From positions 2,699,484-2,763,483 of the forward strand of contig CAWINI010000004.1 in the NCBI GenBank assembly GCA_963837395.1: a DNA stretch of 64,000 nt, in the 5' to 3' direction. The notes under the pieces are model-generated. The model saw nothing but the letters and a program-made list of their open reading frames with translations. It was not told the origin of the DNA and made no database searches. Numbering within the stretch: the stretch's first letter is position 1; every line of letters begins with the position of its first letter. This stretch comes from an uncultured bacterium. Lineage in GTDB: Bacteria > Acidobacteriota > HRBIN11 > JAKEFK01. Positions 1 to 64,000 of the stretch are shown here, piece after piece. Both the position numbers and the translations under genes were made by a program.

Positions 1-210
1 CAGATTTAGCCGGTCAAATTCCTTAAGAGTCATATCTCGATCTGACTGGCGTTGGGGAAAAATTGGCTCGGGAAGTTTAAGCGGTTCCGCAGCGTCTCCA
101 GTAATGGGAGTTGGCGCTGGTTTCAATAGCATCTCTTGAAGCTGTTGATTAAGCCTGAACCGCGCTGAAGAACCGGCGTTCTCTTGGTTTCGAGGTAGAT
201 TTTCCTGCAT
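1..210 (-). CDS. 5' part of a gene that runs off the window start (hypothetical protein, first ~70 codons)
   Basis: Minus-strand ATG at 210 preceded by GGAGG (218-222, 7-nt spacer); the frame stays open to position 1; no recognisable domain in this fragment. Confidence 0.35.
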   Translation of the reverse strand, partial: MQENLPRNQENAGSSARFRLNQQLQEMLLKPAPTPITGDAAEPLKLPEPIFPQRQSDRDMTLKEFDRLNL

Positions 211-339
211 GATGCATCCTCCGAGAATTGAAGTCAGTTGAATACTATGTTTTATAGCTCTTAATATGAATTAGAGGACTTATGAAAGTCATACCGTTAA
301 GATTATGTTAAGAACTAATGATAATTCTTTGTTTAATTA

Positions 340-1371
340 TTACCAGAGCTTTTTACGAGGCTCTTCTCCCAATCGTTTTGAGACTATAACCGATTGCTCA
401 TATAACTCATCTGCTTTCTGAATATCACCCCGATTATATGCAGCAATCGAAAGATTATACAACGCAAGTGCCTCGCGTGAACCATCCCCGATTTCTCGTG
501 CAAGGGACAGCGATTCTTCCCAATACGGAACAGCCTGTGGTTCGCGGCCTGACGAACTAAATAAGAAGCCGAGGTTTATTAAGGCATTGGCTTGATCTGC
601 CTTATCTCCGGTTTGGCGCGCAATATCTAAGGCTTCTGCGTATTTCTTTTCTGCTTCGGAACGGTTGCCTGCTCCCATTAATGCATATGCCTGGCGAAGA
701 AGATCACCACTTTGGTGCGGCTTTTGTATTGGAGTATCTTCTTTTATCTCTTCAGATTTTACGTCTGGTGCAACTTTTTCTCCTTCCGCCAGCGCCACTG
801 AAATTTCCTTCATCGCACCTGTTTGAATTTCAAATCCTTTGGTCTGGCTTCGATATCCTTGCAGCTGAATTTGCAGCAGATGCTTGCCGTTTAAGATGGA
901 TACATTTTCAAGATTCGTAACACCAAGCTCACGGCCATCCAGCCGAACCGTTGCGCCGGTTGGTGTGGAACGCACAGTTAGCATCGCAAGGCTTCCACGC
1001 TTTTCAGATTCAAACAACTTGATAATTTTTTGCGAAACCAAATCTTCATTTATTTTGTAATCAGGATTCCACTCGATCAGCTTGCGAAATGCAGACTGCG
1101 CTTTCGCTTGTTCGTTGCGATTAAATTCAGCTTGACCTAACAAATCGTAACTTTTTTCAATGATCGATTGTTCATCTTTTATCAAAGTTCGTTGCTTGGA
1201 TTCATTTTCAATCGATTGTATTAATCTTTCTAACATTGGTATAGATTGGTCTTGCTGTCTTGATTCAAACTTCTGCTGTGCTTCCGAAAATCGATCGTTC
1301 CAATCTTTAGATTGTGCATGAACCACAATCGCTGCGAATAAAAATAAAGCTGCAAGCCGAAATCGATTCAC
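340..1371 (-). CDS. secreted TPR-repeat protein with a central PEGA domain
   Basis: N-terminal signal peptide (MNRFRLAALFLFAAIVVHAQ); PEGA-like beta domain (LTVRSTPTGATVRLDGRELGVTN...GYRSQTKGFEIQ); TPR-like C-terminal repeats (LGFLFSSSGREPQAVPYWEESLSLAREIGD...ALYNLSIAAYNRGD); 2-nt gap to the downstream kinase gene. Confidence 0.7.
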   Translation of the reverse strand: MNRFRLAALFLFAAIVVHAQSKDWNDRFSEAQQKFESRQQDQSIPMLERLIQSIENESKQRTLIKDEQSIIEKSYDLLGQAEFNRNEQAKAQSAFRKLIEWNPDYKINEDLVSQKIIKLFESEKRGSLAMLTVRSTPTGATVRLDGRELGVTNLENVSILNGKHLLQIQLQGYRSQTKGFEIQTGAMKEISVALAEGEKVAPDVKSEEIKEDTPIQKPHQSGDLLRQAYALMGAGNRSEAEKKYAEALDIARQTGDKADQANALINLGFLFSSSGREPQAVPYWEESLSLAREIGDGSREALALYNLSIAAYNRGDIQKADELYEQSVIVSKRLGEEPRKKLW

Positions 1372-1373
1372 AA

Positions 1374-4229
1374 TTATTCCTCGAATAGTTGCGCTGAATT
1401 GTCTTCAATAATGGCGTGTAATGATTTTTCGGTTCCAGCTGAAAAATTAATCCTGGCAGTTTTTTCTCTTCCTAACTTTTCCCAGAACACTCGAATCTGT
1501 TTTACTCCTGCTTGAACTGGATACTTGAAAATTGGCGCGGTATCGATCTGTTCTCCTTCAACAAATAGTGTGCAATTACTGGGTTGTGCCGTTAATGTTA
1601 ATTGAGCCATCGGCGGAACCTTTATAATGGTCGATTCACCAGTCTTAATTTCGACACGTTCAGTTTGACGGATATAAGCTTCTTGAATCGAATTGCTAAC
1701 GATCATCACCTGGTAGCTTCCAGGTTTTAAACTCGATGAATCTTTTTCATCGGAGTTGAACAGAAGTGTTTTGTTTAGAAAAACTGAAATCGCAAAGTCT
1801 CCTTGATAAACCAGAGTACCTGGTTTTGCAGGAATCGCAGTTAGATCGAGCGCCGGTAAGTCTGATGTTTCTTCATTGATGATGAAAGTTGCAGGCTGAT
1901 AGTCTGCCATCTTCAATTCAAGTTGATGCGTTTGTCCGGCATGCAATTCCAAATCTGCCGGAGTTTTTAATCCTGTATCTTGTTGATCAATAAAAATAGA
2001 AGCACCATCAGGATTACTGCGAACAGTGAAATGTCGCAGCTCAGGCTGCTGCACAACTGTGTCCTGGGTCTGCAAATTTGAATTTGGTGCATCACTTTCA
2101 AACGAAGAATTTGGTGGCGGATCCGCAATTATTTGAGTTTGTGCCGGAGAAGTCTGTGCAGGGGATTGATTTTTATTTGTTGGAATTTGCTGTTGAACAA
2201 TTAACGGCGGTTGTTTATAGATCAGAAAATAATATGTGGCTGCAGCTCCGCCTAGAATCAAAAAAAATAAAGCCGCAATCCAACCTGCATAGCTTTTTGA
2301 TTCAGGTTCAACATACTCCTCAATATGTTCATCTTCAGCCGAAACCGGTACGTACATTGGTGCGGTTGGAGCAGGACGGATCGGTTGATCAAACGCAGAA
2401 AGAAATTCTTGCGTGTTCTGAAAACGTTTTGATGGATCTTTTTCCAGTGCTCTCAAAATGATTGACTCCAGTTGCGGACCAACGTGACAAAATTGCGATG
2501 GCCGCGGCGGAGGAGTATGCAGATGCGCATACATCATGCTGGCCGGAGTCCTGGCATCAAATGGAGCGCGTCCGGTCACCATTTCATAAAGAATGATTCC
2601 GGCTGAATACAAGTCGGCTCTGTGATCCGAACCTTGTTCCTTGAATTGTTCCGGTGCCATATAACGCGGAGTGCCTACCATCATTCCGGTTTGAGTTAAG
2701 TGTCCTGCTTCAGCAGAAAACGAAATGCCGAAATCCATCATCATTGCACGTCCGGTTCGATCGATCATGATGTTTTGCGGTTTCAAATCTCGATGAATGA
2801 TTCCTTGACTGTGCGCTGCACCCAGCGCATTTAATACCTGCCGCATAATTTCAATTGTTTGTTGTTCAGGCAGCGACCCCTGGAGATGAAGTATTTCGGA
2901 AAGCGTTTGCCCTTCGACGAATTCCATGGACACATAATGAACGCCGCCGGCTTCACCGATATCATATAGACGGCAAACATTTGGATGCGCGACTTTACGC
3001 GCCAAAATTACTTCCCGTTTCAAACGATTTAGATTCGTTTCATTACTGACCAGTTCGCGGTTCAAGGTTTTGATCGCAACTGAAATATCAAGCATTCGAT
3101 CTGTCGCTTTAAATACTGTTCCCATTCCGCCTTCGCCGATGCGTTTCTCAATCAAATACCGGTTCGCAAAAAATGAACCGGGTGTTGGTGAAGCCGGAGC
3201 AGTCCAGGCTGGCGAATGCACGGTTGGTGTCAATGAACTTTCGATCTTATTCAAATGATCAATTACTTCCTTCATTGATGCATGACGATTCTCACGTAAT
3301 TTCGCCATGGCCCTGGCAACGAAGTAATCCAATTCCGGTGGAAAAGGACCACAATCCGCATGCGATGACAATGGCCGCGCATTCTCATTCAGATGTTTGT
3401 ACATGAAACCCTGCGGCGTATTGGATGTAAAAGGCAGCCTTCCGGTCAGCATGTGATACAAAGTGACACCAAGCGAATAGATGTCTGCGCGCTGATCGAT
3501 ATCTTCGTCTTCGCTAAGCTGGCCACAAAGCTCAGGACTTACATATTCCAACTTTCCGATAAACATATTTGTGCGCGTAAATCGTTGAGTTTCTTTTGCT
3601 GTAGGACGCGCAATTCCGAAATCGATAACTTTTGTAGTTTCCACTCCTGATTCTGTTTGTACTAAAAACAAATTGTCTGGTGAAAGATCGCGATGGATAA
3701 TCCCTTTTTGATGTGCTGCCTCAAGCCCCATCGCAGCTTCGCGGATAATTCGTAAGGCATGCTGGATTGGAATATGCTGAATTCTTTGAATCCGTTGCAA
3801 CGCGGTTTCACCCCGCAGAAATTCCAGCACCATAAAAAATTGATTGTTTTCCAATGTACCGAATTCATAAAGTTCAACGAGATTTGGATGGCGAAGTTTC
3901 GCCAAGGTTTTTGCTTCACGAATAAATCGATTCACAAAATCTTGCGTCTCCGCAAGTTGGGTTTGAATCAGTTTAATGGCTCGTTGTTCATCTAAATAGA
4001 TGTGGCGCGCTCGATAGACCGCTCCCATTCCACCGCGGCCGATCCTTTCGAGAATTTCGTATTCACGAATACGCGTGCCAATCCACTGATCAGTAGGGGA
4101 CTCCACAATTAGCTCCTGATTGAGGCTATTATATTGCACGAAATGAAAGTTCTCCTCCTTATCAAGGGGGAGATGAAGAGGGGGTTGGAATATTTTCAAT
4201 TTCCAACCACCCCTTGCCCCCTCCTTCAT
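1374..4229 (-). CDS. transmembrane Ser/Thr protein kinase with two tandem catalytic domains and C-terminal PEGA domains
   Basis: Domain 1: GRGGMGAVY, AIK, HRDLSPDN, DFGIAR, SPE. Domain 2: GEGGMGTVF, VAIKTL, HRDLKPQN, DFG, APE. All catalytic motifs intact. One TM helix (WIAALFFLILGGAAATYYFLIY), an S/T/P/Q linker and two PEGA-like domains. The long N-terminal extension of this ORF is the reverse translation of intergenic hairpins; a likelier start is GTG at 4106 with upstream CAGGAG. Confidence 0.85.
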   Translation of the reverse strand: MKEGARGGWKLKIFQPPLHLPLDKEENFHFVQYNSLNQELIVESPTDQWIGTRIREYEILERIGRGGMGAVYRARHIYLDEQRAIKLIQTQLAETQDFVNRFIREAKTLAKLRHPNLVELYEFGTLENNQFFMVLEFLRGETALQRIQRIQHIPIQHALRIIREAAMGLEAAHQKGIIHRDLSPDNLFLVQTESGVETTKVIDFGIARPTAKETQRFTRTNMFIGKLEYVSPELCGQLSEDEDIDQRADIYSLGVTLYHMLTGRLPFTSNTPQGFMYKHLNENARPLSSHADCGPFPPELDYFVARAMAKLRENRHASMKEVIDHLNKIESSLTPTVHSPAWTAPASPTPGSFFANRYLIEKRIGEGGMGTVFKATDRMLDISVAIKTLNRELVSNETNLNRLKREVILARKVAHPNVCRLYDIGEAGGVHYVSMEFVEGQTLSEILHLQGSLPEQQTIEIMRQVLNALGAAHSQGIIHRDLKPQNIMIDRTGRAMMMDFGISFSAEAGHLTQTGMMVGTPRYMAPEQFKEQGSDHRADLYSAGIILYEMVTGRAPFDARTPASMMYAHLHTPPPRPSQFCHVGPQLESIILRALEKDPSKRFQNTQEFLSAFDQPIRPAPTAPMYVPVSAEDEHIEEYVEPESKSYAGWIAALFFLILGGAAATYYFLIYKQPPLIVQQQIPTNKNQSPAQTSPAQTQIIADPPPNSSFESDAPNSNLQTQDTVVQQPELRHFTVRSNPDGASIFIDQQDTGLKTPADLELHAGQTHQLELKMADYQPATFIINEETSDLPALDLTAIPAKPGTLVYQGDFAISVFLNKTLLFNSDEKDSSSLKPGSYQVMIVSNSIQEAYIRQTERVEIKTGESTIIKVPPMAQLTLTAQPSNCTLFVEGEQIDTAPIFKYPVQAGVKQIRVFWEKLGREKTARINFSAGTEKSLHAIIEDNSAQLFEE

Positions 4230-4240
4230 AAGGAGGGGGA
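4184..4240. promoter_or_regulatory. two back-to-back perfect hairpins in the kinase/SDR divergent leader (GGTTGGAA-N10-TTCCAACC and CCCCCTCCTT-cat-AAGGAGGGGG)
   Basis: Reverse-complement arms read directly from the sequence; the second stem contains an AAGGAGG Shine-Dalgarno-like motif. Confidence 0.5.
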
Positions 4241-4270
4241 ACGGACGGATGAAGTGCTTATTATTTAGAT

Positions 4271-4969
4271 ATGCAACTAAATGGACGAACAGCTTTTGTT
4301 ACCGGTGCAAACCGTGGAATAGGATTCGAAGTTTGTAAACAACTCGGCGAAGAAGGCGCCAGAATAATCATGGGCGTTCGCGATCCATTGCATGCCAAGG
4401 ATCAACTTGATGATCTAAGCAAGTCAGGAATTGATGCCACTGTTGTGCGGATTGATGTTTCTGATTCTGATTCGATCCATGAAGTAACATCATCAAAGCT
4501 TGAACGCGTTGATATTTTGGTCAATAATGCAGCAGTGCTGGATCGAGCCAGGAATATTTTTTCACTGGAAGATGATGAATTCGAAAAAATCATCCGTACC
4601 AATTTGATTGGGGCTGCATTACTTGCAAAGCATTTTGGTGAACAGATGAAAAAACATGGCTGGGGCAGAATCGTAAATGTTTCATCCGGCATGAGTTCGA
4701 TTTCTGCTGGTTTGGGTGCAGATTCGCCAGCATATCGCATTTCGAAAGTAGCGTTAAATGCATTAACCATTACACTGGCTGAAGCATTAAGCGGCAGCGG
4801 TGTTCTGGTGAATTCAGTTGATCCTGGATGGGTTCGCACTGAAATGGGAGGAAAATCTGCAACACGTTCGGTGCAGCAAGGAGCGTATTCCATTGTATGG
4901 GCTGCATTGCTTCCTGATAATGGTCCAACTGGCGGATTTTTTTACGATGGTAAGTCTTCTTCGTGGTAG
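4271..4969 (+). CDS. short-chain dehydrogenase/reductase (SDR family oxidoreductase)
   Basis: TGANRGIGFE Rossmann motif, NNAAV, catalytic Y-x3-K (SPAYRISK); 232 aa. Confidence 0.85.
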   Translation: MQLNGRTAFVTGANRGIGFEVCKQLGEEGARIIMGVRDPLHAKDQLDDLSKSGIDATVVRIDVSDSDSIHEVTSSKLERVDILVNNAAVLDRARNIFSLEDDEFEKIIRTNLIGAALLAKHFGEQMKKHGWGRIVNVSSGMSSISAGLGADSPAYRISKVALNALTITLAEALSGSGVLVNSVDPGWVRTEMGGKSATRSVQQGAYSIVWAALLPDNGPTGGFFYDGKSSSW

Positions 4970-4990
4970 CCTTTTAAGCCACATCTAATT

Positions 4991-6364
4991 ATGAAATCTT
5001 TAAATCTCCAGGAAATTCTTTCTGAAGCTTCTCGCGCACGCAATGAGTATGAAGATTATTTGCGCGAACTTGTTGAAATTCCCACGATCTCAAATGATCC
5101 GGAGCGAAAAGAAGATATAAGTCGATGCGCTTCGCGTGCAACGGAATTGATTCGGCAAATCGGCGGCGAAGCATCTATACTTCATTCACAAAATGGAACA
5201 CCATTCGTACATGGAATATTTTCTGCAGATACAAAATATCCAACTGTTTCTGTTTATAACCACCTGGATGTAATTCCGGCTTCAAAAGAAACGGAGCCAT
5301 GGAAGACTGAACCATTCGTATTTACGAAAAATGGCGATACTTATTTCGGACGTGGCACTACTGATGATAAAGGTCCGGCGCTAACTGCATTATTCAGTGC
5401 CAGAATGGCGCGAAAATTTGAACTTCCGATCAACATTCAATTTTTATGGGAATGCGAAGAAGAAGTCGGCTCACCTCACTTTGAAGAGATTCTTCGCAAA
5501 GCCGCACGAAAAGCGCGAACTAATTCGGTTGTTGTCTCTGATACGATGTGGTTATCAAGAAAAAGACCAACAATCACTGCTGGTTTGCGCGGATTTTTGG
5601 GTGTGCGTTTCGTATTGGAAACAGCAGGTACAGATCAACATTCCGGTGATGTTGGAGGCGCCGCACGAAATCCGATCGGTGAGTTAATGGCGCTTGTCAC
5701 TGAAATTTATAATCCACGCTCTGGGGAAATTCATATTCCCGGATTCTATAAAGATGTAATATCGCCAACTAAAAGTGAATTGAAAGATTTTTTAGATTCC
5801 GGATTTACGGCTGCGTGGTTCAAGAAAACTTATGGTTTGAAATCTATGCGTGTAGATGATTCGCTTGAAATCATGAAACGCATTTGGGCTAAACCAACTT
5901 TTGAAATCCATGGTGTCACCGGCGGTTACAATGGTCCTGGATTGAAGTCGATAGTACCGCCTTCCGCTGAAGTGAAAGCATCATTCCGATTGGCACCAGG
6001 TCAGGACCCTCAAAAAATCGTGAAACTTCTTTGTGATTTTGTAAGCAAGAAAAGTCCTGATGTTAAAGTGCATGTTCATCCAGGATCGGCTGCATATTTA
6101 ACGCAAAAAACGAGTCCGCTAGCTGATGCTGCAAAAAAAGCGGTGCTTTTTGCGTTTGGCAAAGAACCTGTTTTTGTGCGTGAGGGTGGATCAATTGGAT
6201 CAGTAATATCGATGCAAAAAATTCTAAAGTGCCCGGTAATGTTTCTTGGACTTTCCCTACCCGAACATGGATATCATGCACCAAACGAAAATTTCGATTG
6301 GCATCAAGCCTCACGCGGCATGGCTGCGTTTCTGGAATATTTCAATCAGCTTTCGAAGCCTTAG
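4991..6364 (+). CDS. M20 family metallopeptidase/dipeptidase (ArgE/DapE/CPG2-like)
   Basis: HLDVIP, GRGTTDDKG and EEEVGS metal-binding motifs; 457 aa typical of M20 dipeptidases. Confidence 0.85.
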   Translation: MKSLNLQEILSEASRARNEYEDYLRELVEIPTISNDPERKEDISRCASRATELIRQIGGEASILHSQNGTPFVHGIFSADTKYPTVSVYNHLDVIPASKETEPWKTEPFVFTKNGDTYFGRGTTDDKGPALTALFSARMARKFELPINIQFLWECEEEVGSPHFEEILRKAARKARTNSVVVSDTMWLSRKRPTITAGLRGFLGVRFVLETAGTDQHSGDVGGAARNPIGELMALVTEIYNPRSGEIHIPGFYKDVISPTKSELKDFLDSGFTAAWFKKTYGLKSMRVDDSLEIMKRIWAKPTFEIHGVTGGYNGPGLKSIVPPSAEVKASFRLAPGQDPQKIVKLLCDFVSKKSPDVKVHVHPGSAAYLTQKTSPLADAAKKAVLFAFGKEPVFVREGGSIGSVISMQKILKCPVMFLGLSLPEHGYHAPNENFDWHQASRGMAAFLEYFNQLSKP

Positions 6365-6444
6365 TAAGCGACTTCCGGTCCGCAATTATTTTTTTGAGCA
6401 GGCTAAAAGCCTGCGGCCCGTAATGCAGGCCAAGGCCGCGCTCC

Positions 6445-7332
6445 TTATTTTTCGAACAAAAATTTCAACGCTTCCGGCAAACGCTTTCGCCAGGCATCAG
6501 GACCATGTTGTGCACCTTCTTCTCGCACTAATTTCACTTTCGTATCAGGCGATTGTTTTTTAATGATGCTTACCAAAAGTTCCTGATTTTTCTTACCTTC
6601 GTTATTGAATGCTTCTTCATCAGTCTCTTTGGTACCTGCGCCGATGTGAACTTTGCCTGGCCATTGCAAAGGCTTTTTAGCATCTTCAAGCAATTCATAT
6701 TCTTGACCGATCCAGAGCGGAGTGCTTTCCAACATTAATCTTCCAAAATAACCAGGCTTCGCAATAACCGTGTACAGCGCACTAACACCACCATAGGAAA
6801 ATCCGCCAATACCAGTGTCTTGGGGGCCTGACTTGATCCGATAATTTTGTTTTAAACGCGGGATGACTTCATTGATCAAGAAATCAGGATATTTTTTGCC
6901 CTGAGGATTGGGTGGTTCCGGTTTATAAGTATGATCAGGCAAAAAGCCTGCATCAGGATATGGAAGAAATTCATTGGCTCGATCCACGATTTCATTTTTG
7001 GTTTTATCAGTGCATGCACCATTATCAATTCCAACCACAATCATCTGCGGAAGCTCATCCTTCTTATAAAGATCAAAAACAACTTCTTCGATCCTTAATC
7101 CAGGACCTGCAGAATCAAACACCATCAATCCATCGTTGAAATAAAACACCGGATATTGTCGATCCAGGTTTTTATCATCGTGATATCCCGGTGGAAGCAA
7201 AACGCGTATAGTTCTTGTATTTCCAAATACTTTGCTGGTCAGCTCAAAGGTTTCAATATTTTTGGAGCTTGGGGTATCACAAAAAGCGATAATCGGCAAA
7301 AGAGTGAGGATTGCAACAATTAAGTTTTTCAT
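6445..7332 (-). CDS. secreted esterase (putative-esterase / enterochelin-esterase-like alpha/beta hydrolase)
   Basis: Signal peptide; GFSYGG nucleophile-elbow motif; 295 aa. Confidence 0.7.
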   Translation of the reverse strand: MKNLIVAILTLLPIIAFCDTPSSKNIETFELTSKVFGNTRTIRVLLPPGYHDDKNLDRQYPVFYFNDGLMVFDSAGPGLRIEEVVFDLYKKDELPQMIVVGIDNGACTDKTKNEIVDRANEFLPYPDAGFLPDHTYKPEPPNPQGKKYPDFLINEVIPRLKQNYRIKSGPQDTGIGGFSYGGVSALYTVIAKPGYFGRLMLESTPLWIGQEYELLEDAKKPLQWPGKVHIGAGTKETDEEAFNNEGKKNQELLVSIIKKQSPDTKVKLVREEGAQHGPDAWRKRLPEALKFLFEK

Positions 7333-7358
7333 AGATCGTTTGACTTCGTCTGTGTGAT

Positions 7359-9422
7359 TTAGGTTGGCATTGGCTTTTTCGATTGAACCAATAGTAATAG
7401 AAAAACGATCGTGTAACAGATGGCCACAACTGCAGTCAGCATGTTATAACCGAAAGCCATACTAGTGTACTCAAGAGCGCCGCCGGCGGTGGCCCCGATC
7501 AAATTCCATCCGAACAAATGTTCAGCCACAGGTTGATTCCGAAACGTTACGCTGAAAATCAAATTCGCAAAATAAATCGGTGAGAATGTGAATAACGAAG
7601 CAAAAACAAAACGGAGCCATGGCTGTTGGATTTTTAACAATCCTGATAATGGAAAAATGAATGCAGCAGCGCAGAAAACAAGCAGCAGCGCGTATGCTAT
7701 CCACAACACACGCTGGCTATTTTCAAATAATGTAGCAGTCCAGTTTGCAATTAAAACCAGAACCAAAATTCCTAAAAATACTAACGAATTGTTGATCCAG
7801 GTTGTACCAAATAAAAGGCTGAATTGAATTACGCTTTTTGTTTCAAGCAGCAAGAACGCGGTTCCCATGAGAAAGAATGCAAGCTTTAAAGGCAAATTTT
7901 CGGATGTTGAAACTGAACGACTGGAACGCTGAACCAGAATCATCAATAAAATCGACAAAATTGCCAGGGTGCTAATTGCTCCTAGATAAATATCAGGAAT
8001 GCCTTTGACTTTGAGATACGGAAAAGGCCAATCATCGGTTGCCGGCTCGATCGCATCTGTGTTCGAACTTGCATTGCCCTCAACATGTTTGCCAACCAGT
8101 AACACGGCGAAAGAATAACGTTGAAGAATTGTTTTTGCATATCTTCCAGTCGCGCCATGAATCATGATTTGCAGTTTCTCGATCAACCATGGTTTGCGAT
8201 ATTGATTGTAGAAAAGTAGATCACCGTCATCGCTGAGCAGTGAGTAAGCACGGCGTATTGAGTCGGTAGTGTAGATGTAATTTTCCAATCGTAATTGAGA
8301 CATCGGACTCACTTTCACCAGCGAGTCTGTCAGAGCAAAAACAATCAGATTGTAACAATTGCTGGTGTTGGTCATAAATGATCGCGCATCATCAATGACC
8401 AAATGGACTCGCGGATCATCATAAGGTTTTGCGGGATGATGTTTCTTGCCAAGCATTGCAATTACAGGATCGATTTCTACGGCATCGACATGTTCTACGC
8501 CATTCATTAATGCGGCAGCAACATCATTCCCGGAACCCGATCCAATGATCAAAACATTTTTGTACGCAGGAAGATTTTGTTTTTTGCGTTCACCATAGGG
8601 GCTGGAGTAAAAAGCACGACGAATTTCTTCGGCGTTATTCATGTTCTGGTGATAAACACCATTCACAAAAATCTGATGGGGTGTTTTCGTATCAATTGTG
8701 TATTCCACTTTTTGATACGGTGACCAGTGAACCTCCATGGTTCCAGCGAAGTTCGGATCGGATAAAAGTTTGGAATCTTGATTCCATGCAACCCATGCAA
8801 TGAGTCCCAACAAAGGCACCACGGCCAGTTTGTTTTTGAGATTGTTTTGTACCGCAACAAATAAAGGGATCAACGCTAAAAACCAGGTCCACGCCGGAGC
8901 ATGAAGCCAGCTTATCAACATGAATGTCAGGATCCCGGTGCAAGATCCGGAAATGTCCAGGGTATATGCTTTTAATGGTGGGAATAACGAAAAAAGTTTT
9001 GCAGTTCGCTGTGAAATGAATGCAAAAATCAGAACAATGGAAAAAAACCAGAGAGCAAAAGTCAGCCAGCTGATTTCTTCTTGTTTTACCGGAGTTGCAG
9101 TGTAAAAAATTTCTCCGCCGACTTCACCAAGTCCGCGGCCAAATCCAGGAACTGCAGGACGTTTCCAATAAAGGAACGCGACAAGTGCAACAATAAGAAC
9201 TATCGCAATTTGAAAAACGCGATCCGAAGATTTTGGTGAAAGTCGATGATGGAATACAAATCCGCAACCCATTCCCACAAAAACTGCGAGCAAAACAAGA
9301 TTCGGAAAATAACCAAGGTTCCAAATGTTTCCCGCAAGATAACGGATGAGAATGAGCTCTAAAAATAAGGTAAGAAATCCGAGCAGGAAAAGTTTTGCTG
9401 AGTTGTTATTTACGGCAGTCAT
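7359..9422 (-). CDS. polytopic membrane protein with an embedded spermidine-synthase-like aminopropyltransferase domain
   Basis: Multiple N- and C-terminal TM helices; central VLIIGSGSGNDVAAAL...VDAVEIDPVI...VIDDARSF aminopropyltransferase motifs; start overlaps the upstream decarboxylase stop by 17 nt. Confidence 0.75.
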   Translation of the reverse strand: MTAVNNNSAKLFLLGFLTLFLELILIRYLAGNIWNLGYFPNLVLLAVFVGMGCGFVFHHRLSPKSSDRVFQIAIVLIVALVAFLYWKRPAVPGFGRGLGEVGGEIFYTATPVKQEEISWLTFALWFFSIVLIFAFISQRTAKLFSLFPPLKAYTLDISGSCTGILTFMLISWLHAPAWTWFLALIPLFVAVQNNLKNKLAVVPLLGLIAWVAWNQDSKLLSDPNFAGTMEVHWSPYQKVEYTIDTKTPHQIFVNGVYHQNMNNAEEIRRAFYSSPYGERKKQNLPAYKNVLIIGSGSGNDVAAALMNGVEHVDAVEIDPVIAMLGKKHHPAKPYDDPRVHLVIDDARSFMTNTSNCYNLIVFALTDSLVKVSPMSQLRLENYIYTTDSIRRAYSLLSDDGDLLFYNQYRKPWLIEKLQIMIHGATGRYAKTILQRYSFAVLLVGKHVEGNASSNTDAIEPATDDWPFPYLKVKGIPDIYLGAISTLAILSILLMILVQRSSRSVSTSENLPLKLAFFLMGTAFLLLETKSVIQFSLLFGTTWINNSLVFLGILVLVLIANWTATLFENSQRVLWIAYALLLVFCAAAFIFPLSGLLKIQQPWLRFVFASLFTFSPIYFANLIFSVTFRNQPVAEHLFGWNLIGATAGGALEYTSMAFGYNMLTAVVAICYTIVFLLLLVQSKKPMPT

Positions 9423-10821
9423 TCAATAGTTGTACCAGCGCGGTCACATCTTTTTCAGTCGTTCTATAGTTTGTAATGCATGCACGCAGCGCTGCGGATG
9501 AATCAGGCAATCGGATCATTGAAATCCATGCTTTTCCACTGGCAAGCACCCGTTGAAGCAAAGTATTTATCCATTCAGGATTGTTACCGTCCGGACGTGA
9601 CGCATCCACAAAGCAAACTGTGGGAAGGGGTGTGTCATTTACAATCTTCCATCCGGAACCTGCAAGTTCAATTCGCAGTAAATCTCCTAATTTCCATTGG
9701 TGACGTATTGTATCTTCATAACCTTTCCAACCGGAACATGCTAAAGTCAAAAACAACTTTAGTCCAATAAAGCGTCGCGACCATTGCATTGAATGCGAAT
9801 AAGGATCAACAAAATCCAGCCCTGCGCCTTCTTTCGGCATATAATCCGTTGTGATTCTACATGTTTCACTCAAAATTTCAGGATGTCTTGTCAGGAACAT
9901 TCCTGCCCCCATCGGAACCGATAGCCACTTGTGTGCATCGAAAGTGATTGAATCGGAACGTTCAATGCCGCGCAAGACTTCTCTTCCTTCCGGTAACAGA
10001 ATCGCGGCACCACCCCATGCAGCATCGGTGTGAAACCACAATTTTTGTTCAGCGGCAATGTCATGCAATGTCATCAGATCATCGATGATTCCTGCACCGG
10101 TGGTTCCTGCTGTTGCAACAATCATGAATGGATCGAATCCTTCTTGTCGATCTTTTGTTATCAATTCGCGGAGCTTGCCAGGATCCATCTGAAGATTTTC
10201 ATTGACCGGAACTTCGCGCGCTGCATTCGTTCCTATTCCACTAAAACGAGCCGCTTTCAAAAATGAATGATGACTTTGCGCAGAAACATAAATCACCGGT
10301 TGAGCTGATAGTGCCCGCACACCCTCTCGCGCAAATTCAGGAAATGCATGAACCAGGGCTGTTAATACGGAAGTGTGATTTGCTTCCGCACCACCGGAAC
10401 AAAAAGTTCCATCTGCTTGATCAGGTGGATATCCAAATCGGATTCCAAATTCTCGAATCATATAATTTTCCGCTTCGGCTGCAAACGGATTGTGACTCCA
10501 GGCTGCCATTTGCGGATTTAGCGCTGCAACCAATGAATCTGCTGCGATGCTCATTGATGATGGCGCGGGATTAAATAAGCCGTAATACATCGGATGCGGT
10601 GTATGCACCTGATATTTCCGCATGCCTTCTACAACTTTTGTAATTGCTTCACCAGGTTTTAACGGCTGCGAAAAATCAAAACTTCGTACGAACTTCCGGA
10701 TGTTTTCAGGTTCCAGCGGAGGCGATACCGGAAGCATATGAACTTGATTGATGTAATCTTCTATTGCTGCAATCAAATCTTTCCAAAGTTGATTTCTCGC
10801 GGATTCATCTAACAACAACAT
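9406..10821 (-). CDS. PLP-dependent group II amino-acid decarboxylase (DABA/aromatic/glutamate decarboxylase family)
   Basis: DAHKW PLP-lysine motif; 471 aa; fold-type I decarboxylase signatures (SGGAEANHT, FHTDAAWGG). Confidence 0.85.
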   Translation of the reverse strand: MLLLDESARNQLWKDLIAAIEDYINQVHMLPVSPPLEPENIRKFVRSFDFSQPLKPGEAITKVVEGMRKYQVHTPHPMYYGLFNPAPSSMSIAADSLVAALNPQMAAWSHNPFAAEAENYMIREFGIRFGYPPDQADGTFCSGGAEANHTSVLTALVHAFPEFAREGVRALSAQPVIYVSAQSHHSFLKAARFSGIGTNAAREVPVNENLQMDPGKLRELITKDRQEGFDPFMIVATAGTTGAGIIDDLMTLHDIAAEQKLWFHTDAAWGGAAILLPEGREVLRGIERSDSITFDAHKWLSVPMGAGMFLTRHPEILSETCRITTDYMPKEGAGLDFVDPYSHSMQWSRRFIGLKLFLTLACSGWKGYEDTIRHQWKLGDLLRIELAGSGWKIVNDTPLPTVCFVDASRPDGNNPEWINTLLQRVLASGKAWISMIRLPDSSAALRACITNYRTTEKDVTALVQLLNDCRK

Positions 10822-10933
10822 AACCTGAGAATTTTACCGCAAAGATGCAGAATATCTGGCACTGTTCGCGAAAAGCCAGGTGGCTCTTTACAACGTCTGC
10901 AACTGAATTTACTGTTGTGCCAGGAGGTAGAGT

Positions 10934-11350
10934 ATGACAGTACTTTCACAATTTTCCCTGGTTCTGGAAGTTCCACCTGCAGAACCGCAAGAAGCATCAC
11001 GACACTTCGCATCAAAATTGTCGGTAGAAACAGATCCATCCGATGTAATGCTGGATCTGCAACGTGGTCAAACAGGCTTCATCATAGTTGATGTTCGTAG
11101 TACGGATGATTTTGAAGAATGTCATGTTGAAGGTGCAATTGGTTTTCCGTATCGACAAATCAATGCAGAAACAGTTACACGTTTACCAAAAGATAAATTG
11201 ATTGTGGTCTATTGTTGGGGACCTGGCTGCAACGCTTCCACAAAAGCGGCACTTCGATTGAGCACACTTGGATATTCAGTAAAGGAAATGATTGGCGGTT
11301 TAGAATACTGGAAAAGAGAAGGCGGCAATCTAACCGGTAAAACCGTTTAG
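10934..11350 (+). CDS. single-domain rhodanese (sulfurtransferase)
   Basis: Catalytic-loop motif VVYCWGPGCNAS and a conserved rhodanese C-terminal motif. Confidence 0.75.
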   Translation: MTVLSQFSLVLEVPPAEPQEASRHFASKLSVETDPSDVMLDLQRGQTGFIIVDVRSTDDFEECHVEGAIGFPYRQINAETVTRLPKDKLIVVYCWGPGCNASTKAALRLSTLGYSVKEMIGGLEYWKREGGNLTGKTV

Positions 11351-11354
11351 CCGG

Positions 11355-11597
11355 TTAGGTTGTTTTTCGAGATCCAGCTACAAGAACAACAATTCCACCA
11401 ACTACAAGCAAACCTCCAAGAATTGGCGGAAGTGGAATTGTTTTCTTCTCTTCTTTTGTTGCTTCAATTGGACCGATATCAATGATCTTTTCTTTCTTTG
11501 TGAAAGAGATCCCTCCATATGCAAATGCGATAATCCCTAAGACGATCAAAATTATGCCCAGTATTTTCATAGGCATAATTCTTACAGATTGCCTCAA
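11355..11597 (-). CDS. small two-TM membrane protein (DUF-type)
   Basis: 80 aa; two hydrophobic helices flanking a K/E-rich loop. Confidence 0.45.
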   Translation of the reverse strand: MRQSVRIMPMKILGIILIVLGIIAFAYGGISFTKKEKIIDIGPIEATKEEKKTIPLPPILGGLLVVGGIVVLVAGSRKTT

Positions 11598-11804
11598 TAA
11601 GTGTCTGTCGTTTTCACGAGTTATCTAATGTCCCACAAACTACTACAAAATTAGTCTTCTAAACCCATAGCGACGATTATGTCTCGTTGTAAGACGAAAA
11701 CAAACTCCAGACTGGCTTAAGACAGCCCAAATATCCCCAAAATGTCCCCGGTTGAGTAAAGTCTGAGCAATCATTTTTCGCCGAATGGCTCGCTAGAAGG
11801 CATT

Positions 11805-11820
11805 TGGCACAGACTGTGCT
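11805..11820 (+). promoter_or_regulatory. candidate sigma-54 (-24/-12) promoter TGGCAC-N5-gTGCt
   Basis: TGGCAC at 11805-11810 and TGC at 11817-11819, giving the correct GG/GC spacing; about 40 nt upstream of the ATG at 11861. Confidence 0.3.
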
Positions 11821-11860
11821 TTGCGGGGAGCTGAGTTAAAAAAACACTTGGAGTTCAACG

Positions 11861-12673
11861 ATGAAGAATATGCGTTTTAGAGTTGTTACCCCTTTACTGA
11901 TGTTAGCTATGATTTTAACCTTCACAATTCCTGTTGCTCGCGCACAAGAGGACGTTGATCGTCCGCTCGTGTTTCAAGCTGCAGGTTCAATTATCGGAGC
12001 AATTCAGGGCACAGTAGATGCTTTTCGCGCTGAGCTGGGAGACCCGAACAATGGAAATAATCCGGGACCGCTGGCGGATGGTCGCCGCGAAATTAACTGG
12101 GATGGCGGAGGCTCGGATGCTACTACAGCTCCAGTAACACCGTTTAACGTATTTTTAAATACGCGCGGTGCACAGTTCAGCACACCGGGAATCGGTTTAT
12201 CACAAGCGCCGGTAACTGGTGGTGCGCAGGGCGGTCTGGTTGTGCTCTTGAACAATCCAAATTACGCCAACATCTTTAGTACTTTCAGCCCGCTGCGCTT
12301 GTTTACTCCAGTAGGAAGCAAAATCACAGAAGGACAATTTTTCGTGCCTGGCACAAATGGAGCAAATCCAGCAGCAGTGCGTGGCTTCGGCGCAGTTTTC
12401 ACAGATGTTGATAAGCCGGATGGTGATAAATCAGTCAAGCATAGCACTACGATCGAGTACTTTGACGCTCAAGGCAAACTGCTTTTCACCGCGCTGGTTC
12501 CATCTTCGCCTGGTGATGGTGGTCTATCCTTCTACGGTATTGTGTTTAAGAATCCCCTTATCGCTAGCGTGAGGATCAAGACTGGAGACGCCAAACCCGG
12601 GGCAAATGATGGCAAGAAAGATGTCGTAATGATGGATGATTTCATCTACGGCGAACCACAACAACTTCAGTAG
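11861..12673 (+). CDS. secreted hypothetical protein (Gly/Pro/Asn-rich, no recognisable domain)
   Basis: Clear signal peptide (MKNMRFRVVTPLLMLAMILTFTIPVARAQ); AGGAG-like RBS (tggagttcaacgATG). Confidence 0.6.
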   Translation: MKNMRFRVVTPLLMLAMILTFTIPVARAQEDVDRPLVFQAAGSIIGAIQGTVDAFRAELGDPNNGNNPGPLADGRREINWDGGGSDATTAPVTPFNVFLNTRGAQFSTPGIGLSQAPVTGGAQGGLVVLLNNPNYANIFSTFSPLRLFTPVGSKITEGQFFVPGTNGANPAAVRGFGAVFTDVDKPDGDKSVKHSTTIEYFDAQGKLLFTALVPSSPGDGGLSFYGIVFKNPLIASVRIKTGDAKPGANDGKKDVVMMDDFIYGEPQQLQ

Positions 12674-12737
12674 TCATCTTCCAAAAGCTAACATGTGAAT
12701 TACGGAGGTCCGCAGAAAATAACTGCGGGCCTCTGTT

Positions 12738-13076
12738 TTATAGTTCCGGAAATTGATTGGACAATTTCTTCGGAGCGGTATTTAACCATGCCGCAACCAG
12801 TGCTTTCCTCACACTACTTTTTTTTGCAGCACGCAACGAAACTTTGGTAGCACCGCGACGTCCCCATCCTCCTTTGATTGGTGCAAAAATTTTTGGTTCG
12901 GAGTGAGTGAACATAGTTTGCTGTTCCGGAGTTAATTTGACCATGCCCCAATCATCATCAGGCCAGAGCGTCGCAAAAATTTTTCCGCGAACACGAAAAT
13001 CTGGATGATTCATGTGCGAACTTTCAACCGCTTCGGGAAGATCAAGTGCTAATTTTCGAAACTCATCTGCAGTCAT
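12738..13076 (-). CDS. YjbR/MmcQ-family small protein
   Basis: MTADEFRKLALDLPEAVE...RVRGKIFATLWPDD pattern; the longer ORF form (to 13175) would overlap the ankyrin gene by 92 nt, so the internal Met at 13076 is preferred. Confidence 0.6.
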   Translation of the reverse strand: MTADEFRKLALDLPEAVESSHMNHPDFRVRGKIFATLWPDDDWGMVKLTPEQQTMFTHSEPKIFAPIKGGWGRRGATKVSLRAAKKSSVRKALVAAWLNTAPKKLSNQFPEL

Positions 13077-13083
13077 CCCGAAT

Positions 13084-14625
13084 TTACCAGGCGTCTCCTT
13101 GTTTGTATCTTTCAGCTGGAAGTAAATCAAGCACCTTCTGAAATTCTGCTTTTGTAACATCATCCATAGGCACATTTTTAAGGTGATTGTAAGCCAACCT
13201 CCAGGCTGTAATGTGGTTATTGTCCATCAAGGAAGAATCTGCTTTTCGATCAAGCAAAAACTGAACTGCATCTAAATTGCCTTGTTCCGCTGTATTCATT
13301 AGTGCAGTTCTTCCCTTATTGTCTGCAATGTTTACATTAGCTCCAGCCGAAGTAAGTGTTTTTATATCTTCGACATGGTTTCTATCAGAAGCTTGAATGA
13401 GCGCCGTCTTACCATCCTTATCCTTTAGATCGAGATCTGCACTTTTGATCATTGCATCTTTCGCTGCCACAAAGGCATCAGGTGCTATGAAGTGCGGGGC
13501 ATCAAACAGATCCATAATCGCAGTTTTGCCATTTTTGTCTTGTAGATTTAAGTCTGCACCTTTATCTACCATTGCCTTAACCGATTCACCATCGACTGAC
13601 TTGCTTGCTTCCATCAATGCTGTGCGTCCATCCTTATTCATAATGTCAGGATTTTTGGATCGTTTAATCATCTCTTTTACTGCAGTTGGATCTGCGGGAG
13701 TTCCAGGAAAACCTTTCCGCAATGAAAGCATCAATGCTGTGTCTCCGTTTTTATCTTGCAAGTCGGGATCGCTGCGTCTTGCCAATGCTCTAATCACTTC
13801 TGGATTTCCTTTATCGATGGCTTCCATTAATGCCGTTTTGCCGTTCTCATCCTGCATATCGAAACCGGGATTGTGTCTCAACAATTCTCTTACTGAACGG
13901 CCATCTCCTTTGTTCACTGCTTCCATTAAAGGAGTGCGGCCATGATCATCAGGAATACTTGCATCAGCACCTTTTTGTAGCAAAGTTGTTGCGGCGTTGG
14001 AATGGCCATGTTTAACTGCATTCATCAAAGCAGTATTGCCATTTGCATCAATACTGTCCATGACGTTTGGACGATACTGCAACAGAGTTTCCACACTGTG
14101 ATTCAAACCCAGACTCGCTGCCTGCGACAGGGCTGTCTGACCATTTGAATCCTTTACAGTTACGTCTGCATTAAATCTTTTTACCAATGTTTCCATCGCT
14201 GTTTTATTACCGGACGTGGCCGCAAGCATTAAAGCAGTTTTGCCATTCACATCTTTGGAATTTACATTAGCGCCTTTCTTAAGAAGCTCTTCCATTTTCT
14301 TAGTATCATTTTTGAGAGTTGCATCTCTAAATTGATCATCGACTGTTTTCCCTATGTTTGATGTCGCTGTTGGAATTGCTGCCACATGGGGAGATGACAC
14401 AATCTGCGATTGGCGTGCGAAAGAACTCAACGACTGTTCAGCCATTTTTGCTTGAGCTCCACTCTTGGAAAGATTCGTGGATTTGGAATCTGTATCAGAT
14501 ACAGGAGCTTGTGGACTTGAATCCGTTGGAAGATTCTGATCTGACTGAACCTTTTCGGTATTAATTTCAGAATCCGTTGAGTTGGAAATGTTTTTAGTTC
14601 CGATAGGCGGTGTGGTGATGGACAT
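13084..14625 (-). CDS. ankyrin-repeat protein (about 11 ANK repeats) with an S/T-rich low-complexity N-terminus
   Basis: Repeated G-TALM-A...G......LL..GA..N motifs throughout; no signal peptide. Confidence 0.85.
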   Translation of the reverse strand: MSITTPPIGTKNISNSTDSEINTEKVQSDQNLPTDSSPQAPVSDTDSKSTNLSKSGAQAKMAEQSLSSFARQSQIVSSPHVAAIPTATSNIGKTVDDQFRDATLKNDTKKMEELLKKGANVNSKDVNGKTALMLAATSGNKTAMETLVKRFNADVTVKDSNGQTALSQAASLGLNHSVETLLQYRPNVMDSIDANGNTALMNAVKHGHSNAATTLLQKGADASIPDDHGRTPLMEAVNKGDGRSVRELLRHNPGFDMQDENGKTALMEAIDKGNPEVIRALARRSDPDLQDKNGDTALMLSLRKGFPGTPADPTAVKEMIKRSKNPDIMNKDGRTALMEASKSVDGESVKAMVDKGADLNLQDKNGKTAIMDLFDAPHFIAPDAFVAAKDAMIKSADLDLKDKDGKTALIQASDRNHVEDIKTLTSAGANVNIADNKGRTALMNTAEQGNLDAVQFLLDRKADSSLMDNNHITAWRLAYNHLKNVPMDDVTKAEFQKVLDLLPAERYKQGDAW

Positions 14626-14679
14626 ACTTTCCTCCTGCTAACTAAGACGTGTGCAAGAGAAAGTGAACGGAGATTAAAG

Positions 14680-14752
14680 TGAGCCTGACGAGATTCGAAC
14701 TCGTGACCTCCTGAATGCCATTCAGGCGCGCTCCCAACTGCGCCACAGGCCC
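14680..14752 (-). tRNA. tRNA-Ala (anticodon GGC)
   Basis: Hand-folded cloverleaf: acceptor GGGCCUG/CAGGCUC, D-stem GCGC/GCGC, anticodon stem CCUGA/UCAGG with loop AUGGCAU (identical to the E. coli tRNA-Ala GGC loop), T-loop UUCGAAU, discriminator A. CCA is not encoded. The acceptor stem shows G2.U71 and G3:C70. Confidence 0.8.
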
Positions 14753-14851
14753 ATGCATGAAACGGGAAATAGATTATATCGATTCAAAACATCTAATTCA
14801 AAACAACTCTGCTCCATTTCCATCTGCAGCGGAGAAAGGGAGCAGGGGAGA

Positions 14852-16765
14852 TTAGGTTTCTTGTGGATTGATCGCGGCTTCGTTAATCCAGATTTCCTTT
14901 TCATATTTCTTGCGGAGCATCGCGCGATATCCCTGAATGAATGTGCTTTGCTTTTGCGATAAAAGCTGTTCGCGAATCGAATCTTTCTCCTTCGCAAATT
15001 CAGCCGGACTAAAATCTTTCCTATCTTTCAACTGAAACACGACTACATTATTTTCGTTTTTTACCGGACCGCTAATCTCACCAACTTTCATTGAGAACGC
15101 TTTATCGTTCACTTCTTTTGCTTGACCCAGGTCACCCATGTAACCACTTTTCGTAAATTCATCGCTGGTCTTTACAGTGAGTTTGGCTGTGTCCGCGGCA
15201 GCTTTTAGATCTGTAGCGGTTCCAATGGCATCATAAAACTTCTTCGCCTGTTCCATCGTGATTTCAGTTGCTTTCTCATGTTTGTATTTTTGAGTTGCTT
15301 TGGTTTGTACTTTTTCAAAAGGCTGAATTTCTGATCCGCGAGTATCCAGAAGTTGAATGACTGCGTAATCTTGAAAAACTTTAACGGGTTCACTTATTTC
15401 GCCTTTCTTCAAGTCAAATGCAGCATTGCGAAATGCGGGACTTAATCCGGCAATATCCTGATCTTTTGAAAAGAAGTCTGTAGTCTTTAGTTCGACAAGT
15501 TGAATCTTAGCAATTTCGGCCATCGATTTTTTGTTCTTTGTAATTTCTTCGTGCAATTTCTTAGCTTGCTCTTCCGCGGCTTTCATCGCTTGAGGTTCCG
15601 ATAACTCGCGATAAATTTGATCTTTTACCAGTGCAAACTCCGGCTGAAAAGCCGGTTGTTTGCCAAGCGATTGAATGATGTGATAACCGAATTGCGTTTT
15701 TACCGGATCGCTAATTTGATTTGTCTGCAGTTCAAATGCAGCTTTTTCGAATTCCGGAACCATTTGGCCGCGTCCGAAAAATCCTAAATCGCCGCCATTT
15801 TCTTTTGAACCAGGATCCTCAGAATATTCTTTTGCCAGTTCCTCAAAGTTTGCTCCACCTCTAAGTTTTGCCACTAATTCTTGCGCTTGTTTTAACACTG
15901 CCGCATCATCTTTGCTTTCACCGGTTTTCAGTAGAATGTGACGTGCATGTACTTGCTCAGGACGCCCGAAGCGTTCTTTATTCTGGTCGTAATATTCTTT
16001 GAGCTTTGATTCTGGAATTTGAACCTTATTCTTCTCCGATGTATGGGATACCCATAGGTATTGTACTTTCCGCTGCTCACCGGTTTGAAAATCATTCTTA
16101 TGGGCATCGTAATAAGCGCGAACTTCTTCCGGTGTTGGATTCAAATCTTTCATCGCAGGAGCAACATCAAACTTTACATAATCAATTTTTGCGGTGAGTT
16201 TCTGTTTTTTGTACTGATCTTCTACTTCAGAATCACTAACCAGCATTCCTGCAGTTAATAAATCGTTGTACTTGGTGATGATGATGTCATCTCGAACTGT
16301 TTTTTCAAATTGATCTACATTCATTTTGAATGCTACATCGATAATCCGTTCGTATTCTTGCATTCCTACGAATTGGCCATTTCTTTTCAAAAATTCGTAT
16401 TGCAGAATTTCGTTTTGTACTTCTTCATCCGTGGTTATGATTCCAGCTTTTTTTGCTTCACGCAATATTAACTTCCGATCTACGAGACTTTGAATTGCTT
16501 GCTGGCGGAAGAAAGCTAACACCTGTGGGCTTAATTCTCCGCCCTGCTGTTTATACATTTCTTCCTGTTGACGGCGTATGGAGTCAACGGTGTGTTGAAA
16601 TTCAGTGAAGCCGATTTTTTCATCGCCAACAGCTGCCATGCTGGATGATGGATCGTGACGATTTACGCTGGCGAAATTGCCGGCATAAAAAGCGATGAAA
16701 ACTATAACTACTGTCCAAAGTACAACTTTGATCAGCGTTTTGCGTGAGCGAATACTATCTAACAT
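14852..16765 (-). CDS. periplasmic chaperone / parvulin-type peptidyl-prolyl isomerase (PpiD/SurA-like)
   Basis: N-terminal TM anchor and a parvulin PPIase domain ([15 protein letters not shown]...[17 protein letters not shown]). Start placed at ATG 16765 (GAGG 5 nt upstream) rather than the ORF-track start at 16852, which would overlap nadB by 58 nt. Confidence 0.8.
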
Positions 16766-16794
16766 ACATGCCTCAATTAATATTTGTGTATTTA

Positions 16795-18342
16795 TTAAAG
16801 CTGGGTAAGCTCGATCTGGCCGTTGCGTAAGATTGAATGGAAACCGTTCCATTCCGGATTCCGGGAAGGATAATCTTCGCGGAAATGTGAACCGCGGCTT
16901 TCTCGGCGTTGCAGCGCGAATGAACCCATTAATTTAGAACATTCAAGAAGATTAATCAATTCCAATTCTGCAACACTGGTCGGATCAAAAATCGGCGTAT
17001 CTTGAAGAAATTCCAACGCTTGTTTGATTCCTGTTTCGTTTCGGATCAGGCCAAGATATTTCCAGTTGTTTGATTGTAACCGAGCTCTGAGCTGCTCGGG
17101 ATTTGTTCGCAGATATCCGATCGTTAATGGATCCGGTTCAAACGATTGCGGGATAGCAAATGATCGTTTAATCATGTTTTCACCGCAACGGGCTCCATAA
17201 ACAAGTCCTTCCAAAAGTGAATTACTGGCCAAACGATTCGCACCATGCACACCGTTACATGCAACTTCACCCGCAGCAAATAGTCCGGTGATTGAGGTCT
17301 CACCATCTAATCCGGCACGAACACCACCCATCCAATAATGAGCACTCGGACTAACTGGAATTAGATCTTGCGCCAGATCCAATTCATAACCTTGCAAAAA
17401 TTGGTGGATGTTTGGGAAACGGCTATAAAGTTTTTTGCGCGAAATTCCGGTTGCATCCAGATAAACCCATGAACTGCCGGTAGAATTCATTTCACTGACA
17501 ATCGCGCGGCTAACGATATCACGCGGTGCGAGATCAGCCATCGGGTGATACTTTTTCATGAATGCTTTGCCTTCCGTATTTTTCAAAGTTGCACCTTCAC
17601 CGCGAAGCGCTTCTGTTAACAAAAACCGCGGAGCTCCGGAAAAATGAAATGCAGTTGGATGGTATTGGAAGAATTCAATATCCATCATCTCCGCGCCGGC
17701 CCGCATTGCCATTGCAACACCATCGCCAGTTGCAGCAGGAGGATTTGTTGTATGGCTATAGATTTGTCCGGCACCGCCGGTTGCAAGCAGAACCGTTCGC
17801 GCAAGAACGGCACTCCTTTCACCCGATTCTTGATCCATAATAACCACACCACATGCACGTCTATCCTGAATAATCAAATTCACCGCAGGGCGATACGGAA
17901 TTATTTCAATGCCTGAAGTTTGTTGAACCCAATTTAGAAGTGCGCGAACAATTTCTTTTCCTGTGGCATCACCAGCATGCAGAATTCGATTTTGGGAATG
18001 AGCTCCTTCGCGCCCAAAAACAAACCTTCCATCTTTCTGATCAAATTGAGCGCCCCAATTTACCAGTTCTTCAATTCGTTGTGGACCCTCTTCAACTAAT
18101 ATGCGGACTGCTGGTTCATAACAAAGTTCATCACCAGCATTCAAAGTATCTTGCAAATGAAATTCAACCGTATCCCCTTCTTGCATTGCTGCAGCAATAC
18201 CGCCCTGGCAACGCGTGTTACTTTCCCATGGATCTCCTTTGCAAAAAACTTTCACCGATCCGTGTTTAACTAATTCCAGAGATGCGCGCAGTCCGGCAAT
18301 TCCTGATCCAACAACAATGTAATCGCAACTTTCGATCTTCAT
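16795..18342 (-). CDS. nadB: L-aspartate oxidase
   Basis: FAD-binding [12 protein letters not shown]; fumarate-reductase/succinate-dehydrogenase flavoprotein fold; [10 protein letters not shown]-terminal motif; 515 aa. Confidence 0.85.
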
Positions 18343-18363
18343 TTTGAGATTCTGACTTTGTAC

Positions 18364-19104
18364 TTAGACGCCAAGCGACAGACGATTCGCTAGAGATTGG
18401 GGAAGTCCGGCTTTCAAAATTTTACCCTGAGCTCTTGGCACCGAATATTCCACTCTCTTAAATGTAAGTGTTCTTCGTTCAGAATCGTACATTGCGAAGC
18501 TTGCGAGAGGATTTTTATCGCGGGGCTGGCCTACGGATCCTGGATTGATCAAATATTTAAAGCCGTTCACCAGTTCAACTTTTACTCTTTCGGCATTCGG
18601 ACGGAAAGTATATAAACGCTGATTGCTAACAGCATAGATAACTGGCAGATGGGTGTGTCCAAAAAAACAAATCCTAAAATCCATTACTTGAAAAACTTCG
18701 TAGGCATCGTAATCGCTGAAAATGTATGCATCTTCATCAATTGGTGTGCCATGCGAAACCATAATCTGACTATCAACCATTAAAGGTCCTTGCGGAAGAC
18801 GAATTAAATAAGAGCGATTCTCCGGAGTTAGTTTCTTTCGAGTCCACAATGCTGAAGTCACTGCCGCTTTATTAAAGTTGTCACCTGATTCCAGGCCTGA
18901 TGCGACCTTATCGTGATTTCCACGAATAACGACTGCTTGCCTAAATTTGCGAATGATATCGATGATTTGATTCGGATTTGCGCCGTAACCAACGAGGTCA
19001 CCTAAAACCAGAATACGATGAAATTTCTTTCGCTTTACGTTTGCTAGAACGGCAGAAAGCGCTTCGAGATTTGAATGGATGTCGCTAATGATCAGATATT
19101 TCAT
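18364..19104 (-). CDS. metallophosphoesterase (calcineurin-like, YfcE/MJ0936 type)
   Basis: DIHSN, GDLVGYG and GNHD metal-ligand motifs. Confidence 0.8.
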   Translation of the reverse strand: MKYLIISDIHSNLEALSAVLANVKRKKFHRILVLGDLVGYGANPNQIIDIIRKFRQAVVIRGNHDKVASGLESGDNFNKAAVTSALWTRKKLTPENRSYLIRLPQGPLMVDSQIMVSHGTPIDEDAYIFSDYDAYEVFQVMDFRICFFGHTHLPVIYAVSNQRLYTFRPNAERVKVELVNGFKYLINPGSVGQPRDKNPLASFAMYDSERRTLTFKRVEYSVPRAQGKILKAGLPQSLANRLSLGV

Positions 19105-19175
19105 ACAGTCTTGAACTTAGGCCTAGGGGGGACAGTCACTATACCAAATCGGTACCACCAAATCAAACAAAACTC

Positions 19176-19251
19176 GATGCTGGATGCTAGATGCCTGATG
19201 CTTGGAAAAACGTTCGCAGTACCTAGCATCTAGCATCTAGCATCCGGCATC
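19176..19251. repeat. 76-nt imperfect palindrome whose arms are four tandem GATGCTN heptads, in the MPE/coaD divergent promoter region
   Basis: Left arm gatgctggatgctagatgcctgatgctt; right arm tagcatctagcatctagcatccggcatc (its reverse complement is gatgccggatgctagatgctagatgcta); 20-nt spacer containing AACGTT. Confidence 0.6.
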
Positions 19252-19271
19252 GTATAAAATTGCGAGACATT

Positions 19272-19772
19272 ATGAAACGGGTGGCGGTTTATCCAGGAAC
19301 CTTCGATCCCATTACAAATGGTCACATTGATTTGATTAATCGTGCGCTTGAATTTGTGGATGAGTTGATCATTGCGATTCTGGTAAATTCCGAAAAAAAA
19401 CCACTTTTTTCTGTGCGTGAGCGGATTCAATTAATCAAAAAAGTACTTCCAGAAAATAAACGGATCCGCATCGAACAGTTTGATGGATTGCTTGTTGATT
19501 ACGCCACAAAAGTTGGAGCCCGAATGATTTTGCGCGGGCTTCGTGCAGTCAGTGATTTCGATTATGAATTTCAGATGGCGTTGATGAATCGCAGGCTTCA
19601 AGGACAAATCCAAACGGTATTTTTGGTGCCTGCAGAACAATATTCGTACGTTAGTTCGAGGCTTGTAAAGGAAATTTCCAATCTTGGTGGGACAGTTAAA
19701 GGATTAGTGCCACCAATAGTTGAAAAAAGAATGAAAGAAAAACTTCATCGGATGAAAGGGACAAAAACATGA
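19272..19772 (+). CDS. coaD: phosphopantetheine adenylyltransferase
   Basis: VAVYPGTFDPITNGHIDLINRA nucleotidyltransferase motif; the ORF-track start at 19260 is TTG, and the ATG at 19272 matches canonical CoaD N-termini. Confidence 0.9.
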   Translation: MKRVAVYPGTFDPITNGHIDLINRALEFVDELIIAILVNSEKKPLFSVRERIQLIKKVLPENKRIRIEQFDGLLVDYATKVGARMILRGLRAVSDFDYEFQMALMNRRLQGQIQTVFLVPAEQYSYVSSRLVKEISNLGGTVKGLVPPIVEKRMKEKLHRMKGTKT

Positions 19773-20947
19773 GGCTTACAAATCGCATTCAAAATATTAC
19801 AGAATCACCAACCATCGCGATTAGTTCGCGTGCATCTGCGATGAAGGCATCAGGAATTGATGTCATTGACTTTAGCGCAGGTGAACCTGATTTTCCAACC
19901 CCTGAAAATGTGAAGAACAAAGGGATTGAAGGAATCAAAACAAATTTTACAAAGTACACTCCTACTGCCGGAATTAAAAAGCTCCGTGAAGCTGTTGCTG
20001 CACGTTATGAGAAAAAATATGGACAACCAATCCGCGCTGAAGAAGTAATTTTAACCAATGGCGGAAAACAAGCTCTTTATAATTTGATGTGCAGTCTGGT
20101 GCAGGAAGGTGATGAGGTTTTGATTCCCGAACCTTACTGGGTAACATTTCCGGATCAAGTGCGATTAGCAGGCGGCACACCGGTCTTTGTTTCAACGAAG
20201 CCGGAAGAATCGTTCTTAATTCGGGCAGAGGAGATTGAAAAAAAGATTACACCGCGTTCACGTGTGTTGATTTTGAATAGTCCCAACAATCCTTCCGGTG
20301 CTGTAATTCCGCGGGATACGATGCAAGAGATCGTCCGATTATGTGCGCGAAAAAATCTAAGTTTGATTTTCGATGAATGCTATGACTGTTTTGTATTTCC
20401 TCCACATCAGCATACTTCACCGATGCATTTCTTTCCGGAAGCGCGAGAGTTTACTTTTGTTGTAAACACATTTTCAAAAGTGTACGCAATGACCGGGTGG
20501 CGTCTTGGATTCGCAATTGGACCGGCAGAGGTAATTTCTGCTTGCGATAAATTGCAAAGTCATACTACATCCAATCCCTCATCGATCAGCCAGTGGGCAG
20601 CTCTGGAAGCATTGGCAGGCGATCAAAGTTCAATTCAACTAATGTATGACGAATATTTGCGGCGACGACAATTTATTATGGAAGAAGCTTCAGCGATGCC
20701 CGGCGTTCGTTGCAATGAACCGATGGGAGCATTTTATTTGTTTCCAAATATTCAACCGCATCTAGGCAAAGATCTTCCTGATTCTGTGGCTTTTTGTAAA
20801 AAACTATTGGAAGAATGCCACGTAGGAACTGTCCCTGGTTCTGCTTTTGGAGTGGAAGGACATTTTCGAATTTCTTATGCTACATCTATGGAGAATTTGA
20901 AGGAAGGCTGCAAACGGATCCACGAATTTTTGGAAAGTAGATTATAA
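19769..20947 (+). CDS. class I/II pyridoxal-phosphate aminotransferase (aspartate aminotransferase-like)
   Basis: NPSGAV; SKVYAMTGWRLG with the PLP lysine; 392 aa; 4-nt overlap with coaD. Confidence 0.85.
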   Translation: MRLTNRIQNITESPTIAISSRASAMKASGIDVIDFSAGEPDFPTPENVKNKGIEGIKTNFTKYTPTAGIKKLREAVAARYEKKYGQPIRAEEVILTNGGKQALYNLMCSLVQEGDEVLIPEPYWVTFPDQVRLAGGTPVFVSTKPEESFLIRAEEIEKKITPRSRVLILNSPNNPSGAVIPRDTMQEIVRLCARKNLSLIFDECYDCFVFPPHQHTSPMHFFPEAREFTFVVNTFSKVYAMTGWRLGFAIGPAEVISACDKLQSHTTSNPSSISQWAALEALAGDQSSIQLMYDEYLRRRQFIMEEASAMPGVRCNEPMGAFYLFPNIQPHLGKDLPDSVAFCKKLLEECHVGTVPGSAFGVEGHFRISYATSMENLKEGCKRIHEFLESRL

Positions 20948-20974
20948 GGTAGCTGACTAAAGTTCACGCTCCAT

Positions 20975-21712
20975 ATGTCCATCAAAAACTTTTTTCTATC
21001 AATCTTCAGGTTCTTTTTTCATGTCATCGGTTTGATGATTGTTGGTGCACTCAGCACGTTCATCGCTTTGCGTTTTTTTACAACAGGTGATGAAGTGGTT
21101 GTTCCGAATTTAAAAGGCAAGGCACCGGTGGAGGCAATCAAACTGTTAACAGATAAAGGACTGCAGCTAAAAATTTTGCCACAAAAAAGATTTGATAAAG
21201 AAATTCCGGCAGAGCATATCATTTCGCAAGAACCCGTTGCCGATACCCGCATCAAAACCGGACGAAGTGTGGAAGTGTATATGAGCCTTGGCCCTGAAAA
21301 AATTGTTGTACCTGATCTGACCGGACAAACCACGCGCGTTGCGACGTTGACTCTGGATCAATATAAACTTTCACCAGGAAAAATCGTTTACGTCACATCT
21401 CCTGGTGCTGAATCCGATGCAGTATTAGCGCAATTTCCTTTGCCCGGAACTGTCGTTACTGATGTTCGCGTTGTAAATATTTTGGCGAACAACAGTATGT
21501 ATGTAAATCCAAGATCTTTTGTTATGCCTGATGTAATTGGAAAACCGGTTGATGAAGTAAACTCCTTTTTCAAGGATGCCGGGCTTCGTGTTAGTTCCTC
21601 GCAACCGATTGATTATCCTGGAATCGCTCCCGGAACTGTTGTAAAGCAATCTCCACCTGCTGGATACAAAGTCAGCAGCAATACTCCAATCAGTTTATAC
21701 TTTAGCAAGTAA
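20975..21712 (+). CDS. membrane-anchored protein with three PASTA domains and no kinase or PBP domain
   Basis: One N-terminal TM helix, then three repeats of the PASTA pattern (VVVPNLKGKAPVEAIKLL..., IVVPDLTGQTTRVATLTL..., FVMPDVIGKPVDEVNSFF...). Confidence 0.8.
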   Translation: MSIKNFFLSIFRFFFHVIGLMIVGALSTFIALRFFTTGDEVVVPNLKGKAPVEAIKLLTDKGLQLKILPQKRFDKEIPAEHIISQEPVADTRIKTGRSVEVYMSLGPEKIVVPDLTGQTTRVATLTLDQYKLSPGKIVYVTSPGAESDAVLAQFPLPGTVVTDVRVVNILANNSMYVNPRSFVMPDVIGKPVDEVNSFFKDAGLRVSSSQPIDYPGIAPGTVVKQSPPAGYKVSSNTPISLYFSK

Positions 21713-21716
21713 AGCT

Positions 21717-22388
21717 ATGGAAAAACGGATTGCACCATCGATTCTGTCAGCAGATTTTGCGCACCTTGCCGATCAAATAGAAATGGTTGAATCAGCAGGC
21801 GCAGACATGATCCATGTGGATGTGATGGATGGACATTTCGTGCCAAACATTACAATTGGTCCGGTTGTTGTTGAATGGATCCGTAAAGCCACGAATTTGC
21901 CATTAGATGTGCATCTGATGATCGAAAATTCAGATCGCTACATTGAAGCATTTGTAAAAGCTGGTGCGAATTTAATTTCAGTACATTTTGAAGCGAACAC
22001 GCATCTAAATCGCACTCTTCAACTGATCCATTCCTTAAACTGCAAGGCAGGTGTGGTGCTGAATCCAAGTAGTCCGGTAGATTGGCTTAGCGATTCGCTA
22101 TCTTACTTAGATTTCGTACTTCTAATGAGTGTTAATCCTGGTTTTGGCGGACAAAAATTTTTGCCGCATGTATTGCGCAAAGTGCAATATCTCCGATCGA
22201 TGCGAAGTGATTTGGGACAACATTTTGCAATCGAGATCGATGGCGGAATTGGACTGAATAATTTGAAGCAAGCTTTCGATGCAGGCTCAGATTGGATTGT
22301 GGCAGGATCGGCCATTTTTCAGAGTTCGGATCCAAGAGATACAGTTAAGAAAATGAAGCAAATCGCCCAGGAGTCCGAATCGGCGTGA
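21717..22388 (+). CDS. rpe: ribulose-phosphate 3-epimerase
   Basis: SILSADFAHLADQI...MIHVDVMDGHFVPNITIGP motif; 223 aa. Confidence 0.9.
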   Translation: MEKRIAPSILSADFAHLADQIEMVESAGADMIHVDVMDGHFVPNITIGPVVVEWIRKATNLPLDVHLMIENSDRYIEAFVKAGANLISVHFEANTHLNRTLQLIHSLNCKAGVVLNPSSPVDWLSDSLSYLDFVLLMSVNPGFGGQKFLPHVLRKVQYLRSMRSDLGQHFAIEIDGGIGLNNLKQAFDAGSDWIVAGSAIFQSSDPRDTVKKMKQIAQESESA

Positions 22389-22415
22389 AATCGATTTCCA
22401 GAGTTCGAGTGCGTT

Positions 22416-22823
22416 ATGCCGAAACGGACACAAATGGGTGTCGTTTATCACAGCAATTTTCTGGTTTATTTCGAAGTTGGTCGAACCGATTATTTTCGAC
22501 AATTCGGTTTTACTTATCGTGACTTAGAAAAGGACGGCATATTCATGCCGGTTACTGAATCCTATTGCCGCTACGACCGATCCGCTTATTATGATGACGA
22601 GCTCGACATCGTCACCACTCTTGAAATGATGTCCCGCCTGAAATTGCGGTTTAACTATGATGTATTTCGGAATTCAAATGAAAAAATTGCAGAAGGCTAT
22701 ACAATGCACGTACCGGTGAATTCTTCTGGAAAACCGTGTAAAATACCTGCCGCTTATCTTGCCGCGTTTCCTGTGAAAGAAAATGCGCGGGAATCCGGCA
22801 ATCCTCAGAGAGTTGGGAACTAA
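22416..22823 (+). CDS. acyl-CoA thioesterase (4HBT/YbgC hot-dog fold)
   Basis: VVYHSNFLVYFEVGRTDYFRQ hot-dog catalytic region; 135 aa. Confidence 0.8.
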   Translation: MPKRTQMGVVYHSNFLVYFEVGRTDYFRQFGFTYRDLEKDGIFMPVTESYCRYDRSAYYDDELDIVTTLEMMSRLKLRFNYDVFRNSNEKIAEGYTMHVPVNSSGKPCKIPAAYLAAFPVKENARESGNPQRVGN

Positions 22824-22826
22824 ACT

Positions 22827-22895
22827 TCAGTACCGAGTACTGAGTACTGAGTTCTGAGTTTTTACTCAGTACTCAGCACTCATTGCTCAGTACTA
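22827..22895. repeat. palindromic element made of GAGTACT(G/A) heptads; a member of a dispersed repeat family (second copy at 57666-57710)
   Basis: ccgagtactgagtactgagtt (22833-22853) against ccgagtactgaatactgagtt (57679-57699), one mismatch; the arms are reverse complements (ctgagt...actcag) around a TTTTT loop. Confidence 0.55.
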
Positions 22896-22902
22896 ATTTA
22901 AT

Positions 22903-23868
22903 ATGAACATAGTTGTAACCGGTGCGGCTGGTTTTATTGGCTCACATCTTTGTCAGAGTTTGATTTCGAAAGGACATAAAGTTACGGGTGTCGATTCATT
23001 TCTTGATTATTACCCGCGCTGGATCAAAGAAATGAATCTGGTAGAAATAAAAAGTAATCCTTCATTCCGTTTTATCGAAAAAAATATTTTGGAAATTAAT
23101 TGGCTTGATCTGCTCGATGGTATTGACGTCATCTATCATCTGGCCGCTCAGGCGGGAGTAAGGGCTAGCTGGGGGGAGAGTTTCCTTATTTATACCAAAA
23201 ACAATATTGAAGCGACGCAATTGATGCTTGAGGCGTCTAAAGATAGAAAGCTCAAAAAGTTTGTTTTCGCCTCTACGTCATCGATCTACGGTGATGCATA
23301 CGATATTCCGATGAAAGAGGATTCAGTCGTTAGACCGGTTTCACCGTATGGAGTGACAAAACAAGCTGCGGAGGGTCTGTGCTACTTATATTGGAAGAAT
23401 CATGGTGTTCCTTGCGTTTCGCTGCGTTATTTCACAGTATATGGACCCAGGCAACGGCCTGATATGGCTTTTTATAAATTTATTCTTGCGTTGATAGAAA
23501 ACCGCGCTTTAACGATCTTCGAAGATGGCAATCAAACCAGAGACTTTACCTTTGTTGATGATATAGTTGCCGGCACCGAACTCGCCTCACAAAATGGAAT
23601 TGAAGGACGTACATATAATCTTGGCGGTGGCAGCCAGTTGTCCGTGAATGATGTCCTAAAAATCCTTGGCGAAATCGCTGGCAAACAGGTTCAGGTGAAT
23701 TTTGCAGAGAAACAAAAAGGCGATATGCGAGATACGTTTGCATCGATAGAAAAAGCAAAGCAGGATCTAAAGTATGTTCCGAAAGTGAACTTACATGAAG
23801 GCTTATCGCGAGAATATCGTTGGCTTGCTGATTTACATAGCAGGGGATTGAGCTACAAAGTGAGTTGA
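22903..23868 (+). CDS. NAD-dependent sugar-nucleotide epimerase/dehydratase (extended SDR)
   Basis: TGAAGFIGSHL, Y-x3-K (YGVTKQAAE); 321 aa. Confidence 0.85.
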   Translation: MNIVVTGAAGFIGSHLCQSLISKGHKVTGVDSFLDYYPRWIKEMNLVEIKSNPSFRFIEKNILEINWLDLLDGIDVIYHLAAQAGVRASWGESFLIYTKNNIEATQLMLEASKDRKLKKFVFASTSSIYGDAYDIPMKEDSVVRPVSPYGVTKQAAEGLCYLYWKNHGVPCVSLRYFTVYGPRQRPDMAFYKFILALIENRALTIFEDGNQTRDFTFVDDIVAGTELASQNGIEGRTYNLGGGSQLSVNDVLKILGEIAGKQVQVNFAEKQKGDMRDTFASIEKAKQDLKYVPKVNLHEGLSREYRWLADLHSRGLSYKVS

Positions 23869-23880
23869 AGGGAACGACAG

Positions 23881-24696
23881 ATGAGTAAGAAATATTTGAT
23901 AATTCTAGCTGCACTGTTACTGGTTTTGGGATGCGGAGGGCCAAAGCACGCTGAGTTGGATCCAAACAAGCAAAACGATAAAGAATTGTACGAAACTGGC
24001 GAACGTGAAATGAAAGATCAAAATTATGATAAAGCGCGAGCCGCATTCAAACTCGTATTCGATAATTTTCCGAAAAGTGATTATCGCATTCTTGCTAAGT
24101 TGAATTACGCAGAAAGTTTTTACAAAGATGGAGGCGAAGCCAATTACATTCTTGCTATTCAGGAATATCAAGATTTCATTACATTGTTTCCCTTCAGTCC
24201 AAAAGCTGCGTATGCGCAATATCAAATTGGCGCTTGTTATTATCAGATGATGGAAAAGCCGGATCGTGATCAAACCAATACTAGAAAAGCCCTGGATGAA
24301 TTTCGTAAGGTGATCGATGGTTATCCGAATGGCGAATATTACAAGTCGGCATATGACCGATTAATAGAATGTTATCAAAAGCTTGCCGAACACGAATTTC
24401 TGATTGCTCGTTATTATAATCGCACCGGGAAACATATTGCGGCTGTAGAACGGTTGAAAGAATTACTTCAAAAATATCCGGAGAGTGTGCATACGGCTGA
24501 ACAGTATTATTATCTAGCTCATTCGTTGGAAGAACTTTCTCAAGGTCCGGAAAGCTGTGTTTACTATAGTAAGATCGTAGAAAAGTGGCCTGATTCAGAA
24601 TATTCTTCAAATGCACGTGAAGGCGCGAGCCGTGTTTGTAGCGGCGAAGCGCAAACCCAAACGCAAACTCAAACCCAAACGCAACCTTCAAATTAG
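23881..24696 (+). CDS. bamD: outer-membrane protein assembly lipoprotein BamD-like (TPR)
   Basis: Lipobox LVLGC; TPR-like repeats of BamD/YfiO type; C-terminal (TQ)6 tail. Confidence 0.7.
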   Translation: MSKKYLIILAALLLVLGCGGPKHAELDPNKQNDKELYETGEREMKDQNYDKARAAFKLVFDNFPKSDYRILAKLNYAESFYKDGGEANYILAIQEYQDFITLFPFSPKAAYAQYQIGACYYQMMEKPDRDQTNTRKALDEFRKVIDGYPNGEYYKSAYDRLIECYQKLAEHEFLIARYYNRTGKHIAAVERLKELLQKYPESVHTAEQYYYLAHSLEELSQGPESCVYYSKIVEKWPDSEYSSNAREGASRVCSGEAQTQTQTQTQTQPSN

Positions 24697-24861
24697 CTAT
24701 GTTTACCGTCTTTAGCGACGCTAAAGTGTCGTCTTATTGCTACAAGTATCGCTTGACAAGTGTAATACTTCTTGTGATAGTGTTATTCGATGCGAACCTC
24801 AAATGATTGAGGTTTGTGTCAAAATGGAATTAGTCAACGCATTCAGACAAGGGAGCGGAAA

Positions 24862-26112
24862 ATGACGAAAGCCTGGCTAAAACTTTTGTTTGGCTTTATG
24901 GCTTGCTTTTTCCTCATCAGCTATGGCACCTGCATTGCGCAGACAGAAGGGGATACTCAAACTCAGGGAACTCAGCAGGTGGAACCACAAGCAACTCAAG
25001 AGGAGACTCAGTCGGCGCAGCAACCCAGCACAGAGGCAAGCCCGCAACCAAAATCCGGTGAACTTCCACCTCCGCTTGAAGCGGAAATGGTGGTCGCCGA
25101 ACATTGGTCCAAAAACCCATTTCCACGCACCGTCGCTGCAGGCGCGCGTGTACATATCGTAGAACGTGGCGATACTTTATGGGACTTAGCGCAACGTTAC
25201 TACCAAAATCCATTTTTGTGGCCTCAAATCTGGGACGCAAATAAATATATTCCTAATGCTCATTGGATTTACCCTGGTGATCCGGTGATCATTCCACCAT
25301 TGACTCCGATCAGCGAACAAATGATCGCTCAGGAAGCACAACCTCCTGGACCGGAAGGAGAAGTTCCTGGTGGACCTGGAGGGGGTGCGCCCGGTGAAAA
25401 ACTTTATCCAATTGCACTCGATGTTGATTTATATTGCAGTGGCTTGATTGTCCCTGACACCGGTGGTTGGAGAGTTAAAATCATTGGCAATGAAGAAAAT
25501 AATTACAAAGTCGCACTATCGACTTTTGATATTGTTTATTTGAATCAAGGCGAAGCAGATGGTATCTCGCCCGGAGACGAATTTACAATCCTTCAGCACG
25601 TTCGCAAAATATTTCATCCGATAACTGGCGAATCTCTTGGTGACTATATAGTCCAAACAGGAAGACTCAAAGTTGTAGCAACACAGGAAAAAACTTCCAC
25701 TGCGCAAATTACATACGCCTGTGATGCGACTTTAGTTGGAGATTATTTAGTACCATTTGAGCCCAAAGAAGTTCCAAATCTCACCGATCTTCCTCCAGTA
25801 GATCGTTTCAGTTTGGAAAGGCCGAATCAGAAGGGATACGTCGTATTTGCAAAAGATGATCTCACCTCACTTGGTGATAACAACGAAGTGCAGATCGATG
25901 TTGGAGCTGCTGATGGTATTACAGTTGGAACACGCTTGATTGTTTACAGAAATCAAACTTCAGGCTATGAAAATACCGGTTTTGAACGGGACATTCCAAG
26001 ACGTGTTCTGGGTGAGATGGTAGTATTTTCCGTGCAAGACTCTACAGCTACTGGTCGGATCATACAGATGTACGACTTCGTCATGCAAGGAGATATGGTA
26101 GAGGTACGTTAG
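24862..26112 (+). CDS. secreted LysM-domain protein with two C-terminal beta-rich repeats
   Basis: Signal peptide; Q/T/E-rich linker; LysM (HIVERGDTLWDLAQRYY...PGDPVIIPP); start placed at ATG 24862 (GGGAG-N6-ATG) rather than the ORF-track start at 24814. Confidence 0.8.
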   Translation: MTKAWLKLLFGFMACFFLISYGTCIAQTEGDTQTQGTQQVEPQATQEETQSAQQPSTEASPQPKSGELPPPLEAEMVVAEHWSKNPFPRTVAAGARVHIVERGDTLWDLAQRYYQNPFLWPQIWDANKYIPNAHWIYPGDPVIIPPLTPISEQMIAQEAQPPGPEGEVPGGPGGGAPGEKLYPIALDVDLYCSGLIVPDTGGWRVKIIGNEENNYKVALSTFDIVYLNQGEADGISPGDEFTILQHVRKIFHPITGESLGDYIVQTGRLKVVATQEKTSTAQITYACDATLVGDYLVPFEPKEVPNLTDLPPVDRFSLERPNQKGYVVFAKDDLTSLGDNNEVQIDVGAADGITVGTRLIVYRNQTSGYENTGFERDIPRRVLGEMVVFSVQDSTATGRIIQMYDFVMQGDMVEVR

Positions 26113-26136
26113 CATTTTTCGTGCTGTAATTCCTTA

Positions 26137-26172
26137 AACGGGCGGGCAAAAACACCCGCCCGTTTGTTTTTG
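26137..26172 (+). terminator. rho-independent terminator after the LysM gene
   Basis: AAACGGGCGGG-caaaaaca-CCCGCCCGTTT followed by GTTTTT. Confidence 0.75.
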
Positions 26173-26249
26173 GTGAATTTCCCTGTGAACCTTTGACGAG
26201 CATCTGAGCCATATGTTATTCTCAAGTCCATTGAATCGAGGGGTCTTTT

Positions 26250-28353
26250 ATGTCCACGTATGAAAAGCTTGGGGGTTATTTACTCTTCGAGAAACTAAGC
26301 GAGGACAAATTTTCAAATGACTTTCTTGCCGGGCAAATCTCAGGCTCTCAAATTCAGCAGATCTGCATCCTCAAACGTTTTGATCCTGCACTTGCAATAC
26401 TTCCCGATTTTATTCAGAACTTAAATCAAGAATACGAAGCAGTTAAAACTCTTTCTAATCCAAACATCATCAAACCGATATCTTTACTTCAGGATAAAAA
26501 AGAATACGCTGCAGTTTTCGATTTTGTGGAAGGAAAGACGCTACGAACTGTTTTAACAAAGTGCGGACAGGATGGATATCCATTTACCGTAGATCATGCT
26601 CTGCTTGTTGCCAGCCGGTTATGCACAGCCTTGGAATACCTTCATTCCAAGAAATTTAACGATCAGCGTTTGATGCATGGTTATGTTTCACCAGAAACAA
26701 TACTCGTAACTTATGATGGCGAAATTCGCCTTCAATATTTAGGCCTTGCACATGCTTTACTGAAATTTTCCGCAGGGAAAGAAAAATTATTTCACGATTA
26801 CAAAAGTTATCTATCTCCCGAAGTGATTGAAAATGAGAAATGGGGCCGGCCCAGTGATACTTATGGAGCGGGATTGGTTTTATATGAAATGCTCACCGGC
26901 GAAGTGTTAGATCGAACGCTGGATTTGGATGACACAATTGAAAAAGCTTTGATGAATTCAAATTCCGGTGATAAAGAACCCTTGCCTGATGATTTAAAAA
27001 AGCTTTTACGTCAAGCGCTTGCACCCGAAGCTCCATCAAGATTTTCTTCCATTGCTGATATGCGGAAAGCTTTGGATATGTTGTTGTTCTCAAGCGAATT
27101 TTCACCGACTACTTTTAATCTTGCATTTTTTATGCATTCCGTTTTTCGCGAAAATATTGATGAAGAATCAAAGAAAATTGCACTGTACAAGAAGACTGAT
27201 TTTTCAGCACACTTAAAAGAAGAGCCGCTACCTCCGGGGCCGGTTCCTGCAGCTCCAATCAAAAAAACCGTACCAGTTGGTGCAACAGTTGCAACGCAAA
27301 TTGTTACTCAATATGTTCCACAACCAGCTCCAGTCCATCATGTCGAACGCGAGCATCGTGCGCCTGCGCCTATGCATCAGCCAGTTTCAAAACAAGAGAT
27401 GTTTGAAACACCGGAGGAGAAGGAAAAATCAAAAGTTCCACTTCTTGCAGGTGCGTTATTAATTGTCGCTGTAGTCGCAGCAATCATTTACTTCTTTAGT
27501 TTGAAATCTACAAAAATTACAACAGCTCAAATTCCGCAGCAACTTCCGTCGCAAGTATTAACACCAGATCAAATCAAGGCGCAGGAAGCAGAACGAAAAC
27601 ATTTGGAAGAAGAAGCCATCAAAGCTCAAGAAGAAGCGCGGAAAAAAGATGAAGAGTTAAAGGCTTTGCAAGCAAAACTGGATGCACTTGTAAAAGCGCA
27701 ACAAGACCAAGCGAAGAAAAAGGTAGAAGATCTGACTGAAAAGCCGCCGAAGGTAGATCCGGCGGCAATCCGCAAGCTACAACTGGAAGCAAAAAAGTTG
27801 GAAGAAGAAAAGAAGCAGCAACAAGCATTGGCTGAACAAAAGTTAAAAGAGGCTCAATCAACGCCTTCCGCAGTTCAACCGGCTGCAAATGACACTACTG
27901 AGACGCCTGTAAACACGGCTCAGGCGGGTCAAGTTGTTCCAGCTTCAAACAATATTGGTGGTGATCAAAATATTCAACCAGATGAAGTGAAGCCGATTGA
28001 AACAGAGCAGCCACAACCGGAACCTGAACCGGAAAAGCCGGCAGTGGTGGAAGGTCAGGTTGTGGGCACTGGCTCCCGATGTGGTGAAACCGGAAATTGT
28101 AAGTCGAGTCAATCCTGCATATCCACGGATGGCGCAACAAAAGAAAGTAGAAGGAACGGTGATCATCAGCGTATTAATTTCTGAACATGGAGATGTGGCC
28201 GATGTCCGTGTTCTGCGGGAGGCCGGTGGATCCAGCGGTTTGAATGAAGCAGCTATGGCTGCAGTCCGAAAATGGAAGTTTCGTCCCGCCGTCAAAGAAG
28301 GAAAGCGCGTCAAAGTTTGGATGACCTATCCTATCGTTTTTAAACTTCAGTAG
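26250..28353 (+). CDS. pseudokinase-TM-coiled-coil-Pro-rich-TonB_C fusion protein (frameshifted in this assembly at about 28075)
   Basis: N-terminal kinase fold with degenerate motifs (no GxGxxG, HGY in place of HRD, YLG in place of DFG, but ILK, SPE and DxxxxG retained); TM VPLLAGALLIVAVVAAIIYFFSL; K/E coiled coil; QPQPEPEPEKP spacer; the TonB C-terminal domain (VNPAYP...SSGL..AA..AV.KWKF.P) continues in the +1 frame from about 28078 to 28353. Confidence 0.75.
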
Positions 28354-28432
28354 CAGGCAGAAAAAGATAAACGCAATTCTAAATATCTTTGTATTTCTCT
28401 CTTTTTGATTTCTTTAAGTTCTTTGCGGTGGC

Positions 28433-31400
28433 TTATTGAACTAAAGCTTGCGCTTCTTCGAATTTCGCGGAGAGGACTGTCGAAACACCTGGTTCAGCCA
28501 TAGTAACGCCATAGAGCTGATCTGCAGCTTCCATGGTTCCTTTTTGGTGCGTAACAATAATAAATTGAATGTGCTGTTTCATTTCAGAAATCAATGAGGT
28601 GAAGCGATTAATATTCGCATCATCCAGCGCTGCATCGACTTCATCCATTACGCAAAACGGACTCGGTGTGTATTGAAATAACGCCATCAAGAATGCAATG
28701 CCGCTTAACGCCTTTTCACCACCGCTAAGCAAATTCACATTCTGTAAACGTTTTCCGGGCGGCTGTACATGAATATCGATTCCGCTATCATGAACATTTT
28801 CGGGATCGATCAAAACCATTTCAGATTTGCCTCCATTAAACAACCGTTGGAAGAAACTTTGAAAATGATTTTGAACTGCATCAAAGGCTTCACGGAATCG
28901 GCGGAGCGAAGTTTCATCAATTCTCTTTATTGTTTCCAACAACGTTTCTATTGAAACCTTTAAGTCTTCATATTGAGTTTTCAAGAAACGGTGCCGTTCT
29001 TCCATCTGCACATATTCATCCAGAGCTAGCTCATTGATCGATCCAAGTCTGTCGATGCGTGCTTCGGTTTCTTGCATCCGTGTGCGCAATTCTTCATCGT
29101 TTAATTGAACAAGTTCTGATTCAGGAAGTTGAAGTTCGTTCAGTTCAATTCCGATTTCTTCGCGGCAACGCTGAATTAAATCTTCCTGTTGAGTTTCAAC
29201 GCGGGTTTTATCAATTTCGCTAGCAGTACGTTCTTGTCGTACCTGTTCAAGATGTTGGCGTGAATCCTGAACACCACGATCGTGCTCTGTCATCTCGGAA
29301 GAGAGTTGTTCTTTTTGAGCTTCACGCAATGCGATCGCTTGTTTCTGCTCATCACGCCGATGCAATAATTCGAGTTGCTGTGTCTCAAGCTGCTCACACA
29401 TCGATCCGGTTTCAACAATTTCTTGTTCACGCTGATTGACCAATTGTTTGTTTTCATGAATCGAATTTTGAACTGTTTGTGCTTGCTGACTTAAGCGATC
29501 AATTTCTGCTAAGGCTGCGCGATCGCGTTCTTTCAGTTCTGCTATTTGAATCCGTGAATCATGAACGTGTGATTGCAGTTCTGATTGTTCATGCTTCAGA
29601 ATTTCTAACTGCTGCTCAGCTTGCTGGAATTCAAGCTCACATTGTTCTCTCCTGGTCGTTTCTTCTTGCAGTTGCAACAAAAATTGCTCCGCGCGAGCAT
29701 GAACAGACTCGCGCTCATTCGTGAACTGGTCGATTTCAGCCTGTAATCCGGCAATTATGTTGGATTCGCGTCCGAGCTCTTTTTCCAGCTGATCTATTTC
29801 CATTTTGACCATCATGCGGTCTTTATTTTTCGAATCGCGAACTTCGCCAATTCTCACCAGCTCACGATTCGACACATCAAGACGATCTTGAATTCCACGG
29901 ACCTGGTTTTCCAAATCAGCAAGATGTTGTTCGACGCGTTCCATCTCAATACTGAATTCCTTCTTCTGTCTTTGGATCGCGATCAATCCAGGCATGTCAT
30001 CTGACTTCGCACCACCGGCATAAACCGTTGGCGATAAAATCACATCACCTTGAACAGTAACAAATTGATAATCGGGATAGCGTTTGATCAGACCTTGAGC
30101 GGAATCCAGATTGTCTACCAAAACTGCAGATTGCATGAACGGTGCTACCGCTGGAAGAGCTTCATCACGAATCGCTACATTTTCACGCAAGCTTCCGATT
30201 ACACCGATTTCATTGCGCAGATCATCAGGTAAAGCTGGCGGCTGCAGATCATGACCATTCTTGATTACGAATCCGCAATAACCGAGGCCTTCTTGTTTCA
30301 GAAAATCGATCGATGCCAGTGCATTTGATTCTTCATTTACGATTAAGTAGTTCAATTTGTCTGCAAGAAAATTTTCAACTGCCGTTTCATATCTGGGATC
30401 GGTTTGAATGAAGTCCATCATCACTCCCAGAGTTTTTGCGGTAGGTTGATTCAGAAGATTGCGGGCTGATTCGTTGTAAAACTTGGATGAGTGCTGTTGT
30501 GCATCCAGCTTTTGCAATTCGCCGCGAAGTTCTTGTTGGCGTTTGAATGCATTTTGAATTTGAGCCTGTAACGCATCCCATTCAACTTTGTATTGATCGC
30601 ATCTTTGATGAATATCAGCCTTTGTTGTATCCAGGTATCCTAATTCTTCGTCGATTTGACCTGCTGAAGACCGTTTTAGTCCGAAATTTGTTGAGAATTG
30701 CTCCTGAGTTTTTAGGGCATTTTCCAATTCAATTTCTTTCTTCTGGGTAAACTCCACAAGGTGTTCGTGATGTGTATGAAGACGGGTTTGCTCATTCTTC
30801 AATTGGGCTGAGCTGGAAAGTAATTCCAGGATATCTTTCCGCAGCTGTTGCACGCGTAGTTCAAGATTGTTTACCTCAGTTGATTTTTGTTCCAACTGGG
30901 AAAACATCTGTGTATGTTGTTGAATTAATTCATCAGTGCGCAATTTTAATTGCGTTTCTTCTTCTGATTTTGATTCGCGAATTTGCTGAAGATTGATTTC
31001 TTCTTCCGCCAGTCGTTGAATTTCAGCTTCTTTCTCACGGATACCATTCCTTAAATCTTCAATCCGCTGCCGTTTAGCTTGAAGGTTGCTCTGGTTTTCC
31101 TGGATTTGCATTTCGTGGTGATGCAAATTGGATTGGTCCTGATATAACTGACTTTCCAGTTCTGTGAAGCGCAGCTTCATCTCATTCAGCACTAATTCAC
31201 GTTGTTGCAGATTTTGCAGCGCCGCTTGTTCTTCTTCAAATTTCTGTGCGAGCTTTGCTTCGATTCGCTCGCACTCCTCTTTGATTTGATGGAATTTACG
31301 ATTGAATATGATCCGCTGCATGATCGATTTTTCTTCTTTTAACATTTGATAACGTCTCGCTTTTGCTGCCTGACGTTTCAAACTGGAAAGTTGCTTTTCA

Positions 31401-31990
31401 ACTTCAACCAGAATGTCTTGAACGCGTTCCAGTTGAATTTGATTGTCGGCAAGTTTCAATTGTGCGGCTCGTTTTTTATGTTTGAATTCTGCAACCCCCG
31501 CAACTTCTTCAATCAATGCTCTGCGTTCAATCGGTTTCGATTCGAAAAGAAAATTAATGCGGCCTTGTTCCAGTATGGAATATGCAAGCGGATCAAATCC
31601 TTCATTTAAGAAAAAGGCGTGAATGTCTTTAAGGCGGCAAATCTCTCCGTTCATCTCATACTGGCTTTCGCCGGATCGGAAAAGCCGGCGGGCAATCGAA
31701 ACTTCTGTGGCAGCGGGTGCATCTTTTTCCGTTTTCCAGAATAAGGTGACTTGCGCCATGTTTAAGGCCTTGCGATTCCTGGATCCAGTAAAAATCACTT
31801 CTTCCATCTTGTCGGAACGCAAGGATTTGGCGCTCTGTTCGCCGAGAACCCAATTTAGAGCATCAACAACGTTGCTTTTTCCGCAGCCATTCGGGCCGAC
31901 GACAGAAGTGATTCCAGGAAAGATCTTAAGGATGGTTTTTTCGCAAAAAGACTTAAAACCAAGAATTTCGATTCTATCTAGAAACAGCAT
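28433..31990 (-). CDS. smc: chromosome segregation protein SMC
   Basis: Walker A GPNGCGKSN at the N-terminus, long coiled coils, hinge, C-terminal signature LSGGEK and Walker B; 1185 aa. Confidence 0.9.
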   Translation of the reverse strand: MLFLDRIEILGFKSFCEKTILKIFPGITSVVGPNGCGKSNVVDALNWVLGEQSAKSLRSDKMEEVIFTGSRNRKALNMAQVTLFWKTEKDAPAATEVSIARRLFRSGESQYEMNGEICRLKDIHAFFLNEGFDPLAYSILEQGRINFLFESKPIERRALIEEVAGVAEFKHKKRAAQLKLADNQIQLERVQDILVEVEKQLSSLKRQAAKARRYQMLKEEKSIMQRIIFNRKFHQIKEECERIEAKLAQKFEEEQAALQNLQQRELVLNEMKLRFTELESQLYQDQSNLHHHEMQIQENQSNLQAKRQRIEDLRNGIREKEAEIQRLAEEEINLQQIRESKSEEETQLKLRTDELIQQHTQMFSQLEQKSTEVNNLELRVQQLRKDILELLSSSAQLKNEQTRLHTHHEHLVEFTQKKEIELENALKTQEQFSTNFGLKRSSAGQIDEELGYLDTTKADIHQRCDQYKVEWDALQAQIQNAFKRQQELRGELQKLDAQQHSSKFYNESARNLLNQPTAKTLGVMMDFIQTDPRYETAVENFLADKLNYLIVNEESNALASIDFLKQEGLGYCGFVIKNGHDLQPPALPDDLRNEIGVIGSLRENVAIRDEALPAVAPFMQSAVLVDNLDSAQGLIKRYPDYQFVTVQGDVILSPTVYAGGAKSDDMPGLIAIQRQKKEFSIEMERVEQHLADLENQVRGIQDRLDVSNRELVRIGEVRDSKNKDRMMVKMEIDQLEKELGRESNIIAGLQAEIDQFTNERESVHARAEQFLLQLQEETTRREQCELEFQQAEQQLEILKHEQSELQSHVHDSRIQIAELKERDRAALAEIDRLSQQAQTVQNSIHENKQLVNQREQEIVETGSMCEQLETQQLELLHRRDEQKQAIALREAQKEQLSSEMTEHDRGVQDSRQHLEQVRQERTASEIDKTRVETQQEDLIQRCREEIGIELNELQLPESELVQLNDEELRTRMQETEARIDRLGSINELALDEYVQMEERHRFLKTQYEDLKVSIETLLETIKRIDETSLRRFREAFDAVQNHFQSFFQRLFNGGKSEMVLIDPENVHDSGIDIHVQPPGKRLQNVNLLSGGEKALSGIAFLMALFQYTPSPFCVMDEVDAALDDANINRFTSLISEMKQHIQFIIVTHQKGTMEAADQLYGVTMAEPGVSTVLSAKFEEAQALVQ

Positions 31991-32152
31991 ATTCCCACTA
32001 TATCCCGTGGTACCTCAAAAAGTCGCCACAAAGTATAGCATGTGGGATAAGTGGCAGCAAGCAATTTTGATCACAATGTATATAGTAGAATGATGTTATT
32101 AGAGATATGGGGCCTTCAGATAAGCATGAAATTCCGGCTAGGTGATTGCTTT

Positions 32153-32181
32153 TTGACAGGTTGTCGGGATTACATTACAAT
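32153..32181 (+). promoter_or_regulatory. sigma-70-type promoter TTGACA-N17-TACAAT upstream of ilvE
   Basis: Exact consensus -35 (32153-32158) and a near-consensus -10 (32176-32181) with a 17-nt spacer. Confidence 0.5.
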
Positions 32182-32246
32182 TGCGACAGAGCTTGCTATA
32201 AGTCCGTTGGATGGCCAAAACAAGAGAAAAGGAGTTTATAAAAACC

Positions 32247-33227
32247 ATGGCTTTTGAAGGTAGATCGGACAAGATCTGGTACAACGGAAGGTTTGTCGAT
32301 TGGGATGATTGCAAGATTCACATTGCCTCCCATGTAATCCACTATGGTTCAGCTTTATTTGGCGGAATGCGTTGTTACAAAACGAAACAAGGTTCAGCTG
32401 TTTTCCGGATGCAAGATCACACAAGGCGTTTGATTGATTCTTGCAAGATTTACCGGATGGAGCCGGAATTTTCGCAGGAAGATTATAATGAAGCGATTCT
32501 GGAAACAATCCGGATAAATCGGATGAAAGAATGTTATGTTCGTCCGATCGTTTATCGTGGTTATCACAGTCTTGGCGTTAATCCATTTCCATGTCCAATT
32601 GATTCCGCAATTCTGGTTTGGGAATGGGGAAAATATCTTGGTGAAGAAGCACTGGAGAAAGGTGTTGATGTTTGTGTTTCTTCCTGGAATAGAATGGCTC
32701 CAAATACTTTTCCTGCGATGGCTAAAGCAAGCGCTAATTACATGAATTCGCAGTTGATTCGCATGGAAGCAATTATCGGTGGATTTGTAGAAGGAATTTC
32801 ATTAGATCCATCCGGTCATGTTAGCGAAGGCAGCGGAGAAAATGTATTCCTGGTTTGGAGAGGCAAGGTTTATACACCAAATCTTGCTTCCAGTATTTTA
32901 TCTGGAATTACCCGCAATACAGTTATGACTCTTGCCGAAGATCTCGGTTATGAAGTAGTGGAAGATGCGATTCCGCGTGAACTTTTATACATTGCAGACG
33001 AAGTTTTTATGACCGGAAGCGCAGCTGAAATTAGTCCCATCCGATCGATTGATAAAATTAATATCGGAAACGGCAAACGAGGTCCGGTTACGGAGAGAAT
33101 TCAAAGGGAATTTTTTGCAATTATTACCGGTGAAAAACCGGATCGCCACGGATGGTTAACTCAGGTTTATTCTGATGAGCGCGAATCTGAGGCGGTTCCA
33201 GCTGCAAACGTAGCGCACGGAAAATAG
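32247..33227 (+). CDS. ilvE: branched-chain amino acid aminotransferase
   Basis: Class IV aminotransferase; N-terminus MAFEGRSDKIWYNGRFVDWDDCKIHIASHVIHYGSALFGGMRCY aligns with E. coli IlvE from residue 1 (the ORF-track start at 32211 adds 12 residues); AAGGAG upstream. Confidence 0.85.
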   Translation: MAFEGRSDKIWYNGRFVDWDDCKIHIASHVIHYGSALFGGMRCYKTKQGSAVFRMQDHTRRLIDSCKIYRMEPEFSQEDYNEAILETIRINRMKECYVRPIVYRGYHSLGVNPFPCPIDSAILVWEWGKYLGEEALEKGVDVCVSSWNRMAPNTFPAMAKASANYMNSQLIRMEAIIGGFVEGISLDPSGHVSEGSGENVFLVWRGKVYTPNLASSILSGITRNTVMTLAEDLGYEVVEDAIPRELLYIADEVFMTGSAAEISPIRSIDKINIGNGKRGPVTERIQREFFAIITGEKPDRHGWLTQVYSDERESEAVPAANVAHGK

Positions 33228-33297
33228 TTGATTGACACGAGGAGGATTCAGCTTCTCCAAACGTTTATGGGAGAAGTAGTCCTGGAGGATTTCGCAT

Positions 33298-34493
33298 ATG
33301 CATATTAACGATCTGTTGAAGATCGCAACGGAGAAGGGGCCTCAGATCTTCATCTTAAAGTCGGTTCGCATCCGGTATTACGTATCACCGGCGAACTGGT
33401 GCCTCAGGTTGATTTAAAGCGGTTAATGCAGGAAGACACCATAGCCATGGCTTTCAGCATTATGAATAACCGCCAGAAGCAAAAATTCAAAGATCATCTG
33501 GAGATCGATATTGCTTACAGCGTTCCAGGGCTGGGCCGTTTCCGCTGCAACATTTTTCAGCAGCGCGGAACTGTAGGTCTTGTTCTGCGCGTCATTCCTG
33601 TAAAAATTCTAACAGTTCGTGAGCTATTACTGCCACTTGTTCTGGAAAAAATTTCCATGGAACAGCGTGGTTTGATCCTTTGCACAGGAACTACCGGTTC
33701 CGGCAAATCCACAACTCTTGCCGCGCTGATCGATTACATCAACGCACATCGTAAAGCGCATATCATCACGATTGAGGATCCAATCGAATTCCTGCATCGC
33801 GATAAAAAGAGTTTGATCAATCAACGCGAAGTTGAAGTTGATACTAAAAGCTTTTCCGGCGCACTTCGATCCGCATTACGTCAAGATCCTGATGTAATTC
33901 TGGTCGGTGAAATGCGTGATTATGAAACGATTGAAACTGCTATTACCGCGGCTGAAACAGGCCATTTAGTTCTCAGCACGCTCCATACGTTGGATGCCAC
34001 TGAAACCATCAACCGTATTATTGCGGTATTTCCGCCGCATCAGCAAAAGCAAATCCGATTGCAGCTAGCTCAAGTATTGAAAGCTGTTGTTTCTTTGCGC
34101 CTTTTGCCAAAAGCGGATGGTCATGGACGTGTACCGGCAACGGAAGTTCTGGTTTCAACCGCCTTGATCCGCGACTACATTATTAACAAAGAAAAAACGC
34201 GGCATATCCCGGATGCAATTTCCCAGGGGCTTTCGCAATACGGCATGCAAACGTTTGATCAATCGCTGTATTCCTTGTTGAAGAAGAACATGATTACGTA
34301 TGAAGAAGCATTGCTGTGGGCAACGAATCCGGAAGAATTCAAATTGCGGCTGCAAGGTATTTCTTCAACGAGCGGCATGACCCAGGAACAAATCGAAGAG
34401 TTCTCTTTCCGCGGTGATACCGCCGGAAAAGATTCCGTAGATTCAGGCGGAGGAATTGGGGACGAATTCCCCATGGACGAACTCGAACGATAG
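33298..34493 (+). CDS. pilT: type IV pilus retraction ATPase PilT (frameshifted at 33336-33339 in this assembly)
   Basis: Walker A GTTGSGKST and the PilT C-terminal region. The N-terminal 13 codons (MHINDLLKIATEK, GGAGG RBS) are in another frame and rejoin the main ORF (33399..) after a one-base deletion in a G4 run, restoring ASDLHLKVGSHPVLRITGE. Confidence 0.8.
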
Positions 34494-34508
34494 GATCTCT
34501 GCGTTTTT

Positions 34509-34961
34509 GTGGTGAATCCTGCAAGGGAACGAGCTATATACTATTTGGCTCGTTTTGCGCGAACCTCCAAACAAGTCGCCGATTATCTCGCACGAAAACA
34601 ATTTACACCTGATCAAATTCAAGATGCGCTGTCTTATCTGACAGAACACCGGTATCTGAATGACGATTCCTTTGCCGAATCTTTCATTCGTGACAAGATC
34701 AATCACAAAGATGGGCCATTCAAAATCAAACAGATGCTTTTTCAAAAAGGCATTGCTCCTGAAACTTCAGACCGTTTGATTGCCGAACTCTATCCTGCTG
34801 AAATTCAGCAAGAGAATGCTGCCCTTTTGATGCAGCAAAAATTACGGAATGCCGGACCTGCTTCGAAACTCGGACGATTGCAGAGAGAAAAGCTGTTCCG
34901 GTTTGTTGCTTCCCGTGGCTTCAACCGGTATGTTATTATTCAAGCCTTTAAATCGCTGTAA
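34509..34961 (+). CDS. recX: recombination regulator RecX
   Basis: Three-helix-repeat RecX pattern (YLARFARTSKQVADYLARK...ALSYLTEHRYLNDDSFAESFI); 150 aa; immediately upstream of alaS. Confidence 0.8.
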   Translation: MVNPARERAIYYLARFARTSKQVADYLARKQFTPDQIQDALSYLTEHRYLNDDSFAESFIRDKINHKDGPFKIKQMLFQKGIAPETSDRLIAELYPAEIQQENAALLMQQKLRNAGPASKLGRLQREKLFRFVASRGFNRYVIIQAFKSL

Positions 34962-34986
34962 GATTTAACCGCAAAGACGCAAAATC

Positions 34987-37629
34987 ATGAAAACGAACGA
35001 CATCAGGAAAACATTTCTTAACTTTTTTGAACAGCGTGGGCATACCATCGTTCCGTCTTCATCGCTTATTCCTTATGGTGATCCGACTCTGTTGTTCACA
35101 AATGCAGGAATGAATCAATTCAAGAATGTTTTTCTTGGAATTGAAAAGCGTGATTACTTTAGAGCGACATCCTGCCAGAAGGTTTTGCGTGCTGGCGGTA
35201 AACATAATGATCTGGAAAATGTTGGAAAGACCGCGCGGCATCACACTTTTTTTGAGATGCTCGGAAATTTTTCATTCGGTGATTATTTCAAGAAAGACGC
35301 AACAGTCTGGGCATGGGAACTTGTAACTCAGGGCTACAAAATGGATCCGGAACGACTGTGGATTTCAATCCATCATTCGGATGATGAAGCTTTTGAATGC
35401 TGGAACAAACAGGTGGGAGTTCCTGCTGAACGGATCGTACGACTCGGTGACAAAGATAATTTTTGGGCTATGGGTGAAACAGGCCGATGCGGGCCTTGTT
35501 CTGAAATCTATTACGATCAGGGTCCTGAATTCGGCTGCGGGCGCGCTGAATGCAATCTGGAATGTGATTGCGGACGTTACACCGAATTCTGGAATCTTGT
35601 CTTCATGCAATTCAACCGAAATGAAAAAGGAGAGCTGACTCCTCTTCCAAAACCTTCGATTGATACCGGCTTAGGCCTGGAACGTCTTGCAGCTTTGCTT
35701 CAACGCGTACCAAACAACTTTGAAATTGATTCCATTTTCCCGCTGATTCAATTTGGTTCAGAGTTGTCAGCGGTTCAATATCATGCTTCAGAAGCAACTG
35801 ATGTTGCATTGAAAGTTCTTGCCGATCATTCACGTGCCGCAACATTTTTGATTTCCGAAGGTATCACACCTTCAAACGAAGGGCGTGGTTATGTTTTGCG
35901 GAGGATCATCCGCCGCGCGTTACGTTATGGACGCACTTTGCATTTTCACGATCCATTTTTATTCAAAATGACCGGCAACGTTATTGATTTGATGCAAGAC
36001 GTGTATCCGGAGTTAATTCCAGCACGCGAATATGTTTCATTAGTTTGCAAATCGGAAGAAGAAAAATTCAAGTCCGTTGTAGAAAATGCGACTACGCAAC
36101 TGGAATCGCTTTTTGATCAAGCAGAAAAAGAAAAACGCAAAGCCATAACTGGCAAGGAAGCATTCAAGCTTTACGATACCTTTGGGTTGCCGCTAGATTT
36201 CGTTCAGGAAATGGCGAATGAAAGAAATTTCGAAGTCGATACCAACGGCTATGAAGAAGAAATGGAAAAGCAGCGAAAAACTGCTCGCGCTGCCTGGAAA
36301 GGTGATACTGCTTTTGAAGCTCAAGAAGTTTATCGAAATTTGAGTCAAACATTTCAGACCGCATTTACGGGTTATTCTTCGATCCGTGAAACGGAGTGTG
36401 AGATTCTTCAGATCCTGATCGATTATCAAACTGCTGGAAAAATTTCACAAGGTGAAAAGGGCGAAATCATTCTGAACAAAACCTGTTTTTACGCGGAATC
36501 CGGCGGACAACTTGGTGATCGCGGTGAATTAATCGGAGAATCAGGAAAAGCACATGTTGTTGATACGCAAGTCCCAGTTCCAGGATTGATTGTTCACAAA
36601 GTTGAAGTCACTCACGGGTCATTTGAAACCGGATCATTCGTAGATGCTGTAGTGGACCCTTCTTTTCGAGCATCAGTTCGCAAAAATCACACCGCCACTC
36701 ATGTTTTGCATGCGACCCTCAGGCAGCAATTTGGTGAGCACGTGAAGCAATCCGGATCGCTAGTTGCACCCGATCGGTTGCGTTTTGATTTCACCCATTA
36801 CGGCGGTTTGAAAGAAAGTGACATCCGTGATCTAGAACATCATGTGAATGCGCGGATCCTTTCGAATCACCTTGTGAATACTAAAGTAACAACGGTAGAA
36901 GAAGCAATGGAACAAGGTGCAATGGCGTTGTTTGGTGAAAAGTATGGTGACCACGTACGCATGGTTACAATCGGTGATTTCAGTAAAGAATTGTGCGGCG
37001 GCACACATGTTGGAGCAACAGGTGAAGTTGGCGCATTCTTAATTGCAAAAGAATCGAGCACTGCTGCTGGAATTAGAAGGATCGAAGCGATTACCGGAAA
37101 CGGAGCTCTTGATTACATACAACAAGAACGCAAATTGATTCACGATTTGACTTCATCATTGAAAATTTCCCAAGATGATTTGCTTCAACGCATTCAAGAA
37201 TTGGTGGATCGCAACAAAAAACTGGAAAAGGAAATTGAACGTCTGAAGTCAAAAGAATTTCAAACAGCAACAGATTCATCTTTAGTTCGCGAACAAAAGC
37301 TTGAAAATGATCAGCGCATCTTTATTCGCGTGTTTGAAGAAGCAGATCCGGATCAGCTTGGTAATTTTGTAGATGAAACATTCCGTGGGGGAAAATTCGC
37401 AGGGGTTGTGGCAGCTTCAGCTTCAACGGGCGCTATAGCAGTCCGTGTTAGTGAAGCGAATGATGCTTCTAAACTATTACGGAACTATTTTGCCCCCGAA
37501 TTTGGTGGCGGAGGCGGAGGCCGAAAAGACTTCGCTAAGGGAGGCCTCAAAAAGACAAAAGACCTGTCGCCTGCCAGCTTTGCCGATACCCTTCTAAGAT
37601 TAGCAACTCAATACTTTTCCGAGCGATAA
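34987..37629 (+). CDS. alaS: alanine--tRNA ligase
   Basis: Class II aaRS motifs (FTNAGM, HHTFFEMLGNFSFGDYFK), editing-domain HTATH and CGGTH zinc motifs, C-terminal GGGGG DHHA1 domain; 880 aa. Confidence 0.95.
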   Translation: MKTNDIRKTFLNFFEQRGHTIVPSSSLIPYGDPTLLFTNAGMNQFKNVFLGIEKRDYFRATSCQKVLRAGGKHNDLENVGKTARHHTFFEMLGNFSFGDYFKKDATVWAWELVTQGYKMDPERLWISIHHSDDEAFECWNKQVGVPAERIVRLGDKDNFWAMGETGRCGPCSEIYYDQGPEFGCGRAECNLECDCGRYTEFWNLVFMQFNRNEKGELTPLPKPSIDTGLGLERLAALLQRVPNNFEIDSIFPLIQFGSELSAVQYHASEATDVALKVLADHSRAATFLISEGITPSNEGRGYVLRRIIRRALRYGRTLHFHDPFLFKMTGNVIDLMQDVYPELIPAREYVSLVCKSEEEKFKSVVENATTQLESLFDQAEKEKRKAITGKEAFKLYDTFGLPLDFVQEMANERNFEVDTNGYEEEMEKQRKTARAAWKGDTAFEAQEVYRNLSQTFQTAFTGYSSIRETECEILQILIDYQTAGKISQGEKGEIILNKTCFYAESGGQLGDRGELIGESGKAHVVDTQVPVPGLIVHKVEVTHGSFETGSFVDAVVDPSFRASVRKNHTATHVLHATLRQQFGEHVKQSGSLVAPDRLRFDFTHYGGLKESDIRDLEHHVNARILSNHLVNTKVTTVEEAMEQGAMALFGEKYGDHVRMVTIGDFSKELCGGTHVGATGEVGAFLIAKESSTAAGIRRIEAITGNGALDYIQQERKLIHDLTSSLKISQDDLLQRIQELVDRNKKLEKEIERLKSKEFQTATDSSLVREQKLENDQRIFIRVFEEADPDQLGNFVDETFRGGKFAGVVAASASTGAIAVRVSEANDASKLLRNYFAPEFGGGGGGRKDFAKGGLKKTKDLSPASFADTLLRLATQYFSER

Positions 37630-37666
37630 TCTTACCTAAGTGCACCAGATAAAGGCACTTAGCCCG

Positions 37667-37696
37667 TTGACAGCAGGGCTGCCGGAATGTTAAGAT
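37667..37696 (+). promoter_or_regulatory. sigma-70-type promoter TTGACA-N17-TTAAGAT upstream of the SLT gene
   Basis: Consensus -35 at 37667-37672, 17-nt spacer, A/T-rich -10. Confidence 0.4.
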
Positions 37697-37764
37697 TTAG
37701 CCGCTTGATGAACTCAGCAATAGTTTTGGGGACTTGTGTCTCTAGTTCGATGGGGCTCTAAATA

Positions 37765-38475
37765 ATGCTCACAGCATTTCGAAAGCTGGCAGTGCTGACT
37801 TTGTTAATCTGGGCCGGAACTGCTTGCGCGAATTCTGTTCTTTGGAAATTAGATGACAAAGGACGGAAAGTCTTCTACAACAACCCGTCAAAAACAAGAC
37901 TAAAGCTGACCGATTCTGGCGAAGTTTGGCTTGGATATTCCAACAGAGTTGAAGAATACTCCGAGCTGATCAATACGATTTCTCAACGTCATGGCGTAGA
38001 TCCTGAGCTGGTAAAAGCAGTCATTCAAGTTGAATCGAACTACAATGATCGTGCTGTGTCGCATAAAGGCGCATGCGGGTTAATGCAGTTGATGCCGGCA
38101 ACAGCAGCCAGATATGGAGTTCAATCCATATTTGAACCAGCTCAAAACATCGATGGTGGCGTTCGTTATTTAAGAGACCTTCTTGAATTGTTTAACAGTG
38201 ATGTCCGGCTTAGCGTTGCTGCCTATAACGCGGGTGAAAATCGCGTTCAGCGTATCAATGACATTCCGGACTTTATCGAAACCCAAAACTATGTAAGAAA
38301 AGTAATGGCTCTCTATCGTGGTGATATGAAATATACGCCGTACGGTGGTGGCACCGCGCGGATTAGAAACGTAACTTACTACAAGTTCGTTGATAGCAAA
38401 GGTGTCACCCATTATTCGGCGTCGCCTGTTGCTTTCCCCAATGCCACAAAAGTGAGCTTCTCCTATTCATGGTAA
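37765..38475 (+). CDS. lytic transglycosylase (SLT domain) with signal peptide
   Basis: VIQVESNYNDRAVSHKGACGLMQLMPATA...AAYNAGENRV family-1 lytic transglycosylase motifs. Confidence 0.8.
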   Translation: MLTAFRKLAVLTLLIWAGTACANSVLWKLDDKGRKVFYNNPSKTRLKLTDSGEVWLGYSNRVEEYSELINTISQRHGVDPELVKAVIQVESNYNDRAVSHKGACGLMQLMPATAARYGVQSIFEPAQNIDGGVRYLRDLLELFNSDVRLSVAAYNAGENRVQRINDIPDFIETQNYVRKVMALYRGDMKYTPYGGGTARIRNVTYYKFVDSKGVTHYSASPVAFPNATKVSFSYSW

Positions 38476-40581
38476 AAGGCCCCGCATCCTTTGACCAGGG
38501 GCTGTTTTTGATGCACTTGCACAAAGGAAAGGAATACTTCGAACAGAATCAATTTCAAAAAGCTCGTGAAGAGCTGGAAGCAGCATACCATCTGCGTCCG
38601 CAAGACGAGAAAGTCCTGAATATGCTCGGGATGACCTATTTCAAACTAGAAATGCTGCCTCAGGCTGAAGAAATGTACACGGCGCTAACAGCCAATAATC
38701 CCGATGTTTATACCTTACAAAGCAATCTTGGTTTAATTCGGCTGAAACTAGACAAGCTTGAAAAGGCCGAAGATTCGCTCAACCGTGCGCTCGAACTTCA
38801 ACCTTCAAATCCGAAAGCGCATTTTTATCTTGGACTCTTATACGAAAAGATGGACAAGCTGGACAAGGCATTATTCCATTTCGAGCAAGCTCATGCAGAT
38901 AAAATGATTCAAAAAGTTAAGCACAAATTGGAAGAAGTGAAATCCAAAGAATACACTTTACTTCCATTCACAGTTGTAGAAGTGCTGGATGACGAAACTT
39001 CCATTCCGGTGCAAACAGAAGCAATGTTTCAAACAAGTGTTGCGCCTCTGCCGGTAGATGAACCAACACCGATTCATCAAGAAGAAAAGCTTCAGATTAA
39101 GGATGAGGAAATTGCTTCCGCAGCTGCAGAGAGTGAATGGGTAGAAGGTGGATCAAGCACAGGCAAGATGAGACGTCACGATGTAATGGAAGCGATGGAT
39201 CAAAGAGAAGAAGAGGAAGAGCTTGTAGAAGACGCTGAAAGTGAAGAAGAGGTGGTAAAAGAAGAAGCAGTCATTGATGACGAAACTCGCCCTCCGATGG
39301 ATGTAAGTGAATCGGAATCACACGATGAAATGAAATCAGATGATGCGTCTGAAGGAATCAATTCAACTGCAGCATCATTATTCATTCCTGATGAAATGGC
39401 TGCAGATATTTCGCAATTTTTGGCTCAGAGCCGTGATGATGAGCCTGTCAATGAGGAAAATTTTGTAAAGGAACCGCCTGGAGAAGCAACGGTTGAAGAA
39501 AATCATGTATTGGTTGCTACGGTGGAATCTCCATTTGAAGAACCTCCTGAGGAATTAAGCAAAATTCCAACTCCGGAAGAAGTAGAAAATGCTGTTGCAG
39601 AGATGGAACAAAAAGATGATGAACCGGTTGATGAGCAGCGCGAAATACCTCCTGCAAAGGAACCTCCTTCAGAACGTCCTCCATATGAAGAGCCACCTAC
39701 GGAGCAAGTACCGGTAGAAGAACCGGTTGAAGAACCGCCAGTTCAAGCACCGCAAGAAGAAATTGCAACTAGCGATCCGTTTGGTCCGGATGTAATCAAT
39801 GATTCAGTTGAGAAATCATTTGCAGCTGCCATTCGTCCGGATCCACACAGCGCTAGGACAATTGAACATACAATTTCAATGGATCCAGTTGAACATGTTG
39901 TTCATCCAGTTAAAACGCAAGAGCTTTATCAGCCTGCAAATTTGGATCAATTTTCGCGTGATCGATATTATGTCCAACCATTAATTGGAGCAGATCGATT
40001 CCTTTTGATCGATCCACATCTACTTGAAATAATAATTTCCGACAGACTCATCGTTCGAAAAGGAACGATCTCCAGTTTTACCGGCAATCTTTCATTTGAG
40101 CCCTGGCAGAAAGATGATCAGACTCTGCCTTTAATACAAGTTAGTGGCGCAGGAATTTTATTTTTAGCGGAAAGGCGTCAGGATATTTACTTGATTTCAC
40201 TGAACAATGAAACCTTGTTTGTGGAATCGAATCATATTCTTGTAGTTCAATCCGCTTTAAAAGTCGAACCTCACTTTTTCGTAAAGACTCCTTCCGATGA
40301 TAATTTTGCAATGGTTAAAGTATCAGGTAGAGGAACACTTGCTCTTACCTGTCATTCAAAACCTTTGACTCTGAATGTCTACGATGCAATGCCAGCAAAT
40401 ATTCCGGCAGATGCATTGATTGCCTGGTCCAGGACGACTGACATGTGACATTCTGGCTGACCCGGATCTTAACAAGATCATGATGTCAGGCGAAGGCACA
40501 ATCCTGTTGCGATTTACCGGCAGCGGCGATGTCGTGGTTGAGCAAGGCAGTCTCTGGGGCGAACGCCGCACCAAGAAGTAA
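38469..40581 (+). CDS. TPR-repeat protein with a ~300-residue polyacidic linker and a C-terminal AIM24-like (DUF124) domain (frameshifted near 40416-40448 in this assembly)
   Basis: N-terminal TPRs; E/D-rich low-complexity region; AIM24-like beta domain. The last 44 codons (DILADPDLNKIMMSGEGTILLRFTGSGDVVVEQGSLWGERRTKK, carrying the conserved GeG...GpG..vq ending) are in the +1 frame after the apparent stop at 40448; 7-nt overlap with the SLT gene. Confidence 0.65.
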
Positions 40582-40682
40582 TCTCCGCAATTCCGACTTG
40601 CCATCGTTTTTCTTCATACATTTTCATTGACTTGATTCATCAAACTGGCTACCCTTGAAAAGGGCTCAGTTTTATTTTTTTC

Positions 40683-42083
40683 ATGAAGAAGTATTTTCTA
40701 CTGTTATTCCTTCTAATTTTGTCGAAATCTTCTTCCGCCCAAGAGACGGTTTTTCCAAATCCTGCCAGATTCCCAATGCCTGAAGCTTACAAATCCAACG
40801 TAGATTTCTGGATGCGCGTTTACGGTGAATGGGAGGATGACAAGCTGGTGATTCATGATTCCAAAAACATGAACATCATTTTTGAAATCCAGGATATGCC
40901 TGATGAAAATAGCCTGTTATGGTCCGCTGCACGCGCTGGAATAAGCAAGCGTGTCGATTATTTCAAATCTATCTTGCGACAGCTTCAGTCCGATCCCGCC
41001 AATGCGGAGCTTTCCGATGATCATCGAAAAGTTTTTGCACTGTACAAAAATATTTATGACCCTGAAAAATTCAGTAAAGCTGCTGAAAATATTCGCGTGC
41101 AACAAGGAATCAAAGATCGTTTTGAGCAGGGTTTATCGCGCATGCATTTATATTTGGATGAAATCAAGAAAGCACTTCGCGAAGAAGGCGTGCCGGAAGA
41201 AATTGCCTACCTTCCGTTGGTTGAATCTTCATTTAACAATCAGTCACTTTCAAAAACGCGTGCTGCAGGAATCTGGCAATTCATGCCCGCAACTGCACGA
41301 ACTTATGCTATGAAAGTAAATTCAGATATTGATGAACGATTAGATCCGTATGTGGCAACGCGTGCGGCTGCGCGTTATCTAAACAGAAGTTATCAGATGT
41401 TTGGAAACTGGCCAGTTGCAATTATGTCTTACAATCACGGCCAGCAAGGAATCCGAAATGCGATAAATTCATTAGGTACCAGCGATTTCATAACGATAGT
41501 TACACGGTATGACGGAAGATACTTTGGTTTTGCATCAAGAAATTTTTATGCGGAATTCCTTGCAGCTTGCAAAGTGATGGATCAGGCAGACAAGTATTTC
41601 AAGAAAATTGATTACGCAAAAGCTCAATCACATGATTCCATCACGCTTTCCAGATCACTGTATGCCTCTTCATTAATTGATCATTCTTCAATAACACGCG
41701 AAGAACTTCGAACCCTGAATCCAGCATTACAATCCAGTGTAATTTTTTCAAAAAGACCGATCCCTGCCGGCTATGAACTCAGGTTGCCAGCAGGACGTTA
41801 CAAAGACCTGATTTCCTTCATCGCCCAGGTTCGCGGAGCTGAACCACAACAAACCACGCAACCAAAACTAGCTGCTGCGAAAATTACACCGGCAACAAAC
41901 AAAGTTGCGAAAAGCACCCCCCCAGGCTCAAAATGTTCGCAATCTTATGTCGTTCGGAAAGGTGATACGTTGTTTTCTATTTCCAGGAGATTTTCTTCCA
42001 GTATCGCAGAAATCCAAAATGCCAACGGTCTGAATCATAGCCGTATTATGCCAGGACAAAAGCTGCGCATTCCAATCTGCTAA
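40683..42083 (+). CDS. mltD: membrane-bound lytic murein transglycosylase D-like (SLT catalytic domain plus C-terminal LysM)
   Basis: Signal peptide; LPLVESSFNNQSLSKTRAAGIWQFMPATAR...SYNHG catalytic region; C-terminal LysM (YVVRKGDTLFSISRRF...GQKLRIP). Confidence 0.8.
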   Translation: MKKYFLLLFLLILSKSSSAQETVFPNPARFPMPEAYKSNVDFWMRVYGEWEDDKLVIHDSKNMNIIFEIQDMPDENSLLWSAARAGISKRVDYFKSILRQLQSDPANAELSDDHRKVFALYKNIYDPEKFSKAAENIRVQQGIKDRFEQGLSRMHLYLDEIKKALREEGVPEEIAYLPLVESSFNNQSLSKTRAAGIWQFMPATARTYAMKVNSDIDERLDPYVATRAAARYLNRSYQMFGNWPVAIMSYNHGQQGIRNAINSLGTSDFITIVTRYDGRYFGFASRNFYAEFLAACKVMDQADKYFKKIDYAKAQSHDSITLSRSLYASSLIDHSSITREELRTLNPALQSSVIFSKRPIPAGYELRLPAGRYKDLISFIAQVRGAEPQQTTQPKLAAAKITPATNKVAKSTPPGSKCSQSYVVRKGDTLFSISRRFSSSIAEIQNANGLNHSRIMPGQKLRIPIC

Positions 42084-42826
42084 TGCCCTCCGCTAAAACA
42101 GAAGCGTTCGTTCTACGCACTTATCGACTCGCTGAAAACGACAAGATAGCAATTTTGTTTACGCGCGATCATGGAAAAATCCGTTTTGTAGCCAAAGGCG
42201 CCAGAAAAATGAAGAATCGTTTTGGTGCTGCTCTGGAAGTGTTAACCCATCTTCACATCTCCTTCTTTGAAAAACCAAATCGCGATCTGCAAATTCTCGA
42301 TCATGCCGAAATCCTGTTCTCGCCTCACATGCGTGAAGGAGCTTCCCGTACCCATTTCTACCTGTTTTATTTTGCAGAACTAATTCATGAATTCTTTCCC
42401 GATCATGAGAAAAATGTCAAAGCTTTTCGCATGCTGTTAAACATCGAAACAGCATTGAAAAATAAGCAAAATCTCGAGTATGTGGCACGCTATCTTGAAT
42501 TGCATTTGCTGCACTCTCAAGGTATCCTTTCCAGTGTTACATTCTGTTCAGGATGTAACCGCCCCTTTGAGTCTCTCCAGGAACGTCGGTACCTGGGTAC
42601 AGGGACCGAAATCTTTTGCAAACGATGCCGTACTGCGGAGAGTTATGCATTGTCGGTTCCTCTTGTAAAAAATATCGACAGTTTTGAAAAAGGGGCATTG
42701 GATTGGGCGAAAACTCTGCCAGCTCCAGTGATGCAAGAGCTCGGTTCGTTAAATCAAATGTTGATTCAACGATTCCTGGGCAAAGAATTGCAATCCTATC
42801 GGTTGAAAAAACATCTGGCAGAATAG
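42083..42826 (+). CDS. recO: DNA repair protein RecO
   Basis: N-terminal OB-fold pattern (EAFVLRTYRLAENDKIAILFTRDHGKIRFVAKGARK) and a C-terminal Cys cluster (CSGC...CKRC); TAATG stop/start overlap with mltD. Confidence 0.85.
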   Translation: MPSAKTEAFVLRTYRLAENDKIAILFTRDHGKIRFVAKGARKMKNRFGAALEVLTHLHISFFEKPNRDLQILDHAEILFSPHMREGASRTHFYLFYFAELIHEFFPDHEKNVKAFRMLLNIETALKNKQNLEYVARYLELHLLHSQGILSSVTFCSGCNRPFESLQERRYLGTGTEIFCKRCRTAESYALSVPLVKNIDSFEKGALDWAKTLPAPVMQELGSLNQMLIQRFLGKELQSYRLKKHLAE

Positions 42827-42827
42827 T

Positions 42828-42887
42828 GTAGGGGCGACCGGAAGGTCGCCCTGTTAATTGGAAGGGCGAGCTTCCGCTCGCCCCTAC
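42828..42887. promoter_or_regulatory. nested GC-rich palindromes between recO and glyQS: outer GTAGGGGCG/CGCCCCTAC arms enclosing two mirror-image hairpins (GGGGCGACC-ggaa-GGTCGCCC and GGGCGAGC-ttcc-GCTCGCCC)
   Basis: Reverse-complement relationships read directly; several mutually exclusive foldings are possible (two small hairpins or one ~24-bp stem). Confidence 0.5.
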
Positions 42888-42902
42888 GCATTTAAATAGC
42901 TT

Positions 42903-45817
42903 ATGACTTTCCAGGATTTAATATTCTCGTTACAACAATTTTGGGCAAAACAAGGTTGTATTATTCAACAACCTTACGATATTGAAGTGGGTGCCGGGAC
43001 AATGCATCCTGAAACATTTCTGCGCGTGCTTGGACGCGATCCTTATAAGGTAGCGTACGTGCAGCCGAGCCGGCGGCCTGCCGACGGCCGTTATGGTGAA
43101 AATCCTAATCGCCTTTATAAACATCATCAATGTCAAGTCATTTTGAAACCCTCACCAAGCGATGTTCAAGATTTGTATCTTGATAGTCTGCGTTCGTTTG
43201 GAATCGATCCTTCGAAACACGATATCCGTTTTGAAGAAGATAATTGGGAATCTCCAACTTTGGGTGCATGGGGAATCGGCTGGCAGGTTCTTTTAGATGG
43301 TTTGGAAATCACGCAGTTCACTTATTTTCAGCAAGCAGGTGGAATCGATCTGTCCCCTGTTTCTGCAGAAATTACTTATGGCCTGGAAAGAATCACCGCG
43401 ATGTTAACTTCAAAAGAAAGTATCTATGACATCGAATGGGTCGAAGGATATACATATGGCCAGGTCCGTCTTGCAGAAGAACAGCAATTCTCAAAATATT
43501 CTTTCGAACTTGCGGATATCGAGTTACATTCTCAATTGCTTTCACAATACGAAGCGGAAGCAAAAAGAATGATTGAAGCAGGACTTTTTCTTGTAGCTTA
43601 CGAATATTGCCTCAAGTGTTCGCATGTTTTTAATGTTTTAGAAGCTCGCGGTGCAATCAGTGTAACTGAAAGAACTGGAATTATTGCACGCATCCGGAAT
43701 TTGGTTTGCCAGGTTGCACAACAGTACACCGGAGGTGCCTTTCAAATGCCTGAGCTTCTTTTCGAAATCGGTTGTGAAGAAATTCCTGCGGAAGATCTAA
43801 TTCGATTACCGGAAGAATTAAAACAATCAGCTCAAAAGTCATTTGAGACAAATCGTATTCAGTATTCCGACGTAAGAGCTTTCGCTACTCCGCGAAGATT
43901 GACTCTGGTGGCGGATCTCCAAGTAATGCAACAGGATCTAAAGGAGCAGCGCACTGGACCCGCTCGCAAAGTTGCTTTTGATGCCGCCGGAAATCCAACT
44001 TCAGCTGGATTAGGCTTTGCAAAAAGTGCCGGACTGCCATTTGAAAAACTCGGCATCAAATCTACCCCCAAGGGTGAATATCTGGTTGCTGAAATTTTGG
44101 TAGCTGGCCGCAAAACCCGGGATGTTCTGATAGAAATAATTCCAGCAATTACCAAAGGACTTTCATTTCGCAAGTTTATGAAATGGGGTTCTGAGGATTT
44201 TTCTTTCGGACGTCCTATTCGAAATTTAGTATTGCTTTTCGATAATGAAATAATTCCGCTTACTATCGCAGGCGTTTCTTCAAGCCGCTTCACGTTCGGT
44301 CATCGTTTCATGGGAAAAAACAAAATAGAAGTTGATAGCTTTGGACAATATAGAAAAACACTTGAAGAAAATGGGGTGATACTTGCGTTTGAAGATCGAT
44401 CAGATCGGATCCAACATCAACTTCATGACCATTCGGTGAAAGCAAATAGTGCATTGCGCGAAGATAAAGAATTATTGGAGATAATGGCGAATGAAGTCGA
44501 ATATCCGGAAGTTCTCACCGGAACATTCCCCGAAGAATTCCTGAAGCTGCCGCAAGAAATTTTGATCAATGCCATGCGGAAACATCAAAAATATTTTTGT
44601 GCTACCGATGCTGCAGGCAATTTACTTCCTGTTTTTTTTACAGTGCTTAATATCCATGCTACAGATCCTGAACTGATCCGAAAAGGACACAAACGTGTGT
44701 TGATGGCGCGGCTGCGTGATGCAGAATTCTTCTGGCGTGAGGATTTGAAATCGGATCTGATTACACTTCAAAATAAGCTGAGCCGTGTTACGTACCACGA
44801 GAAACTCGGTTCGTATACCGAGAAAGTAAGCCGGATGCTAAGAATATCGGATGAAATCATTAAACAGACAAAGCTTGAAGAAATTAGTCCGAAACTTCGA
44901 AAACTGATTCAAATGAGCAAGGCAGATCTGGTGACCTTGATGGTTGGAGAATTTCCTGAGTTGCAAGGAATTATGTCCGGATTGTTTGCCCGCGAAATGA
45001 AATTGCCGGAAGAAGAATGGCAAGCTCTTTATGATCAGTATTTGCCGGCTTCCGCTGAAGGCAGCATGCCTCGAAATCTGTTGGGAGCTTTCTTATCGCT
45101 AATTGATCGGATTGAAATTCTTACATCAGGTTATGTGTTAAACATGATTCCAACTGGTTCTCGCGATCCATATGCTTTGCGCCGTGCAGCTACAGCTGTA
45201 ATCCGAATCCTTTTGGATTTTCGATTAAAAATGGATCTGCGGCCGATCATCGATCAGGTATTCACCCTGTACAATCTCAAAACGAAACTCAGCCGTGATG
45301 AGATGCTGCATGGAGTAATGGAGTTATTGGAAGCGCGATTTAGATTTTTGATGGAACAGCGCGGAATTGCCCACGATTATTTAAATGCAATTTTGACTGT
45401 TGGGTCCGGAATTTTTCTGGATGCATTTAATCGGGCAAATGCACTCTGGTCGAAGAATCAATCTGAAGATTTGAAAACTCTGGCTCGATGCTTTAAAAGG
45501 ATCAATAATATTATTTCCGGCCAGCCTGATCATCAAATTGATCCGGAAAAACTGACTGAGGATGGAGAAAAAAGATTGAATCAGGTGTTTACGGATATGG
45601 AATTCCGGGTCAGTCAGTTAATTCAGGAAGGGCAATATCTCGATGCGCTGGACATTATGGTTACTCTCGGTTCCAGGAGATCGATAATTTTTTTGATGAA
45701 GTGCTGGTGATGGCTGAGGATGAACAATTGCGCAACAATCGCATAGCATTGCTGCAAAAAATCAGTCATTTATATCGTAAAATTGCAGATTTTTCGCAGC
45801 TGCAGATTGAAATGTAA
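42903..45817 (+). CDS. glyQS: fused glycine--tRNA ligase alpha+beta subunits (frameshifted near 45673 in this assembly)
   Basis: N-terminal GlyQ ([19 protein letters not shown]...) fused to GlyS. The C-terminal GlyS tail ([45 protein letters not shown]) lies in the -1 frame beyond the apparent stop at 45710; restoring one C in the CC run at 45673-45674 rejoins the frames. Confidence 0.85.
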
Positions 45818-45823
45818 GAGAGC

Positions 45824-45865
45824 GTCCGCGTAGGCGGACATTGAAGATCGCGGACTTTAGTCCGC
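45824..45865. promoter_or_regulatory. mirror-image hairpin pair GTCCGC-gtag-GCGGAC / GCGGAC-ttta-GTCCGC upstream of ppdK
   Basis: Read directly; same architecture as the recO/glyQS element; followed by an AAGGAAGGA RBS and the ppdK ATG at 45882. Confidence 0.45.
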
Positions 45866-45881
45866 TAAAGGAAGGATCGTT

Positions 45882-48578
45882 ATGAGTGAGAAACACATTT
45901 ATTTTTTTGGTGAAGGCAAAGCAGAAGGCACGGGCCAGATGAAAGATTTACTTGGAGGCAAGGGTGCTGGTCTGGCTGAAATGACAAATCTTGGCATTAA
46001 TGTTCCGCCGGGTTTCACAATTACAACACGAGTTTGCACGCTCTTTTATGAAAACGGTGGAAAGGTAACAGAAAGCCTGGTGGAAGATCAGAAGAAAAAT
46101 TTGCAACGTTTAGAAAAAGTATTGGTTAAAAAACTTGGAGATCCTGAAAATCCTTTGCTGGTTTCAGTGCGCTCTGGTGCAAAATTTTCGATGCCCGGAA
46201 TGATGGATACGATTTTAAACCTTGGCTTGAATGATCGAACCGTTGAAGGATTGGCCAAGCTTACGGACGACCGGCGTTTTGCACTGGATAGTTATCGGCG
46301 TTTCATTCAAATGTTTGGAAACGTAGTGCTGAATATTGCAAAGGAAAAATTTGAAAAACAACTTTCCGCAGTAAAGCAAGAAAAAAACGTAAAGTTGGAT
46401 ACTGAATTAAAATCTGAGGATTGGACTGAAGTGATTCGCAGATTTAAAGATGTCGTCCGGCAAGAAACAGGAAAAGATTTTCCTCAAGATCCGCAAGTGC
46501 AACTCGACATGGCTCGCGATGCGGTGTTTCAATCCTGGAATAACGACCGTGCGCGCTATTATCGAAAACAAAATAAGATTCCTGATGATCTTGGGACGGC
46601 AGTAAATGTGCAGGCCATGGTTTTCGGAAACATGGGAGATAAGTCCGCAACCGGTGTAGGCTTCACCCGAAATCCATCAACAGGCGAATCGCAATTCTAT
46701 GGTGAGTATTTAACGAATGCTCAAGGTGAAGATGTTGTTGCAGGTATCCGCACACCGAAAGCGATTACAGGATTAAAACAGGACATGCCGGCTGCATTTG
46801 AACAGTTAGTGGATATCACATCGCGTTTGGAAAAACATTATCGCGATGTGCAAGACTTCGAATTCACAATCGAAAATGAACGGCTGTTCATGCTGCAAAC
46901 GCGAACCGGCAAACGCACCGCAGCAGCCGCTGTGAAAATTGCGGTAGATATGGTGAATGAAGGATTGATTACCAAAGAGGAAGCTGTGTTGCGGATCGAT
47001 CCCGCACAATTAGATCAGTTGCTGCATCCCATCATTGATCCATCGCAAAAAGTAGATGTGGCTGCAACCGGACTTCCTGCATCACCCGGCGCTGCAACTG
47101 GTGTGATTGCATTTACTGCAGATGAAGCGGTTGAAGTTGTTGAGAGAGACAAGTTGCCGGTGATTTTGGTGCGTGAAGAAACAGTTCCCGATGATATTCA
47201 TGGAATGGATGTCGCGAAGGGTATTTTGACAGCACGCGGCGGCATGACCAGTCATGCAGCAGTAGTTGCCAGAGGAATGGGCAAACCATGTGTAGCCGGT
47301 TGTGAATCGCTTCAAATTGATGAACAAAATCGAACACTACGGATCGGCGACAAAGTAGTAAAAGACGGTGAATACATCACCCTTGATGGTGGAAAAGGTC
47401 ACGTTATTATTGGAAAGGTGAAATTGCAGGATGCGGAGTTAAGCGGCGAATTCGGGATTTTAATGAGTTGGGCGGATGAATTTCGAAAACTTAAGGTTCG
47501 CGCAAATGCTGATATTCCCCGAGATGCTCAAGTAGCAAGACGTTTTGGCGCACAAGGGATCGGCCTTTGCCGTAGTGAACATATGTTTTTTGATCCCGAA
47601 CGTATTCCGGTAATTCAGGAAATGATTCTGGCTCGCGACGCAGATGAACGGAAACCAGCGCTGCAAAAAATCAAAGAATGGCAGCGTTCTGACTTTATCG
47701 GTTTGTTCCGCGAAATGAATGGATTTCCCGTAACCGTTCGGTTGCTTGATCCGCCATTGCATGAATTTTTACCACGCCGTGAAGAATTAATGCTGGACAT
47801 TGCGCATCTAAAATCGCAGTCACGCCTGGACGCTGAAAAGAAAAAGGATTTAGTTCGCAAAGAAGCTTTATTAAAGCGTGTGAGTGAACTTCATGAAATG
47901 AATCCAATGTTAGGACATCGTGGTTGCCGTTTAGGTTTGACTTATCCTGATATTTCAGAAATGCAAATCGAAGCGATTTGTGAGGCCGCTGCAGAAGTTC
48001 AAAAAGATGGCGTGCGTTGTACGCCGGAAATCATGATTCCATTGGTAGGAATTGCAGAAGAGTTCCGTCTGGCGAAAAAGCAGGTTGATGAAGTTGCCGA
48101 ACGCGTCTTCACTAAACTCGGAATTCGAGTTTTGTATCTTACCGGAACGATGATTGAGTTACCCCGTGCAGCTTTGATCGCGGATGAAATCGCGCGCGAA
48201 GCCGAATTCTTTTCGTTTGGTACAAATGATCTGACGCAAACCACTTACGGATTCTCGCGCGATGATATCGGCAAATTTTTGCCGAAATATGTTGACATGA
48301 AAATTTTGCAGAAAGATCCATTTGTCACCATTGATCGAAAAGGTGTCGGACAGCTGATGAAGACTGCGGTAGAAAAAGGACGTTCAGCGCGTGGTGATTT
48401 GAAGCTGGGAATTTGTGGTGAACATGGCGGAGATCCTGAATCGGTGGAGTTCTGTCATTCACTGAAATTGAATTACGTAAGCTGTTCACCGTTTCGGGTT
48501 CCAATCGCACGCTTAGCGGCAGCACAAGCGGCGTTAAAAGAAAAAGGTGCGGGCGATCTTTCCAAGGCCCAACTGTAA
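45882..48578 (+). CDS. ppdK: pyruvate, phosphate dikinase
   Basis: PEP-utilising-enzyme motifs (GGMTSHAAVVARGMGKPCV phospho-His region; C-terminal TIM-barrel motifs NDLTQ and GICGE); 898 aa. Confidence 0.9.
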   Translation: MSEKHIYFFGEGKAEGTGQMKDLLGGKGAGLAEMTNLGINVPPGFTITTRVCTLFYENGGKVTESLVEDQKKNLQRLEKVLVKKLGDPENPLLVSVRSGAKFSMPGMMDTILNLGLNDRTVEGLAKLTDDRRFALDSYRRFIQMFGNVVLNIAKEKFEKQLSAVKQEKNVKLDTELKSEDWTEVIRRFKDVVRQETGKDFPQDPQVQLDMARDAVFQSWNNDRARYYRKQNKIPDDLGTAVNVQAMVFGNMGDKSATGVGFTRNPSTGESQFYGEYLTNAQGEDVVAGIRTPKAITGLKQDMPAAFEQLVDITSRLEKHYRDVQDFEFTIENERLFMLQTRTGKRTAAAAVKIAVDMVNEGLITKEEAVLRIDPAQLDQLLHPIIDPSQKVDVAATGLPASPGAATGVIAFTADEAVEVVERDKLPVILVREETVPDDIHGMDVAKGILTARGGMTSHAAVVARGMGKPCVAGCESLQIDEQNRTLRIGDKVVKDGEYITLDGGKGHVIIGKVKLQDAELSGEFGILMSWADEFRKLKVRANADIPRDAQVARRFGAQGIGLCRSEHMFFDPERIPVIQEMILARDADERKPALQKIKEWQRSDFIGLFREMNGFPVTVRLLDPPLHEFLPRREELMLDIAHLKSQSRLDAEKKKDLVRKEALLKRVSELHEMNPMLGHRGCRLGLTYPDISEMQIEAICEAAAEVQKDGVRCTPEIMIPLVGIAEEFRLAKKQVDEVAERVFTKLGIRVLYLTGTMIELPRAALIADEIAREAEFFSFGTNDLTQTTYGFSRDDIGKFLPKYVDMKILQKDPFVTIDRKGVGQLMKTAVEKGRSARGDLKLGICGEHGGDPESVEFCHSLKLNYVSCSPFRVPIARLAAAQAALKEKGAGDLSKAQL

Positions 48579-48654
48579 TGACTCACCACAATGGCACAAA
48601 GGCTACGAAGATATTTTTAATTAATAAAATTAACTTTGTGTACTCTGTGCCTTT

Positions 48655-49335
48655 GTGGTGAAATCTCAGATGTTATTAAAGGATGGAATTTTCCGTTTAG
48701 AACTCATTCCCACACTTCATGGTTTTACAACCCGCGAGTGGGGCAATCTTGGGTATGGAAAAAATCCGGGAGATCCGGATGTCACGGCAAACCGTGAGCG
48801 GCTATTTGCGGCTTTAAACGTTCGTGATCGAATCCACATCCAGCCGAAACAAGTTCACTCCGCAACTGTCATTGATGCGAATCAATTTGTTCCAGGCCAG
48901 GAAGCTGATGCATCTTTCGCCAATTCATCTCAGCATCTGCTTTCGGTATTAACCGCGGATTGTGTTCCGATTCTGTTTTATCATGCCGATGGTGTGGTTG
49001 CCGCTACACATGCCGGTTGGCGCGGGCTATTGAATGAAATAATTCCAGCGACTTTAAAAGCGCTTCCCCAAAATCCAGTCGCTGTTCTTGGTCCGGCTAT
49101 TGGGAAATGTTGTTATGAAGTCGGTGAAGAACTGGCAAAAGATTTTTCGGATCGATTCGGTGAGAGTGTTGTAGATCGCAATTACGAAAAACCGCATATC
49201 GATCTAGTAGGTTCAGCAATTCAGCAGCTTCAACAAGGTGGAGTTTCGGAATTAGAAGCCGCTCATTTTTGTACTAAATGCCACCCCGATTTATTCTTCT
49301 CATACAGACGCGATGGTTCTTCGGCCGGCAGATGA
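48655..49335 (+). CDS. pgeF: YfiH/PgeF family purine-nucleoside phosphorylase / peptidoglycan editing factor (DUF152)
   Basis: LTADCVPILFY...ATHAGWRG and C-terminal CTKCHPDLFFSYRRDG motifs. Confidence 0.8.
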   Translation: MVKSQMLLKDGIFRLELIPTLHGFTTREWGNLGYGKNPGDPDVTANRERLFAALNVRDRIHIQPKQVHSATVIDANQFVPGQEADASFANSSQHLLSVLTADCVPILFYHADGVVAATHAGWRGLLNEIIPATLKALPQNPVAVLGPAIGKCCYEVGEELAKDFSDRFGESVVDRNYEKPHIDLVGSAIQQLQQGGVSELEAAHFCTKCHPDLFFSYRRDGSSAGR

Positions 49336-49340
49336 GTTTT

Positions 49341-49428
49341 ATAGGAATAGAGGATTGAGGATAGAGAAGAGAGGATAGAAAGGGTCGCAATCCTCAATTT
49401 TCTATCTTCTATCCTCGATCCTCTCTTC
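49341..49428. repeat. complex palindromic element built from GAGGATAGA-like heptads at the pgeF/dinB convergent junction (likely bidirectional terminator)
   Basis: attgaggat (49354-49362) pairs with atcctcaat (49390-49398); gaagagaggat (49366-49376) pairs with atcctctcttc (49418-49428). Confidence 0.5.
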
Positions 49429-50605
49429 AGATGGCTCTCTGATTATTTTTCTTCAGCAACACACTTTGGCCCGCAGTCACTGAATCAAATCCGAAACGAT
49501 CGCGAACAGAATCAACGTGTTCATGTAATATGCGCGCTTTAACATCAGCGTCATTTGGAAATAATTCGAATTGTCCGGTCTCAGGCTCAAAATGGGAAAG
49601 ATGAATTCCGATCAAACGGATCCTGACACGGCGCTGCCAATTCTTTTGCAAAAGATCCATTGCTGCGCGAAAAACACCTTCATCTAAATTAGTAGCAACA
49701 TCCAGCGTTGTAGCACGCGAAACACGTTTTAAATCGGTGTATCGAAGTTTCAATGTGACAGTCCTGGCTTTACGATGTGTTTTGCGCAATTCATTACAAG
49801 CCTTTTCCACCAGCATGTGTAACATCGCCGCAAGATATTCTTCATTAACTGTATCTTCTTCAAGAGTTAATTCGCGGCTGATCGATTTAGATCCGTTATC
49901 AACGATACCTAACATTTCACTATCAATTCCGCGTGCACGTTTGGATAGTGCAGTTCCATTCACTCCAAAAACTGCTTGCATCAAATCGGCAGGCACTGCA
50001 GCAAGTTCACCAATCGTAGCAACGCCCATGTCCTGTAATTGCGTTTCCATTTTTTCGCCGATTCCAGGAAGTGAGCGGATCGGTAATGAACGAAGAAAAG
50101 ATTCTTCGTATCCAGGAAGAATAAATAAGAAGCCGTTCGGTTTCGCAAAATCAGAAGCTACTTTTGCCATTAAGCGATTGCGTGCAACACCGATAGAAGC
50201 ATTTAAATGAACTTCATTTTGAATCGCCGTACGAATTCTTTCGGCAGCTGCAGCTGCGGAACCATAAAGACGTTCGCAGCCATACAAATTAATGTAAGCT
50301 TCATCAATGGATACCCATTCAACTTCAGGTGAGTATCGTTCCAGAATGCGTGCAACACGATCGGAATATTCCGCGTAGGCATCATAATGTGCAGGAACAA
50401 AAATTAAGTTCGGACAAAGTTTGCGGGCATGATAGCTTGGCATTGCAGATTTCACACCAAACTTGCGTGCTTCATAGGATGCAGATGCAACAACACCCCT
50501 GCCTGTAGGATCTCCACCCACCGCTACGGCTTTGCCCCGCAGCGCCGGATTTAGAAGCTCCTCCACCGCTACAAAAAATGCATCCATGTCTACGTGAACT
50601 ATCAT
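49427..50605 (-). CDS. dinB: DNA polymerase IV (Y-family translesion polymerase)
   Basis: IVHVDMDAFFVAVE start and a conserved Y-family S-x-D-E catalytic motif; 92 nt downstream of lexA on the same strand. Confidence 0.85.
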   Translation of the reverse strand: MIVHVDMDAFFVAVEELLNPALRGKAVAVGGDPTGRGVVASASYEARKFGVKSAMPSYHARKLCPNLIFVPAHYDAYAEYSDRVARILERYSPEVEWVSIDEAYINLYGCERLYGSAAAAAERIRTAIQNEVHLNASIGVARNRLMAKVASDFAKPNGFLFILPGYEESFLRSLPIRSLPGIGEKMETQLQDMGVATIGELAAVPADLMQAVFGVNGTALSKRARGIDSEMLGIVDNGSKSISRELTLEEDTVNEEYLAAMLHMLVEKACNELRKTHRKARTVTLKLRYTDLKRVSRATTLDVATNLDEGVFRAAMDLLQKNWQRRVRIRLIGIHLSHFEPETGQFELFPNDADVKARILHEHVDSVRDRFGFDSVTAGQSVLLKKNNQRAI

Positions 50606-50697
50606 ATTGTTTTAAACATAAGGACTTTAAACTCAAAAAACCACCTTATGTAGTAGTATTATCGACAGATATCCACAATTAGTTGCTACGAGCCGAA

Positions 50698-51306
50698 TTA
50701 ATATTTCCTTAAAATTCCAATGACTATTCCCTGGATTGTGATCCGATCCGATGGATAACTGATCGGTTTCATGTCCGGATTTGCCGGTTGTAACCGGATC
50801 ATCCCGCCGCGTTCCCGATAAAATTTTTTCAACGTCGCTTCCTCACCATCGATCAAAGCAATTACCATTTCACCATTTTCAGCAGTCTTACGATCTTCCA
50901 CCATCACATAATCACCATCTCGAATCTGTTCATCGATCATTGAATTTCCGCGCACCTGAAGTACGTAAGTCCTACCTCTGGTCTTCACCATATCTGCGGG
51001 AACTGAAATGACTTCATCGATAGTGATCGCTTCAATCGGTCGACCAGCAGCAACATAGCCAAGAAGCGGAACTTCCGATCCATGTGTTTCGGATTCAACA
51101 GGAATGAGCTCAATGGATCTGCTTGAGTAATGTTTTCGCCGGATCAGCTTTTTCTCTTTTAAATGAGTCAAATGTTTATGAACGGTGGCCAGCGAGGTAT
51201 AGCCAAAATGTTCTCCAATTTCTTCCAGCGTTGGAGAATAACCATTGGTCTGAATAAATCGATCGATAAAATTCAGAATTTGTTTTTGAGTTTTTGTTAA
51301 ATACAA
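50698..51306 (-). CDS. lexA: LexA repressor
   Basis: N-terminal winged HTH (LTKTQKQILNFIDRFIQTNGYSPTLEEI), AAG cleavage site, S24 peptidase Ser/Lys motifs (GNSM...K); TTG start with AGGAGG RBS. Confidence 0.85.
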   Translation of the reverse strand: MYLTKTQKQILNFIDRFIQTNGYSPTLEEIGEHFGYTSLATVHKHLTHLKEKKLIRRKHYSSRSIELIPVESETHGSEVPLLGYVAAGRPIEAITIDEVISVPADMVKTRGRTYVLQVRGNSMIDEQIRDGDYVMVEDRKTAENGEMVIALIDGEEATLKKFYRERGGMIRLQPANPDMKPISYPSDRITIQGIVIGILRKY

Positions 51307-51331
51307 ATGAGCTCCTCCTTTGGTTTTTCCA

Positions 51332-51355
51332 GGGGCGGATCGAAAAATCCGCCCC
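51332..51355. promoter_or_regulatory. perfect hairpin/palindrome GGGGCGGAT-cgaaaa-ATCCGCCCC in the lexA 5' leader, just downstream of a TTGATT-N17-TATGCT promoter-like element on the lexA strand
   Basis: 9-bp perfect arms, 26 nt upstream of the lexA start. Confidence 0.5.
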
Positions 51356-51400
51356 TTAAAGCATAGGCGAAGAAAAAGCGAAAATCAAGAAGCTCTTTTA

Positions 51401-51450
51401 ACGCCGAGTACGCCGAGCTAATTAATAAAAATTCTCGGCGATCTCGGCGT
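51401..51450. promoter_or_regulatory. 17-bp-arm inverted repeat ACGCCGAGTACGCCGAG-N16-CTCGGCGATCTCGGCGT (each arm a CGCCGAG tandem) in the lexA / coiled-coil-gene divergent region
   Basis: Arms are reverse complements except for the central TA/AT; AT-rich 16-nt spacer; about 70 nt upstream of the + strand gene at 51522. Confidence 0.55.
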
Positions 51451-51521
51451 TGAAAAAAGTTGTCAGCCTGCATTACTATTGATTGGGGAAAAAAGGGGAG
51501 ACATTTTTTGAGGAGATTTAG

Positions 51522-52193
51522 ATGCGTGAAGAGTATGAAGAAAAGTCCTTTAACCCTTTGAAGTTCGGAGTTCTGGCTGCGGCAATCGTAGCTGTGATTG
51601 TTACCTTCCTTTTGTATTTCAACTCTTATCGCGAAACCAGGGATCAGCAAGCTTTGGAAAAGTCGGCAATGCAAGAAGAAATTACCAAGCTAAAAAAAGA
51701 TAAAAGTGAACTGGAGTCTAAGTTGGAAACGCTTGATAAAGCATCGAAGTCAAGCGCAGAAAGTTTAGAAAAACAGCTTAAATCCAGGGATTCACAGATT
51801 AGCAATGTGAAACGAGAAATGGAATCAGATAGCAAAGCAGCTGACGCAAAAATCGCACAAATCAAGAAAGAGAAGGAAGCAGTTGCATCGGATCTGGCGC
51901 AATTGAAAAAAGATTTTGATGATCTGAGTGTAGAGAAAAAGAAAGCATTGGATCAAGTTACAAAGCTACAAAATGATATCAAGATGGTGCGTCAGGAATC
52001 GGATCGGAATGCGAAAGAAATGAAAGTGATGCGCGATAAGTTAAACAAGATAGATGAAGGTGATCGCGCTGCTGCGGATGCAATGGTGGAACAATTGGCT
52101 ACGGCTCGGCAGGAATTAAAAAGCGAACGTGCAGCGCGCCAGAAATTGGAACAAGAATTGACTCAATTACGCGGACAACAACCTCCGCAATGA
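51522..52193 (+). CDS. membrane-anchored coiled-coil protein (hypothetical)
   Basis: One N-terminal TM helix (FGVLAAAIVAVIVTFLLYF) followed by ~190 residues of heptad-rich K/E/L coiled coil; divergent from lexA. Confidence 0.6.
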   Translation: MREEYEEKSFNPLKFGVLAAAIVAVIVTFLLYFNSYRETRDQQALEKSAMQEEITKLKKDKSELESKLETLDKASKSSAESLEKQLKSRDSQISNVKREMESDSKAADAKIAQIKKEKEAVASDLAQLKKDFDDLSVEKKKALDQVTKLQNDIKMVRQESDRNAKEMKVMRDKLNKIDEGDRAAADAMVEQLATARQELKSERAARQKLEQELTQLRGQQPPQ

Positions 52194-52203
52194 TGAATTG
52201 GGA

Positions 52204-52395
52204 TTAGACGACTTTTTCTACTTTGCCGGAGCGAAGGCAGCGAGAGCACACTTTTAATGTCTTCACTGATGCACCAATTTTCACTTTCGCTTTATGAAGG
52301 TTCGGCTTCCATCGGCGATTTGTGACGTTATGGGCATGGCTGACGTTGTGCCCTTTCAGTGATCCTTTTCCGCAAATATCACATTTGTAAGCCAT
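52204..52395 (-). CDS. rpmB: 50S ribosomal protein L28
   Basis: 63 aa, MAYKCDICGKGSLKGHNVSHAHNVTNRRWKPNL...KSGKVEKV, near-identical pattern to bL28 of B. subtilis. Confidence 0.85.
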   Translation of the reverse strand: MAYKCDICGKGSLKGHNVSHAHNVTNRRWKPNLHKAKVKIGASVKTLKVCSRCLRSGKVEKVV

Positions 52396-52552
52396 TTTGT
52401 ATTATTACTCCTCAGTCTGGACACAAGCTCTTAGGCCGGTTAGACGATTTTTGGGGAACGCAGAATATAACATAATCCGCTATTCCCGGCAACTCTCTAC
52501 CGATTCTTAGGCGAGATAGGGTAAGCTTTGCATGCAAGGTGAAGGAGACTCT

Positions 52553-52915
52553 ATGCCGACGCATTTAAAAGGACCATCGATTATTAAGGCAGCCGGAAAC
52601 AAACCGAAAGTGATTGAAGAATTCATTGGACGCGTAAATTCTGGAACTGCCGGTGTTAGCATTGCTCGAATGAAAAATCCGCAAGGATGGATTGAACCTG
52701 GGCAAACACCGGAGTTCGAAGAATTTACAGTGGTTTTGCGCGGAATGCTGAAAGTTCAATCACAATCCGGAACGATTGAAGTTCGCGCAGGTGAGGCGGT
52801 GATTTCACATAAAGGAGAATGGGTTCAATACAGCACACCTGAATCTGATGGCGCTGAGTATATTGCGATTTGCCTTCCAGCGTTTTCTATGGAAACTGTT
52901 CATCGAGACGAATGA
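52553..52915 (+). CDS. small cupin-fold protein
   Basis: About 120 aa beta-rich; AAGGAG RBS 6 nt before ATG 52553 (the ORF-track start at 52532 is less likely); its stop overlaps the next start (ATGA at 52912-52915). Confidence 0.55.
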   Translation: MPTHLKGPSIIKAAGNKPKVIEEFIGRVNSGTAGVSIARMKNPQGWIEPGQTPEFEEFTVVLRGMLKVQSQSGTIEVRAGEAVISHKGEWVQYSTPESDGAEYIAICLPAFSMETVHRDE

Positions 52916-54060
52916 CAAGATCTGAACGACTAATCGACTTCCGTTTCGTTCTGATAGTTTTTTTGATTTCCAGAATTGCTCTTGAAATTGTCGGAATTCT
53001 TTCCGCATTTTATTTTCCGCCGGCTCAAGCCGTATTCAAAATTCGTGATTTGCAATATCACACTCGCCAATCTTTGCCGCAGGAAATGTGGGCGCGTTGG
53101 GATTCTGAATGGTATCTGCTGATTGCAGATCATGGCTACGCTTCCTACGAATATTTTAAGGACGCTGGCGGCGGAAGATATTTACAACAAGACTCTTCAA
53201 AGTTTTTTCCAGCATATCCGATTGCTATTCGCACCTTAACATTCATCACTGGAAACAGTGTGCTCTCAGGCATTCTTATTTCAAATGTTTGTGCGTTGCT
53301 ATTCTTATATTTCTTTCTTCGTCTTGCTTCAAAATTCATGAGCACTGAAAATGCTGTCAATGCTGCAATTTTGTATGTTGTCTTTCCAACAAGTTTGTTT
53401 TTGAGCGCAATTTATGCTGAGGCGATGTTCCTTGCGGCAATTGTTGCTGCGTTTCTTTTCATAGAGGAACGAAAAATTTGGCCCGCCTTGCTTGCCTGTG
53501 CAATTGCAGTTCTTACACGCCCTCAGGGTGCACTTGCGCTTCCGGCGCTTGCATGGCTTGCATGGCAAAAGTTTGAGGCTCGGCGGATCATTGCAACAGC
53601 TGGAATTATTGCTGCTGTTTGTATTCCGCTTGCCGGATATTTGATGTACATCGATAACACTTTCGGATCAATGTCGTGGATTTCACAAAGCCAAACCTAC
53701 TGGCGCGGTGAAATGAAATATCCGTTTTATGCATTTGTACGGTTCTTTCAAAATACGATTGCGATTCATGGTCAACACAATTCGATGATCGATTTCACAT
53801 TTGCTATTGTTCAAATCATTGTGCTGATCTTCTCCTTCCGCAGAATTCCTTTGCCGTACACTTTGTATAGTTTGATTGTCTTATTATTCCCGTTAAGCAG
53901 CTCGCTGTTTTCTTTTTCCAGACTCTGTCTCGCGAATTTTCCCTTCTTTCTTGTATTACCTCCGCTGCTAGGGCGCTGGAATCTGCCTGTTCAAATTTTT
54001 TGCGCAATCATTCTGGCGTTTTTTATGGCAGCGTTTGCGAATTGGTTCTGGGTCGCTTAG
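52912..54060 (+). CDS. polytopic GT-C-type glycosyltransferase (PIG-V / mannosyltransferase-2-like)
   Basis: More than 8 TM helices; WDSEWYLLIADHGY...FFPAYP motif resembling PIG-V (GT76); translationally coupled to the cupin gene. Confidence 0.55.
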   Translation: MTRSERLIDFRFVLIVFLISRIALEIVGILSAFYFPPAQAVFKIRDLQYHTRQSLPQEMWARWDSEWYLLIADHGYASYEYFKDAGGGRYLQQDSSKFFPAYPIAIRTLTFITGNSVLSGILISNVCALLFLYFFLRLASKFMSTENAVNAAILYVVFPTSLFLSAIYAEAMFLAAIVAAFLFIEERKIWPALLACAIAVLTRPQGALALPALAWLAWQKFEARRIIATAGIIAAVCIPLAGYLMYIDNTFGSMSWISQSQTYWRGEMKYPFYAFVRFFQNTIAIHGQHNSMIDFTFAIVQIIVLIFSFRRIPLPYTLYSLIVLLFPLSSSLFSFSRLCLANFPFFLVLPPLLGRWNLPVQIFCAIILAFFMAAFANWFWVA

Positions 54061-55406
54061 TGGGACTCTGTGTCCTTGTGGTTGTTATAAAACGATGACC
54101 TTTTGAAAATAAATCTGTAGGTTATCTCAGACAACCGTTGTGGAACTTCCACAAATTGATTGTGCAACATTTGTGAAACTTTAAAATGACCATCGCGCGG
54201 AATCATCCCTGTTCCAACCTGGATCACCATAAAAAGATTCCAGATGATAAAAAAGATCGAAACTACCGGCACGAGTTTCGATTGCCAATGCGAATAAAGT
54301 GCAGCCAACCCAAATGTAAAAACGATTATGCAGCTAATTAAGTAACGAAGCCCGAATCCAGATCCACCTTGCCAGGTGTCGGCACAAATTACGAAATAAA
54401 ACTGTAAAAGAAACACCAGCACCAGAAGCCAAAGACTTTTTTCAGTTTTTATCAAAGAGAAAAATCCGATAATGCACAAAACGATTACCGGTGTCCAAAG
54501 AAATAAACCATGATAAGTTGAAAAAAGCACAGGAAGAAAATATTTACCGTTCCAAAAAAGTTTACCTTCTAAGTTTCCGGTTGAGTATGGATTGAGTTTA
54601 CCGTTTAGTACCCACCATATGCAGAGCTGAGGAATAAACATCAAAAAGGCAGCAGCAAGGCAAACCAGTTTCAAACGGATTTGTTTGCGATCAAACACCG
54701 GGATTACAAGAAAGAGTGCATCTTGCCATCGCACGATTGCAGCCAAACCACCAACAATGCCGATTAAGAACCATGCGGACACAGAATCTTTGTTACGAAG
54801 TTTGTACCATGTAAACACAAACAAGCTTGTTGTGAAAATGGAAGTTGCATGCGACATCGGTGGAGTAACATACATGTAGTAGACTGCGTGCGCTCCGAAC
54901 CACAGAGTCAGCACAGCCCAAAAAGAGATCCAGGCTGAAAAGAAATCGCGCAGGATTCTGTATTGCAGAAGAAATCCAAGAAAGCCGTAAAGTGCACTCG
55001 CAAAGCAAATCGCAAGCACATATGGAAATGAAAATCCATCTGCCGGATAGTTGTGTGTCGCTTTCACATACAAATCCGCAGCCGCAAAAAATGGTGCCCA
55101 CAAAATCGCACATCCAATCGGCGCATCATTGCGAGCATAGCCAGTGGAATTCAAACGATCGATGAATGCCTTTTTGAAATTCTGTTGTTTTGTTGGAGCG
55201 AGATTGTAAAGGTACTGGTATTCATTTTGAAAATTCAGATCGTGATCTTTCCAAACTGATCGAAGGTATGCGTAATATTGGATTTCATCTCCGCTGTAGA
55301 TTCGCGGGGTGAGAAGAATTAAGGAAACAACAAAGATTAAAACTAAAGCGAGGAAACCGCGTTCTGTAAATAAAAATCCGGCTGGATGGCGTTCCGCCTT
55401 TACCAT
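54057..55406 (-). CDS. GT-C glycosyltransferase of the PMT/ArnT (GT39/GT83) type
   Basis: N-terminal DE-containing loop (YSGDEIQYYAYLRSV), more than 10 TM helices; stop codon overlaps the stop of the convergent gene (TTAG at 54057-54060). Confidence 0.7.
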   Translation of the reverse strand: MVKAERHPAGFLFTERGFLALVLIFVVSLILLTPRIYSGDEIQYYAYLRSVWKDHDLNFQNEYQYLYNLAPTKQQNFKKAFIDRLNSTGYARNDAPIGCAILWAPFFAAADLYVKATHNYPADGFSFPYVLAICFASALYGFLGFLLQYRILRDFFSAWISFWAVLTLWFGAHAVYYMYVTPPMSHATSIFTTSLFVFTWYKLRNKDSVSAWFLIGIVGGLAAIVRWQDALFLVIPVFDRKQIRLKLVCLAAAFLMFIPQLCIWWVLNGKLNPYSTGNLEGKLFWNGKYFLPVLFSTYHGLFLWTPVIVLCIIGFFSLIKTEKSLWLLVLVFLLQFYFVICADTWQGGSGFGLRYLISCIIVFTFGLAALYSHWQSKLVPVVSIFFIIWNLFMVIQVGTGMIPRDGHFKVSQMLHNQFVEVPQRLSEITYRFIFKRSSFYNNHKDTESH

Positions 55407-56899
55407 TTTGTGGAATAAATCAGAACATACTCTTTGCCAAGCAACGGTACTTGATACTCAAGTTTGAACCGTGGATCGTTTGCTAGCAGTTGCTGACGTG
55501 GTTTGGTAACGATATCGGTATTAATCACGATGTAGTCAGGCTTTCGTGTTGAAAGATATTGGATCATCTTTTCATTGATTCCATCGCCTTTTTCGCGATA
55601 TTCCTTGCTTTGCAAATTCAGCCATCCCGAAAAATCTACGAGTTTGCGCTGCGCAAAATATGGAATCACTCCAATTTCTTCAGACGCGAAAGTCGATAAT
55701 GCGGGCGTATTATTTTTCAGCCATAACCCTGCTTCTTTATATGCAGGATAAGCGGTCAACTTTTGATCGCTGCGTGTTTGATCGTAATAGTAAATATTCA
55801 GTAAGAAATAGAAAAAGAAGCAGACCATCACTGTCCCGAACATAAAGAATTGCGACCATTTCGGTGATCTGAAATATTTTTCAGAAACCATTTTCAGGTA
55901 AGTCATTGAAAACAATCCAATGAACGGCAATAGATGAACGTAGTAGCGGCGATTATCAAGAAATGGTCCATAAAAAAACATACAGAAGGTTACCCAGATA
56001 AATAAAAACATGAAACGTGGAAGACGTTCTCGAATTTGTGAAAGTGCCGATATGACTGAAGCTATGATCAATATTGGAAAAAACAGAATCAAGATACCGC
56101 CAAGAAAATGTGGAATTTTCCGGAGCGCCCACGGATTTAATTTTGCACTTCCGGAACTTGGAAGCAGGGTTGAATGCGTTCCAATATAAGCAAACCAGAG
56201 AGCAGGTAAGGCAATCATTACAATTAAACGGACAAACGCGTCTTTCCAACGAAATTCATCATTTCGGTGATCGATATACAAATGATTCAAATACAACAAT
56301 CCCGCAAATAGCGCACCTTCATATCGCGTAAGGATTGCTAACCCAAGAAAGACATAAGTCCAGATTGATTGTGGATGAAACAAATATGTATACAGCGATA
56401 GCAACAGCAGGAATGTGAACAATGTGAAGTCTTGTGGTCCTGCGCTCAGAATCGCTTCGAGCGGAGATGCTGCCCACACTAACGCACTGGTGAAAGCGAT
56501 AAATGGATTCGATGTAATTCGGAAGGCAATCAAAAATAACAATACAGTTGTTGCTAAACTGAATCCAAGATTCACGAACTTCGCTGTAACGAGCGCGCTT
56601 TCTTGAAACAAAAAATGTTGAGCAGCAAGAATGAACGTTAGTAAGGGAGTTGCAGCATGCGAGATTTCGCCTGGATTAAAACTAAAGCCATTGCCTTCAG
56701 CAAGATTTCGAGCATACACATGGAACACGTAAGCGTCATCATAGGTTAAGTAGTAATCTCCAAAAAATAAGAAGTGAATGATGAGTGATAATGCGATTGT
56801 GCCTGTAATGAGCCAGCGGGATTGACTTAGAATCTCTGCTGCGGTTGCTTCCTCTTCTGGATGGAATACTGTTTTCTTAAAAGGAATAATTTCGGTCAT
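55400..56899 (-). CDS. GT-C glycosyltransferase, ArnT / 4-amino-arabinose-transferase-like (PMT_2 family)
   Basis: YDDAYVFHVYARNLAEGNGFSF loop motif typical of the ArnT/PMT_2 family; more than 10 TM helices; overlaps its neighbours by 7 nt and 4 nt. Confidence 0.75.
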   Translation of the reverse strand: MTEIIPFKKTVFHPEEEATAAEILSQSRWLITGTIALSLIIHFLFFGDYYLTYDDAYVFHVYARNLAEGNGFSFNPGEISHAATPLLTFILAAQHFLFQESALVTAKFVNLGFSLATTVLLFLIAFRITSNPFIAFTSALVWAASPLEAILSAGPQDFTLFTFLLLLSLYTYLFHPQSIWTYVFLGLAILTRYEGALFAGLLYLNHLYIDHRNDEFRWKDAFVRLIVMIALPALWFAYIGTHSTLLPSSGSAKLNPWALRKIPHFLGGILILFFPILIIASVISALSQIRERLPRFMFLFIWVTFCMFFYGPFLDNRRYYVHLLPFIGLFSMTYLKMVSEKYFRSPKWSQFFMFGTVMVCFFFYFLLNIYYYDQTRSDQKLTAYPAYKEAGLWLKNNTPALSTFASEEIGVIPYFAQRKLVDFSGWLNLQSKEYREKGDGINEKMIQYLSTRKPDYIVINTDIVTKPRQQLLANDPRFKLEYQVPLLGKEYVLIYSTKW

Positions 56900-57627
56900 A
56901 CTTTGATCATTACGTGATTCGTATTTGAATATTTACTAAAACGAAGACGGAAAATTGTTTGGATAGCTTTAAAAATTTCAGAGCGCGAGATTTTTGATTT
57001 TCCGGCCCGGCGTTCAACAAATATGATTGGAGTTTCAGCGACTCTGAGATTTCTTTTCGCAGCACGAAATAAAATTTCGACCAAATAGGAATATCCTTCA
57101 GCCATTACAGTTTCGAAATCCAGCTCTTCTAATGCACGGTTTTGATATAAACGGAATCCGGAAGTGCAATCGGAAGGTTGTAGTGAAAGAACCAAGTGAG
57201 CCATTGAGTTGGCTATTCTGCTGATCAAGATCCGGACCCAACTCCAATTTTGGGTCGCGCCACCTGGAACATAACGTGAACCAATTACTAAGTCTGCATT
57301 TTTGGATGTTTGGATTATTTCCGGGATATGAACAGGATTATGCGAAAAGTCAGCATCCATGGTGATTGCGGCGTCATAACCTTGATCCATGGCATAACGG
57401 AAGCCAGCTGAATAGGCTGTGCCTAATCCCAGTTTTTTTGCGCGACGTAGAACCTGTACCCGACGCTGTCCTCCGAATTGATCGTCGATTGCAGCCGCTG
57501 TACCATCCGGAGAGCCATCATCGATCACAAGAACATCGACCGGTTCAGGCAGATCTAAAATCGCTTTAACCAGGGGAATGATGTTTTCCCTCTCGTTATA
57601 GGTAGGAATTAAAACCAGTGTTTTCAT
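56896..57627 (-). CDS. GT2 polyprenyl-phosphate sugar synthase (Dpm1 / ArnC / GtrB-like)
   Basis: LVLIPTYNEREN...VLVIDDGSPDGT...DADFSHNP GT-A motifs; 243 aa. Confidence 0.85.
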   Translation of the reverse strand: MKTLVLIPTYNERENIIPLVKAILDLPEPVDVLVIDDGSPDGTAAAIDDQFGGQRRVQVLRRAKKLGLGTAYSAGFRYAMDQGYDAAITMDADFSHNPVHIPEIIQTSKNADLVIGSRYVPGGATQNWSWVRILISRIANSMAHLVLSLQPSDCTSGFRLYQNRALEELDFETVMAEGYSYLVEILFRAAKRNLRVAETPIIFVERRAGKSKISRSEIFKAIQTIFRLRFSKYSNTNHVMIKV

Positions 57628-57665
57628 CGAAATACAGCATAATTCAATGCATTAGTATAGCATTT

Positions 57666-57710
57666 AGAGTATTGAGTTCCGAGTACTGAATACTGAGTTA
57701 TCCGGAACTG
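57666..57710. repeat. second copy of the GAGTACTGA heptad-palindrome family, in the GT2 / zinc-ribbon divergent region
   Basis: ccgagtactgaatactgagtt at 57679-57699; flanking inverted arms AGTTCCG/CGGAACT. Confidence 0.45.
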
Positions 57711-57748
57711 ATATAATTGCTGAAGTCTTTAAACTTTGGGGAGAGTTC

Positions 57749-57907
57749 ATGGCAAAAACAGTTACGGGGAAAGTTGGTGACAAGGTTGTTGAGAGTGGGA
57801 ATTACATTTGTATGAACTGCGGACATTATCAATTTTTCGAAGCACATGATGATTTCGAAGATTGTACGTCATGCGGGGAACCGGATATTGTCTGGGAATT
57901 GGAGTGA
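57749..57907 (+). CDS. 52-aa CxxC...CxxC zinc-ribbon protein (not in the ORF track because it is under 60 aa)
   Basis: ATG 57749 with GGGGAGA RBS; MAKTVTGKVGDKVVESGNYICMNCGHYQFFEAHDDFEDCTSCGEPDIVWELE; two CxxC pairs. Confidence 0.5.
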   Translation: MAKTVTGKVGDKVVESGNYICMNCGHYQFFEAHDDFEDCTSCGEPDIVWELE

Positions 57908-57908
57908 A

Positions 57909-58574
57909 TCAAACTCCAAATAACAGTAAGATTAGTCCGATTGCGAGCAGCACGAATATCGCACCAAAACCTAACCAAATATAGATTTCGTATCCACCTT
58001 TTTCTTTAATTTCAAGAGGAGCGGACGCACTTACTTCCTCTTCTACCTTTGGTGTTTCTGCTTTTGGTTTTGGTGGTTCAGGTGCAACTTCTTCAGCAGG
58101 TGGATCTGGAACAGCTGGCGGTGGTGGTGGTGGTGGCTCAACTGCGGCAGGTTGCGGTGGTTCTTTCTCATGTTCCGCTGTGCCCGTTCGTTGACCCAAA
58201 TTGGGTTCTGTTCCTGAAGGACGTCGCAATAATGCAGCTTCAGGCGGCATAGCCTCCATGATTGTAGCACCAGGTTCGCCCTCAAATCTGATTCGATAGG
58301 GCGCGATTGTAACAACATCCATAGCGTTTAGCGGATATTTTTCCTTGGCGACAATTGGTGCACCGTTTAACAGCGTGCCATTCGTGCTTCCGAGATCCGT
58401 TACGTAATAACTGTCGTTTTCCAAAAGGAACGCAGCGTGTGATCCTGAAATTTCCGGCCGGTTAAAATGGAGATCGTTTCCTGGTTTACGTCCGATTGTG
58501 ATTCGAGGTCGATCAAACGAAATTTCCTGGTGAGAGTTATCGATGTCAGATTCAATAATCAGCCTGGCTGGCAT
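57909..58574 (-). CDS. FHA-domain protein with a Pro-rich linker and C-terminal TM anchor
   Basis: FHA core (ITIGRKPGNDLHFNRPEISGSHAAF...SYYVTDLGSTNGTLLNG); PPPPPPPAVPDPP; C-terminal helix IWLGFGAIFVLLAIGLILLLF. Confidence 0.8.
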   Translation of the reverse strand: MPARLIIESDIDNSHQEISFDRPRITIGRKPGNDLHFNRPEISGSHAAFLLENDSYYVTDLGSTNGTLLNGAPIVAKEKYPLNAMDVVTIAPYRIRFEGEPGATIMEAMPPEAALLRRPSGTEPNLGQRTGTAEHEKEPPQPAAVEPPPPPPPAVPDPPAEEVAPEPPKPKAETPKVEEEVSASAPLEIKEKGGYEIYIWLGFGAIFVLLAIGLILLLFGV

Positions 58575-58746
58575 AGTGGGTATGGTACCGCTACATTCTT
58601 AATTCGTAAAGTAGTTCATTTTATGGTTCAACCGCGCATAAACTGATCTGGAATCTAAACAAGTTTACGATTAATATTCGTATTTCATTTCTTCTTGACT
58701 CTGGCTGACTAAATCCCAAGGTAATCATTTCACCATAAACCGAGTT

Positions 58747-59724
58747 CTATTTTAACCCGACCAACCAGCCGCCTTCCTGACCGTTAGAACGAATTACGTA
58801 AGTCCCTCTTAGATTTCTACCTTCCATCTTTCCAACAAAATCTACCGCGCGCCCATCTTTTTCAGTCATTGAAAACTCGACTGGGAATGATGATGTCTTT
58901 CGATATTGACCAAAAACTTGAAACATCCCGATCGTTTTTCTGAATTCATTTTTGAATCCGCCGCTTCCACCAAGATCCATTCTCCACACTAATGTAGCTG
59001 TGCCTGATATGGAACTTCCTTGCTGCCGCAGTTTTAGATCCAGATCCAGAGTAGACTCGCGAATGTTGGAATAAAGTTTATTGTCCATTGTTCCGCTCCA
59101 GGTGCCCTCAACTTTTGCTACTCTGGCAGGAAGTCCAAAACTTAATGAAAGCAGTTTCGATTTTTGATCTGCGGGGACAGTATTTAAAAAATCAACGGCG
59201 TAATAACGTCCGCCGCTTTGATCATTTCCAACAGCGTAAAAATTTTCGATCTGTTCGAAAACGAGACCACCTGAAGCTACAATTCCAGTATCTTCAGGAC
59301 TTTTTACTTGAACAAAAGTGCGATAGTACGACCACAACAACATTTGCCACCATTTTGCCAATTCCTCTAATTCAACTCCGCGCTGATTTAATTTGCTGTA
59401 GGCATAAGTATCTTCAGACAAAACTCGCAACAACGGCGATTTCGTACCATCAACTGCTCCATCCGCAAAAAGCGAATAGGCATTATCTTGATTCGAGATT
59501 GTTACCTGGGCATCTGGATTGGATTGAAAATAAGTAACAGCGTTGTTCAGATTTTTCGCAACTATTTCGGCTCGCTCACGACTGCTTCCTGCATCATCTT
59601 TTGCCACCAAAACCAAAAGTGGACCTATGTTTGTTTCAACCGAATATTCATTAAAACCGAGAGGCGTTGCATATGGTTTTGCTACAAACGAAAGTCTGAA
59701 CACTTCCTGCGGGTTTTCAATCAC
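58747..59724 (-). CDS. hypothetical soluble protein, translationally coupled to the upstream 2xFHA gene
   Basis: 325 aa; no TM helix or signal peptide; no recognisable motif; 8-nt overlap with the 59717..61306 gene. Confidence 0.55.
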   Translation of the reverse strand: MIENPQEVFRLSFVAKPYATPLGFNEYSVETNIGPLLVLVAKDDAGSSRERAEIVAKNLNNAVTYFQSNPDAQVTISNQDNAYSLFADGAVDGTKSPLLRVLSEDTYAYSKLNQRGVELEELAKWWQMLLWSYYRTFVQVKSPEDTGIVASGGLVFEQIENFYAVGNDQSGGRYYAVDFLNTVPADQKSKLLSLSFGLPARVAKVEGTWSGTMDNKLYSNIRESTLDLDLKLRQQGSSISGTATLVWRMDLGGSGGFKNEFRKTIGMFQVFGQYRKTSSFPVEFSMTEKDGRAVDFVGKMEGRNLRGTYVIRSNGQEGGWLVGLK

Positions 59725-61306
59725 AGGAGGTGCCCGGCAAAATTATGAAGTCCATTGTATTTTTTGTCCGCATATTATTGATTCGAACTGTAACCGGAAC
59801 CTTAAGCCCCTCGTCAGGAATGTTATCTGCAGGACTCGGAACTGTGGCAATAATGTCATCACCATCCACCCGAGTACCAGCGAGATCGCCGCCGAATAAC
59901 ACACTCGTGGATTGACCGGGCATATTCGTTTTGATTCGCACTTCAGATCCAACTCCGCCTGAAAGGGGATTCATATTTTGAATGCGAGGGGCAATCAGCA
60001 CTTTGAAATTGATTCGCGAAAGAACATCTTTTTCGCCCATCACCAGAATTTCTGAATCGGTTTCCGCACCAGAAAGATTGGGAAAATCAGGTAATTTTAT
60101 TTCCAAACCCTCTTTATCGCGCTTTAAGACAAATGCATCTTGATCCAAAATCTTTACAGCTTTCACATCTTCAGGATCAAAGCTTCCCTGAACATGAATT
60201 AAATCCCCAGTACTCCCTTTTTCAGGACTCGCTAAGGGTGGCGTTAATGAACCTTTTCCCCAAATGAAAAATATGATCAGACCTAAAACTGAAAGCCCCA
60301 ATACTATTCCGCCGATAGCTCCAAGTGAATATCCACGGCGGACTTCTGGTAGTTGAACAGGAACTTCTTCTCTTTCTTCAACAGCGACTGCACTTTCTGC
60401 AGCTTCTTCTTCAGATTTTTTCTCTGCCGCTTCAGCACCTTCTGCAGCAGACTCTGCACCTTCTCCGGCAGCAGCCTCTTCAGCGATTTTTTCTCCTTCT
60501 TTCGCAGCAGCATCCGTTACTTCTTTTGATTGCAATTTACCCGGTGTGCTGTCGGTCATTTGCATATCTTCCAGCTTTGATAACAATGCTTCCGCGGGAT
60601 TGCTGAAGATGAGAATTACAGGAGCTGAGCTTGATTGTTGTCCGAATCGAATTTCATCACGGTCACGCAATCTGCGACTTCCACTGATCCGCTCATCGTT
60701 GATGAAAGTTCCATTGGCACTGTTTAAATCTTTAATGAAAGCACCAGACCATGACAATGAGAGTTCAGCATGTCTGCGTGAAACGCTGGGATGTTCGATG
60801 ACGATATCAACACCGCTTGTTCTGCCGGAAATCAGAGTTGTGCCTTCAGTCAGCTCATACTGTTTTCCATTTTCCGGGCCGCCCATCAAAATGACTCTCG
60901 GTTTTTCGGCCGTGCTGGTTTGCCAGGAACCGAGAACTTCCATGACCATCTGTCGCGCAACCTGAACTGTTGCCCCAGAATCGATCCCCAAAACGTTGAT
61001 GCCTGTGGAAAAATACAGATCGAAGGTTTGAATTCTAATCAGATCGCTGTCGCTAAGAAGCTTTTTTTCACCAGCCACCAGGCGCTCACCATTGAGAAAA
61101 GTTCCATTGATGGAACCTCGATCGATCAAGTAGTAGTTGTCGTTTTCTTTTTCGATTTGGGCGTGGTATCCCGAGACGGACGCCATCGGGAGTTGAATAT
61201 CATTCTCTTTTAATCGGCCGATAGTAATTAACGGCTGATCAAACTCATAGCTGTAATCCTTAGTCCCGCCCTCGGTGAGCTGGGCTTTTACGACCAACTT
61301 GATCAT
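59717..61306 (-). CDS. membrane protein with two N-terminal FHA domains, an acidic Ala/Glu-rich linker, one TM helix and a ~180-aa extracytoplasmic domain
   Basis: FHA1 (ITIGRLKENDIQLPMASVSGYHAQI...YYLIDRGSINGTFLNG); FHA2 (TLISGRTSGVDIVIEHPSVSRRHAEL...FIKDLNSANGTFIND); TM LGAIGGIVLGLSVLGLIIFFIW. Confidence 0.8.
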   Translation of the reverse strand: MIKLVVKAQLTEGGTKDYSYEFDQPLITIGRLKENDIQLPMASVSGYHAQIEKENDNYYLIDRGSINGTFLNGERLVAGEKKLLSDSDLIRIQTFDLYFSTGINVLGIDSGATVQVARQMVMEVLGSWQTSTAEKPRVILMGGPENGKQYELTEGTTLISGRTSGVDIVIEHPSVSRRHAELSLSWSGAFIKDLNSANGTFINDERISGSRRLRDRDEIRFGQQSSSAPVILIFSNPAEALLSKLEDMQMTDSTPGKLQSKEVTDAAAKEGEKIAEEAAAGEGAESAAEGAEAAEKKSEEEAAESAVAVEEREEVPVQLPEVRRGYSLGAIGGIVLGLSVLGLIIFFIWGKGSLTPPLASPEKGSTGDLIHVQGSFDPEDVKAVKILDQDAFVLKRDKEGLEIKLPDFPNLSGAETDSEILVMGEKDVLSRINFKVLIAPRIQNMNPLSGGVGSEVRIKTNMPGQSTSVLFGGDLAGTRVDGDDIIATVPSPADNIPDEGLKVPVTVRINNMRTKNTMDFIILPGTSCD

Positions 61307-61346
61307 AGGGTTTTAAGAAAGGAGCATAGCACAAATTCTTAGTGAC

Positions 61347-61919
61347 TCAGCGGTTTAATTCTAGCAATTGGCAAAGCAAATGGATGATCATTCCATGAAC
61401 TTCCTGAATTCGTGGAGTGGACTGGTGCGGCACAATAAGCGCAGCATCGCATAGCAGCATTGCACGTCCGCCATCCCGGCCTAGAAGACCAACCGTCTGG
61501 CATCGCTTATCCCGAGCCATTTTCAAACCCTCTACAATGTTAGTAGAGTTTCCGCTGGTCGAAATGGCAATTGCAAGATCTGATGGATCCGCAAGGGTCT
61601 CGATTTGTTTGGCGAAAATGGAATCGAAACCTTCATCATTGCTTATGGCAGTCAGTAAGGATGTATCGGTATGCAGCGCATGAGCACGCATTCCGATCGG
61701 GGAATTTTCGACCCTATGCATGAGTTCGGCAGCAAAATGTTGGGCATCTGCTGCTGAACCACCATTTCCAAAAATCAATACCTTCCGTTTTTGATTTCGA
61801 ACTTCTTTGAGCAGTTCATAAACCTGGAGCATGTTGTCCATGTTCTTGTTGAAAAACTCCCGTTTTAAATCAAGGGAAGCTTCAACGGAGCTTCTGATAA
61901 AATTTTCAGCGTCACTCAT
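61347..61919 (-). CDS. gmhA: D-sedoheptulose-7-phosphate isomerase (phosphoheptose isomerase, SIS domain)
   Basis: IFGNGGSAADAQHFAAEL...ISTSGNS...QEVH motifs collinear with GmhA; 190 aa. Confidence 0.85.
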   Translation of the reverse strand: MSDAENFIRSSVEASLDLKREFFNKNMDNMLQVYELLKEVRNQKRKVLIFGNGGSAADAQHFAAELMHRVENSPIGMRAHALHTDTSLLTAISNDEGFDSIFAKQIETLADPSDLAIAISTSGNSTNIVEGLKMARDKRCQTVGLLGRDGGRAMLLCDAALIVPHQSTPRIQEVHGMIIHLLCQLLELNR

Positions 61920-62974
61920 ATGATTAGCATCGCATCGCCATAGCTATAAAATCGATAGCCTTCGTTCACAGCATGTTCATAAGCTTTACGGATGTGTGTA
62001 TATCCGCCAAAAGCTGCAACCAGCATTAAAAGCGATGACTTTGGAAGATGAAAGTTCGTAATGAGACCGGAAGTAATTAGGAATTTGTAGCCGGGGTAGA
62101 TGAATAGCCCTGTGCTTCCTTGAAGTTCACCGGTAGCAGCGATGCTTTCAATGGTACGAGTTGTTGTTGTGCCTACAGCAATGACGCGGCGCGCATTCTG
62201 AATTTTTTTCCAGGCAGCTGATGAACAAAAATAAGTCTCCGGATGGAGGCTGTGTTTTCGTATGTCGTTGCTTTTCACCGGACGGAATGTTCCGGGTCGT
62301 ACATGCAATGTAATTCGCGCAGTTTGAATACCACGTTCGCGAAGATCATTCAGGATTTTGCGAGTAAAGTGAAGGCCGGCTGTTGGTGCTGCAATCGAAC
62401 CACGAATTTTAGCGTAAATAGTCTGATATCGTTTTTGATCCATCGAATCTGGTTCGCGTTTGATATAAGGCGGAAGTGGAAGATTTCCATGCGAACTCAG
62501 TAGCTGATCGACATCATCTTGAAATCGCAAGATACGTCCGACAGTTGAAAGCGATAAAACTTCCGCTTTGATTCCATTTTCGAATTGTACTTGATCTCTC
62601 GGACGAAATTTCTTTCCTGGATATACCAGAGCATCCCAACAATTCTTTTCTGTTTCATGAATCAACAACACTTCACCGCGATCCGATTGCAATCGCGATG
62701 GAATCACTCGAGTGTTGTTTAAAACAATGAGGTCATCTTTTTGTAATAACTTTGGCAGGTCTAAAAAATGTTTGTCCGAAATTTTTCCTGTGATGCGATC
62801 AAGTCGTAACAATCGCGAAGTGTCGCGTTTCTTTAATGGGTATTGTGCGATTCGATCCGCTGGGAGCTCATAATCATAAGAATTCAAATCGAATAGATTG
62901 TCAGACAGAGGCCCGGCCTCCGCTCCCGGCTTCCGCGAGGCCGGGCCTCGATCGGTCTGTGCTGTTGCTTTCAT
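61916..62974 (-). CDS. queA: S-adenosylmethionine:tRNA ribosyltransferase-isomerase
   Basis: [16 protein letters not shown] and VGTT motifs; 352 aa; 4-nt overlaps with both gmhA and ruvB. Confidence 0.9.
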
Positions 62975-64000
62975 TTTTCAAACAAGCTTTGCTGATAATT
63001 CGATTTGGCTGGTGTAAGTCCAAAGTGTTTATAGGCATTTAGCGTCACAATGCGGCCTTGCGGAGTACGATTTAAGAAACCGATTTGCATCAGGTAAGGC
63101 TCATAAATATCTTCCAATGTGGATTTTTCTTCCGATGTCGCTGCTGCCAGCGCGCTTACACCAACAGGACCGCCATTAAACTTTTGGATAATTGTTAGTA
63201 ATAATTTTCGATCGACTTCATCCAATCCTAAATGATCTACTTCCAGCATCTCCAATGCTTTCATCGCAACCGAGTGAGTGATTACGCCATCGGCTTCGAC
63301 TTGCGCAAAATCGCGAACGCGACGCAAAAAGCGATTTGCAATTCGCGGCGTTCTTCGTGAACGCATCGCGATCTCGCGGATCCCTTCTTCTTCAATCGGA
63401 ATATTTAGAATGCGCGCAGACCGGGTAAGAATCTTGTAAATATCATCAACGCTGTAATAATCCAGAGTGTGCCGGATTAAGAAGCGATCGCGTAACGGCT
63501 TTGTGAGTGATCCTGCACTGGTTGTAGCACCAATCAAAGTGAAAGGTGGCAAATTAATTCGGAGTGTGCGCGCGGATGGGCCTTGTCCGATAATAATATC
63601 CAGTTTGTAATCTTCCATTGCTGGATACAACACTTCTTCAATTGCTGAATTTAACCGGTGAATTTCATCAATGAACAAAACTTCTTTCTCTTGAAGGTTC
63701 GTTAACAGAGCAACCAGATCTCCGGCACGTAAAATCACAGGCCGGAAGTTGTTTTGATACTACTTCCCATTTCATGAGCAACGATGTTGGCGAGAGTAGT
63801 TTTGCCCATTCCGGGAGGACCCATCAGCAGAATATGATCCAAAGCATCGTTGCGCTGTTTAGCGGCTTGAATTGCAACCTGCAAGTTCTTGCGCACTTTT
63901 TCCTGACCGACGTATTCAGCAAATGTTTTTGGACGAAGATGAGCTTCTTCTTTTAATTCTTCGCCACTCGGTGGGCTAAAAACGATCCGTTCCGCCTTGT
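62971..64000 (-). CDS. ruvB: Holliday junction branch-migration ATPase RuvB (runs off the window end; frameshifted at about 63740-63745 in this assembly)
   Basis: C-terminal part ([14 protein letters not shown]...[10 protein letters not shown]...sensor and winged-helix regions) is at 62971..63738. The Walker A part ([30 protein letters not shown]) is in another frame upstream; restoring one G in the GG run at 63740-63741 (plus strand) rejoins them as [13 protein letters not shown]. Confidence 0.85.

Follow-up and report, generated by a model that had tools for sequence, protein, structure and literature searches.

A tandem Ser/Thr kinase receptor gene paired with a gene for an exported TPR-PEGA protein

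A stretch of DNA of 64,000 nucleotides from an uncultured bacterium (hereafter the window, to which all coordinates refer), whose host genome probably belongs to the Acidobacteriota, carries two minus-strand open reading frames (ORFs) that are separated by 2 nt. In the order of transcription, a gene for a membrane receptor with two Ser/Thr kinase domains (1374-4229) is followed by a gene for an exported protein with TPR and PEGA domains (340-1371), hereafter the partner. We favour, with moderate confidence, the reading that these genes constitute a two-gene operon and a conserved signalling unit in which a membrane kinase works with an exported helper. Most likely, the kinase senses the periplasm and the partner acts as its accessory co-sensor. 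Both proposals are built on the domain architecture of the proteins, the conservation of their residues, the linkage of their genes and the fusion of their domains in relatives. An earlier note on this DNA had the 2-nt gap right but placed the partner gene upstream of the kinase gene, which holds only in plus-strand coordinates. The features of the two genes are as follows.

1374-4229, minus strand: tandem-kinase receptor gene (longest ORF, 951 aa from the first ATG; ORF list)
3240-4061, minus strand: first kinase domain (KD1), Hanks-type, residues 57-330, with HRDLSPDN catalytic loop and GKLEYVSPE P+1 loop (Pfam Pkinase; PknB alignment)
3159-3239, minus strand: inter-kinase linker, Ser/Thr/Pro-rich, residues 331-357 (read from sequence; AF2 pLDDT <50 at model residues 294-303)
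2364-3158, minus strand: second kinase domain (KD2), canonical PknB-like type, residues 358-622, with VAIK, HRDLKPQN, DFG and GTPRYMAPE (Pfam; PknB alignment, E 1e-55; family columns)
2217-2288, minus strand: single transmembrane (TM) helix, residues ~648-671, AGWIAALFFLILGGAAATYYFLIY (sole Kyte-Doolittle 19-residue window >1.6 in the protein)
2040-2216, minus strand: extracytoplasmic stalk, low-complexity, Pro/Gln/Thr-rich, residues 672-730 (read from sequence; length and sequence differ among orthologs)
1878-2039, minus strand: D1, canonical PEGA domain, residues ~731-784 (Pfam PEGA, 41.4 bits; AF2 beta domain)
1620-1820, minus strand: D2, beta domain, residues ~804-870 (AF2 pLDDT ~95, all-beta)
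1380-1610, minus strand: D3, divergent PEGA-like domain with a conserved LFEE tail at its end, residues ~874-950 (hhalign to the partner PEGA)
340-1371, minus strand: partner gene, exported TPR-PEGA-TPR protein, 343 aa (ORF list; Pfam; GTG start)
1315-1371, minus strand: partner signal peptide, residues 1-19, MNRFRLAALFLFAAIVVHA, followed by QS (read from sequence)
985-1314, minus strand: partner N-terminal helical module with one TPR, residues 20-129 (ortholog alignment; TPR_8 at residues 73-105)
787-984, minus strand: partner PEGA domain, residues 130-195 (Pfam PEGA, E 3.8e-11)
352-714, minus strand: partner C-terminal TPR array of about three repeats, residues ~220-340 (Pfam TPR_12, TPR_2, TPR_10)

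The length of 951 aa given earlier for the kinase holds for the longest ORF from the first ATG, but the true start is probably GTG 4106, giving a 910-aa product, because kinase homologs have 908-912 aa, with motifs offset by 41 residues relative to the 951-aa ORF, and an AGGAG Shine-Dalgarno (SD) sequence sits 6 nt before this GTG. Pfam PF00069 (Pkinase) matched the protein in two stretches with 350.6 bits (cutoff 31.7, E 7e-105), and both kinase domains align end to end with the Mycobacterium tuberculosis PknB structures (PDB 1mru/1o6y). The NCBIfam profile NF033483 (Stk1/PknB PASTA kinase) scored 599.9, above its cutoff of 450 only because the two kinase domains add up; its best stretch covered profile positions 2-279 of 563, Pfam found no PASTA domain in the tandem kinase, and the protein does not belong to this family. 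The TM helix that had been noted before was recovered as the one hydrophobic helix of the protein. Its flanks are acidic on the kinase side and carry Lys on the far side, and the positive-inside rule is not clearly followed; we infer a topology with both kinase domains in the cytoplasm and the C-terminal beta domains in the periplasm. AF2 gave no confident fixed arrangement of KD1 relative to KD2 (pTM 0.51).

In the alignment with PknB, both domains show the G-loop and the complete core set of five catalytic residues (K, E, D, N, D), at K86, E105, D181, N186 and D203 in KD1 and at K387, E406, D481, N486 and D499 in KD2. The KD2 motifs read GEGGMG, VAIK, HRDLKPQN, DFG and APE, and those of KD1 read GRGGMG, RAIK, HRDLSPDN, DFG and SPE. 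Both domains had been described as intact, with GxGxxG, VAIK, HRD, DFG and APE; this is correct for the core catalytic residues and for the KD2 motifs, but not for KD1, in which, apart from RAIK and SPE, Ser183 takes the place of the catalytic-loop Lys (PknB K140) and Lys226 that of the P+1-loop Thr (PknB T179). The HRDxKxxN lysine and the GT of the P+1 loop are therefore found in KD2 (HRDLKPQN, GT) and not in KD1 (HRDLSPDN, GK), whose activation-loop Thr lies at T218/T220. In canonical kinases the catalytic-loop Lys contacts the gamma-phosphate, and the P+1-loop Thr normally contacts that Lys. Across the 121 family members, the two swap positions of KD1 hold S in 111 and K/R in 109, and the pair (S,K/R) occurs in 106 members versus (K,T) in 5. 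Among all kinase domains collected, the combinations were (K,T/S) in 293, (S/A/C,K/R) in 128, (K,K) in 0 and (S,T) in 1. Lys226 may make up for the lost catalytic-loop Lys, a suggestion drawn from covariation only, which shared ancestry inflates.

With varied sensor domains, the same tandem recurs in over 110 clusters of proteins grouped at 90% identity, which are Acidobacteriota where named. The clusters with the KD1-linker-KD2 layout are independent, being drawn from JGI, ENA, NCBI and Logan; all of the best 120 homolog clusters span both kinase domains, and the representative library also contains many other multi-kinase proteins. These numbers do not support the view that tandem-kinase receptors are rare in bacteria. 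The idea of an intact duplication is not supported either, as KD1 and KD2 are only 35% identical and each is nearer its counterpart in every family member than its own neighbour, which indicates that they represent two old, distinct types and that their pairing is old and heterotypic. Both domains keep the five core residues in this protein and in 92 of the 121 relatives; a domain without essential residues, as in kinase-pseudokinase tandems, was not found here and occurs in some sub-lineages only. Intramolecular priming or two-substrate logic, as proposed in the earlier note, is possible.

The ectodomain of the kinase was modelled by AF2 with high confidence (pLDDT 94.3) as all-beta, with three beta domains and not the PEGA-PEGA pair that had been expected. 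The claim of two C-terminal PEGA domains stands for D1, for which the Pfam PEGA match spans residues 735-781 and exceeds the PF08308 gathering score of 20.8, but is less certain for D3, which is below the Pfam threshold (12 bits, E 0.2) though PEGA-like by profile comparison with the partner PEGA (hhalign probability 94.6%, E 6e-8; D1 reached 98.2%). The partner HMM also matches both D1 and D3 in orthologs. D2 had no Pfam match and, in profile comparisons, resembled neither D1 nor D3 nor the partner PEGA. D1 is missing from the orthologs P0008/17/26/57 and is replaced by SPOR in P0022. The D2-D3 segment is recognisable in 27 of the 120 family members, among them those that lack D1, and constitutes the widely conserved sensor core.

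The partner, to which one protein in public data (P0121) is 100% identical, is predicted to be exported by a Sec signal peptide, and the full-length orthologs shown all have a similar hydrophobic N-terminus with an AxA-like site. The signal peptide has no Cys, and the protein is therefore not a lipoprotein. Its N-terminal module carries the conserved motif DW..F..A(E/Q)..F.SR.Q. The PEGA domain (43.2 bits, cutoff 20.8) is found at an equivalent place in orthologs 482-825 aa long, and the C-terminal TPR array, matched by TPR_12 (67.6 bits, E 1e-18), TPR_2 (54.4 bits, four stretches), TPR_10, TPR_8 and TPR_7, is far longer in distant orthologs. The description of the partner as a secreted TPR protein with a PEGA domain is thus well founded. 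Its GTG start lies 2 nt past the kinase stop and a GAGG SD sequence lies within the last codons of the kinase gene; given the short gap and the position of this SD, translation of the partner is probably coupled to the kinase gene.

Conservation of the gene pair across relatives was checked in 9 contexts; 8 of them, at identities down to 42%, contain the pair. Kinase homologs at 81, 76, 62, 60 (measured across both kinase domains), 45 and 42% identity are each followed directly by a TPR/PEGA gene with the partner's N-terminal module, and their flanking genes differ; the 1335-aa kinase P0012 is also followed by a homolog of this module; at the P0026 locus no recognisable partner was found downstream. 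The tandem kinases P0032 (E 1.4e-10, HMM positions 22-197) and P0042 themselves carry the partner module as a C-terminal fusion. The recurrence of the pair amid differing flanks, together with these fusions, supports the earlier suggestion of a cognate periplasmic partner. The neighbouring genes have metabolic roles (SDR, M20 peptidase, esterase, spermine synthase, radical SAM); no gene for a substrate, an FHA protein or a phosphatase was found linked to the pair, and no T6SS genes, Fha or PppA adjoin it.

The Lys-to-Ser change raises the alternative that KD1 is a pseudokinase or allosteric regulator: phosphotransfer would be stopped, KD1 would only bind nucleotide or act as a scaffold and control KD2 as JH2 controls JH1 in JAKs or as in plant kinase-pseudokinase tandems, and KD2 alone would signal. 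This fits the absence of the catalytic-loop Lys from 116 of 121 KD1 domains and the roughly twofold number of invariant columns in KD2 compared with KD1 (alignment A2, PEGA-type subfamily). It also fits the further decay of KD1 (HxN, N to S/C, beta3 K to T) in eight members that retain the tandem (P0018/19/20/44/107/112/113/119); in four of these, PEGA-type relatives of ~42% identity (P0018/19/20/44), neither the HRD Asp nor the catalytic Asn of KD1 is left, and KD1 catalysis is therefore dispensable in some lineages; P0019, the sole such locus examined, keeps the partner gene. However, K, E, D, N, D and the G-loop glycines are kept in more than 90% of KD1 domains (K 118, E 116, D 113, N 113 and D 118 among 121 members), as is the Thr aligned with PknB T171 in the activation loop of 100/121 (115/121 in KD2), which is unexpected for a dead domain, and a basic residue consistently sits where the P+1 loop would contact the missing Lys. 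KD1 appears to be under purifying selection. The KD1 type is moreover the only kinase domain of many stand-alone proteins, at least 15 of them in the representative set, and is a conserved variant kinase type. KD2 decays in other sub-lineages (KGNSD/KGNND in P0074, P0076-78, P0086-88, P0094 and P0104, all with the tandem retained), and KD1 must therefore carry the activity there. Decay of either domain by sub-lineage implies that one domain can serve a non-catalytic role, but for KD1 of the present protein we consider a pseudokinase function rather unlikely.

It is less likely still that, instead of being a co-sensor, the TPR-PEGA protein merely shares the operon as a substrate, client or independent envelope protein, such as an assembly factor expressed in step with the kinase. 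TPR proteins are often assembly scaffolds, and the growth of the array from three repeats to many more among orthologs suggests variable clients; yet the conserved part is the N-terminal helical-TPR-PEGA module and not this variable array, related tandem kinases carry this module fused at their extracytoplasmic end, and adjacency of the genes outlasts complete turnover of the flanking genes. As an exported protein, the partner would also be out of reach of phosphorylation by the cytoplasmic kinase domains. We regard as highly improbable that the tandem results from an assembly or gene-calling fusion of two kinase genes, given an uninterrupted ORF and more than 110 independent clusters with the same layout, or that it is an anti-phage kinase. 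Partial NCBIfam matches to MADS MAD6 (NF047741, 355 bits) and BREX PglW (NF033442, 186 bits) would favour the latter, but they fall short of the cutoffs (460 and 990), the scores come from the kinase domains alone and the neighbouring genes are metabolic.

Compared with known systems, the receptor resembles PknB/PrkC/StkP in its layout, with a cytoplasmic kinase at the N-terminus and extracytoplasmic repeat domains at the C-terminus, joined by one TM helix. KD2 matches PknB with every catalytic and activation-loop residue and KD1 matches it at E 1e-45, but PknB-type kinases have one kinase domain rather than two, a PASTA sensor instead of PEGA/beta-sandwich domains, K140 and T179 where KD1 has Ser and Lys, and no dedicated exported partner gene as found here. 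A membrane Hanks kinase with a signal-peptide protein encoded nearby is also found in PpkA-RtkS of Serratia and TagR/TagQRST of Pseudomonas, in the T6SS threonine-phosphorylation pathway; RtkS, a periplasmic activator, binds the periplasmic domain of PpkA and stabilises or activates the kinase (PMC6082577). The present pair shares with these systems an exported accessory protein encoded beside the kinase in conserved linkage. The model of the kinase ectodomain gave a weak single-domain match to a 76-aa chain in 9k1u, the crystal structure of RtkS-PpkA (TM 0.51-0.64 on target, E 0.06). PpkA systems differ in their single kinase domain and T6SS setting, the TPR-PEGA partner is unrelated in sequence to RtkS/TagR, and the interaction proposed here is inferred.

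Two kinase-fold domains in one polypeptide also occur in JAK (JH2-JH1) and in plant tandem kinases (WTK1/Yr15, Sr62, Pm57). JAKs associate non-covalently with cytokine receptors. These tandems are of independent origin and have no extracytoplasmic sensor of their own, in contrast to the bacterial membrane receptor, which has such a sensor and core residues in both domains; across the bacterial family, either domain can turn into a pseudokinase, as seen in kinase-pseudokinase tandem proteins (PMC6170490, PMC8761531). In WNK kinases the beta3 Lys has moved to the G-loop strand, and as in KD1 the canonical catalytic Lys is gone from its motif with a Lys at a spatially adjacent position, so that a domain that looks dead by motif may be active. 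The residue concerned is the beta3 Lys in WNK but the catalytic-loop Lys (HRDxK) in KD1, for which relocation to the P+1 loop is proposed.

Under the co-sensor reading, the partner would bind physically to the kinase ectodomain, most likely at the D2-D3 core, and present an envelope-derived ligand or stabilise the kinase, in the manner of RtkS and TagR with PpkA; binding would then control how the cytoplasmic kinases oligomerise or become activated. KD1 and KD2 of the present protein are probably both capable of catalysis. KD1 would work with a relocated lysine, having Ser183 in the catalytic loop and Lys226 in place of the P+1-loop Thr, and this relocation may reshape the phospho-acceptor pocket and give KD1 a substrate preference unlike that of KD2. 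In such a division of labour KD2, because it is the more conserved domain, would be the likelier primary autophosphorylating and activating kinase. More tentatively, and against our own expectation, HRDxS...GK, with the catalytic-loop Lys migrated to the P+1 loop, might be a previously undescribed Hanks configuration, and the SK and KT domains of the Acidobacteriota tandem family might act as an obligate two-kinase relay, one priming or gating the other; a periplasmic PEGA/TPR co-receptor complex would read an envelope signal and control the relay. The two-gene unit itself belongs to a large, uncharacterised family and is not a rare oddity.

The tandem kinase gene and the gene of its exported partner follow one another on the reverse strand, with a radical-SAM gene beyond them:

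4229 to 1374, reverse strand: tandem kinase, 951 aa counted from the first ATG
1371 to 340, reverse strand: partner protein, 343 aa, GTG start
1 to 211, reverse strand: radical-SAM gene, about 130 nt after the partner gene in the window as well as in close relatives; 423 aa in relatives

The first ATG of the kinase ORF is located 41 nt away from a divergent SDR gene (4271, forward strand), AGGAG is present 6 nt ahead of a GTG at 4106, and the nearest homologs are 908–912 aa long with every motif offset by 41 residues relative to the 951-aa version, whose numbering we keep. Therefore, the kinase product is probably 910 aa and starts at GTG 4106. The kinase stop codon and the partner start are separated by 2 nt, and GAGG lies within the final kinase codons. 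The earlier note had this gap right but called the TPR gene upstream, which holds in forward-strand coordinates only; it is transcriptionally downstream of the kinase. A promoter and terminator scan close to the two genes yielded sites no commoner than in shuffles. The radical-SAM gene is missing at the loci of distant relatives, and is therefore probably outside the kinase–partner module.

Pfam matched Pkinase to two stretches of the kinase (combined E 7e-105). Residue-by-residue alignment with M. tuberculosis PknB structures (E 1e-45 for the first kinase domain, KD1, and 1e-55 for the second, KD2) showed that both domains keep the G-loop, the activation-loop threonines matching PknB T171/T173 and the residues listed below.

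Catalytic residues kept in both kinase domains
beta3 Lys: K86 in KD1, K387 in KD2
alphaC Glu: E105 in KD1, E406 in KD2
HRD Asp: D181 in KD1, D481 in KD2
catalytic Asn: N186 in KD1, N486 in KD2
DFG Asp: D203 in KD1, D499 in KD2

KD2 is fully canonical (HRDLKPQN, GTPRYMAPE). The catalytic loop of KD1 reads HRDLSPDN, with Ser replacing the Lys of the HRDxKxxN signature (PknB K140), and its P+1 loop reads GKLEYVSPE, with Lys replacing the Thr of 'GT' (PknB T179). The motifs that the earlier note listed for both domains are present, as RAIK and SPE in KD1, but these two substitutions had been overlooked. The counterparts of PknB K140 and T179 in PKA are K168 and T201; in PKA structures, the Thr of the P+1 'GT' forms hydrogen bonds to the catalytic Asp and to the Lys of the catalytic loop. 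A literature search for the HRDxS/GK motif strings found no paper.

A homolog search returned 7,894 matches, and family counts refer to the best 120 clusters (90% identity) of these plus the query. All 120 of these best clusters cover both kinase domains, so the view that tandem-kinase receptors are rare in bacteria was not supported: the tandem family comprises more than 110 clusters and is widespread. Clusters with a named source among the best 120 come from 'Acidobacteria/Acidobacteriota' or 'Vicinamibacteria', and databases label these relatives merely 'serine/threonine protein kinase'. A genome-contig scan with the family alignment, which relied on generic HRDLKPQN and TPRYMAPE patterns, found mostly single-domain kinases among the matches listed, the tandem being present only at three loci in Terriglobia/Bryobacteraceae MAGs (L006–L008, 36%). 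Since two relatives' loci carry additional paralogous tandem kinases within a few kb of the orthologous pair (L087, 9656–11821, 721 aa; L088, 3697–6648, 983 aa), the family has expanded within genomes; the window itself has a single tandem kinase.

Across the query and the best 120 clusters, the catalytic-loop position of KD1 is Ser in 111/121 and its P+1 position Lys or Arg in 109/121, with both together in 106/121. The canonical Lys–Thr pair occurs in KD1 of just 5/121, all belonging to a separate tandem family (P0114–P0120; about 1230 aa, long TPR regions). With canonical motifs in both domains (HRDLKP.N, GT) and an identity of about 50% between them, that family stems from an independent, more recent kinase duplication. 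Counted over all kinase domains collected, the catalytic-loop and P+1 residues were Lys with Thr/Ser in 293, Ser/Ala/Cys with Lys/Arg in 128, Lys with Lys in none and Ser with Thr in one. Because the counted sequences share phylogeny, these numbers show that the two positions are conserved in a coupled state, and not that they co-evolved repeatedly.

The earlier description of an intact duplication did not survive comparison across the family. KD1 and KD2 of the query are 35% identical, which rules out a recent tandem duplication as their origin. Query KD1 is 40–93% identical to other KD1s (median 56%) and never exceeds 37% identity to a KD2, and query KD2 is likewise nearer to other KD2s than to KD1s. 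The tandem thus unites two distinct kinase types and is older than the radiation of the family. An exhaustive search with KD1 alone over 1.84 billion representatives, taking HRD[ILM]SPDN with GK..SPE as the KD1 type, found at least 15 representative proteins (329–1256 aa) that have this type as their sole kinase domain, an argument that it is able to function alone. The same search listed many further proteins in which two to four catalytic loops could be recognised and as many as six kinase stretches were matched. The window also holds a pseudokinase whose catalytic loop keeps an 'SP' remnant similar to the KD1 type:

24814 to 26112: LysM/FlgT_C protein, ahead of the pseudokinase
26250 to 28184, forward strand: membrane-anchored pseudokinase, 644 aa; kinase fold with no G-loop, HGYVSPET (neither Asp nor Asn) as catalytic loop and YLG in place of DFG, then a single TM helix and a long coiled-coil tail rich in Lys and Glu

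The Lys, Glu, Asp, Asn and Asp residues are complete in both domains of 92/121 proteins, among them the query with its close orthologs. The HRD Asp and catalytic Asn were lost from KD1 in P0018/19/20/44/107/112/113/119, and the alphaC Glu and HRD Asp from KD2 in P0074/76/77/78/82/86/87/88/94/104. Since the tandem is retained after decay of either domain, one domain can serve non-catalytically, as in kinase–pseudokinase pairs. In the PEGA-type subfamily, invariant columns are about twice as many in KD2 as in KD1. An AF2 model of residues 42–650 (54-sequence alignment) gave well-folded KD1 and KD2 (core pLDDT >90) and predicted no fixed KD1–KD2 arrangement, with pTM 0.51 and a disordered Ser/Thr/Pro-rich linker; this counts neither for nor against a pseudo-dimer.

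The sole TM candidate of the kinase is a hydrophobic helix at about residues 648–671, directly followed by a Pro/Gln/Thr-rich stalk. AF2 modelled residues 727–951 (18 orthologs) as three all-beta domains with pLDDT 94.3.

Ectodomain of the tandem kinase
D1, residues 731–784: clear PEGA (Pfam, 41 bits)
D2, residues 804–870: no assignment; no Pfam match, and not similar to D1 or D3 by profile
D3, residues 874–950: divergent PEGA (Pfam, 12 bits); hhalign 94.6% to the partner PEGA, and the partner HMM matches D3 in orthologs

The two C-terminal PEGA domains reported earlier were essentially right, but D2 between them had been missed. D1 is dispensable: P0008/17/26/57 have none, and P0022 has SPOR in its place. 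D2–D3 with a conserved (L/I)(F/V)EE tail is found in 27/120 relatives and constitutes the conserved sensor core; a homolog search with D2–D3 returned one near-identical fragment only and is uninformative on the wider distribution of this core. Foldseek searches of the PDB with the ectodomain model matched only generic multi-sandwich proteins and, weakly and over a single domain, a 76-aa chain of the RtkS–PpkA complex 9k1u. Beyond the TM helix, relatives differ, carrying PEGA, long TPR arrays, SPOR, an FGE-sulfatase domain or Sel1 repeats; therefore, the KD1–KD2 tandem is a conserved signalling chassis for different sensors.

The partner was confirmed as a TPR protein containing PEGA and is probably secreted: it has a signal-peptide-like N-terminus (MNRFRLAALFLFAAIVVHA, then QS), a helical module in which one TPR and a conserved motif (DW..F..A(E/Q)..F.SR.Q) are present, a PEGA domain at 130–195 (E 4e-11) and about three C-terminal TPRs. 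The signal peptide has no Cys, which rules out a lipoprotein. Public data contain a protein 100% identical to the partner, encoded on a 3.03-Mb contig. A partner-module gene directly follows the kinase gene of P0005 (81% to the query kinase), P0007 (76%), P0009 (62%), P0011 (60% across both kinase domains, covering 60% of the query), P0015 (45%) and P0019 (42%); the flanking genes at these loci are entirely different and the PEGA position in the partner is the same. The gene after the 1335-aa P0012 has the partner N-terminal motif and TPR, and P0026 is the sole exception among nine contexts examined, so that the pair is conserved in 8/9, window included. In addition, the HMM of the partner N-module matches the extreme C-terminus of two tandem kinases, the 1492-aa P0032 (HMM positions 22–197, E 1.4e-10) and P0042 (positions 64–197), which is a gene-fusion (Rosetta-stone) link between kinase ectodomain and partner.

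Architecture and gene-pair conservation are solid, and from them we infer a mechanism. Judged by the structure of the locus, the most likely arrangement is a kinase that senses the periplasm, assisted by an accessory co-sensor. The partner would bind the D2–D3 core and, when bound, tune kinase clustering or stability. KD2 would be the primary autophosphorylating kinase. KD1 would be active as well, its phospho-acceptor pocket being altered so that Lys226 may take over the role of the absent catalytic-loop Lys. In the main rival reading, KD1 regulates by binding nucleotide and is not an enzyme. The lineages with decayed KD1 speak for this rival; the conservation of all other catalytic residues of KD1 and the existence of kinases with the KD1 type as their only kinase domain speak against it. 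The kinase–partner pair has no linked FHA, PP2C or regulator gene. The closest FHA protein and the remaining features of the window are as follows:

59717 to 61306, reverse strand: two-FHA protein, 529 aa, E 2e-39, some 55 kb away from the tandem kinase, to which it is unlinked in relatives; a phospho-threonine reader and candidate downstream partner of Hanks kinases in the source genome
13084 to 14625, reverse strand: ankyrin-repeat protein, 513 aa, many repeats (Ank_2 E 5e-59), unusual in a free-living bacterium
14680 to 14752, reverse strand: tRNA gene adjoining the ankyrin-repeat protein
42903 to 45710, forward strand: glycyl-tRNA synthetase alpha+beta fusion, one 935-aa ORF (tRNA-synt_2e, tRNA_synt_2f)
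52870 to 56899: three consecutive ORFs (396, 449 and 499 aa) with no Pfam match at E 1e-5

The kinase probably shares its mode of working with PknB/PpkA-type receptor kinases. The nearest documented parallel to the pair is PpkA–RtkS, in which exported RtkS binds the periplasmic domain of PpkA and stabilises and activates the kinase, and TagR has a similar role in Pseudomonas (PMC6082577). The protein is no PASTA kinase, since it matches the NCBIfam PASTA-kinase model only in the kinase half of that model. A defence-system kinase (MAD6, PglW) was ruled out by scores under the cutoff and the metabolic gene context. Plant tandem kinases and JAKs have an unrelated origin. The decay of either domain in this family resembles the situation in JAKs and in plant immune receptors with tandem kinases. 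Searchable literature on bacterial tandem Hanks kinases of this kind, PEGA-sensor kinases and bacterial pseudokinase families returned plant tandem kinases only, and no paper found in the literature searched identifies a ligand of a PEGA-type sensor.

Knowledge of bacterial Hanks kinases comes mostly from the single-domain PASTA kinases found in Gram-positive bacteria and in actinobacteria, and to our knowledge nobody has studied the many kinases encoded by soil Acidobacteriota. The present family hard-wires a variant and a canonical kinase domain together and pairs them with an exported partner. The repeated decay of either domain is a natural experiment in turning tandem kinases into kinase–pseudokinase pairs, and the conserved partner with its fusion variants offers a tractable route to what the PEGA-type sensor recognises. 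Should the Ser/Lys swap prove to be a functional relocation of the lysine, motif-based calls of 'active' and 'pseudo' kinases would change for thousands of bacterial sequences.

Follow-up and report, generated by a model that had tools for sequence, protein, structure and literature searches.

The window, by which we mean the whole 64,000-nucleotide stretch of DNA analysed here, encodes a membrane protein that carries three PASTA domains and lacks a kinase. On balance, we consider it somewhat probable that this is a functional kinase-less PASTA protein of a diderm bacterium, a counterpart of the transmembrane (TM) helix and ectodomain of the kinase PrkC, which would bind peptidoglycan or lipid II and act via partners in the membrane. 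The protein is a typical representative of a known, uncharacterised family of diderm phyla, and sequence comparisons indicate that its gene is intact, functional and under purifying selection. The features discussed below are listed in Table 1.

Table 1. Coordinates of the PASTA gene, the segments of its product, and the associated genes in the window.
Feature	Coordinates	Strand	Description and basis
PASTA gene	20975..21712	+	245-aa bitopic membrane protein, three PASTA domains, no kinase; stop codon 21710-21712; from ORF
Cytoplasmic N-terminus (predicted), residues 1-12	20975..21010	+	M1 conserved in at least 90% of sequences; ends in a conserved basic residue
TM helix, residues ~13-35	21011..21079	+	AlphaFold2 helix 3-36 and hydropathy
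PASTA domain 1, residues ~40-104	21092..21286	+	Pfam and AlphaFold2 secondary structure; aligned to PknB PASTA1 (2KUI, 2KUD, 5E10)
PASTA domain 2, residues ~108-172	21296..21490	+	Pfam, AlphaFold2
PASTA domain 3, residues ~182-245	21518..21709	+	Best Pfam stretch: residues 183-245, model positions 2-64 of 64
rpe (ribulose-phosphate 3-epimerase)	21717..22388	+	TIGR01163, 296 bits (cut-off 212.6)
Probable operon	19260..24696	+	coaD, aspartate aminotransferase, PASTA, rpe, YbgC-like thioesterase, NAD-dependent sugar epimerase, bamD

Architecture and membrane topology of the PASTA protein

A Pfam search of the 245-residue protein detected the PASTA family (PF03793) in three stretches, scoring 124.1 bits where the cut-off is 23.2 (E = 2e-36), and beyond PASTA it detected no family, with no match to Pkinase, Transpeptidase or PBP_dimer. 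The AlphaFold2 model of the protein (mean pLDDT 88.8) shows a long helix at its N-terminal end that is followed by three PASTA modules of alpha/beta structure. In the family alignment, Q85 and P87 of the first domain and P185 and Q225 of the third are invariant, and Q153 and P155 of the second are nearly so. The third domain is preceded by an 8-residue linker that is variable in sequence (identity 0.18) and falls under a pLDDT of 50 at residues 176-178. In the window, a local search of the six-frame ORFs by HMM and phmmer revealed no further PASTA gene.

The segment that precedes the TM helix, residues 1-12, is too short for a docking or juxtamembrane domain. Position 12 is a lysine or arginine in 51 of 53 aligned sequences, and the N-terminal flank of the helix contains two Lys/Arg residues and no Asp or Glu. 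As these flanking charges favour an N-in/C-out orientation, the protein is predicted to span the membrane in this way, with its PASTA domains facing the periplasm. Within the helix, residues 14-32 form the most hydrophobic 19-mer of the protein, and small side chains (G24, A25, S27, T28 and A31) line one face together with the aromatic F29. Positions 24, 25, 27, 28 and 31 are occupied by Gly, Ala, Ser or Thr in 44-49 of the 53 sequences, in both the window protein's own subfamily and a sister subfamily of ~320 residues, and pairwise identity of the TM helix in the core clade is 0.64, the same as that of the PASTA domains. The conservation of the small-residue face in both subfamilies suggests helix-helix coupling; the face could reflect homodimerisation or a constraint on insertion rather than a heterologous partner.

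Relationship to PASTA kinases and PBPs

The closest structures of the window protein are the ectodomains of PknB and PrkC. Its best sequence matches in the PDB are 2KUI and 3PY9/3M9G, and the top Foldseek matches (5E12, 3PY9 and 3M9G; E 1e-13 to 1e-14) rank ahead of the PASTA domains of PBPs, which match far less well in fold (E 4e-7 to 1e-4, TM score 0.22). When compared with the NCBIfam PASTA-kinase model PknB_PASTA_kin (NF033483, 563 positions), residues 16-244 match positions 340-563 in collinear order, at 108.1 bits, which is below the model's cut-off of 450. The SpoVD model, TIGR02214, matches only the last PASTA domain, at 30 bits versus a cut-off of 688. In common with the Firmicute kinases PrkC, Stk1 and StkP (NF033483), the window protein thus has a single TM helix that is followed by three extracytoplasmic PASTA domains of the kinase type. 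It differs from Firmicute PrkC in that it has neither a kinase nor a juxtamembrane region, retaining only ~12 cytoplasmic residues, in that no prpC, rlmN or rsgA/cpgA adjoins its gene, and in its predicted location in the periplasm of a diderm, whereas PrkC is surface-exposed in a monoderm. The PknB ectodomain from M. tuberculosis (2KUI, 5E10, 5E12) has the highest sequence score among solved structures (E = 7e-18, ~28% identity), is also among the top fold matches, and shares the linear array of PASTA modules; PknB differs in having an N-terminal kinase as well as a fourth PASTA domain, and its gene resides in the pstP-rodA-pbpA-pknA-pknB operon, unlike the window locus.

The class B PBPs (PBP2x, S. 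aureus PBP1, and B. subtilis PBP2B and SpoVD) share the PASTA domain family with the window protein, but differ in that they contain a transpeptidase domain and two compactly packed C-terminal PASTA domains. They offer a precedent for a kinase-independent PASTA role in localisation and in the binding of partners and peptidoglycan. Specifically, the interaction between PBP2B and DivIB is strengthened by the PASTA domains of PBP2B (PMC7654742), and the PASTA domains of S. aureus PBP1 bind peptidoglycan (PMC8493512). For the kinases, binding of peptidoglycan fragments by the PASTA domains of PrkC is described in PMC5786024.

Genomic context

In the window, rpe starts 4 nt after the PASTA stop codon, no terminator-like site lies between the two genes, and they are probably co-transcribed. 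The first-pass annotation had described a protein with one TM helix and three PASTA domains, but no kinase or transpeptidase domain, directly before rpe, and had proposed an HMM search for PASTA as a check; this description is borne out by the Pfam stretches reported above, the AlphaFold2 model, the TIGR01163 match of rpe and the 4-nt gap. The feature is real, although the range originally assigned to it, 20975-22388, covers two genes, the PASTA gene and rpe. The aspartate aminotransferase gene located upstream (19769-20947) was likewise correctly described as intact, as it matches positions 2-361 of the 361 in Aminotran_1_2, and it ends 27 nt before the PASTA start.

The string of genes from coaD to bamD is a probable operon, as judged from its spacing and surroundings. 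The intergenic gaps, in order, are -4, 27, 4, 27, 79 and 12 nt, the first + strand terminator-like hairpin after the string is located at 24715-24732, and the same gene order is repeated in five related loci (L001-L003, L092 and L093). Terminator-like hairpins alone were used in this assignment, and cautiously; the scan for promoter-like sites returned 16 sites compared with 14.1 ± 3.4 in shuffled sequence, and thus no excess. Rfam detected one tRNA in the whole window and nothing near the PASTA gene. Because this string encodes BamD and the homologues with a named host come from Acidobacteriota, the host is a diderm, most likely belonging to Acidobacteriota, and not a Firmicute. Neighbours with an envelope theme include bamD and the gene of a LysM protein in the window, as well as Amidase_3 and murI genes after rpe in locus L005. 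The PASTA gene is not regularly found beside peptidoglycan synthase genes, and its steadiest neighbours, rpe and rsmB, are non-envelope genes.

The def-fmt-rsmB ... rpe arrangement is the neighbourhood of prkC in B. subtilis (PMC8359813), and the slot that Firmicute prkC occupies between def-fmt-rsmB and rpe is shared with relatives of the window gene. The Firmicute-type neighbourhood used in the comparison was def-fmt-rsmB-rlmN-prpC-prkC-rsgA-rpe. Of these genes, the window keeps rpe alone, and its PASTA gene is instead preceded by coaD and the aminotransferase gene. Among related loci, def-fmt-rsmB-PASTA-rpe is present in L009, def-fmt-rsmB-PASTA in L007 and L011, and PASTA-rpe in L005 and L006; overall, rpe follows the PASTA gene in L001-L003, L005, L006, L009, L092 and L093. 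Neither prpC nor rsgA is present among the Pfam-annotated genes of L001-L011, L092 and L093. For the ~320-residue sister subfamily, metagenome loci contain rpe downstream in 53 of 58 cases, rsmB upstream in 50 of 66, and both in 34 of 50; this tally draws on 80 metagenome loci that are not phylogenetically independent and that represent this one subfamily (alignment A2), not the window's clade. From these gene orders, the link of the PASTA family to PrkC is positional, and it appears to be old.

The sister subfamily also carries an extra C-terminal beta domain that the window protein does not have, and it shares with the S. aureus PrkC ectodomain the placement of a beta domain after the third PASTA domain. 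In Foldseek, the best alignment of a sister-subfamily chain extends over 295 columns and is to the whole S. aureus PrkC ectodomain (3PY9), with a global rmsd of 19 Å and a TM score of ~0.3 because the domains are flexibly linked. The beta domain gave no significant profile match to the PrkC Ig-like domain or to any Pfam family (best E 0.3, to Calx-beta), and the parallel with PrkC in this region therefore lies in the domain order and the whole-chain Foldseek alignment.

Family breadth and purifying selection

The stand-alone TM-3xPASTA family is defined here by alignments A1 and A2 and is uncurated, with the window protein forming the reference row of A1. This protein has the features of the family, namely an N-terminal stub that is short and includes a basic residue, a small-residue face on the TM helix, three PASTA domains, no other catalytic domain, and rpe as the next gene downstream in the same orientation. 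Searches yielded 99 homologues and later 221; all of the 99, as well as the 120 best listed profile matches, are PASTA-only, and in an exhaustive search 140 of the best 150 representatives are without a kinase. The first-pass annotation's statement that stand-alone PASTA sensors are rare is at odds with these counts. Length and architecture, including the number of repeats, are constant across more than 130 homologues and across phyla, and the family comprises several independent 50%-identity clusters whose members have ~240-330 residues and match end to end. Named taxa include Acidobacteriota, Vicinamibacteria, Chitinispirillaceae and Nitrospinae. In databases, homologues are labelled 'PASTA domain-containing protein' or 'beta-lactam-binding protein with PASTA domain', a stand-alone category that shares the PASTA-only architecture and the ~240-330-residue size but is an annotation label only, and many kinase-less homologues are mislabelled 'serine/threonine-protein kinase' in JGI records. 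No curated NCBIfam model for the family was found, and literature searches on stand-alone or kinase-less PASTA proteins found no paper on it.

Selection on the PASTA gene resembles that on its housekeeping neighbours. Relative to L001, its dN/dS is 0.060, compared with 0.055 for rpe and 0.062 for bamD, values that are approximate because dS is near saturation (pS ~0.72). The identity of the protein to three orthologues (78, 62 and 57%) tracks that of BamD (73, 62 and 55%).

Alternative explanations

The resemblance of the TM and PASTA portion to PASTA kinases, and the adjoining rpe gene, might be expected if a full-length kinase had recently lost its kinase domain or had been misassembled, and the first-pass annotation had called the protein a kinase-less PrkC remnant that may be a decayed prkC. 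This explanation is effectively refuted. The same protein of 244-245 residues, with the same neighbours, is present in independent assemblies at 57-96% identity, including the L093 orthologue at 93%, the low dN/dS and constant architecture are not those of a decaying gene, tblastn found no kinase fragment around the PASTA gene, the aminotransferase upstream is intact, and no kinase domain is present in the 99 homologues or the 120 best listed profile matches. There is also no room for one upstream: a kinase encoded just before the PASTA gene in relatives had been named as the observation that would count against the first-pass reading, and, as was expected there, none was found in 91 related loci, in which the open frame before the PASTA region is typically 13 codons long (median) and never exceeds 141. 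What survives of the original description is the correspondence to PrkC's membrane and ectodomain portion without its kinase, which agrees with the NF033483 alignment, the structures and the synteny of relatives; the term remnant does not.

The two other explanations take the gene to be functional. It is unlikely that the protein is a passive tether or spacer that runs from the inner membrane to peptidoglycan and fixes the distance to the wall without sensing or recruiting. Such a role would agree with the lack of a cytoplasmic or enzymatic domain, with a rod-like array of three modules similar to the linear PknB and PrkC ectodomains, and with a gene housed in a housekeeping operon that includes bamD, but the TM helix is conserved as strongly as the PASTA domains and keeps its small-residue face across subfamilies, which a mere anchor would not need, and the number of repeats and the protein length are held constant. 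We regard it as quite improbable that the protein is the sensory part of a two-piece, PrkC-like receptor, signalling by TM-TM or periplasmic contact to a separate Hanks kinase or pseudokinase; presentation of the PASTA domains to separately encoded kinases was one of the options in the first-pass annotation. The conserved helix-packing face is compatible with such contacts, and the window encodes two candidates: a kinase-TonB_C protein (26250-28350), whose gene follows five genes downstream in the same orientation, an arrangement kept in L001-L003, L092 and L093, and a tandem kinase with a PEGA domain (1374-4229). However, linkage to a kinase is confined to the close clade, as none of 88 other related loci has a kinase domain in the examined flanks. 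In the kinase-TonB_C protein, the HRD motif reads HGY and the DFG motif reads YLG, and as the catalytic Asp residues are absent the protein is probably unable to phosphorylate; its gene is frameshifted in the window at ~28064-28069 and is separated from the PASTA operon by terminator-like hairpins at 24715 and 26135. The tandem kinase gene is on the opposite strand at a distance of 17 kb, and its product has a PEGA surface domain of its own.

Proposed role and origin

In the reading that we prefer, in which the protein corresponds to PrkC minus its kinase, the three PASTA domains would extend as a rod from the inner membrane in the direction of the peptidoglycan layer, where they may bind un-crosslinked stem peptides, muropeptides or lipid II-type ligands, as reported for the PASTA domains of PrkC, PknB, StkP and PBPs. 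In B. subtilis PrkC, R500 is a ligand-contact residue. Muropeptide binding is not a property of every PASTA domain; that of M. tuberculosis PonA2 is reported to be non-binding. Because the window protein has no cytoplasmic domain, any output would have to be lateral. The likely route would be the small-xxx-small face of the TM helix, which may act through homodimerisation or by docking to another membrane protein, for which a peptidoglycan synthase, a flippase or a signalling protein would be candidates; alternatively, the PASTA surfaces may contact periplasmic partners. By either route, the protein would serve envelope growth as a localisation or adaptor factor, and would not be a receptor for phospho-signalling.

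With regard to origin, we tentatively raise the possibility, itself more doubtful than probable, that a TM helix with three PASTA domains and an optional beta domain, encoded between def-fmt-rsmB and rpe, was an ancestral kinase-independent wall sensor, and that the Firmicute PASTA kinases arose once its gene acquired a Hanks kinase along with prpC and rsgA. The unfused form in diderm phyla, Acidobacteriota, Nitrospinota and Fibrobacterota among them, would then still be a periplasmic reader of peptidoglycan or lipid II that steers wall synthesis or division via its TM helix and needs no phosphorylation.

Nearly all work on PASTA domains concerns those attached to Gram-positive kinases and PBPs. 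Sequence analysis indicates that several diderm phyla retain a PrkC-type ectodomain without a kinase, under purifying selection and in the ancient def-fmt-rsmB ... rpe neighbourhood. The family is thus a natural experiment on the phosphorylation-independent roles of PASTA domains, and it bears on whether the PASTA kinases originated by fusion or the kinase-less proteins by loss of a kinase.

A stand-alone PASTA protein precedes rpe

The interval 20975-22388 delimited by the first-pass annotation holds two genes, both on the + strand, the PASTA gene and rpe, with 4 nt between the stop codon of the former and the start of the latter. PASTA (PF03793) is the only Pfam family in the protein, matched in three stretches at 124 bits (gathering score 23.2), and an AlphaFold2 model built with 34 homologues (mean pLDDT 88.8, confident) consists of a single long helix over residues 3-36 and, after it, three PASTA modules of alpha/beta fold, the third preceded by a poorly conserved linker of low confidence. 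Hydrophobicity peaks at residues 14-32 (19-residue window), and two basic residues, with no acidic ones, flank the helix on its N-terminal side, in keeping with an N-in/C-out orientation; given this orientation and the helix position, only ~12 residues are cytoplasmic and the PASTA domains are periplasmic. The host is a diderm, since bamD belongs to this run of genes and those close homologues that have a taxon name come from Acidobacteriota. The window protein is bitopic: it crosses the inner membrane once, has no cytoplasmic domain and extends into the periplasm as a rod of three kinase-type PASTA domains. The ORF, Pfam and AlphaFold2 results bear out the original description of a kinase-less PASTA membrane protein directly before rpe, and the upstream aspartate-aminotransferase gene is intact, as had been claimed, ending 27 nt before the PASTA start codon.

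Features of the window and of the PASTA protein
Feature	Position	Strand	Details
TPR+PEGA protein	340-1371	-	directly downstream of tandem kinase, same strand
Tandem kinase	1374-4229	-	951 aa; two kinase domains + PEGA; 17 kb from PASTA gene
ORF	11861-12673	+	270 aa; no Pfam family
Ankyrin-repeat protein	13084-14625	-	513 aa, almost all repeats (Ank_2, 197 bits)
tRNA gene	14680-14752	-	adjoins ankyrin gene
PASTA gene	20975-21712	+	245 aa; ORF; PF03793
PASTA module 1	residues about 40-104		AlphaFold2
PASTA module 2	residues about 108-172		AlphaFold2
PASTA module 3	residues about 182-245		AlphaFold2
rpe	21717-22388	+	TIGR01163, 296 bits
LysM protein	24814-26112	+	432 aa; LysM + FlgT_C-like domains; low-complexity Q/E/P-rich N-terminal region
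Predicted pseudokinase	26250-28184
TonB_C domain	28069-28350		another frame; 96% identical to relative
GlyQ-GlyS fusion	42903-45710	+	glycyl-tRNA synthetase alpha and beta; single 935-aa ORF

The close-clade gene order is coaD, aminotransferase, PASTA, rpe, YbgC-like thioesterase, NAD-dependent epimerase, bamD, LysM protein and kinase-TonB_C. The PASTA gene is probably co-transcribed with the housekeeping and envelope genes from coaD to bamD, as the gaps between them are -4 to 79 nt and no terminator-like hairpin occurs before 24715. The LysM gene is kept downstream of bamD in every close relative. At one locus (L005, 7429-9958; member 33% identical) PASTA-rpe is followed by genes for an Amidase_3 N-acetylmuramoyl-L-alanine amidase and the glutamate racemase murI; no other sampled context has a gene of peptidoglycan metabolism as a direct neighbour. 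A 201-aa product from one assembly (P0065), with a 92% identical last PASTA domain and Pfam matches to PASTA and Ribul_P_3_epim, probably reflects a frameshift or a gene call that runs across the 4-nt junction, not a true fusion protein. Elsewhere, two close relatives (L092, L093) carry a 270-aa gene without Pfam matches at the position equivalent to 11861-12673. Proteins made almost wholly of ankyrin repeats, one of which the window encodes, are uncommon in free-living bacteria.

Relation to the PASTA kinases

The array belongs to the kinase type of PASTA. Residues 16-244 run collinear with the final 224 positions of the NCBIfam PASTA-kinase model at 108 bits, far under the 450-bit cut-off of that family; sequence searches rank the ectodomains of M. 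tuberculosis PknB and S. aureus PrkC first among solved structures, and Foldseek places the same structures at the top (E 1e-13 to 1e-14), well above PBP PASTA domains. Unlike the window protein, a sister subfamily of ~320 aa has an additional all-beta domain of about 70 residues C-terminal to PASTA3, and the structure that matches this subfamily best is the entire ectodomain of S. aureus PrkC (3PY9; 295 columns, E 6e-20), whereas only 203 columns align with the three-PASTA construct 3M9G. The order of TM helix, three PASTA domains and beta domain thus appears common to this subfamily and PrkC, which is only suggestive because the beta domain has no sequence match in PDB or Pfam. Within the subfamily alignment (A2; L009 5001-5975, P0285 residues ~253-320) this domain is conserved, with the consensus LFRYR...PG.EIWLLV...Y.DG.LV.

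Gene order is more telling about the relation to PrkC than the type of array. Among sampled members only ~30-35% identical to the window protein, L009 has def-fmt-rsmB-PASTA-rpe on a single strand, the PASTA gene beginning where rsmB ends; L007 and L011 have def-fmt-rsmB-PASTA, L005 and L006 have PASTA-rpe, L004 has rsmB-fmt-def convergent with the PASTA gene, and L008 and L010 have neither rsmB-side nor rpe linkage. Scanning metagenomes with the ~320-aa subfamily yielded 80 loci, tallied by small HMMs over those with enough flank: rpe is directly downstream in 53/58, rsmB directly upstream in 50/66, both flank the gene in 34/50, and def, fmt and rsmB all lie upstream in 31/44. This order puts the stand-alone PASTA gene in the position of prkC, which in Firmicutes belongs to a conserved prpC-prkC-cpgA triad (PMC6449344); compared with the Firmicute locus, the kinase domain is missing, the window gene has no prpC, rlmN or rsgA next to it, and neither prpC nor rsgA is among the Pfam-annotated genes of L001-L011, L092 and L093. 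In the window clade the upstream half is swapped for coaD and the aminotransferase gene, and the rpe linkage alone is kept. The family may descend from a kinase through loss of the catalytic half, or be the unfused ancestral form. We hold the identity and evolutionary placement of the window protein with high confidence. What seems new, as far as the literature searched shows, is the occurrence, in several diderm phyla, of kinase-less PASTA proteins with a common TM interface in the PrkC slot of def-fmt-rsmB...rpe; neither experimental nor comparative work on the family turned up there.

A large kinase-less family

Stand-alone PASTA sensors had been called rare, a view that the searches contradict. 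All 99 homologues from a word-indexed search are annotated with PASTA only, and a profile search gave 221 at E<=1e-10, the best 120 of which are all PASTA-only (224-417 aa). When phmmer was run exhaustively over 1.84 billion cluster representatives, 14,762 reached E<=1e-3 and 4,288 of them E<=1e-10; the best 150 include many independent ~240-330-aa clusters matching the query end-to-end, and just 10 of them have a kinase domain, all multi-PASTA proteins of 1,100-1,500 aa. With these ten as positive control, a kinase HMM found no kinase domain in 136 family members (0/136), and by Pfam ten mid-length matches are poly-PASTA proteins without a kinase. Named members come from Acidobacteriota, Vicinamibacteria, Chitinispirillaceae and Nitrospinae. 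NCBI labels them 'PASTA domain-containing protein' and JGI uses 'beta-lactam-binding protein with PASTA domain' or else the misleading 'serine/threonine-protein kinase'. The window gene is intact and unexceptional within this large family, for which databases thus already have a label. The exhaustive search also recovered giant metagenomic poly-PASTA proteins (P0100-P0247) of up to 5,204 aa, in which as many as 29 PASTA stretches match. Most have no kinase domain, some have EF-hand or Ig-like/ASH domains (P0165, P0146), and they seem to form a class of PASTA-repeat surface proteins yet to be explored.

Decay, a separate kinase, or kinase-independent function

The first-pass annotation had allowed that the gene may be a decayed prkC. 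A 244-245-aa protein with the same neighbours recurs in independent assemblies (57-96% identity), one a 2.3-Mb contig; dN/dS against the 78%-identical orthologue L001 is 0.060, beside 0.055 for rpe and 0.062 for bamD (approximate values, dS being near saturation), and identity to three orthologues (78/62/57%) tracks that of BamD (73/62/55%). Non-synonymous change is clearly suppressed, and the gene is under purifying selection. Searching by tblastn with three kinase domains, we found no kinase fragment near the gene; in 594 kb from 91 related loci, the open frame ahead of the PASTA region never exceeds 141 codons (median 13), which leaves these relatives no room for a kinase domain just upstream. 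Conserved length and neighbours, low dN/dS and the absence of upstream kinase fragments together rule out a decayed or misassembled prkC.

Pairing of the PASTA protein with a separately encoded kinase, as a split receptor, is improbable. Besides the PASTA gene the window has two kinase-bearing ORFs, neither with PASTA, and the 91 loci hold kinase domains only in the orthologue of the Hanks-type gene at 26250-28184 (+), ~4.4 kb downstream. This gene is syntenic with the PASTA operon in the close clade only, and comparative evidence outside that clade does not support the pairing. Its product is a predicted pseudokinase, because HGY replaces HRD and YLG replaces DFG. The gene is frameshifted near 28064-28069, be it by an error of sequencing or a genuine disruption; its 698-aa orthologues in L092 and L093 include TonB_C. 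The methyltransferase-like gene that comes next in L093 is absent from the window after the pseudokinase.

We somewhat favour a periplasmic role without phosphorylation, in which the protein would be a membrane-anchored binder of peptidoglycan or lipid II. Earlier work describes binding of wall fragments by PrkC PASTA domains (PMC5786024), binding of peptidoglycan by those of S. aureus PBP1 (PMC8493512) and partner contact through PASTA between PBP2B and DivIB (PMC7654742). By analogy with established PASTA domains, binding of peptidoglycan-derived ligands has about an even chance; alternatively the domains might mediate partner contacts, as in PBP2B-DivIB. With only ~12 cytoplasmic residues, any output must be lateral, and the TM helix is a candidate route. 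In the core clade it matches the PASTA domains in conservation (pairwise identity 0.64, against 0.60-0.64); among 53 sequences drawn from both subfamilies, positions 24, 25, 27, 28 and 31 are G/A/S/T in 44-49, position 12 is K/R in 51 and position 29 is aromatic in 39. Small residues spaced i/i+4, as here, are characteristic of helices that pack against each other. Partner coupling through the helix is a tentative proposal: by dimerising, or by docking to a second membrane protein, the binder would localise or modulate envelope growth. Not surprising in itself, the PASTA gene offers a good way into kinase-independent PASTA function and the question of how the PASTA kinases arose.

Follow-up and report, generated by a model that had tools for sequence, protein, structure and literature searches.

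A conserved acidobacterial protein family uniting a pseudokinase domain with a TonB-type C-terminal domain

TonB-type proteins are usually viewed as short-tailed energy transducers. Bacterial pseudokinases are, to our knowledge, almost unstudied. In a 64,000-nucleotide stretch of DNA from an uncultured bacterium (the window), one locus encodes both kinds of module in adjoining reading frames, and this raises the questions of whether a single protein is made there and what a kinase fold could do in a TonB-like protein. The open reading frame at 26250-28184 of the forward strand codes for 644 amino acids and is followed by an ORF in the +1 frame, which ends at 28353; joined, they give one protein of about 700 amino acids. 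In the living organism the two frames most likely form a single uninterrupted gene of some 2.1 kb. Its product is most likely a bitopic inner-membrane protein with a cytoplasmic pseudokinase and a periplasmic TonB_C domain, belonging to a conserved family.

Gene structure and the frame break

The features of the gene and of its upstream flank are listed by position in the window, with the evidence in brackets:

23881-24696, forward strand: BamD gene, two genes upstream, conserved in the window's clade (TIGR03302 207 bits, synteny)
24814-26112, forward strand: upstream neighbour, tsaP homologue with LysM and FlgT_C-like parts (phmmer against PDB, Pfam, synteny)
26135-26166, forward strand: terminator-like hairpin 3' of the tsaP-like gene, a 12-bp stem with 8 GC pairs, then TTTTTGG
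26193-26222, forward strand: promoter-like site, TTGACG-18-TATTCT, the second hexamer preceded by TG (consensus scan only)
26250-27095, forward strand: cytoplasmic pseudokinase domain, residues 1-282 (Pfam Pkinase, AF2, Foldseek)
27102-27203, forward strand: family-signature helices SPTTFNLAFFMHSVFRENIDEE..., residues 285-318 (conservation in 117 sequences, AF2)
27204-27437, forward strand: cytoplasmic Pro/Val-rich disordered linker, residues 319-396 (pLDDT <50)
27438-27503, forward strand: single transmembrane (TM) helix, residues 397-418 (hydrophobicity, AF2)
27564-27857, forward strand: periplasmic K/E/A/Q-rich helical stalk, residues 439-536 (AF2 helices 439-493 and 504-536)
27870-28061, forward strand: disordered Pro/Gln-rich spacer with QPQPEPEPEKP, residues 541-604 (sequence, pLDDT <50)
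28064-28068, forward strand: single extra base breaking the frame (alignment with the 94%-identical locus L084)
28075-28353, forward strand: TonB_C region in the +1 frame, residues 609-700 of the repaired protein and stop (Pfam TonB_C)

The promoter-like site is found 28 nt before the start codon (ATG, 26250), and the hairpin suggests that the gene forms its own transcription unit. The order of parts proposed in the initial annotation (pseudokinase, one TM helix, stalk, Pro-rich spacer, TonB_C) is borne out by the sequence and by Pfam, AF2, Foldseek and PDB sequence comparisons, which agree with one another.

The frame break is probably an assembly error, as the initial annotation had supposed, and support for this comes from intact relatives, further frameshifts and the codon pattern of the TonB_C region. 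TonB_C lies within the same ORF at 72 of 85 family loci. Over the 18.7 kb shared with L084, two more 1-nt frameshifts were found, at 22430 and 33336, both in conserved genes unrelated to this one, and their presence within 19 kb suggests an error-prone assembly. Synonymous and non-synonymous codon differences from L084 number 10 and 4 downstream of the break, compared with 86 and 35 upstream of it; codon comparison thus indicates that the TonB_C frame is under purifying selection. Programmed frameshifting was rejected, as the relatives use a single frame and do not have the extra base. The annotation had restored the frame by removing one C from the CCC run at 28075-28077. Such a deletion does restore the frame, yet the site is probably off by about 10 bases. 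The run is common to L084, where it codes for Pro in the conserved L-x-P-D-V-V-K-P-E, and in the alignment the extra base falls at 28064-28068 (GTGGGCACTGGCTCCC vs GTGGAT-CTAACTCCC), the site preferred here over the CCC run. Removing one G from the GGG at 28064-28066 yields ...EGQVVALAPDVVKPE, a better fit to close relatives.

A real frameshift, which would make the locus a recent pseudogene or the source of a truncated pseudokinase-TM-stalk protein devoid of TonB_C, appears quite improbable. The extra base is present in the given sequence, and among the 12 other loci without TonB_C, three or four have short ORFs away from contig ends (L041, L045, L074 and perhaps L033). However, eight of those 12 ORFs reach the contig end, so that truncated contigs account for most of the loci that are not intact. 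The two other frameshifts nearby and the 10:4 pattern kept in the TonB_C frame also speak against this explanation. Moreover, the downstream ORF has, from its sequence, neither a signal peptide nor a start context, which would make its own export impossible.

Domains and distribution of the family

The Pkinase and TonB_C domains named in the initial annotation were both recovered by profile searches. Pfam Pkinase matches residues 56-266 of the joined 700-aa product (E=4.3e-24, 85.8 bits). For residues 1-340, AF2 gives a model with a pLDDT of 90.5 and a pTM of 0.88, and Foldseek relates the N-terminal domain to PknB, Stk1 and PknA (prob 1.0, TMt about 0.75). The kinase fold had been assigned to some 390 residues. 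The fold itself is present but ends at about residue 282; it is followed by two extra helices to about residue 315 and then by the disordered linker (residues 320-397), so it does not span the proposed length. The loss of catalytic motifs holds as described: HGY replaces HRD, YLG replaces DFG, and the Gly-rich loop is missing, as are the catalytic-loop Lys and Asn in the window protein. Across 117 family members, the HRD Asp is kept in 3, the DFG Asp and the catalytic-loop Lys in none, the Asn in 32 and the beta3 Lys in 62, while the structural residues H143, P190, E191, D203 and R264 are invariant, a sign that the domain is strongly constrained. Because catalytic residues are missing across these 117 relatives, the family is, as judged by its sequences, a true pseudokinase family with a PknB-derived fold.

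The most conserved part of the protein is the signature segment (residues 285-318), in which P286, T288, F289, L291, A292, F293, F294 and R300 are invariant among the 117 sequences. AF2 models it as helices 288-298 and 300-315 with block-mean pLDDT values of 86-95, and its invariant hydrophobic helix, PTTFNLAFFMHSLFR, follows the kinase fold. A search with the signature motif alone retrieved only this family, in 163 clusters at 50% identity, essentially always with the pseudokinase-TonB_C architecture; the motif search found the helix in no other architecture. One large outlier, the repeat protein P0261, looks like a chance match, and another match, P0123 (772 aa), has no Pfam domain.

The TM segment (AF2 helix 402-417) is the only hydrophobic window of the protein. 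Before it, the linker ends in a juxtamembrane K-S-K-x-P motif, of which S394 and P397 are nearly invariant. None of 72 members has a His in the TM helix; the S-x3-H motif is missing and no other polar motif was seen there. The stalk carries the conserved motif VDPAAIxKLQxEA and an invariant D503. Stalk, spacer and TonB_C were modelled by AF2 on the 94%-identical P0001, with a pLDDT above 92 for TonB_C. The Pfam TonB_C match covers residues 621-699 (E=4.7e-22) and is accompanied by TIGR01352 (E=4e-19); Y624 and P625 of the YP motif are invariant. The C-terminal domain finds only TonB proteins among its PDB sequence matches, e.g. 6i97 (E=3e-9). The tolA_full match is weak (residues 443-698, E=1.3e-9, 37.8 bits; curated cut-off 59.45), and gliding_GltG and myxo_SS_tail score 20.4 bits against 650 and 33.5 against 40. 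Neither a ZnR nor a GYF domain was detected by Pfam.

Relatives are encoded in at least 250 species genomes. Nearly all of them are labelled Acidobacteriota, a dominant soil phylum that is genetically poorly explored, and they span at least four of its classes. Two carriers are in culture, Sulfidibacter corallicola and Acanthopleuribacter pedis. The literature search yielded nothing relevant on kinase- or pseudokinase-TonB fusions and no description of the family. TonB and Acidobacteria both go unmentioned in a 2025 review of bacterial pseudokinase families (PMC12599244), which does not include the present one.

Gene neighbourhood and likely role

Around the gene, four clade-specific contexts of same-strand, closely spaced genes were found. 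In the largest clade, it follows ruvX and mltG (about 42 loci). At about 20 Vicinamibacteria-type loci it comes after pilM/N/P-like genes, in the usual place of pilQ. A profile of the PilM-like product matches the PDB at 1.9e-9, whereas the PilN-like match (0.012) and the PilP-like match (0.66, with PilP as sole match) are weak, and the product in the position of PilO found no PilO match in the same comparison. In six loci, including those of Sulfidibacter corallicola and Acanthopleuribacter pedis, the order is murF/alr-ddl-target-slt or target-slt. The window belongs to a fourth clade, with bamD-tsaP-target at eight loci. There, the upstream product matches TsaP of M. xanthus (5e-28) and P. 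aeruginosa (1e-19) by phmmer against PDB. This context lies inside a long collinear block, with the hairpin between tsaP and the gene, and is therefore weak taken alone. SMC is also among the neighbours in this clade, and a PASTA-only protein is encoded separately 4.5 kb upstream of the gene in the window. Neither pil-like genes nor tsaP are adjacent at about 48 other loci. Taken across clades, the conserved neighbours (TsaP, pilMNP-like genes, MltG, Slt/Ddl/MurF) point to peptidoglycan and envelope machines.

Assignment of a function to the family draws on this neighbourhood and on analogy. The reading that we favour, and to which we give about even chances, is that one intact gene encodes a scaffold or signal relay that would span the envelope, work without catalysis and be tied to peptidoglycan remodelling. 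TonB_C would grip a partner in the peptidoglycan/outer-membrane layer, and the helical stalk would bridge the periplasm. In the cytoplasm, the dead kinase and the signature helix may offer a docking site for a partner, for instance an active Hanks kinase, a PilM-like ATPase or enzymes of cell-wall precursor synthesis. In this way, the cytoplasm could be coupled to peptidoglycan remodelling through the lytic transglycosylases MltG and Slt, and also to peptidoglycan-anchored machines such as the type IVa pilus alignment complex and TsaP. A more far-reaching version, which we hold to be unlikely, would make the family a phylum-specific signalling device across the envelope and the diderm counterpart of PASTA kinases. 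The dead kinase would be locked by the invariant PTTFNLAFFMHSLFR helix and would serve as an allosteric switch when TonB_C engages a peptidoglycan or outer-membrane partner, thereby controlling MltG/Slt and also how wall-spanning machines, type IV pili among them, are inserted.

Other roles have to be weighed against the scaffold reading. The initial annotation took the protein for a TonB energy transducer, which in full would mean that ExbB/ExbD energise it, that it opens TonB-dependent transporters and that the pseudokinase adds regulation by a Ser/Thr-kinase/FHA network. Its bona fide TonB_C domain with the YP motif, the TonB-only PDB matches, the Pro-rich spacer, and the tandem kinase and FHA proteins within the window are in line with this proposal, but it is not supported otherwise and we regard it as distinctly doubtful. 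A canonical TonB is unlikely, as the TM helix has no His in 72 members and no ExbB/ExbD gene was found nearby. The S-x3-H argument is one of sequence and is drawn from proteobacterial TonB/TolA. No match to ExbB, ExbD, TolQ or TolR was found among the 52 window ORFs of at least 135 aa, and none to ExbB/ExbD among the Pfam-annotated genes flanking five relatives; genes for ExbB/ExbD may lie elsewhere in the genome. No TonB-dependent receptor is among the conserved neighbours. The kinase/FHA network had been called nearby, but 22 kb separate the gene from the tandem kinase (1374-4229) and 30 kb from the FHA genes (57909-61306), distances at which they are not linked neighbours, and they are not conserved ones. 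The protein is probably not a transducer of proton motive force for TonB-dependent transporters. Still less probable is a role like that of TolA, in which the protein would tether the outer membrane for envelope integrity and cell division and the pseudokinase would be regulatory. The tolA_full match, the long K/E/A-rich stalk resembling TolA domain II, and the BamD and SMC neighbours in the window's clade would agree with it. However, that match scores below its curated cut-off, TolQ/TolR/TolB/Pal genes are adjacent at no locus, TolA is not among the PDB matches of the C-terminal domain, and the TM helix again has no His.

A dedicated part in the type IVa pilus, or in a related secretin-less trans-envelope machine, would make the protein a FimV/TonB3-like anchor joining the PilMNOP complex and TsaP to the wall or outer membrane. 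At the roughly 20 Vicinamibacteria-type loci the gene is the last of a pilM/N/(O)/P-like operon, where pilQ would normally stand, and it lies 3' of a true tsaP homologue in the window's clade. A PilT-family ATPase is encoded 5 kb downstream in the window, and published work implicates TonB paralogues in the function of type IV pili (PMC8811193). Nevertheless, we consider this role unlikely for the family: the mltG/ruvX clade has no pilus genes within 6 kb at its roughly 42 loci, another clade has ddl/murF/slt, the evidence for PilN- and PilP-like products is weak, no match was obtained for the gene in the PilO position, and in the window the terminator-like hairpin parts tsaP from the gene.

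Whatever its role, a pseudokinase and a TonB-type module are united here in one conserved acidobacterial protein, for which 'TonB family protein' is a misleading annotation. If the scaffold reading is true, the family would represent a new non-catalytic link between the diderm cytoplasm and the peptidoglycan/outer-membrane layer. The two cultured carriers would then offer a concrete, testable entry point.

Comparison with known systems

The cytoplasmic half can be compared with other pseudokinases and with PASTA kinases. In Mycobacterium, the pseudokinase of MviN regulates peptidoglycan synthesis through FhaA (PMC12599244). MviN/MurJ (ActPs3) and the acidobacterial protein have in common a PknB-like fold with degraded catalytic motifs, a C-terminal TM tether and a link to peptidoglycan; the former is fused to a flippase, whereas the latter has a TonB-like periplasmic module. 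According to the descriptions of ActPs1-3, GLW, CP1, DYD and DLHK in the same review, the present family appears to be set apart by H-G-x at the HRD position in place of GLW or the other named motifs. The described families are actinobacterial, proteobacterial or cyanobacterial, while this one is acidobacterial. In both sequence and fold, the N-terminal domain is matched best by PASTA kinases (PknB/Stk1/StkP), which have the same layout of kinase fold, TM helix and extracytoplasmic wall-facing module. In contrast to them, the present protein is catalytically dead and carries the stalk and TonB_C in place of PASTA repeats.

FimV and HubP are bitopic polar hubs that combine a periplasmic wall-binding module with a cytoplasmic scaffold and are needed for type IV pilus function. 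TonB3 of P. aeruginosa and TonB2 of A. baumannii are TonB paralogues tied to the same function (PMC8811193). The likeness to these proteins lies in the bitopic plan, with a periplasmic wall- or outer-membrane-binding module and a cytoplasmic scaffold. Outside TonB_C there is no sequence kinship, and the connection is by gene neighbourhood only.

TonB itself resembles the protein in its TonB_C domain with the YP motif, its Pro-rich spacer and its N-in bitopic topology. TonB proteins 'in general lack a cytoplasmic domain' (PMC8262864), whereas about 396 residues are cytoplasmic here; the long helical stalk, the missing S-x3-H motif and the lack of exbBD or TonB-dependent receptor genes nearby are further differences. 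GltJ, a TonB_C protein of Myxococcus, carries a switch domain in its cytoplasmic part, which has the arrangement ZnR-linker-GYF (PMC11135422). GltJ and GltG of the Agl-Glt gliding machine differ from the acidobacterial family in phylum and gene context, and the cytoplasmic part of the latter is a kinase fold. With a periplasmic TonB_C domain, one TM helix and a fairly large protein-interaction region in the cytoplasm that serves as a regulatory switch, they are its closest functional analogue.

Reading frame and architecture of the target

The target gene occupies two ORFs, 26250-28184 (+, 644 aa), which ends at a stop, and a second one in the +1 frame, as the initial annotation had placed the TonB_C part, which ends at 28353. 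Removal of one base between them yields a 700-aa protein. The annotation had taken this base from the CCC run at 28075-28077. That run is also present in the 94%-identical locus L084, and encodes Pro in a conserved L-x-P-D-V-V-K-P-E stretch. Alignment with L084 (GTGGGCACTGGCTCCC versus GTGGAT-CTAACTCCC) locates the extra base at 28064-28068 instead, and deletion of one G from the GGG run gives ...EGQVVALAPDVVKPE. An assembly error, already suspected in that annotation, is the most economical reading of the frame break. In the 18.7 kb common to window and L084, two more uncompensated 1-nt indels were found in conserved window genes, at 22430 and 33336. Synonymous and non-synonymous codon differences from L084 stand at 10:4 on the 3' side of the break and 86:35 on the 5' side; therefore, the TonB_C frame is under the same purifying pattern. 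A genuine frameshift, truncating the protein at the stop of the first ORF, is considered very unlikely.

Genes with the other two indels
22385-22823, 4HBT thioesterase; a single extra base at ~22430 relative to L084 leaves ORFs 22385-22522 and 22416-22823
33298-34493, PilT/PilU-family ATPase (TIGR01420, 443 bits); one nucleotide is lost from a G-run at 33336, which cuts off the N-terminal ~35 residues, the missing start lying in ORF 33298-33417

Both proposed domains were matched by Pfam in the 700-aa protein, Pkinase at residues 56-266 (E=4.3e-24; 85.8 bits, cut-off 31.7) and TonB_C at residues 621-699 (E=4.7e-22). NCBIfam added its TonB C-terminal model, together with sub-threshold likeness to PASTA kinases, TolA and the tails of myxobacterial GltG/AgmX. 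For residues 1-340, AF2 modelling with 117 homologues reached a pLDDT of 90.5 and a pTM of 0.88, and the model was matched by Foldseek in the PDB to PknB, PknA, Stk1 and Nek7 (probability 1.0). Hydropathy revealed a single TM-grade segment. The architecture and topology of the target are established, the full-length segments being taken from a model of P0001, its 94%-identical relative.

Segments in the full-length model of P0001
1-282, kinase fold
288-315, two extra confident helices
320-397, disordered linker
402-417, TM helix
439-493 and 504-536, long helices
541-584, disordered Pro-rich spacer
600-700, confident TonB_C fold

Between the two periplasmic stalk helices, a V-D-P-A-A-I-x-K-L-Q-x-E-A-x-x-L-E motif (27753-27809, residues 502-520; D503 invariant) is kept across distant clades and may be a partner-binding site.

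Loss of catalysis and extent of the family

Judged by its residues, the target is a pseudokinase, in agreement with the initial annotation, which had noted the missing Gly loop; so is its whole family. Against Staphylococcus aureus Stk1, HRDIKPQN is replaced by HGYVSPET and DFG by YLG.

Catalytic residues in 117 homologues
HRD Arg: Gly in 116
HRD Asp: kept in 3
Catalytic-loop Lys: kept in 0, with Ser/Thr/Cys in its place
Catalytic-loop Asn: kept in 32
DFG Asp: kept in 0 (Tyr 60, Gly 53)
beta3 Lys: kept in 62
Gly-rich loop: an acidic stretch instead

Fold-keeping residues (H143, P190, E191, D203 and R264) are invariant alongside this loss, and therefore the dead state is an old one, maintained by selection. 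Directly after the kinase fold comes the most conserved stretch of the protein, S-P-T-T-F-N-L-A-F-F-M-H-S-L-F-R-E, with 8 positions invariant in 117 sequences. Residues 268-330 alone, used as a phmmer query, recovered 163 matches (E<=1e-3) among 1.84 billion representatives, nearly all of which are either 600-790 aa long with the motif near residues 260-330 or pieces of proteins of this kind. This signature helix marks the family. One protein, P0123 (772 aa), carries it at residues 65-126 with zero Pfam domains; this may reflect either a variant architecture or an error of gene calling.

Conservation is family-wide. The protein search returned 439 matches, and all 120 listed combine Pkinase with TonB_C in 570-740 aa; where a name is given, it is 'TonB family protein' or 'serine/threonine-protein kinase'. 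This combination already appears in databases. Scanning one genome for each species gave at least 250 relatives. The 80 retained loci are almost entirely from Acidobacteriota (Vicinamibacteria, Thermoanaerobaculia and Holophagae), with three contigs labelled as other phyla; two cultured species, Acanthopleuribacter pedis and Sulfidibacter corallicola, are among them. TonB_C lies in the same ORF at 72 of 85 loci; besides the window, it is missing at 12, where 8 ORFs hit the contig end and 3-4 are short ORFs within the contig. Every domain is known, and TonB_C proteins with cytoplasmic domains have precedent. Our literature search found no paper on the pseudokinase-TonB_C architecture, and both TonB and Acidobacteria go unmentioned in a 2025 review of bacterial pseudokinase families. 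The family is broad, strongly constrained, unstudied and mis-named.

Gene contexts

Among 85 loci, the family occurs in four clade-specific contexts, on the same strand and closely spaced.

Contexts of the target family
(a) Window clade, 8 loci: bamD, true tsaP homologue, target; SMC downstream, convergent
(b) Vicinamibacteria-type clade, ~20 loci: five-gene operon in the order PilM-like (profile against P. aeruginosa PilM, 1.9e-9), PilN-like (weak, 0.012), 160-aa gene without assignment, PilP-like (weak, 0.66; PilP the sole PDB match), target in the usual pilQ position
(c) Thermoanaerobaculia/Holophagae, ~42 loci: ruvX, mltG, target; CsgG/LpoB-like lipoprotein gene often next
(d) Acanthopleuribacterales-type, 6 loci: target, slt; MurF+Alr fusion and double Ddl 5' of the target in 3 of the 6

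The TsaP homologue in (a) matches TsaP of M. xanthus (5e-28) and P. aeruginosa (1e-19). The highly diverged pilM/N/(O)/P-like operon of (b), seen at L085 (7307-12010), L002, L008, L010, L012 and other Vicinamibacteria-type loci, closes with the pseudokinase-TonB_C gene in place of a secretin; Pfam gives no significant match for any of the four genes before it. The unusual cell-wall enzyme fusions of (d), directly upstream of the family member at L035 (S. corallicola, 2501-7576), L039 and L055, join a MurF-type ligase to alanine racemase (835 aa) and two D-Ala-D-Ala ligases in tandem (834 aa).

In the window, the target gene is probably transcribed on its own, to judge from the signals that precede it. 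The kinase/FHA network that the initial annotation had described as nearby is 22 and 30 kb distant.

Other features of the window
340-1371 (-), TPR + PEGA protein, following the next
1374-4229 (-), 951-aa protein with two Pkinase domains and PEGA
20975-21712, stand-alone TM + 3xPASTA protein without kinase domain, matching the Stk1/PknB PASTA-kinase model only at positions 340-563
24640-24696, BamD C-terminus with a (TQ)n repeat, QTQTQTQTQTQ; several indels change its length relative to L084
26135-26166, terminator-like hairpin 5' of the target gene
26193-26222, promoter-like site 5' of the target gene
37765-38475 and 40683-42083, a pair of lytic transglycosylases with SLT domains, 9-14 kb downstream of the target gene, one with LysM; the former resembles the Slt adjoining family members in other clades (4e-13)
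54057-56899, large proteins beside the FHA cluster, with weak Pfam matches below threshold
57909-61306 (-), FHA cluster: one-FHA 57909-58574, unannotated 325-aa 58747-59724, two-FHA 59717-61306

In the window's clade, the 3xPASTA gene keeps its place ~4.5 kb before the pseudokinase gene, and the two look like a PASTA kinase split apart.

Relation to TonB and proposed role

The target resembles the proposed energy transducer in part. It shares the C-domain and the Pro-rich spacer with TonB; its membrane anchor differs, being placed after 396 cytoplasmic residues and lacking His in each of 72 members. An S-x3-H motif couples TonB and TolA to ExbB/ExbD or TolQ/TolR. No ExbB/ExbD-type domain was found among 52 tested window ORFs of at least 135 aa, nor ExbB/ExbD in the gene annotation surrounding five relatives, and the conserved neighbours of the family include no TonB-dependent receptor. 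These results argue against a regulated true TonB, which is judged unlikely. A TolA-like tether seems highly improbable; PDB sequence matches of the C-domain are TonB proteins only (e.g., P. aeruginosa TonB 6i97, E=3e-9), TolA being absent among them. In the four contexts, the two different lytic transglycosylases, MltG and Slt, the LysM wall-binding protein, the wall-precursor enzymes and the wall-spanning alignment complex point to peptidoglycan and envelope machines, not nutrient uptake.

The likeliest reading, about as probable as not, makes the target a scaffold or relay across the envelope that works without catalysis. TonB_C would bind a partner in the wall or outer-membrane layer, the helical stalk would span the periplasm, and the dead kinase with its signature helix would dock a cytoplasmic partner. 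A version of the scaffold specific to pili is rather unlikely. The family neighbourhoods offer testable hypotheses in two cultured species. Precedents for a scaffold or relay are found in several systems. The MviN pseudokinase, a PknB substrate, recruits FhaA to hold back wall synthesis (PMC12599244). GltJ, a TonB_C protein, uses its cytoplasmic ZnR-linker-GYF region as a switch for MglA/AglZ (PMC11135422). TsaP connects the secretin PilQ with peptidoglycan (bioRxiv 10.1101/2020.05.29.123786), and pilus function has been linked to TonB paralogues (PMC8811193).

Follow-up and report, generated by a model that had tools for sequence, protein, structure and literature searches.

Within the window, which comprises the whole 64,000-nt stretch of acidobacterial DNA analysed here, the forward strand carries a small SLT lytic transglycosylase gene (37765-38475, 236 aa, PF01464 match), a gene encoding a TPR, an acidic linker and an AIM24 domain (TPR-AIM24; 38469-40581 after frame repair), an SLT+LysM transglycosylase gene (40683-42083, 466 aa, SLT and LysM profiles) and recO (42083-42826). 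As read, without repair, the second of these is an ORF of 659 aa at 38469-40448 with TPR_1 and AIM24 matches. The small SLT stop and the TPR-AIM24 start overlap by 7 nt in ATGGTAA, and the SLT+LysM stop and the recO start overlap in TAATG, both read directly in the sequence. The latter coupling had been proposed in the initial annotation and is borne out, with recO matching TIGR00613 at 117 bits (equivalog cut-off 48.7). The same annotation described the three upstream genes as overlapping or abutting, which holds for the first junction and fails at the second, where 101 nt separate the repaired end of TPR-AIM24 (40581) from the SLT+LysM gene; relatives likewise have 100-450 nt between these two genes. 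A consensus scan placed a terminator-like hairpin with a T-run in this gap (40652-40675, forward strand) and a promoter-like site, TTGACA-18-TAAGAT with a TG extension, in the intergenic region between alaS and the small SLT gene (37667-37696, forward strand, 10 of 12 positions). The numbers of promoter-like and terminator-like sites in the region were not above shuffled expectation, and the promoter-like site is therefore regarded as weak. A hairpin lies directly 3' of the alaS stop, ahead of that site. Among the PADLOC defence-protein models, the small SLT and P0001, a homologue 96% identical to TPR-AIM24, had no match and the SLT+LysM protein had one negligible match.

The small SLT protein matched PF01464 with E=1.6e-29 (102.3 bits) and contains the catalytic-domain motifs VESNY, GLMQLMP and AAYNAGE; E90, S91, GLMQLMP and AAYNAG are invariant across 10 homologues. 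It is predicted to be a catalytically competent family-1 (SLT) lytic transglycosylase. Export to the periplasm via Sec is predicted from its N-terminus, which is arranged in n-h-c order like a signal peptide, contains an A-x-A-like site and reaches a Kyte-Doolittle hydrophobicity of 1.82. The C-terminus matched DUF4124 just above the cut-off (23.2 versus 22 bits), the N-terminus carries a conserved GRKVxYN motif, and DUF4124-like motifs occur at either end of the protein. Compared with the NCBIfam equivalog models, it missed every cut-off by a wide margin: the best match was the catalytic part of BB0259 (2e-23, far under the cut-off), and that to IagB was weak. Like IagB/EtgA of type III secretion, VirB1 and the flagellar BB0259/SltF, it is a putatively exported enzyme of ~210 aa with a single catalytic domain and an adjoining gene for a non-enzymatic partner. 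It differs from these specialised enzymes in its terminal DUF4124-like motifs, and no secretion, pilus or flagellar operon was found around it. Similar SLT catalytic domains are widespread and lacked a TPR-AIM24 partner in 75 of the 80 nearest metagenomic loci.

The domains that the initial annotation had assigned from the sequence alone across the three genes (SLT, TPR, acidic disorder, AIM24 and SLT+LysM) were all recovered by Pfam profiles and composition. In TPR-AIM24, the TPR domain (aa 1-160, 38469-38948) matched TPR_1 (2.9e-20, 71.6 bits) and TPR_2 (5.6e-20, 70.2 bits), each in three stretches, and the AF2 model of P0001 shows nine helices there with pLDDT >90. Its Foldseek matches were consensus TPR, MamA, OGT and RPAP3. 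NCBIfam matches of this part to NlpI (E=0.0018) and YbgF (E=0.0035) were generic and far below cut-offs, and similarity to type III secretion chaperone families likewise stayed below all of their cut-offs. The linker (aa 161-490, 38949-39938) is polyacidic, Pro-rich and disordered, with 27.6% D+E, 11.5% Pro, a net charge of -71 and, in the same model, pLDDT <50 save for two short helices. It measures 280-518 aa in 57 long forms, among which the short motifs TGKMRRxDVMEAM, EELVED, WEKTxP, AADISxFLAQSR and RIPTPEEVEN are conserved, and 53-156 aa in 18 short forms, in which it is non-acidic. A structure model of a short form contains two well-folded domains whose mutual placement is not fixed (pTM 0.47).

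The protein ends in a beta domain of the AIM24 (DUF124) type, whose C-terminal tail is basic (39939-40581; PF01987, AF2 fold). The unrepaired 659-aa ORF already exceeds the PF01987 gathering threshold of 25.7 bits, with 30.5 bits; on removal of A40431 the score rises to 60 bits (E=3.3e-16, profile positions 19-202 of 205), so that the AIM24 assignment withstood the profile search. The domain is modelled with pLDDT ~90 in P0001, and its top two Foldseek matches were 1YOX and 1PG6 (target TM 0.66-0.69, E ~1e-9, probability 1.0), the solved structures of the AIM24/DUF124 family proteins PA3696 of P. aeruginosa and SPyM3_0169 of S. pyogenes, respectively. The C-terminal 200 aa thus resemble this family in both Pfam score and fold. 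Pairwise sequence similarity to 1YOX is negligible (E=3.5), and neither TIGR00266 nor any other AIM24-type NCBIfam model matched either fragment at E<=0.1; the domain, as judged from these profiles, represents a divergent subfamily. This subfamily is sharply set apart, with 205 matches sharing one architecture. Whereas a typical bacterial AIM24 protein stands alone at ~220-250 aa, the domain here ends a protein of 430-890 aa, after the TPR domain and spacer. Fusions of the subfamily to SLT, LysM or peptidoglycan-binding domains were not found among the 205 matches, and the pair consequently has no "Rosetta stone".

The C-terminus of AIM24 had been noted to continue in the +1 frame after a shift within 40416-40450 that lies outside any homopolymer, and this proved correct. 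Coding follows frame 0 up to 40430 and frame +1 from 40432 to the stop codon at 40579-40581; the +1 frame at 40420-40581 encodes ...GEGTILLRFTGSGDVVVEQGSLWGERRTKK. The change of frame is caused by a single extra A at 40431, within TCC-A-GGA, which DNA alignment showed to be missing from all five aligned relatives (L009, L010, L011, L001 and L002). Homologues of ~700 aa are all intact. Whether the shift was real or an error had been left undecided. An assembly or sequencing error is most likely, because the relatives lack the extra base and because the window has further frame breaks in a pilT-like gene (G5 to G4), at the glyQ/glyS junction and in the essential glyS; a related long-read contig is similarly fragmented. 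A biological origin, as a real pseudogene or as a programmed +1 frameshift yielding two isoforms, is highly improbable. The insertion does lie outside a homopolymer, and the truncated 659-aa product does remain above the AIM24 threshold, but the five relatives, one of them at 96% identity, have neither the base nor a shift site, and the +1-frame tail is undecayed, with 2 differences over ~150 nt when compared with the 96%-identical relative. Programmed ribosomal frameshifting in particular was rejected, as the two-frame organisation is not conserved and all five relatives read through in a single frame. Less probably, the shift may be a very recent genuine frameshift. The true product of the gene would be ~703 aa long.

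The downstream transglycosylase matched SLT at 3.3e-27 (residues 161-268) and a single LysM at 1.9e-15 (residues 422-464), and has the catalytic motifs LVESSF, GIWQFMP and SYNHGQ. It is predicted to be secreted via an N-terminal signal peptide. In its order of SLT and LysM and in its predicted secretion this 466-aa protein resembles E. coli MltD. MltD has two LysM repeats, however, and the protein found here has one; its N-terminus, MKKYFLLLFLLILSKSSSAQETV, contains no cysteine and its signal peptide thus no lipobox; it carries an N-terminal extension of ~150 aa; and, again unlike MltD, its gene is translationally coupled to recO. Assignment as an MltD equivalog was rejected, since NF008050 scored only 112.7 bits against a cut-off of 508. 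The 1-nt overlap with recO recurs in the related loci L001, L002, L003, L005, L009 and L010. Downstream of the pair, the SLT+LysM gene is confined to the long-linker clade and is thus a neighbour specific to that lineage, outside the core module.

Relatives of TPR-AIM24 are encoded in 149 species-level genomes. Of 75 evaluable species-level loci, 73 have the small SLT gene directly upstream in the same orientation; it is divergent in one of the remaining two and absent from the other. The arrangement was found again in relatives down to ~43% identity. It is not due to chance. The 7-nt overlap of the window is shared by L001, L002, L009 and L010, and a 1-nt overlap occurs in L003, L014 and L015. 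The pair is found in three flanking contexts: between alaS and SLT/LysM-recO, between alaS and a PGM gene on the opposite strand, and after MazG with variable genes following. In most Thermoanaerobaculia it makes up a separate unit behind a divergently oriented MazG gene, and the genes downstream vary. The order SLT, TPR-AIM24, SLT+LysM that had caught attention in the initial annotation is kept in close relatives, and at greater depth only the small SLT and TPR-AIM24 remain together; the polyacidic linker and the SLT+LysM gene are both limited to one sub-clade. The conserved unit is thus the pair and not a TPR-AIM24 gene sandwiched between two transglycosylases. All carriers belong to one phylum-level lineage, within which adjacency could partly be inherited synteny. 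We conclude that Thermoanaerobaculia-related Acidobacteriota share the pair as a conserved cassette of two genes.

The two products appear to reside in different compartments. Both transglycosylases have hydrophobic N-termini, while the N-terminus of TPR-AIM24 is hydrophilic and none of its 78 homologues has a hydrophobic segment above 1.55 (Kyte-Doolittle, 19-residue window); signal peptides, lipoboxes, Tat motifs and TM segments were likewise absent from all 78. As it lacks an export signal, TPR-AIM24 is predicted to stay in the cytoplasm, although non-classical export may occur. A cytoplasmic protein coupled to a periplasmic enzyme poses a topological puzzle.

Our reading of the cassette, which we consider about evenly balanced between right and wrong, is that a cytoplasmic, beads-on-a-string TPR-AIM24 adaptor is co-produced with the exported small SLT; both mechanism and localisation are inferred. 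The first gene would supply a small Sec-exported SLT lytic transglycosylase acting in the periplasm, and the second a protein in which a flexible spacer joins a peptide-binding module of four TPRs to an AIM24 beta domain. Translation of the second would here be coupled to that of the first through the 7-nt overlap, and the two proteins would be made in a fixed ratio. In the sub-clade of the window, the spacer would have grown into the polyacidic Pro-rich linker of ~330 aa with its short conserved motifs. As in eukaryotic AIM24 proteins, the AIM24 domain would oligomerise or be located on the inner side of the membrane, and the TPR module would capture a peptide ligand. Local peptidoglycan cutting could then be tied to an event in the cytoplasm, e.g. 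division, the building of a structure that spans the envelope or pre-export handling of the enzyme; once mature and in the periplasm, the enzyme would not be bound by TPR-AIM24. More speculatively, and with low confidence, the pair might constitute a previously unrecognised trans-envelope control module, in which a cytoplasmic, membrane-proximal AIM24 oligomer, a TPR "hand" and a tunable spacer, which in one clade is polyacidic and reaches ~500 aa, position, time or sense the output of a dedicated periplasmic lytic transglycosylase.

The initial annotation favoured a regulator gating transglycosylase activity by direct contact. Direct gating in the periplasm is disfavoured on topological grounds, because both transglycosylases have predicted signal peptides and TPR-AIM24 has neither a signal peptide nor a TM segment. 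A scaffold role like that of NlpI, in which TPR-AIM24 would sit in the periplasm or envelope and gate one or both enzymes by binding them, accordingly appears very unlikely. The tight coupling of the upstream transglycosylase, with the second one flanking in this clade, and the likeness of the TPR domain to peptide-binding TPRs are consistent with such a scaffold, as is the resemblance of the linker to periplasm-spanning Pro/Glu-rich rods such as TonB. The absence of export signals in all 78 homologues argues against it, as do the absence of the second transglycosylase from most pair-carrying genomes and the 101-nt gap with its terminator-like hairpin. E. coli NlpI and CpoB/YbgF similarly have short TPR modules encoded with or acting on wall hydrolases; they are exported periplasmic proteins or lipoproteins, unlike TPR-AIM24, which lacks an export signal and bears an AIM24 domain and an acidic disordered linker.

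A more specific action on the transglycosylase pathway from the cytoplasm, either as a holdase or chaperone of the enzyme's precursor before export or as a sensor of imported anhydromuropeptides that the enzyme has released, also seems quite unlikely. Translational coupling to a putatively exported enzyme and the sub-threshold similarity to type III secretion chaperones would suit such a role, and so would the AIM24 fold, which is TRAP-like and present in six chains in the 1YOX crystal; TRAP binds small ligands between its subunits. However, Sec substrates of 200 aa can usually do without a chaperone of their own, the NCBIfam TPR matches are generic and far below cut-offs, and we know of no AIM24 protein for which a ligand-binding site has been defined. 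Adjacency might instead reflect co-transcription or inherited synteny without shared function, with TPR-AIM24 serving an unrelated cytoplasmic process, e.g. DNA repair or the cell cycle. The restriction to one phylum-level lineage, the housekeeping and repair genes nearby (recA/recX/alaS, recO, fpg, dinB and zapA), the occurrence of similar SLT domains ahead of unrelated genes elsewhere and the lack of wall-function fusions among the 205 AIM24 matches point in this direction. We nevertheless regard it as unlikely, given that the pair remains together across three contexts that differ on either side, stands as its own unit after divergent MazG in most Thermoanaerobaculia, and has overlapping stop and start codons in many members.

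AIM24/DUF124 is a large family of bacteria, archaea and eukaryotes with two solved structures, and includes yeast Aim24 and plant PAWH1/2. Eukaryotic members are described as membrane-associated stabilisers of complexes in PMC10203443 and PMC5822837 (the latter citing Deckers 2014). No function is known for prokaryotic AIM24 (PMC10203443, PMC6393860), and PMC6393860 counts the family as part of the conserved "dark matter" of archaea. The sole reported bacterial gene-context link is a neighbourhood with TerD genes (PMC5822837), which involves neither the TPR-spacer-AIM24 architecture nor transglycosylases. In the searched literature, no paper linked AIM24 to a transglycosylase, in agreement with the initial impression that the arrangement had not been described.

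If the link were due to synteny alone, the present work would amount to routine annotation of an Acidobacteriota locus and detection of assembly indels. TPR-spacer-AIM24 is a distinct architecture and the pair an uncharacterised conserved module, and its occurrence in ~150 species and three contexts provides a testable lead connecting AIM24 to cell-wall cleavage. If the link is physical, it would point to an unknown route by which wall cutting is coordinated from inside the cell. Should the pair indeed be a control module, the widespread prokaryotic AIM24/DUF124 family would gain its first functional context, and this would echo the complex-stabilising role of the eukaryotic Aim24 and PAWH proteins.

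ORF listing and profile searches place alaS (34987–37629) ahead of a gene for a 236-aa lytic transglycosylase (small SLT; 37765–38475; PF01464, E=1.6e-29), followed by an ORF of 659 aa as read (38469–40448) with TPR repeats (TPR_1, 2.9e-20) and an AIM24 domain (30.5 bits; gathering score 25.7), here called TPR-AIM24. A 466-aa protein with SLT and LysM domains (40683–42083), recO (42083–42826; TIGR00613, 117 bits against 48.7) and glyQ/glyS come next, all on the + strand. A DUF4124 motif was also detected at the C-terminus of the small SLT (23.2 bits; cut-off 22). The stop of the small SLT gene overlaps the start of TPR-AIM24 in ATGGTAA, and this pair is translationally coupled; the SLT/LysM stop overlaps the recO start in TAATG (42081–42085). 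A gap of 101 nt, containing a weak terminator-like hairpin, separates TPR-AIM24 from the SLT/LysM gene, so that the reported overlapping or abutting of three genes holds for the small SLT with TPR-AIM24 but not ahead of the second transglycosylase; the reported coupling of recO holds. This gap aside, the initial annotation described the locus accurately, judging from ORFs, profile matches, overlaps and linker composition, and its TPR, SLT, LysM and recO assignments were borne out by profile searches. A perfect 8-bp inverted repeat (CTAAGTGC...GCACTTAG; 37637–37664) lies right behind the alaS stop, just 5' of a promoter-like site that precedes the small SLT gene. Rfam and tRNA scans gave a single RNA-family match in the window, a tRNA-Ala (GGC) at 14679–14752 on the - strand with no bearing on this locus, and defence-system models gave no match of note at the locus.

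The C-terminus of the AIM24 domain missing from the ORF is encoded in the +1 frame (40420–40581). DNA alignment with five relatives (protein identity 96% for locus L009, 88% for L010 and L011, 70% for L001 and 52% for L002) located one extra A at 40431, the window reading TCC-A-GGA against TCC-GGA in all five, with the sequence 3' of this position conserved. Removal of A40431 restores a 703-aa protein (38469–40581), whose C-terminal domain scores 60 bits and covers positions 19–202 of the 205 in the AIM24 profile; all full-length TPR-AIM24 homologues are intact. Other frame breaks occur in the window. In a pilT-like T2SSE ATPase gene (~33300–34493), a G5 to G4 homopolymer deletion near 33335, relative to L010 and L001, puts the first ~12 codons out of frame and resembles the errors typical of long-read assemblies. 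At the glyQ/glyS junction (43730–43750), the window has two bases more than three relatives, whose glyQ and glyS overlap by 8 nt and are read in different frames; here the two genes merge into a single in-frame glyQS ORF (42903–45710), which represents either a real fusion or a further indel error. Near the 3' end of glyS (45668–45680; GGTTCCAGGAGATCG against GGACCTGAGATTG), two further surplus bases shift the final ~45 codons of the gene, an essential one, to another frame, which supports the view that the window holds assembly indels. In L092 (ENA ERZ25039536 contig_101291), an error-rich long-read soil assembly of the same lineage, alaS, glyS and TPR-AIM24 are each split into several ORFs, and the 641-aa homologue P0060, seemingly "AIM24 only", arose as an artefact from a split of this kind.

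The breaks at 40431 and in glyS both create TCCAGGA; we judge this a coincidence and reject a motif-linked systematic basecalling error, since we saw no depletion of TCCGGA (42 copies) and no excess of TCCAGGA over the relatives. A programmed frameshift is ruled out because the relatives lack a shift site. The frame shift, proposed to be either real or a separate error, is thus present in the sequence as a single extra A, but is most likely an assembly error, considering its absence from the relatives, the other frame breaks in the window and the fragmented related contig. A biological origin, such as a very recent real mutation, is a separate question and highly improbable.

The domain organization of TPR-AIM24 was modelled with AlphaFold2 on P0001, a 96%-identical homologue, using an alignment of 75 sequences. 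The model predicts a nine-helix TPR domain (residues 10–162, pLDDT >90), a disordered linker (pLDDT <50) save for two short helices coinciding with conserved motifs, and a beta domain (residues 500–690, pLDDT around 90). A PDB sequence search with the AIM24 domain returned 1YOX alone (E=3.5), so the assignment had to be confirmed by fold: the top two Foldseek matches were the solved AIM24-family structures 1YOX and 1PG6 (TM 0.66–0.69), with matches of the N-terminal domain to consensus TPRs, MamA, OGT and RPAP3 ranking next. The AIM24 assignment of the initial annotation is therefore upheld by profile and fold, and the domain is a divergent family member that is recognized by Pfam but not by NCBI's TIGR00266 model. 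The model of P0069, a homologue with a short linker, likewise predicts two independently folded domains. A fixed packing of TPR against AIM24 was rejected, the pTM values of 0.40 (long form) and 0.47 (short form) giving no confident inter-domain arrangement; as modelled, the architecture is bead-spacer-bead. No signal peptide or membrane helix segment was found in any TPR-AIM24 member by Kyte-Doolittle analysis over 19 residues, the maximum of 1.55 always lying in beta strands or linker.

The linker (residues 161–490) contains 27.6% Asp+Glu and 11.5% Pro, with a net charge of -71. Long-form linkers share the short motifs TGKMRRxDVMEAM, EELVED, WEKTxP, AADISxFLAQSR and RIPTPEEVEN, and 64/75 family members have an [IVL]P[TMSA]P core. 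RIPTPEEVEN (39566–39600, linker residues ~366–376) recalls the EEVD peptides of Hsp70/Hsp90-type TPR clamps, and RPAP3 TPR bound to SRMEEVD is one of the fold matches; by this analogy, an intramolecular or intermolecular TPR-linker contact via the motif is possible.

The pair is deeply conserved. A protein search yielded about 78 TPR+AIM24 proteins, and the 75 aligned fall into long forms (641–886 aa; acidic linkers of 280–518 aa, median 26% D+E) and short forms (425–538 aa; non-acidic linkers of 53–156 aa). Scanning one genome per species identified relatives in 149 genomes, nearly all labelled Thermoanaerobaculia or Acidobacteriota, with one Candidatus Fischerbacteria. We retrieved 80 loci, predicted their ORFs and screened these with HMMs derived from the proteins of the window and relatives. 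Where sufficient upstream sequence was available (75 loci), the small SLT gene was directly upstream of TPR-AIM24 on the same strand in 73; it is divergent in one (L090, opposite strand) and absent from another (L021, with MazG directly upstream). Three contexts recur: alaS-[pair]-SLT/LysM-recO-glyQ-glyS-ppdK in the long-form clade; alaS-[pair] followed by an opposite-strand phosphoglucomutase for a divergent short form; and zapA-rny-ymdB-...-MazG (usually divergent)-[pair]-variable genes in most Thermoanaerobaculia, where upstream genes recur in 30–57 loci and downstream genes in only 4. As the pair is kept while its neighbours change, we conclude that the core module consists of the small SLT and TPR-AIM24. 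The proposed SLT-AIM24-MltD order was found in the long-form clade; elsewhere only the pair recurs. The SLT/LysM gene, always coupled to recO and 100–450 nt from the pair, is, judged by gene order, a lineage-specific neighbour, and the polyacidic linker expansion, judged by its distribution, is lineage-specific too. The 1-nt TAATG overlap of the SLT/LysM gene with recO is kept in L001, L002, L003, L005, L009 and L010, down to about 43% identity; it is unusual for the gene of a wall enzyme with a predicted signal peptide to be coupled to that of a recombination mediator.

Both transglycosylases, unlike TPR-AIM24, open with classic predicted signal peptides. The small SLT is predicted to be secreted and is probably active, as the catalytic Glu-Ser, GLMQLMP and AAYNAG are kept in 10/10 aligned homologues. 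DUF4124-like beta-hairpin motifs occur at both its ends (VLWKLDDKGRKVFYNNP and TYYKFVDSKGVTHYSASP; residues ~25–41 and ~203–227); the C-terminal one is found in the long-form clade, whereas Thermoanaerobaculia have a ...PGMRYLGTR tail instead, and it thus co-varies with the linker type of the partner. The small SLT, a family-1 SLT transglycosylase, is similar in size to the specialised SLT enzymes that belong to secretion and flagellar systems, but neither kind of system is encoded nearby. The SLT/LysM protein resembles MltD in architecture, but scores 112.7 bits against the 508 of the MltD equivalog, with one LysM and no lipobox. The nearest functional analogy for TPR-AIM24 is with NlpI and CpoB, TPR adaptors of wall hydrolases that are exported, while TPR-AIM24 has no export signal. 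The role of AIM24 in prokaryotes is given as unknown in the literature, and the sole bacterial context reported is a neighbourhood with TerD genes. In the literature searched, PF01987 was named in plant work only and nothing joined AIM24 with a transglycosylase, in agreement with the claim that the arrangement had not been described.

TPR-AIM24 had been proposed to gate transglycosylase activity, but with a predicted signal peptide on the enzyme and none on TPR-AIM24, the cytoplasmic membrane is expected to separate the two products, which makes it unlikely that TPR-AIM24 gates the mature enzyme directly; the same prediction makes a periplasmic form of the suggested scaffold very unlikely. We favour, with roughly even confidence, an adaptor that stays in the cytoplasm and is produced in stoichiometric amounts with the small SLT. 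Its AIM24 domain would oligomerise or anchor the protein close to the membrane, as an analogue of the eukaryotic Aim24 and PAWH proteins, described in PMC10203443 and PMC5822837 (citing Deckers 2014) as stabilisers of membrane complexes; the TPR domain would bind a peptide ligand, at a reach determined by the spacer.

Plain synteny, with TPR-AIM24 in an unrelated cytoplasmic role, is unlikely, yet draws support from the search for a physical link: no fusion with SLT, LysM or peptidoglycan-binding domains occurred among 205 matches of this AIM24 subfamily. Furthermore, a metagenome scan with the small-SLT alignment gave at least 600 matches, mostly generic SLT domains (38–59% identity), and among the matches listed TPR-AIM24 was downstream in 5/80 SLT loci examined, the others preceding unrelated genes. 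This shows only that the SLT catalytic domain is not special, and is uninformative on the specific subfamily. That TPR-AIM24 is a precursor chaperone or a muropeptide sensor is quite unlikely. The observation behind the initial annotation thus stands and its interpretation does so in part, its frame shift being most likely an artefact.

The small SLT and TPR-AIM24 constitute a two-gene module that is well conserved, uncharacterised and composed of known domain families. It is of value chiefly because it suggests a link, open to testing, between peptidoglycan cleavage and AIM24, a family of dark function.
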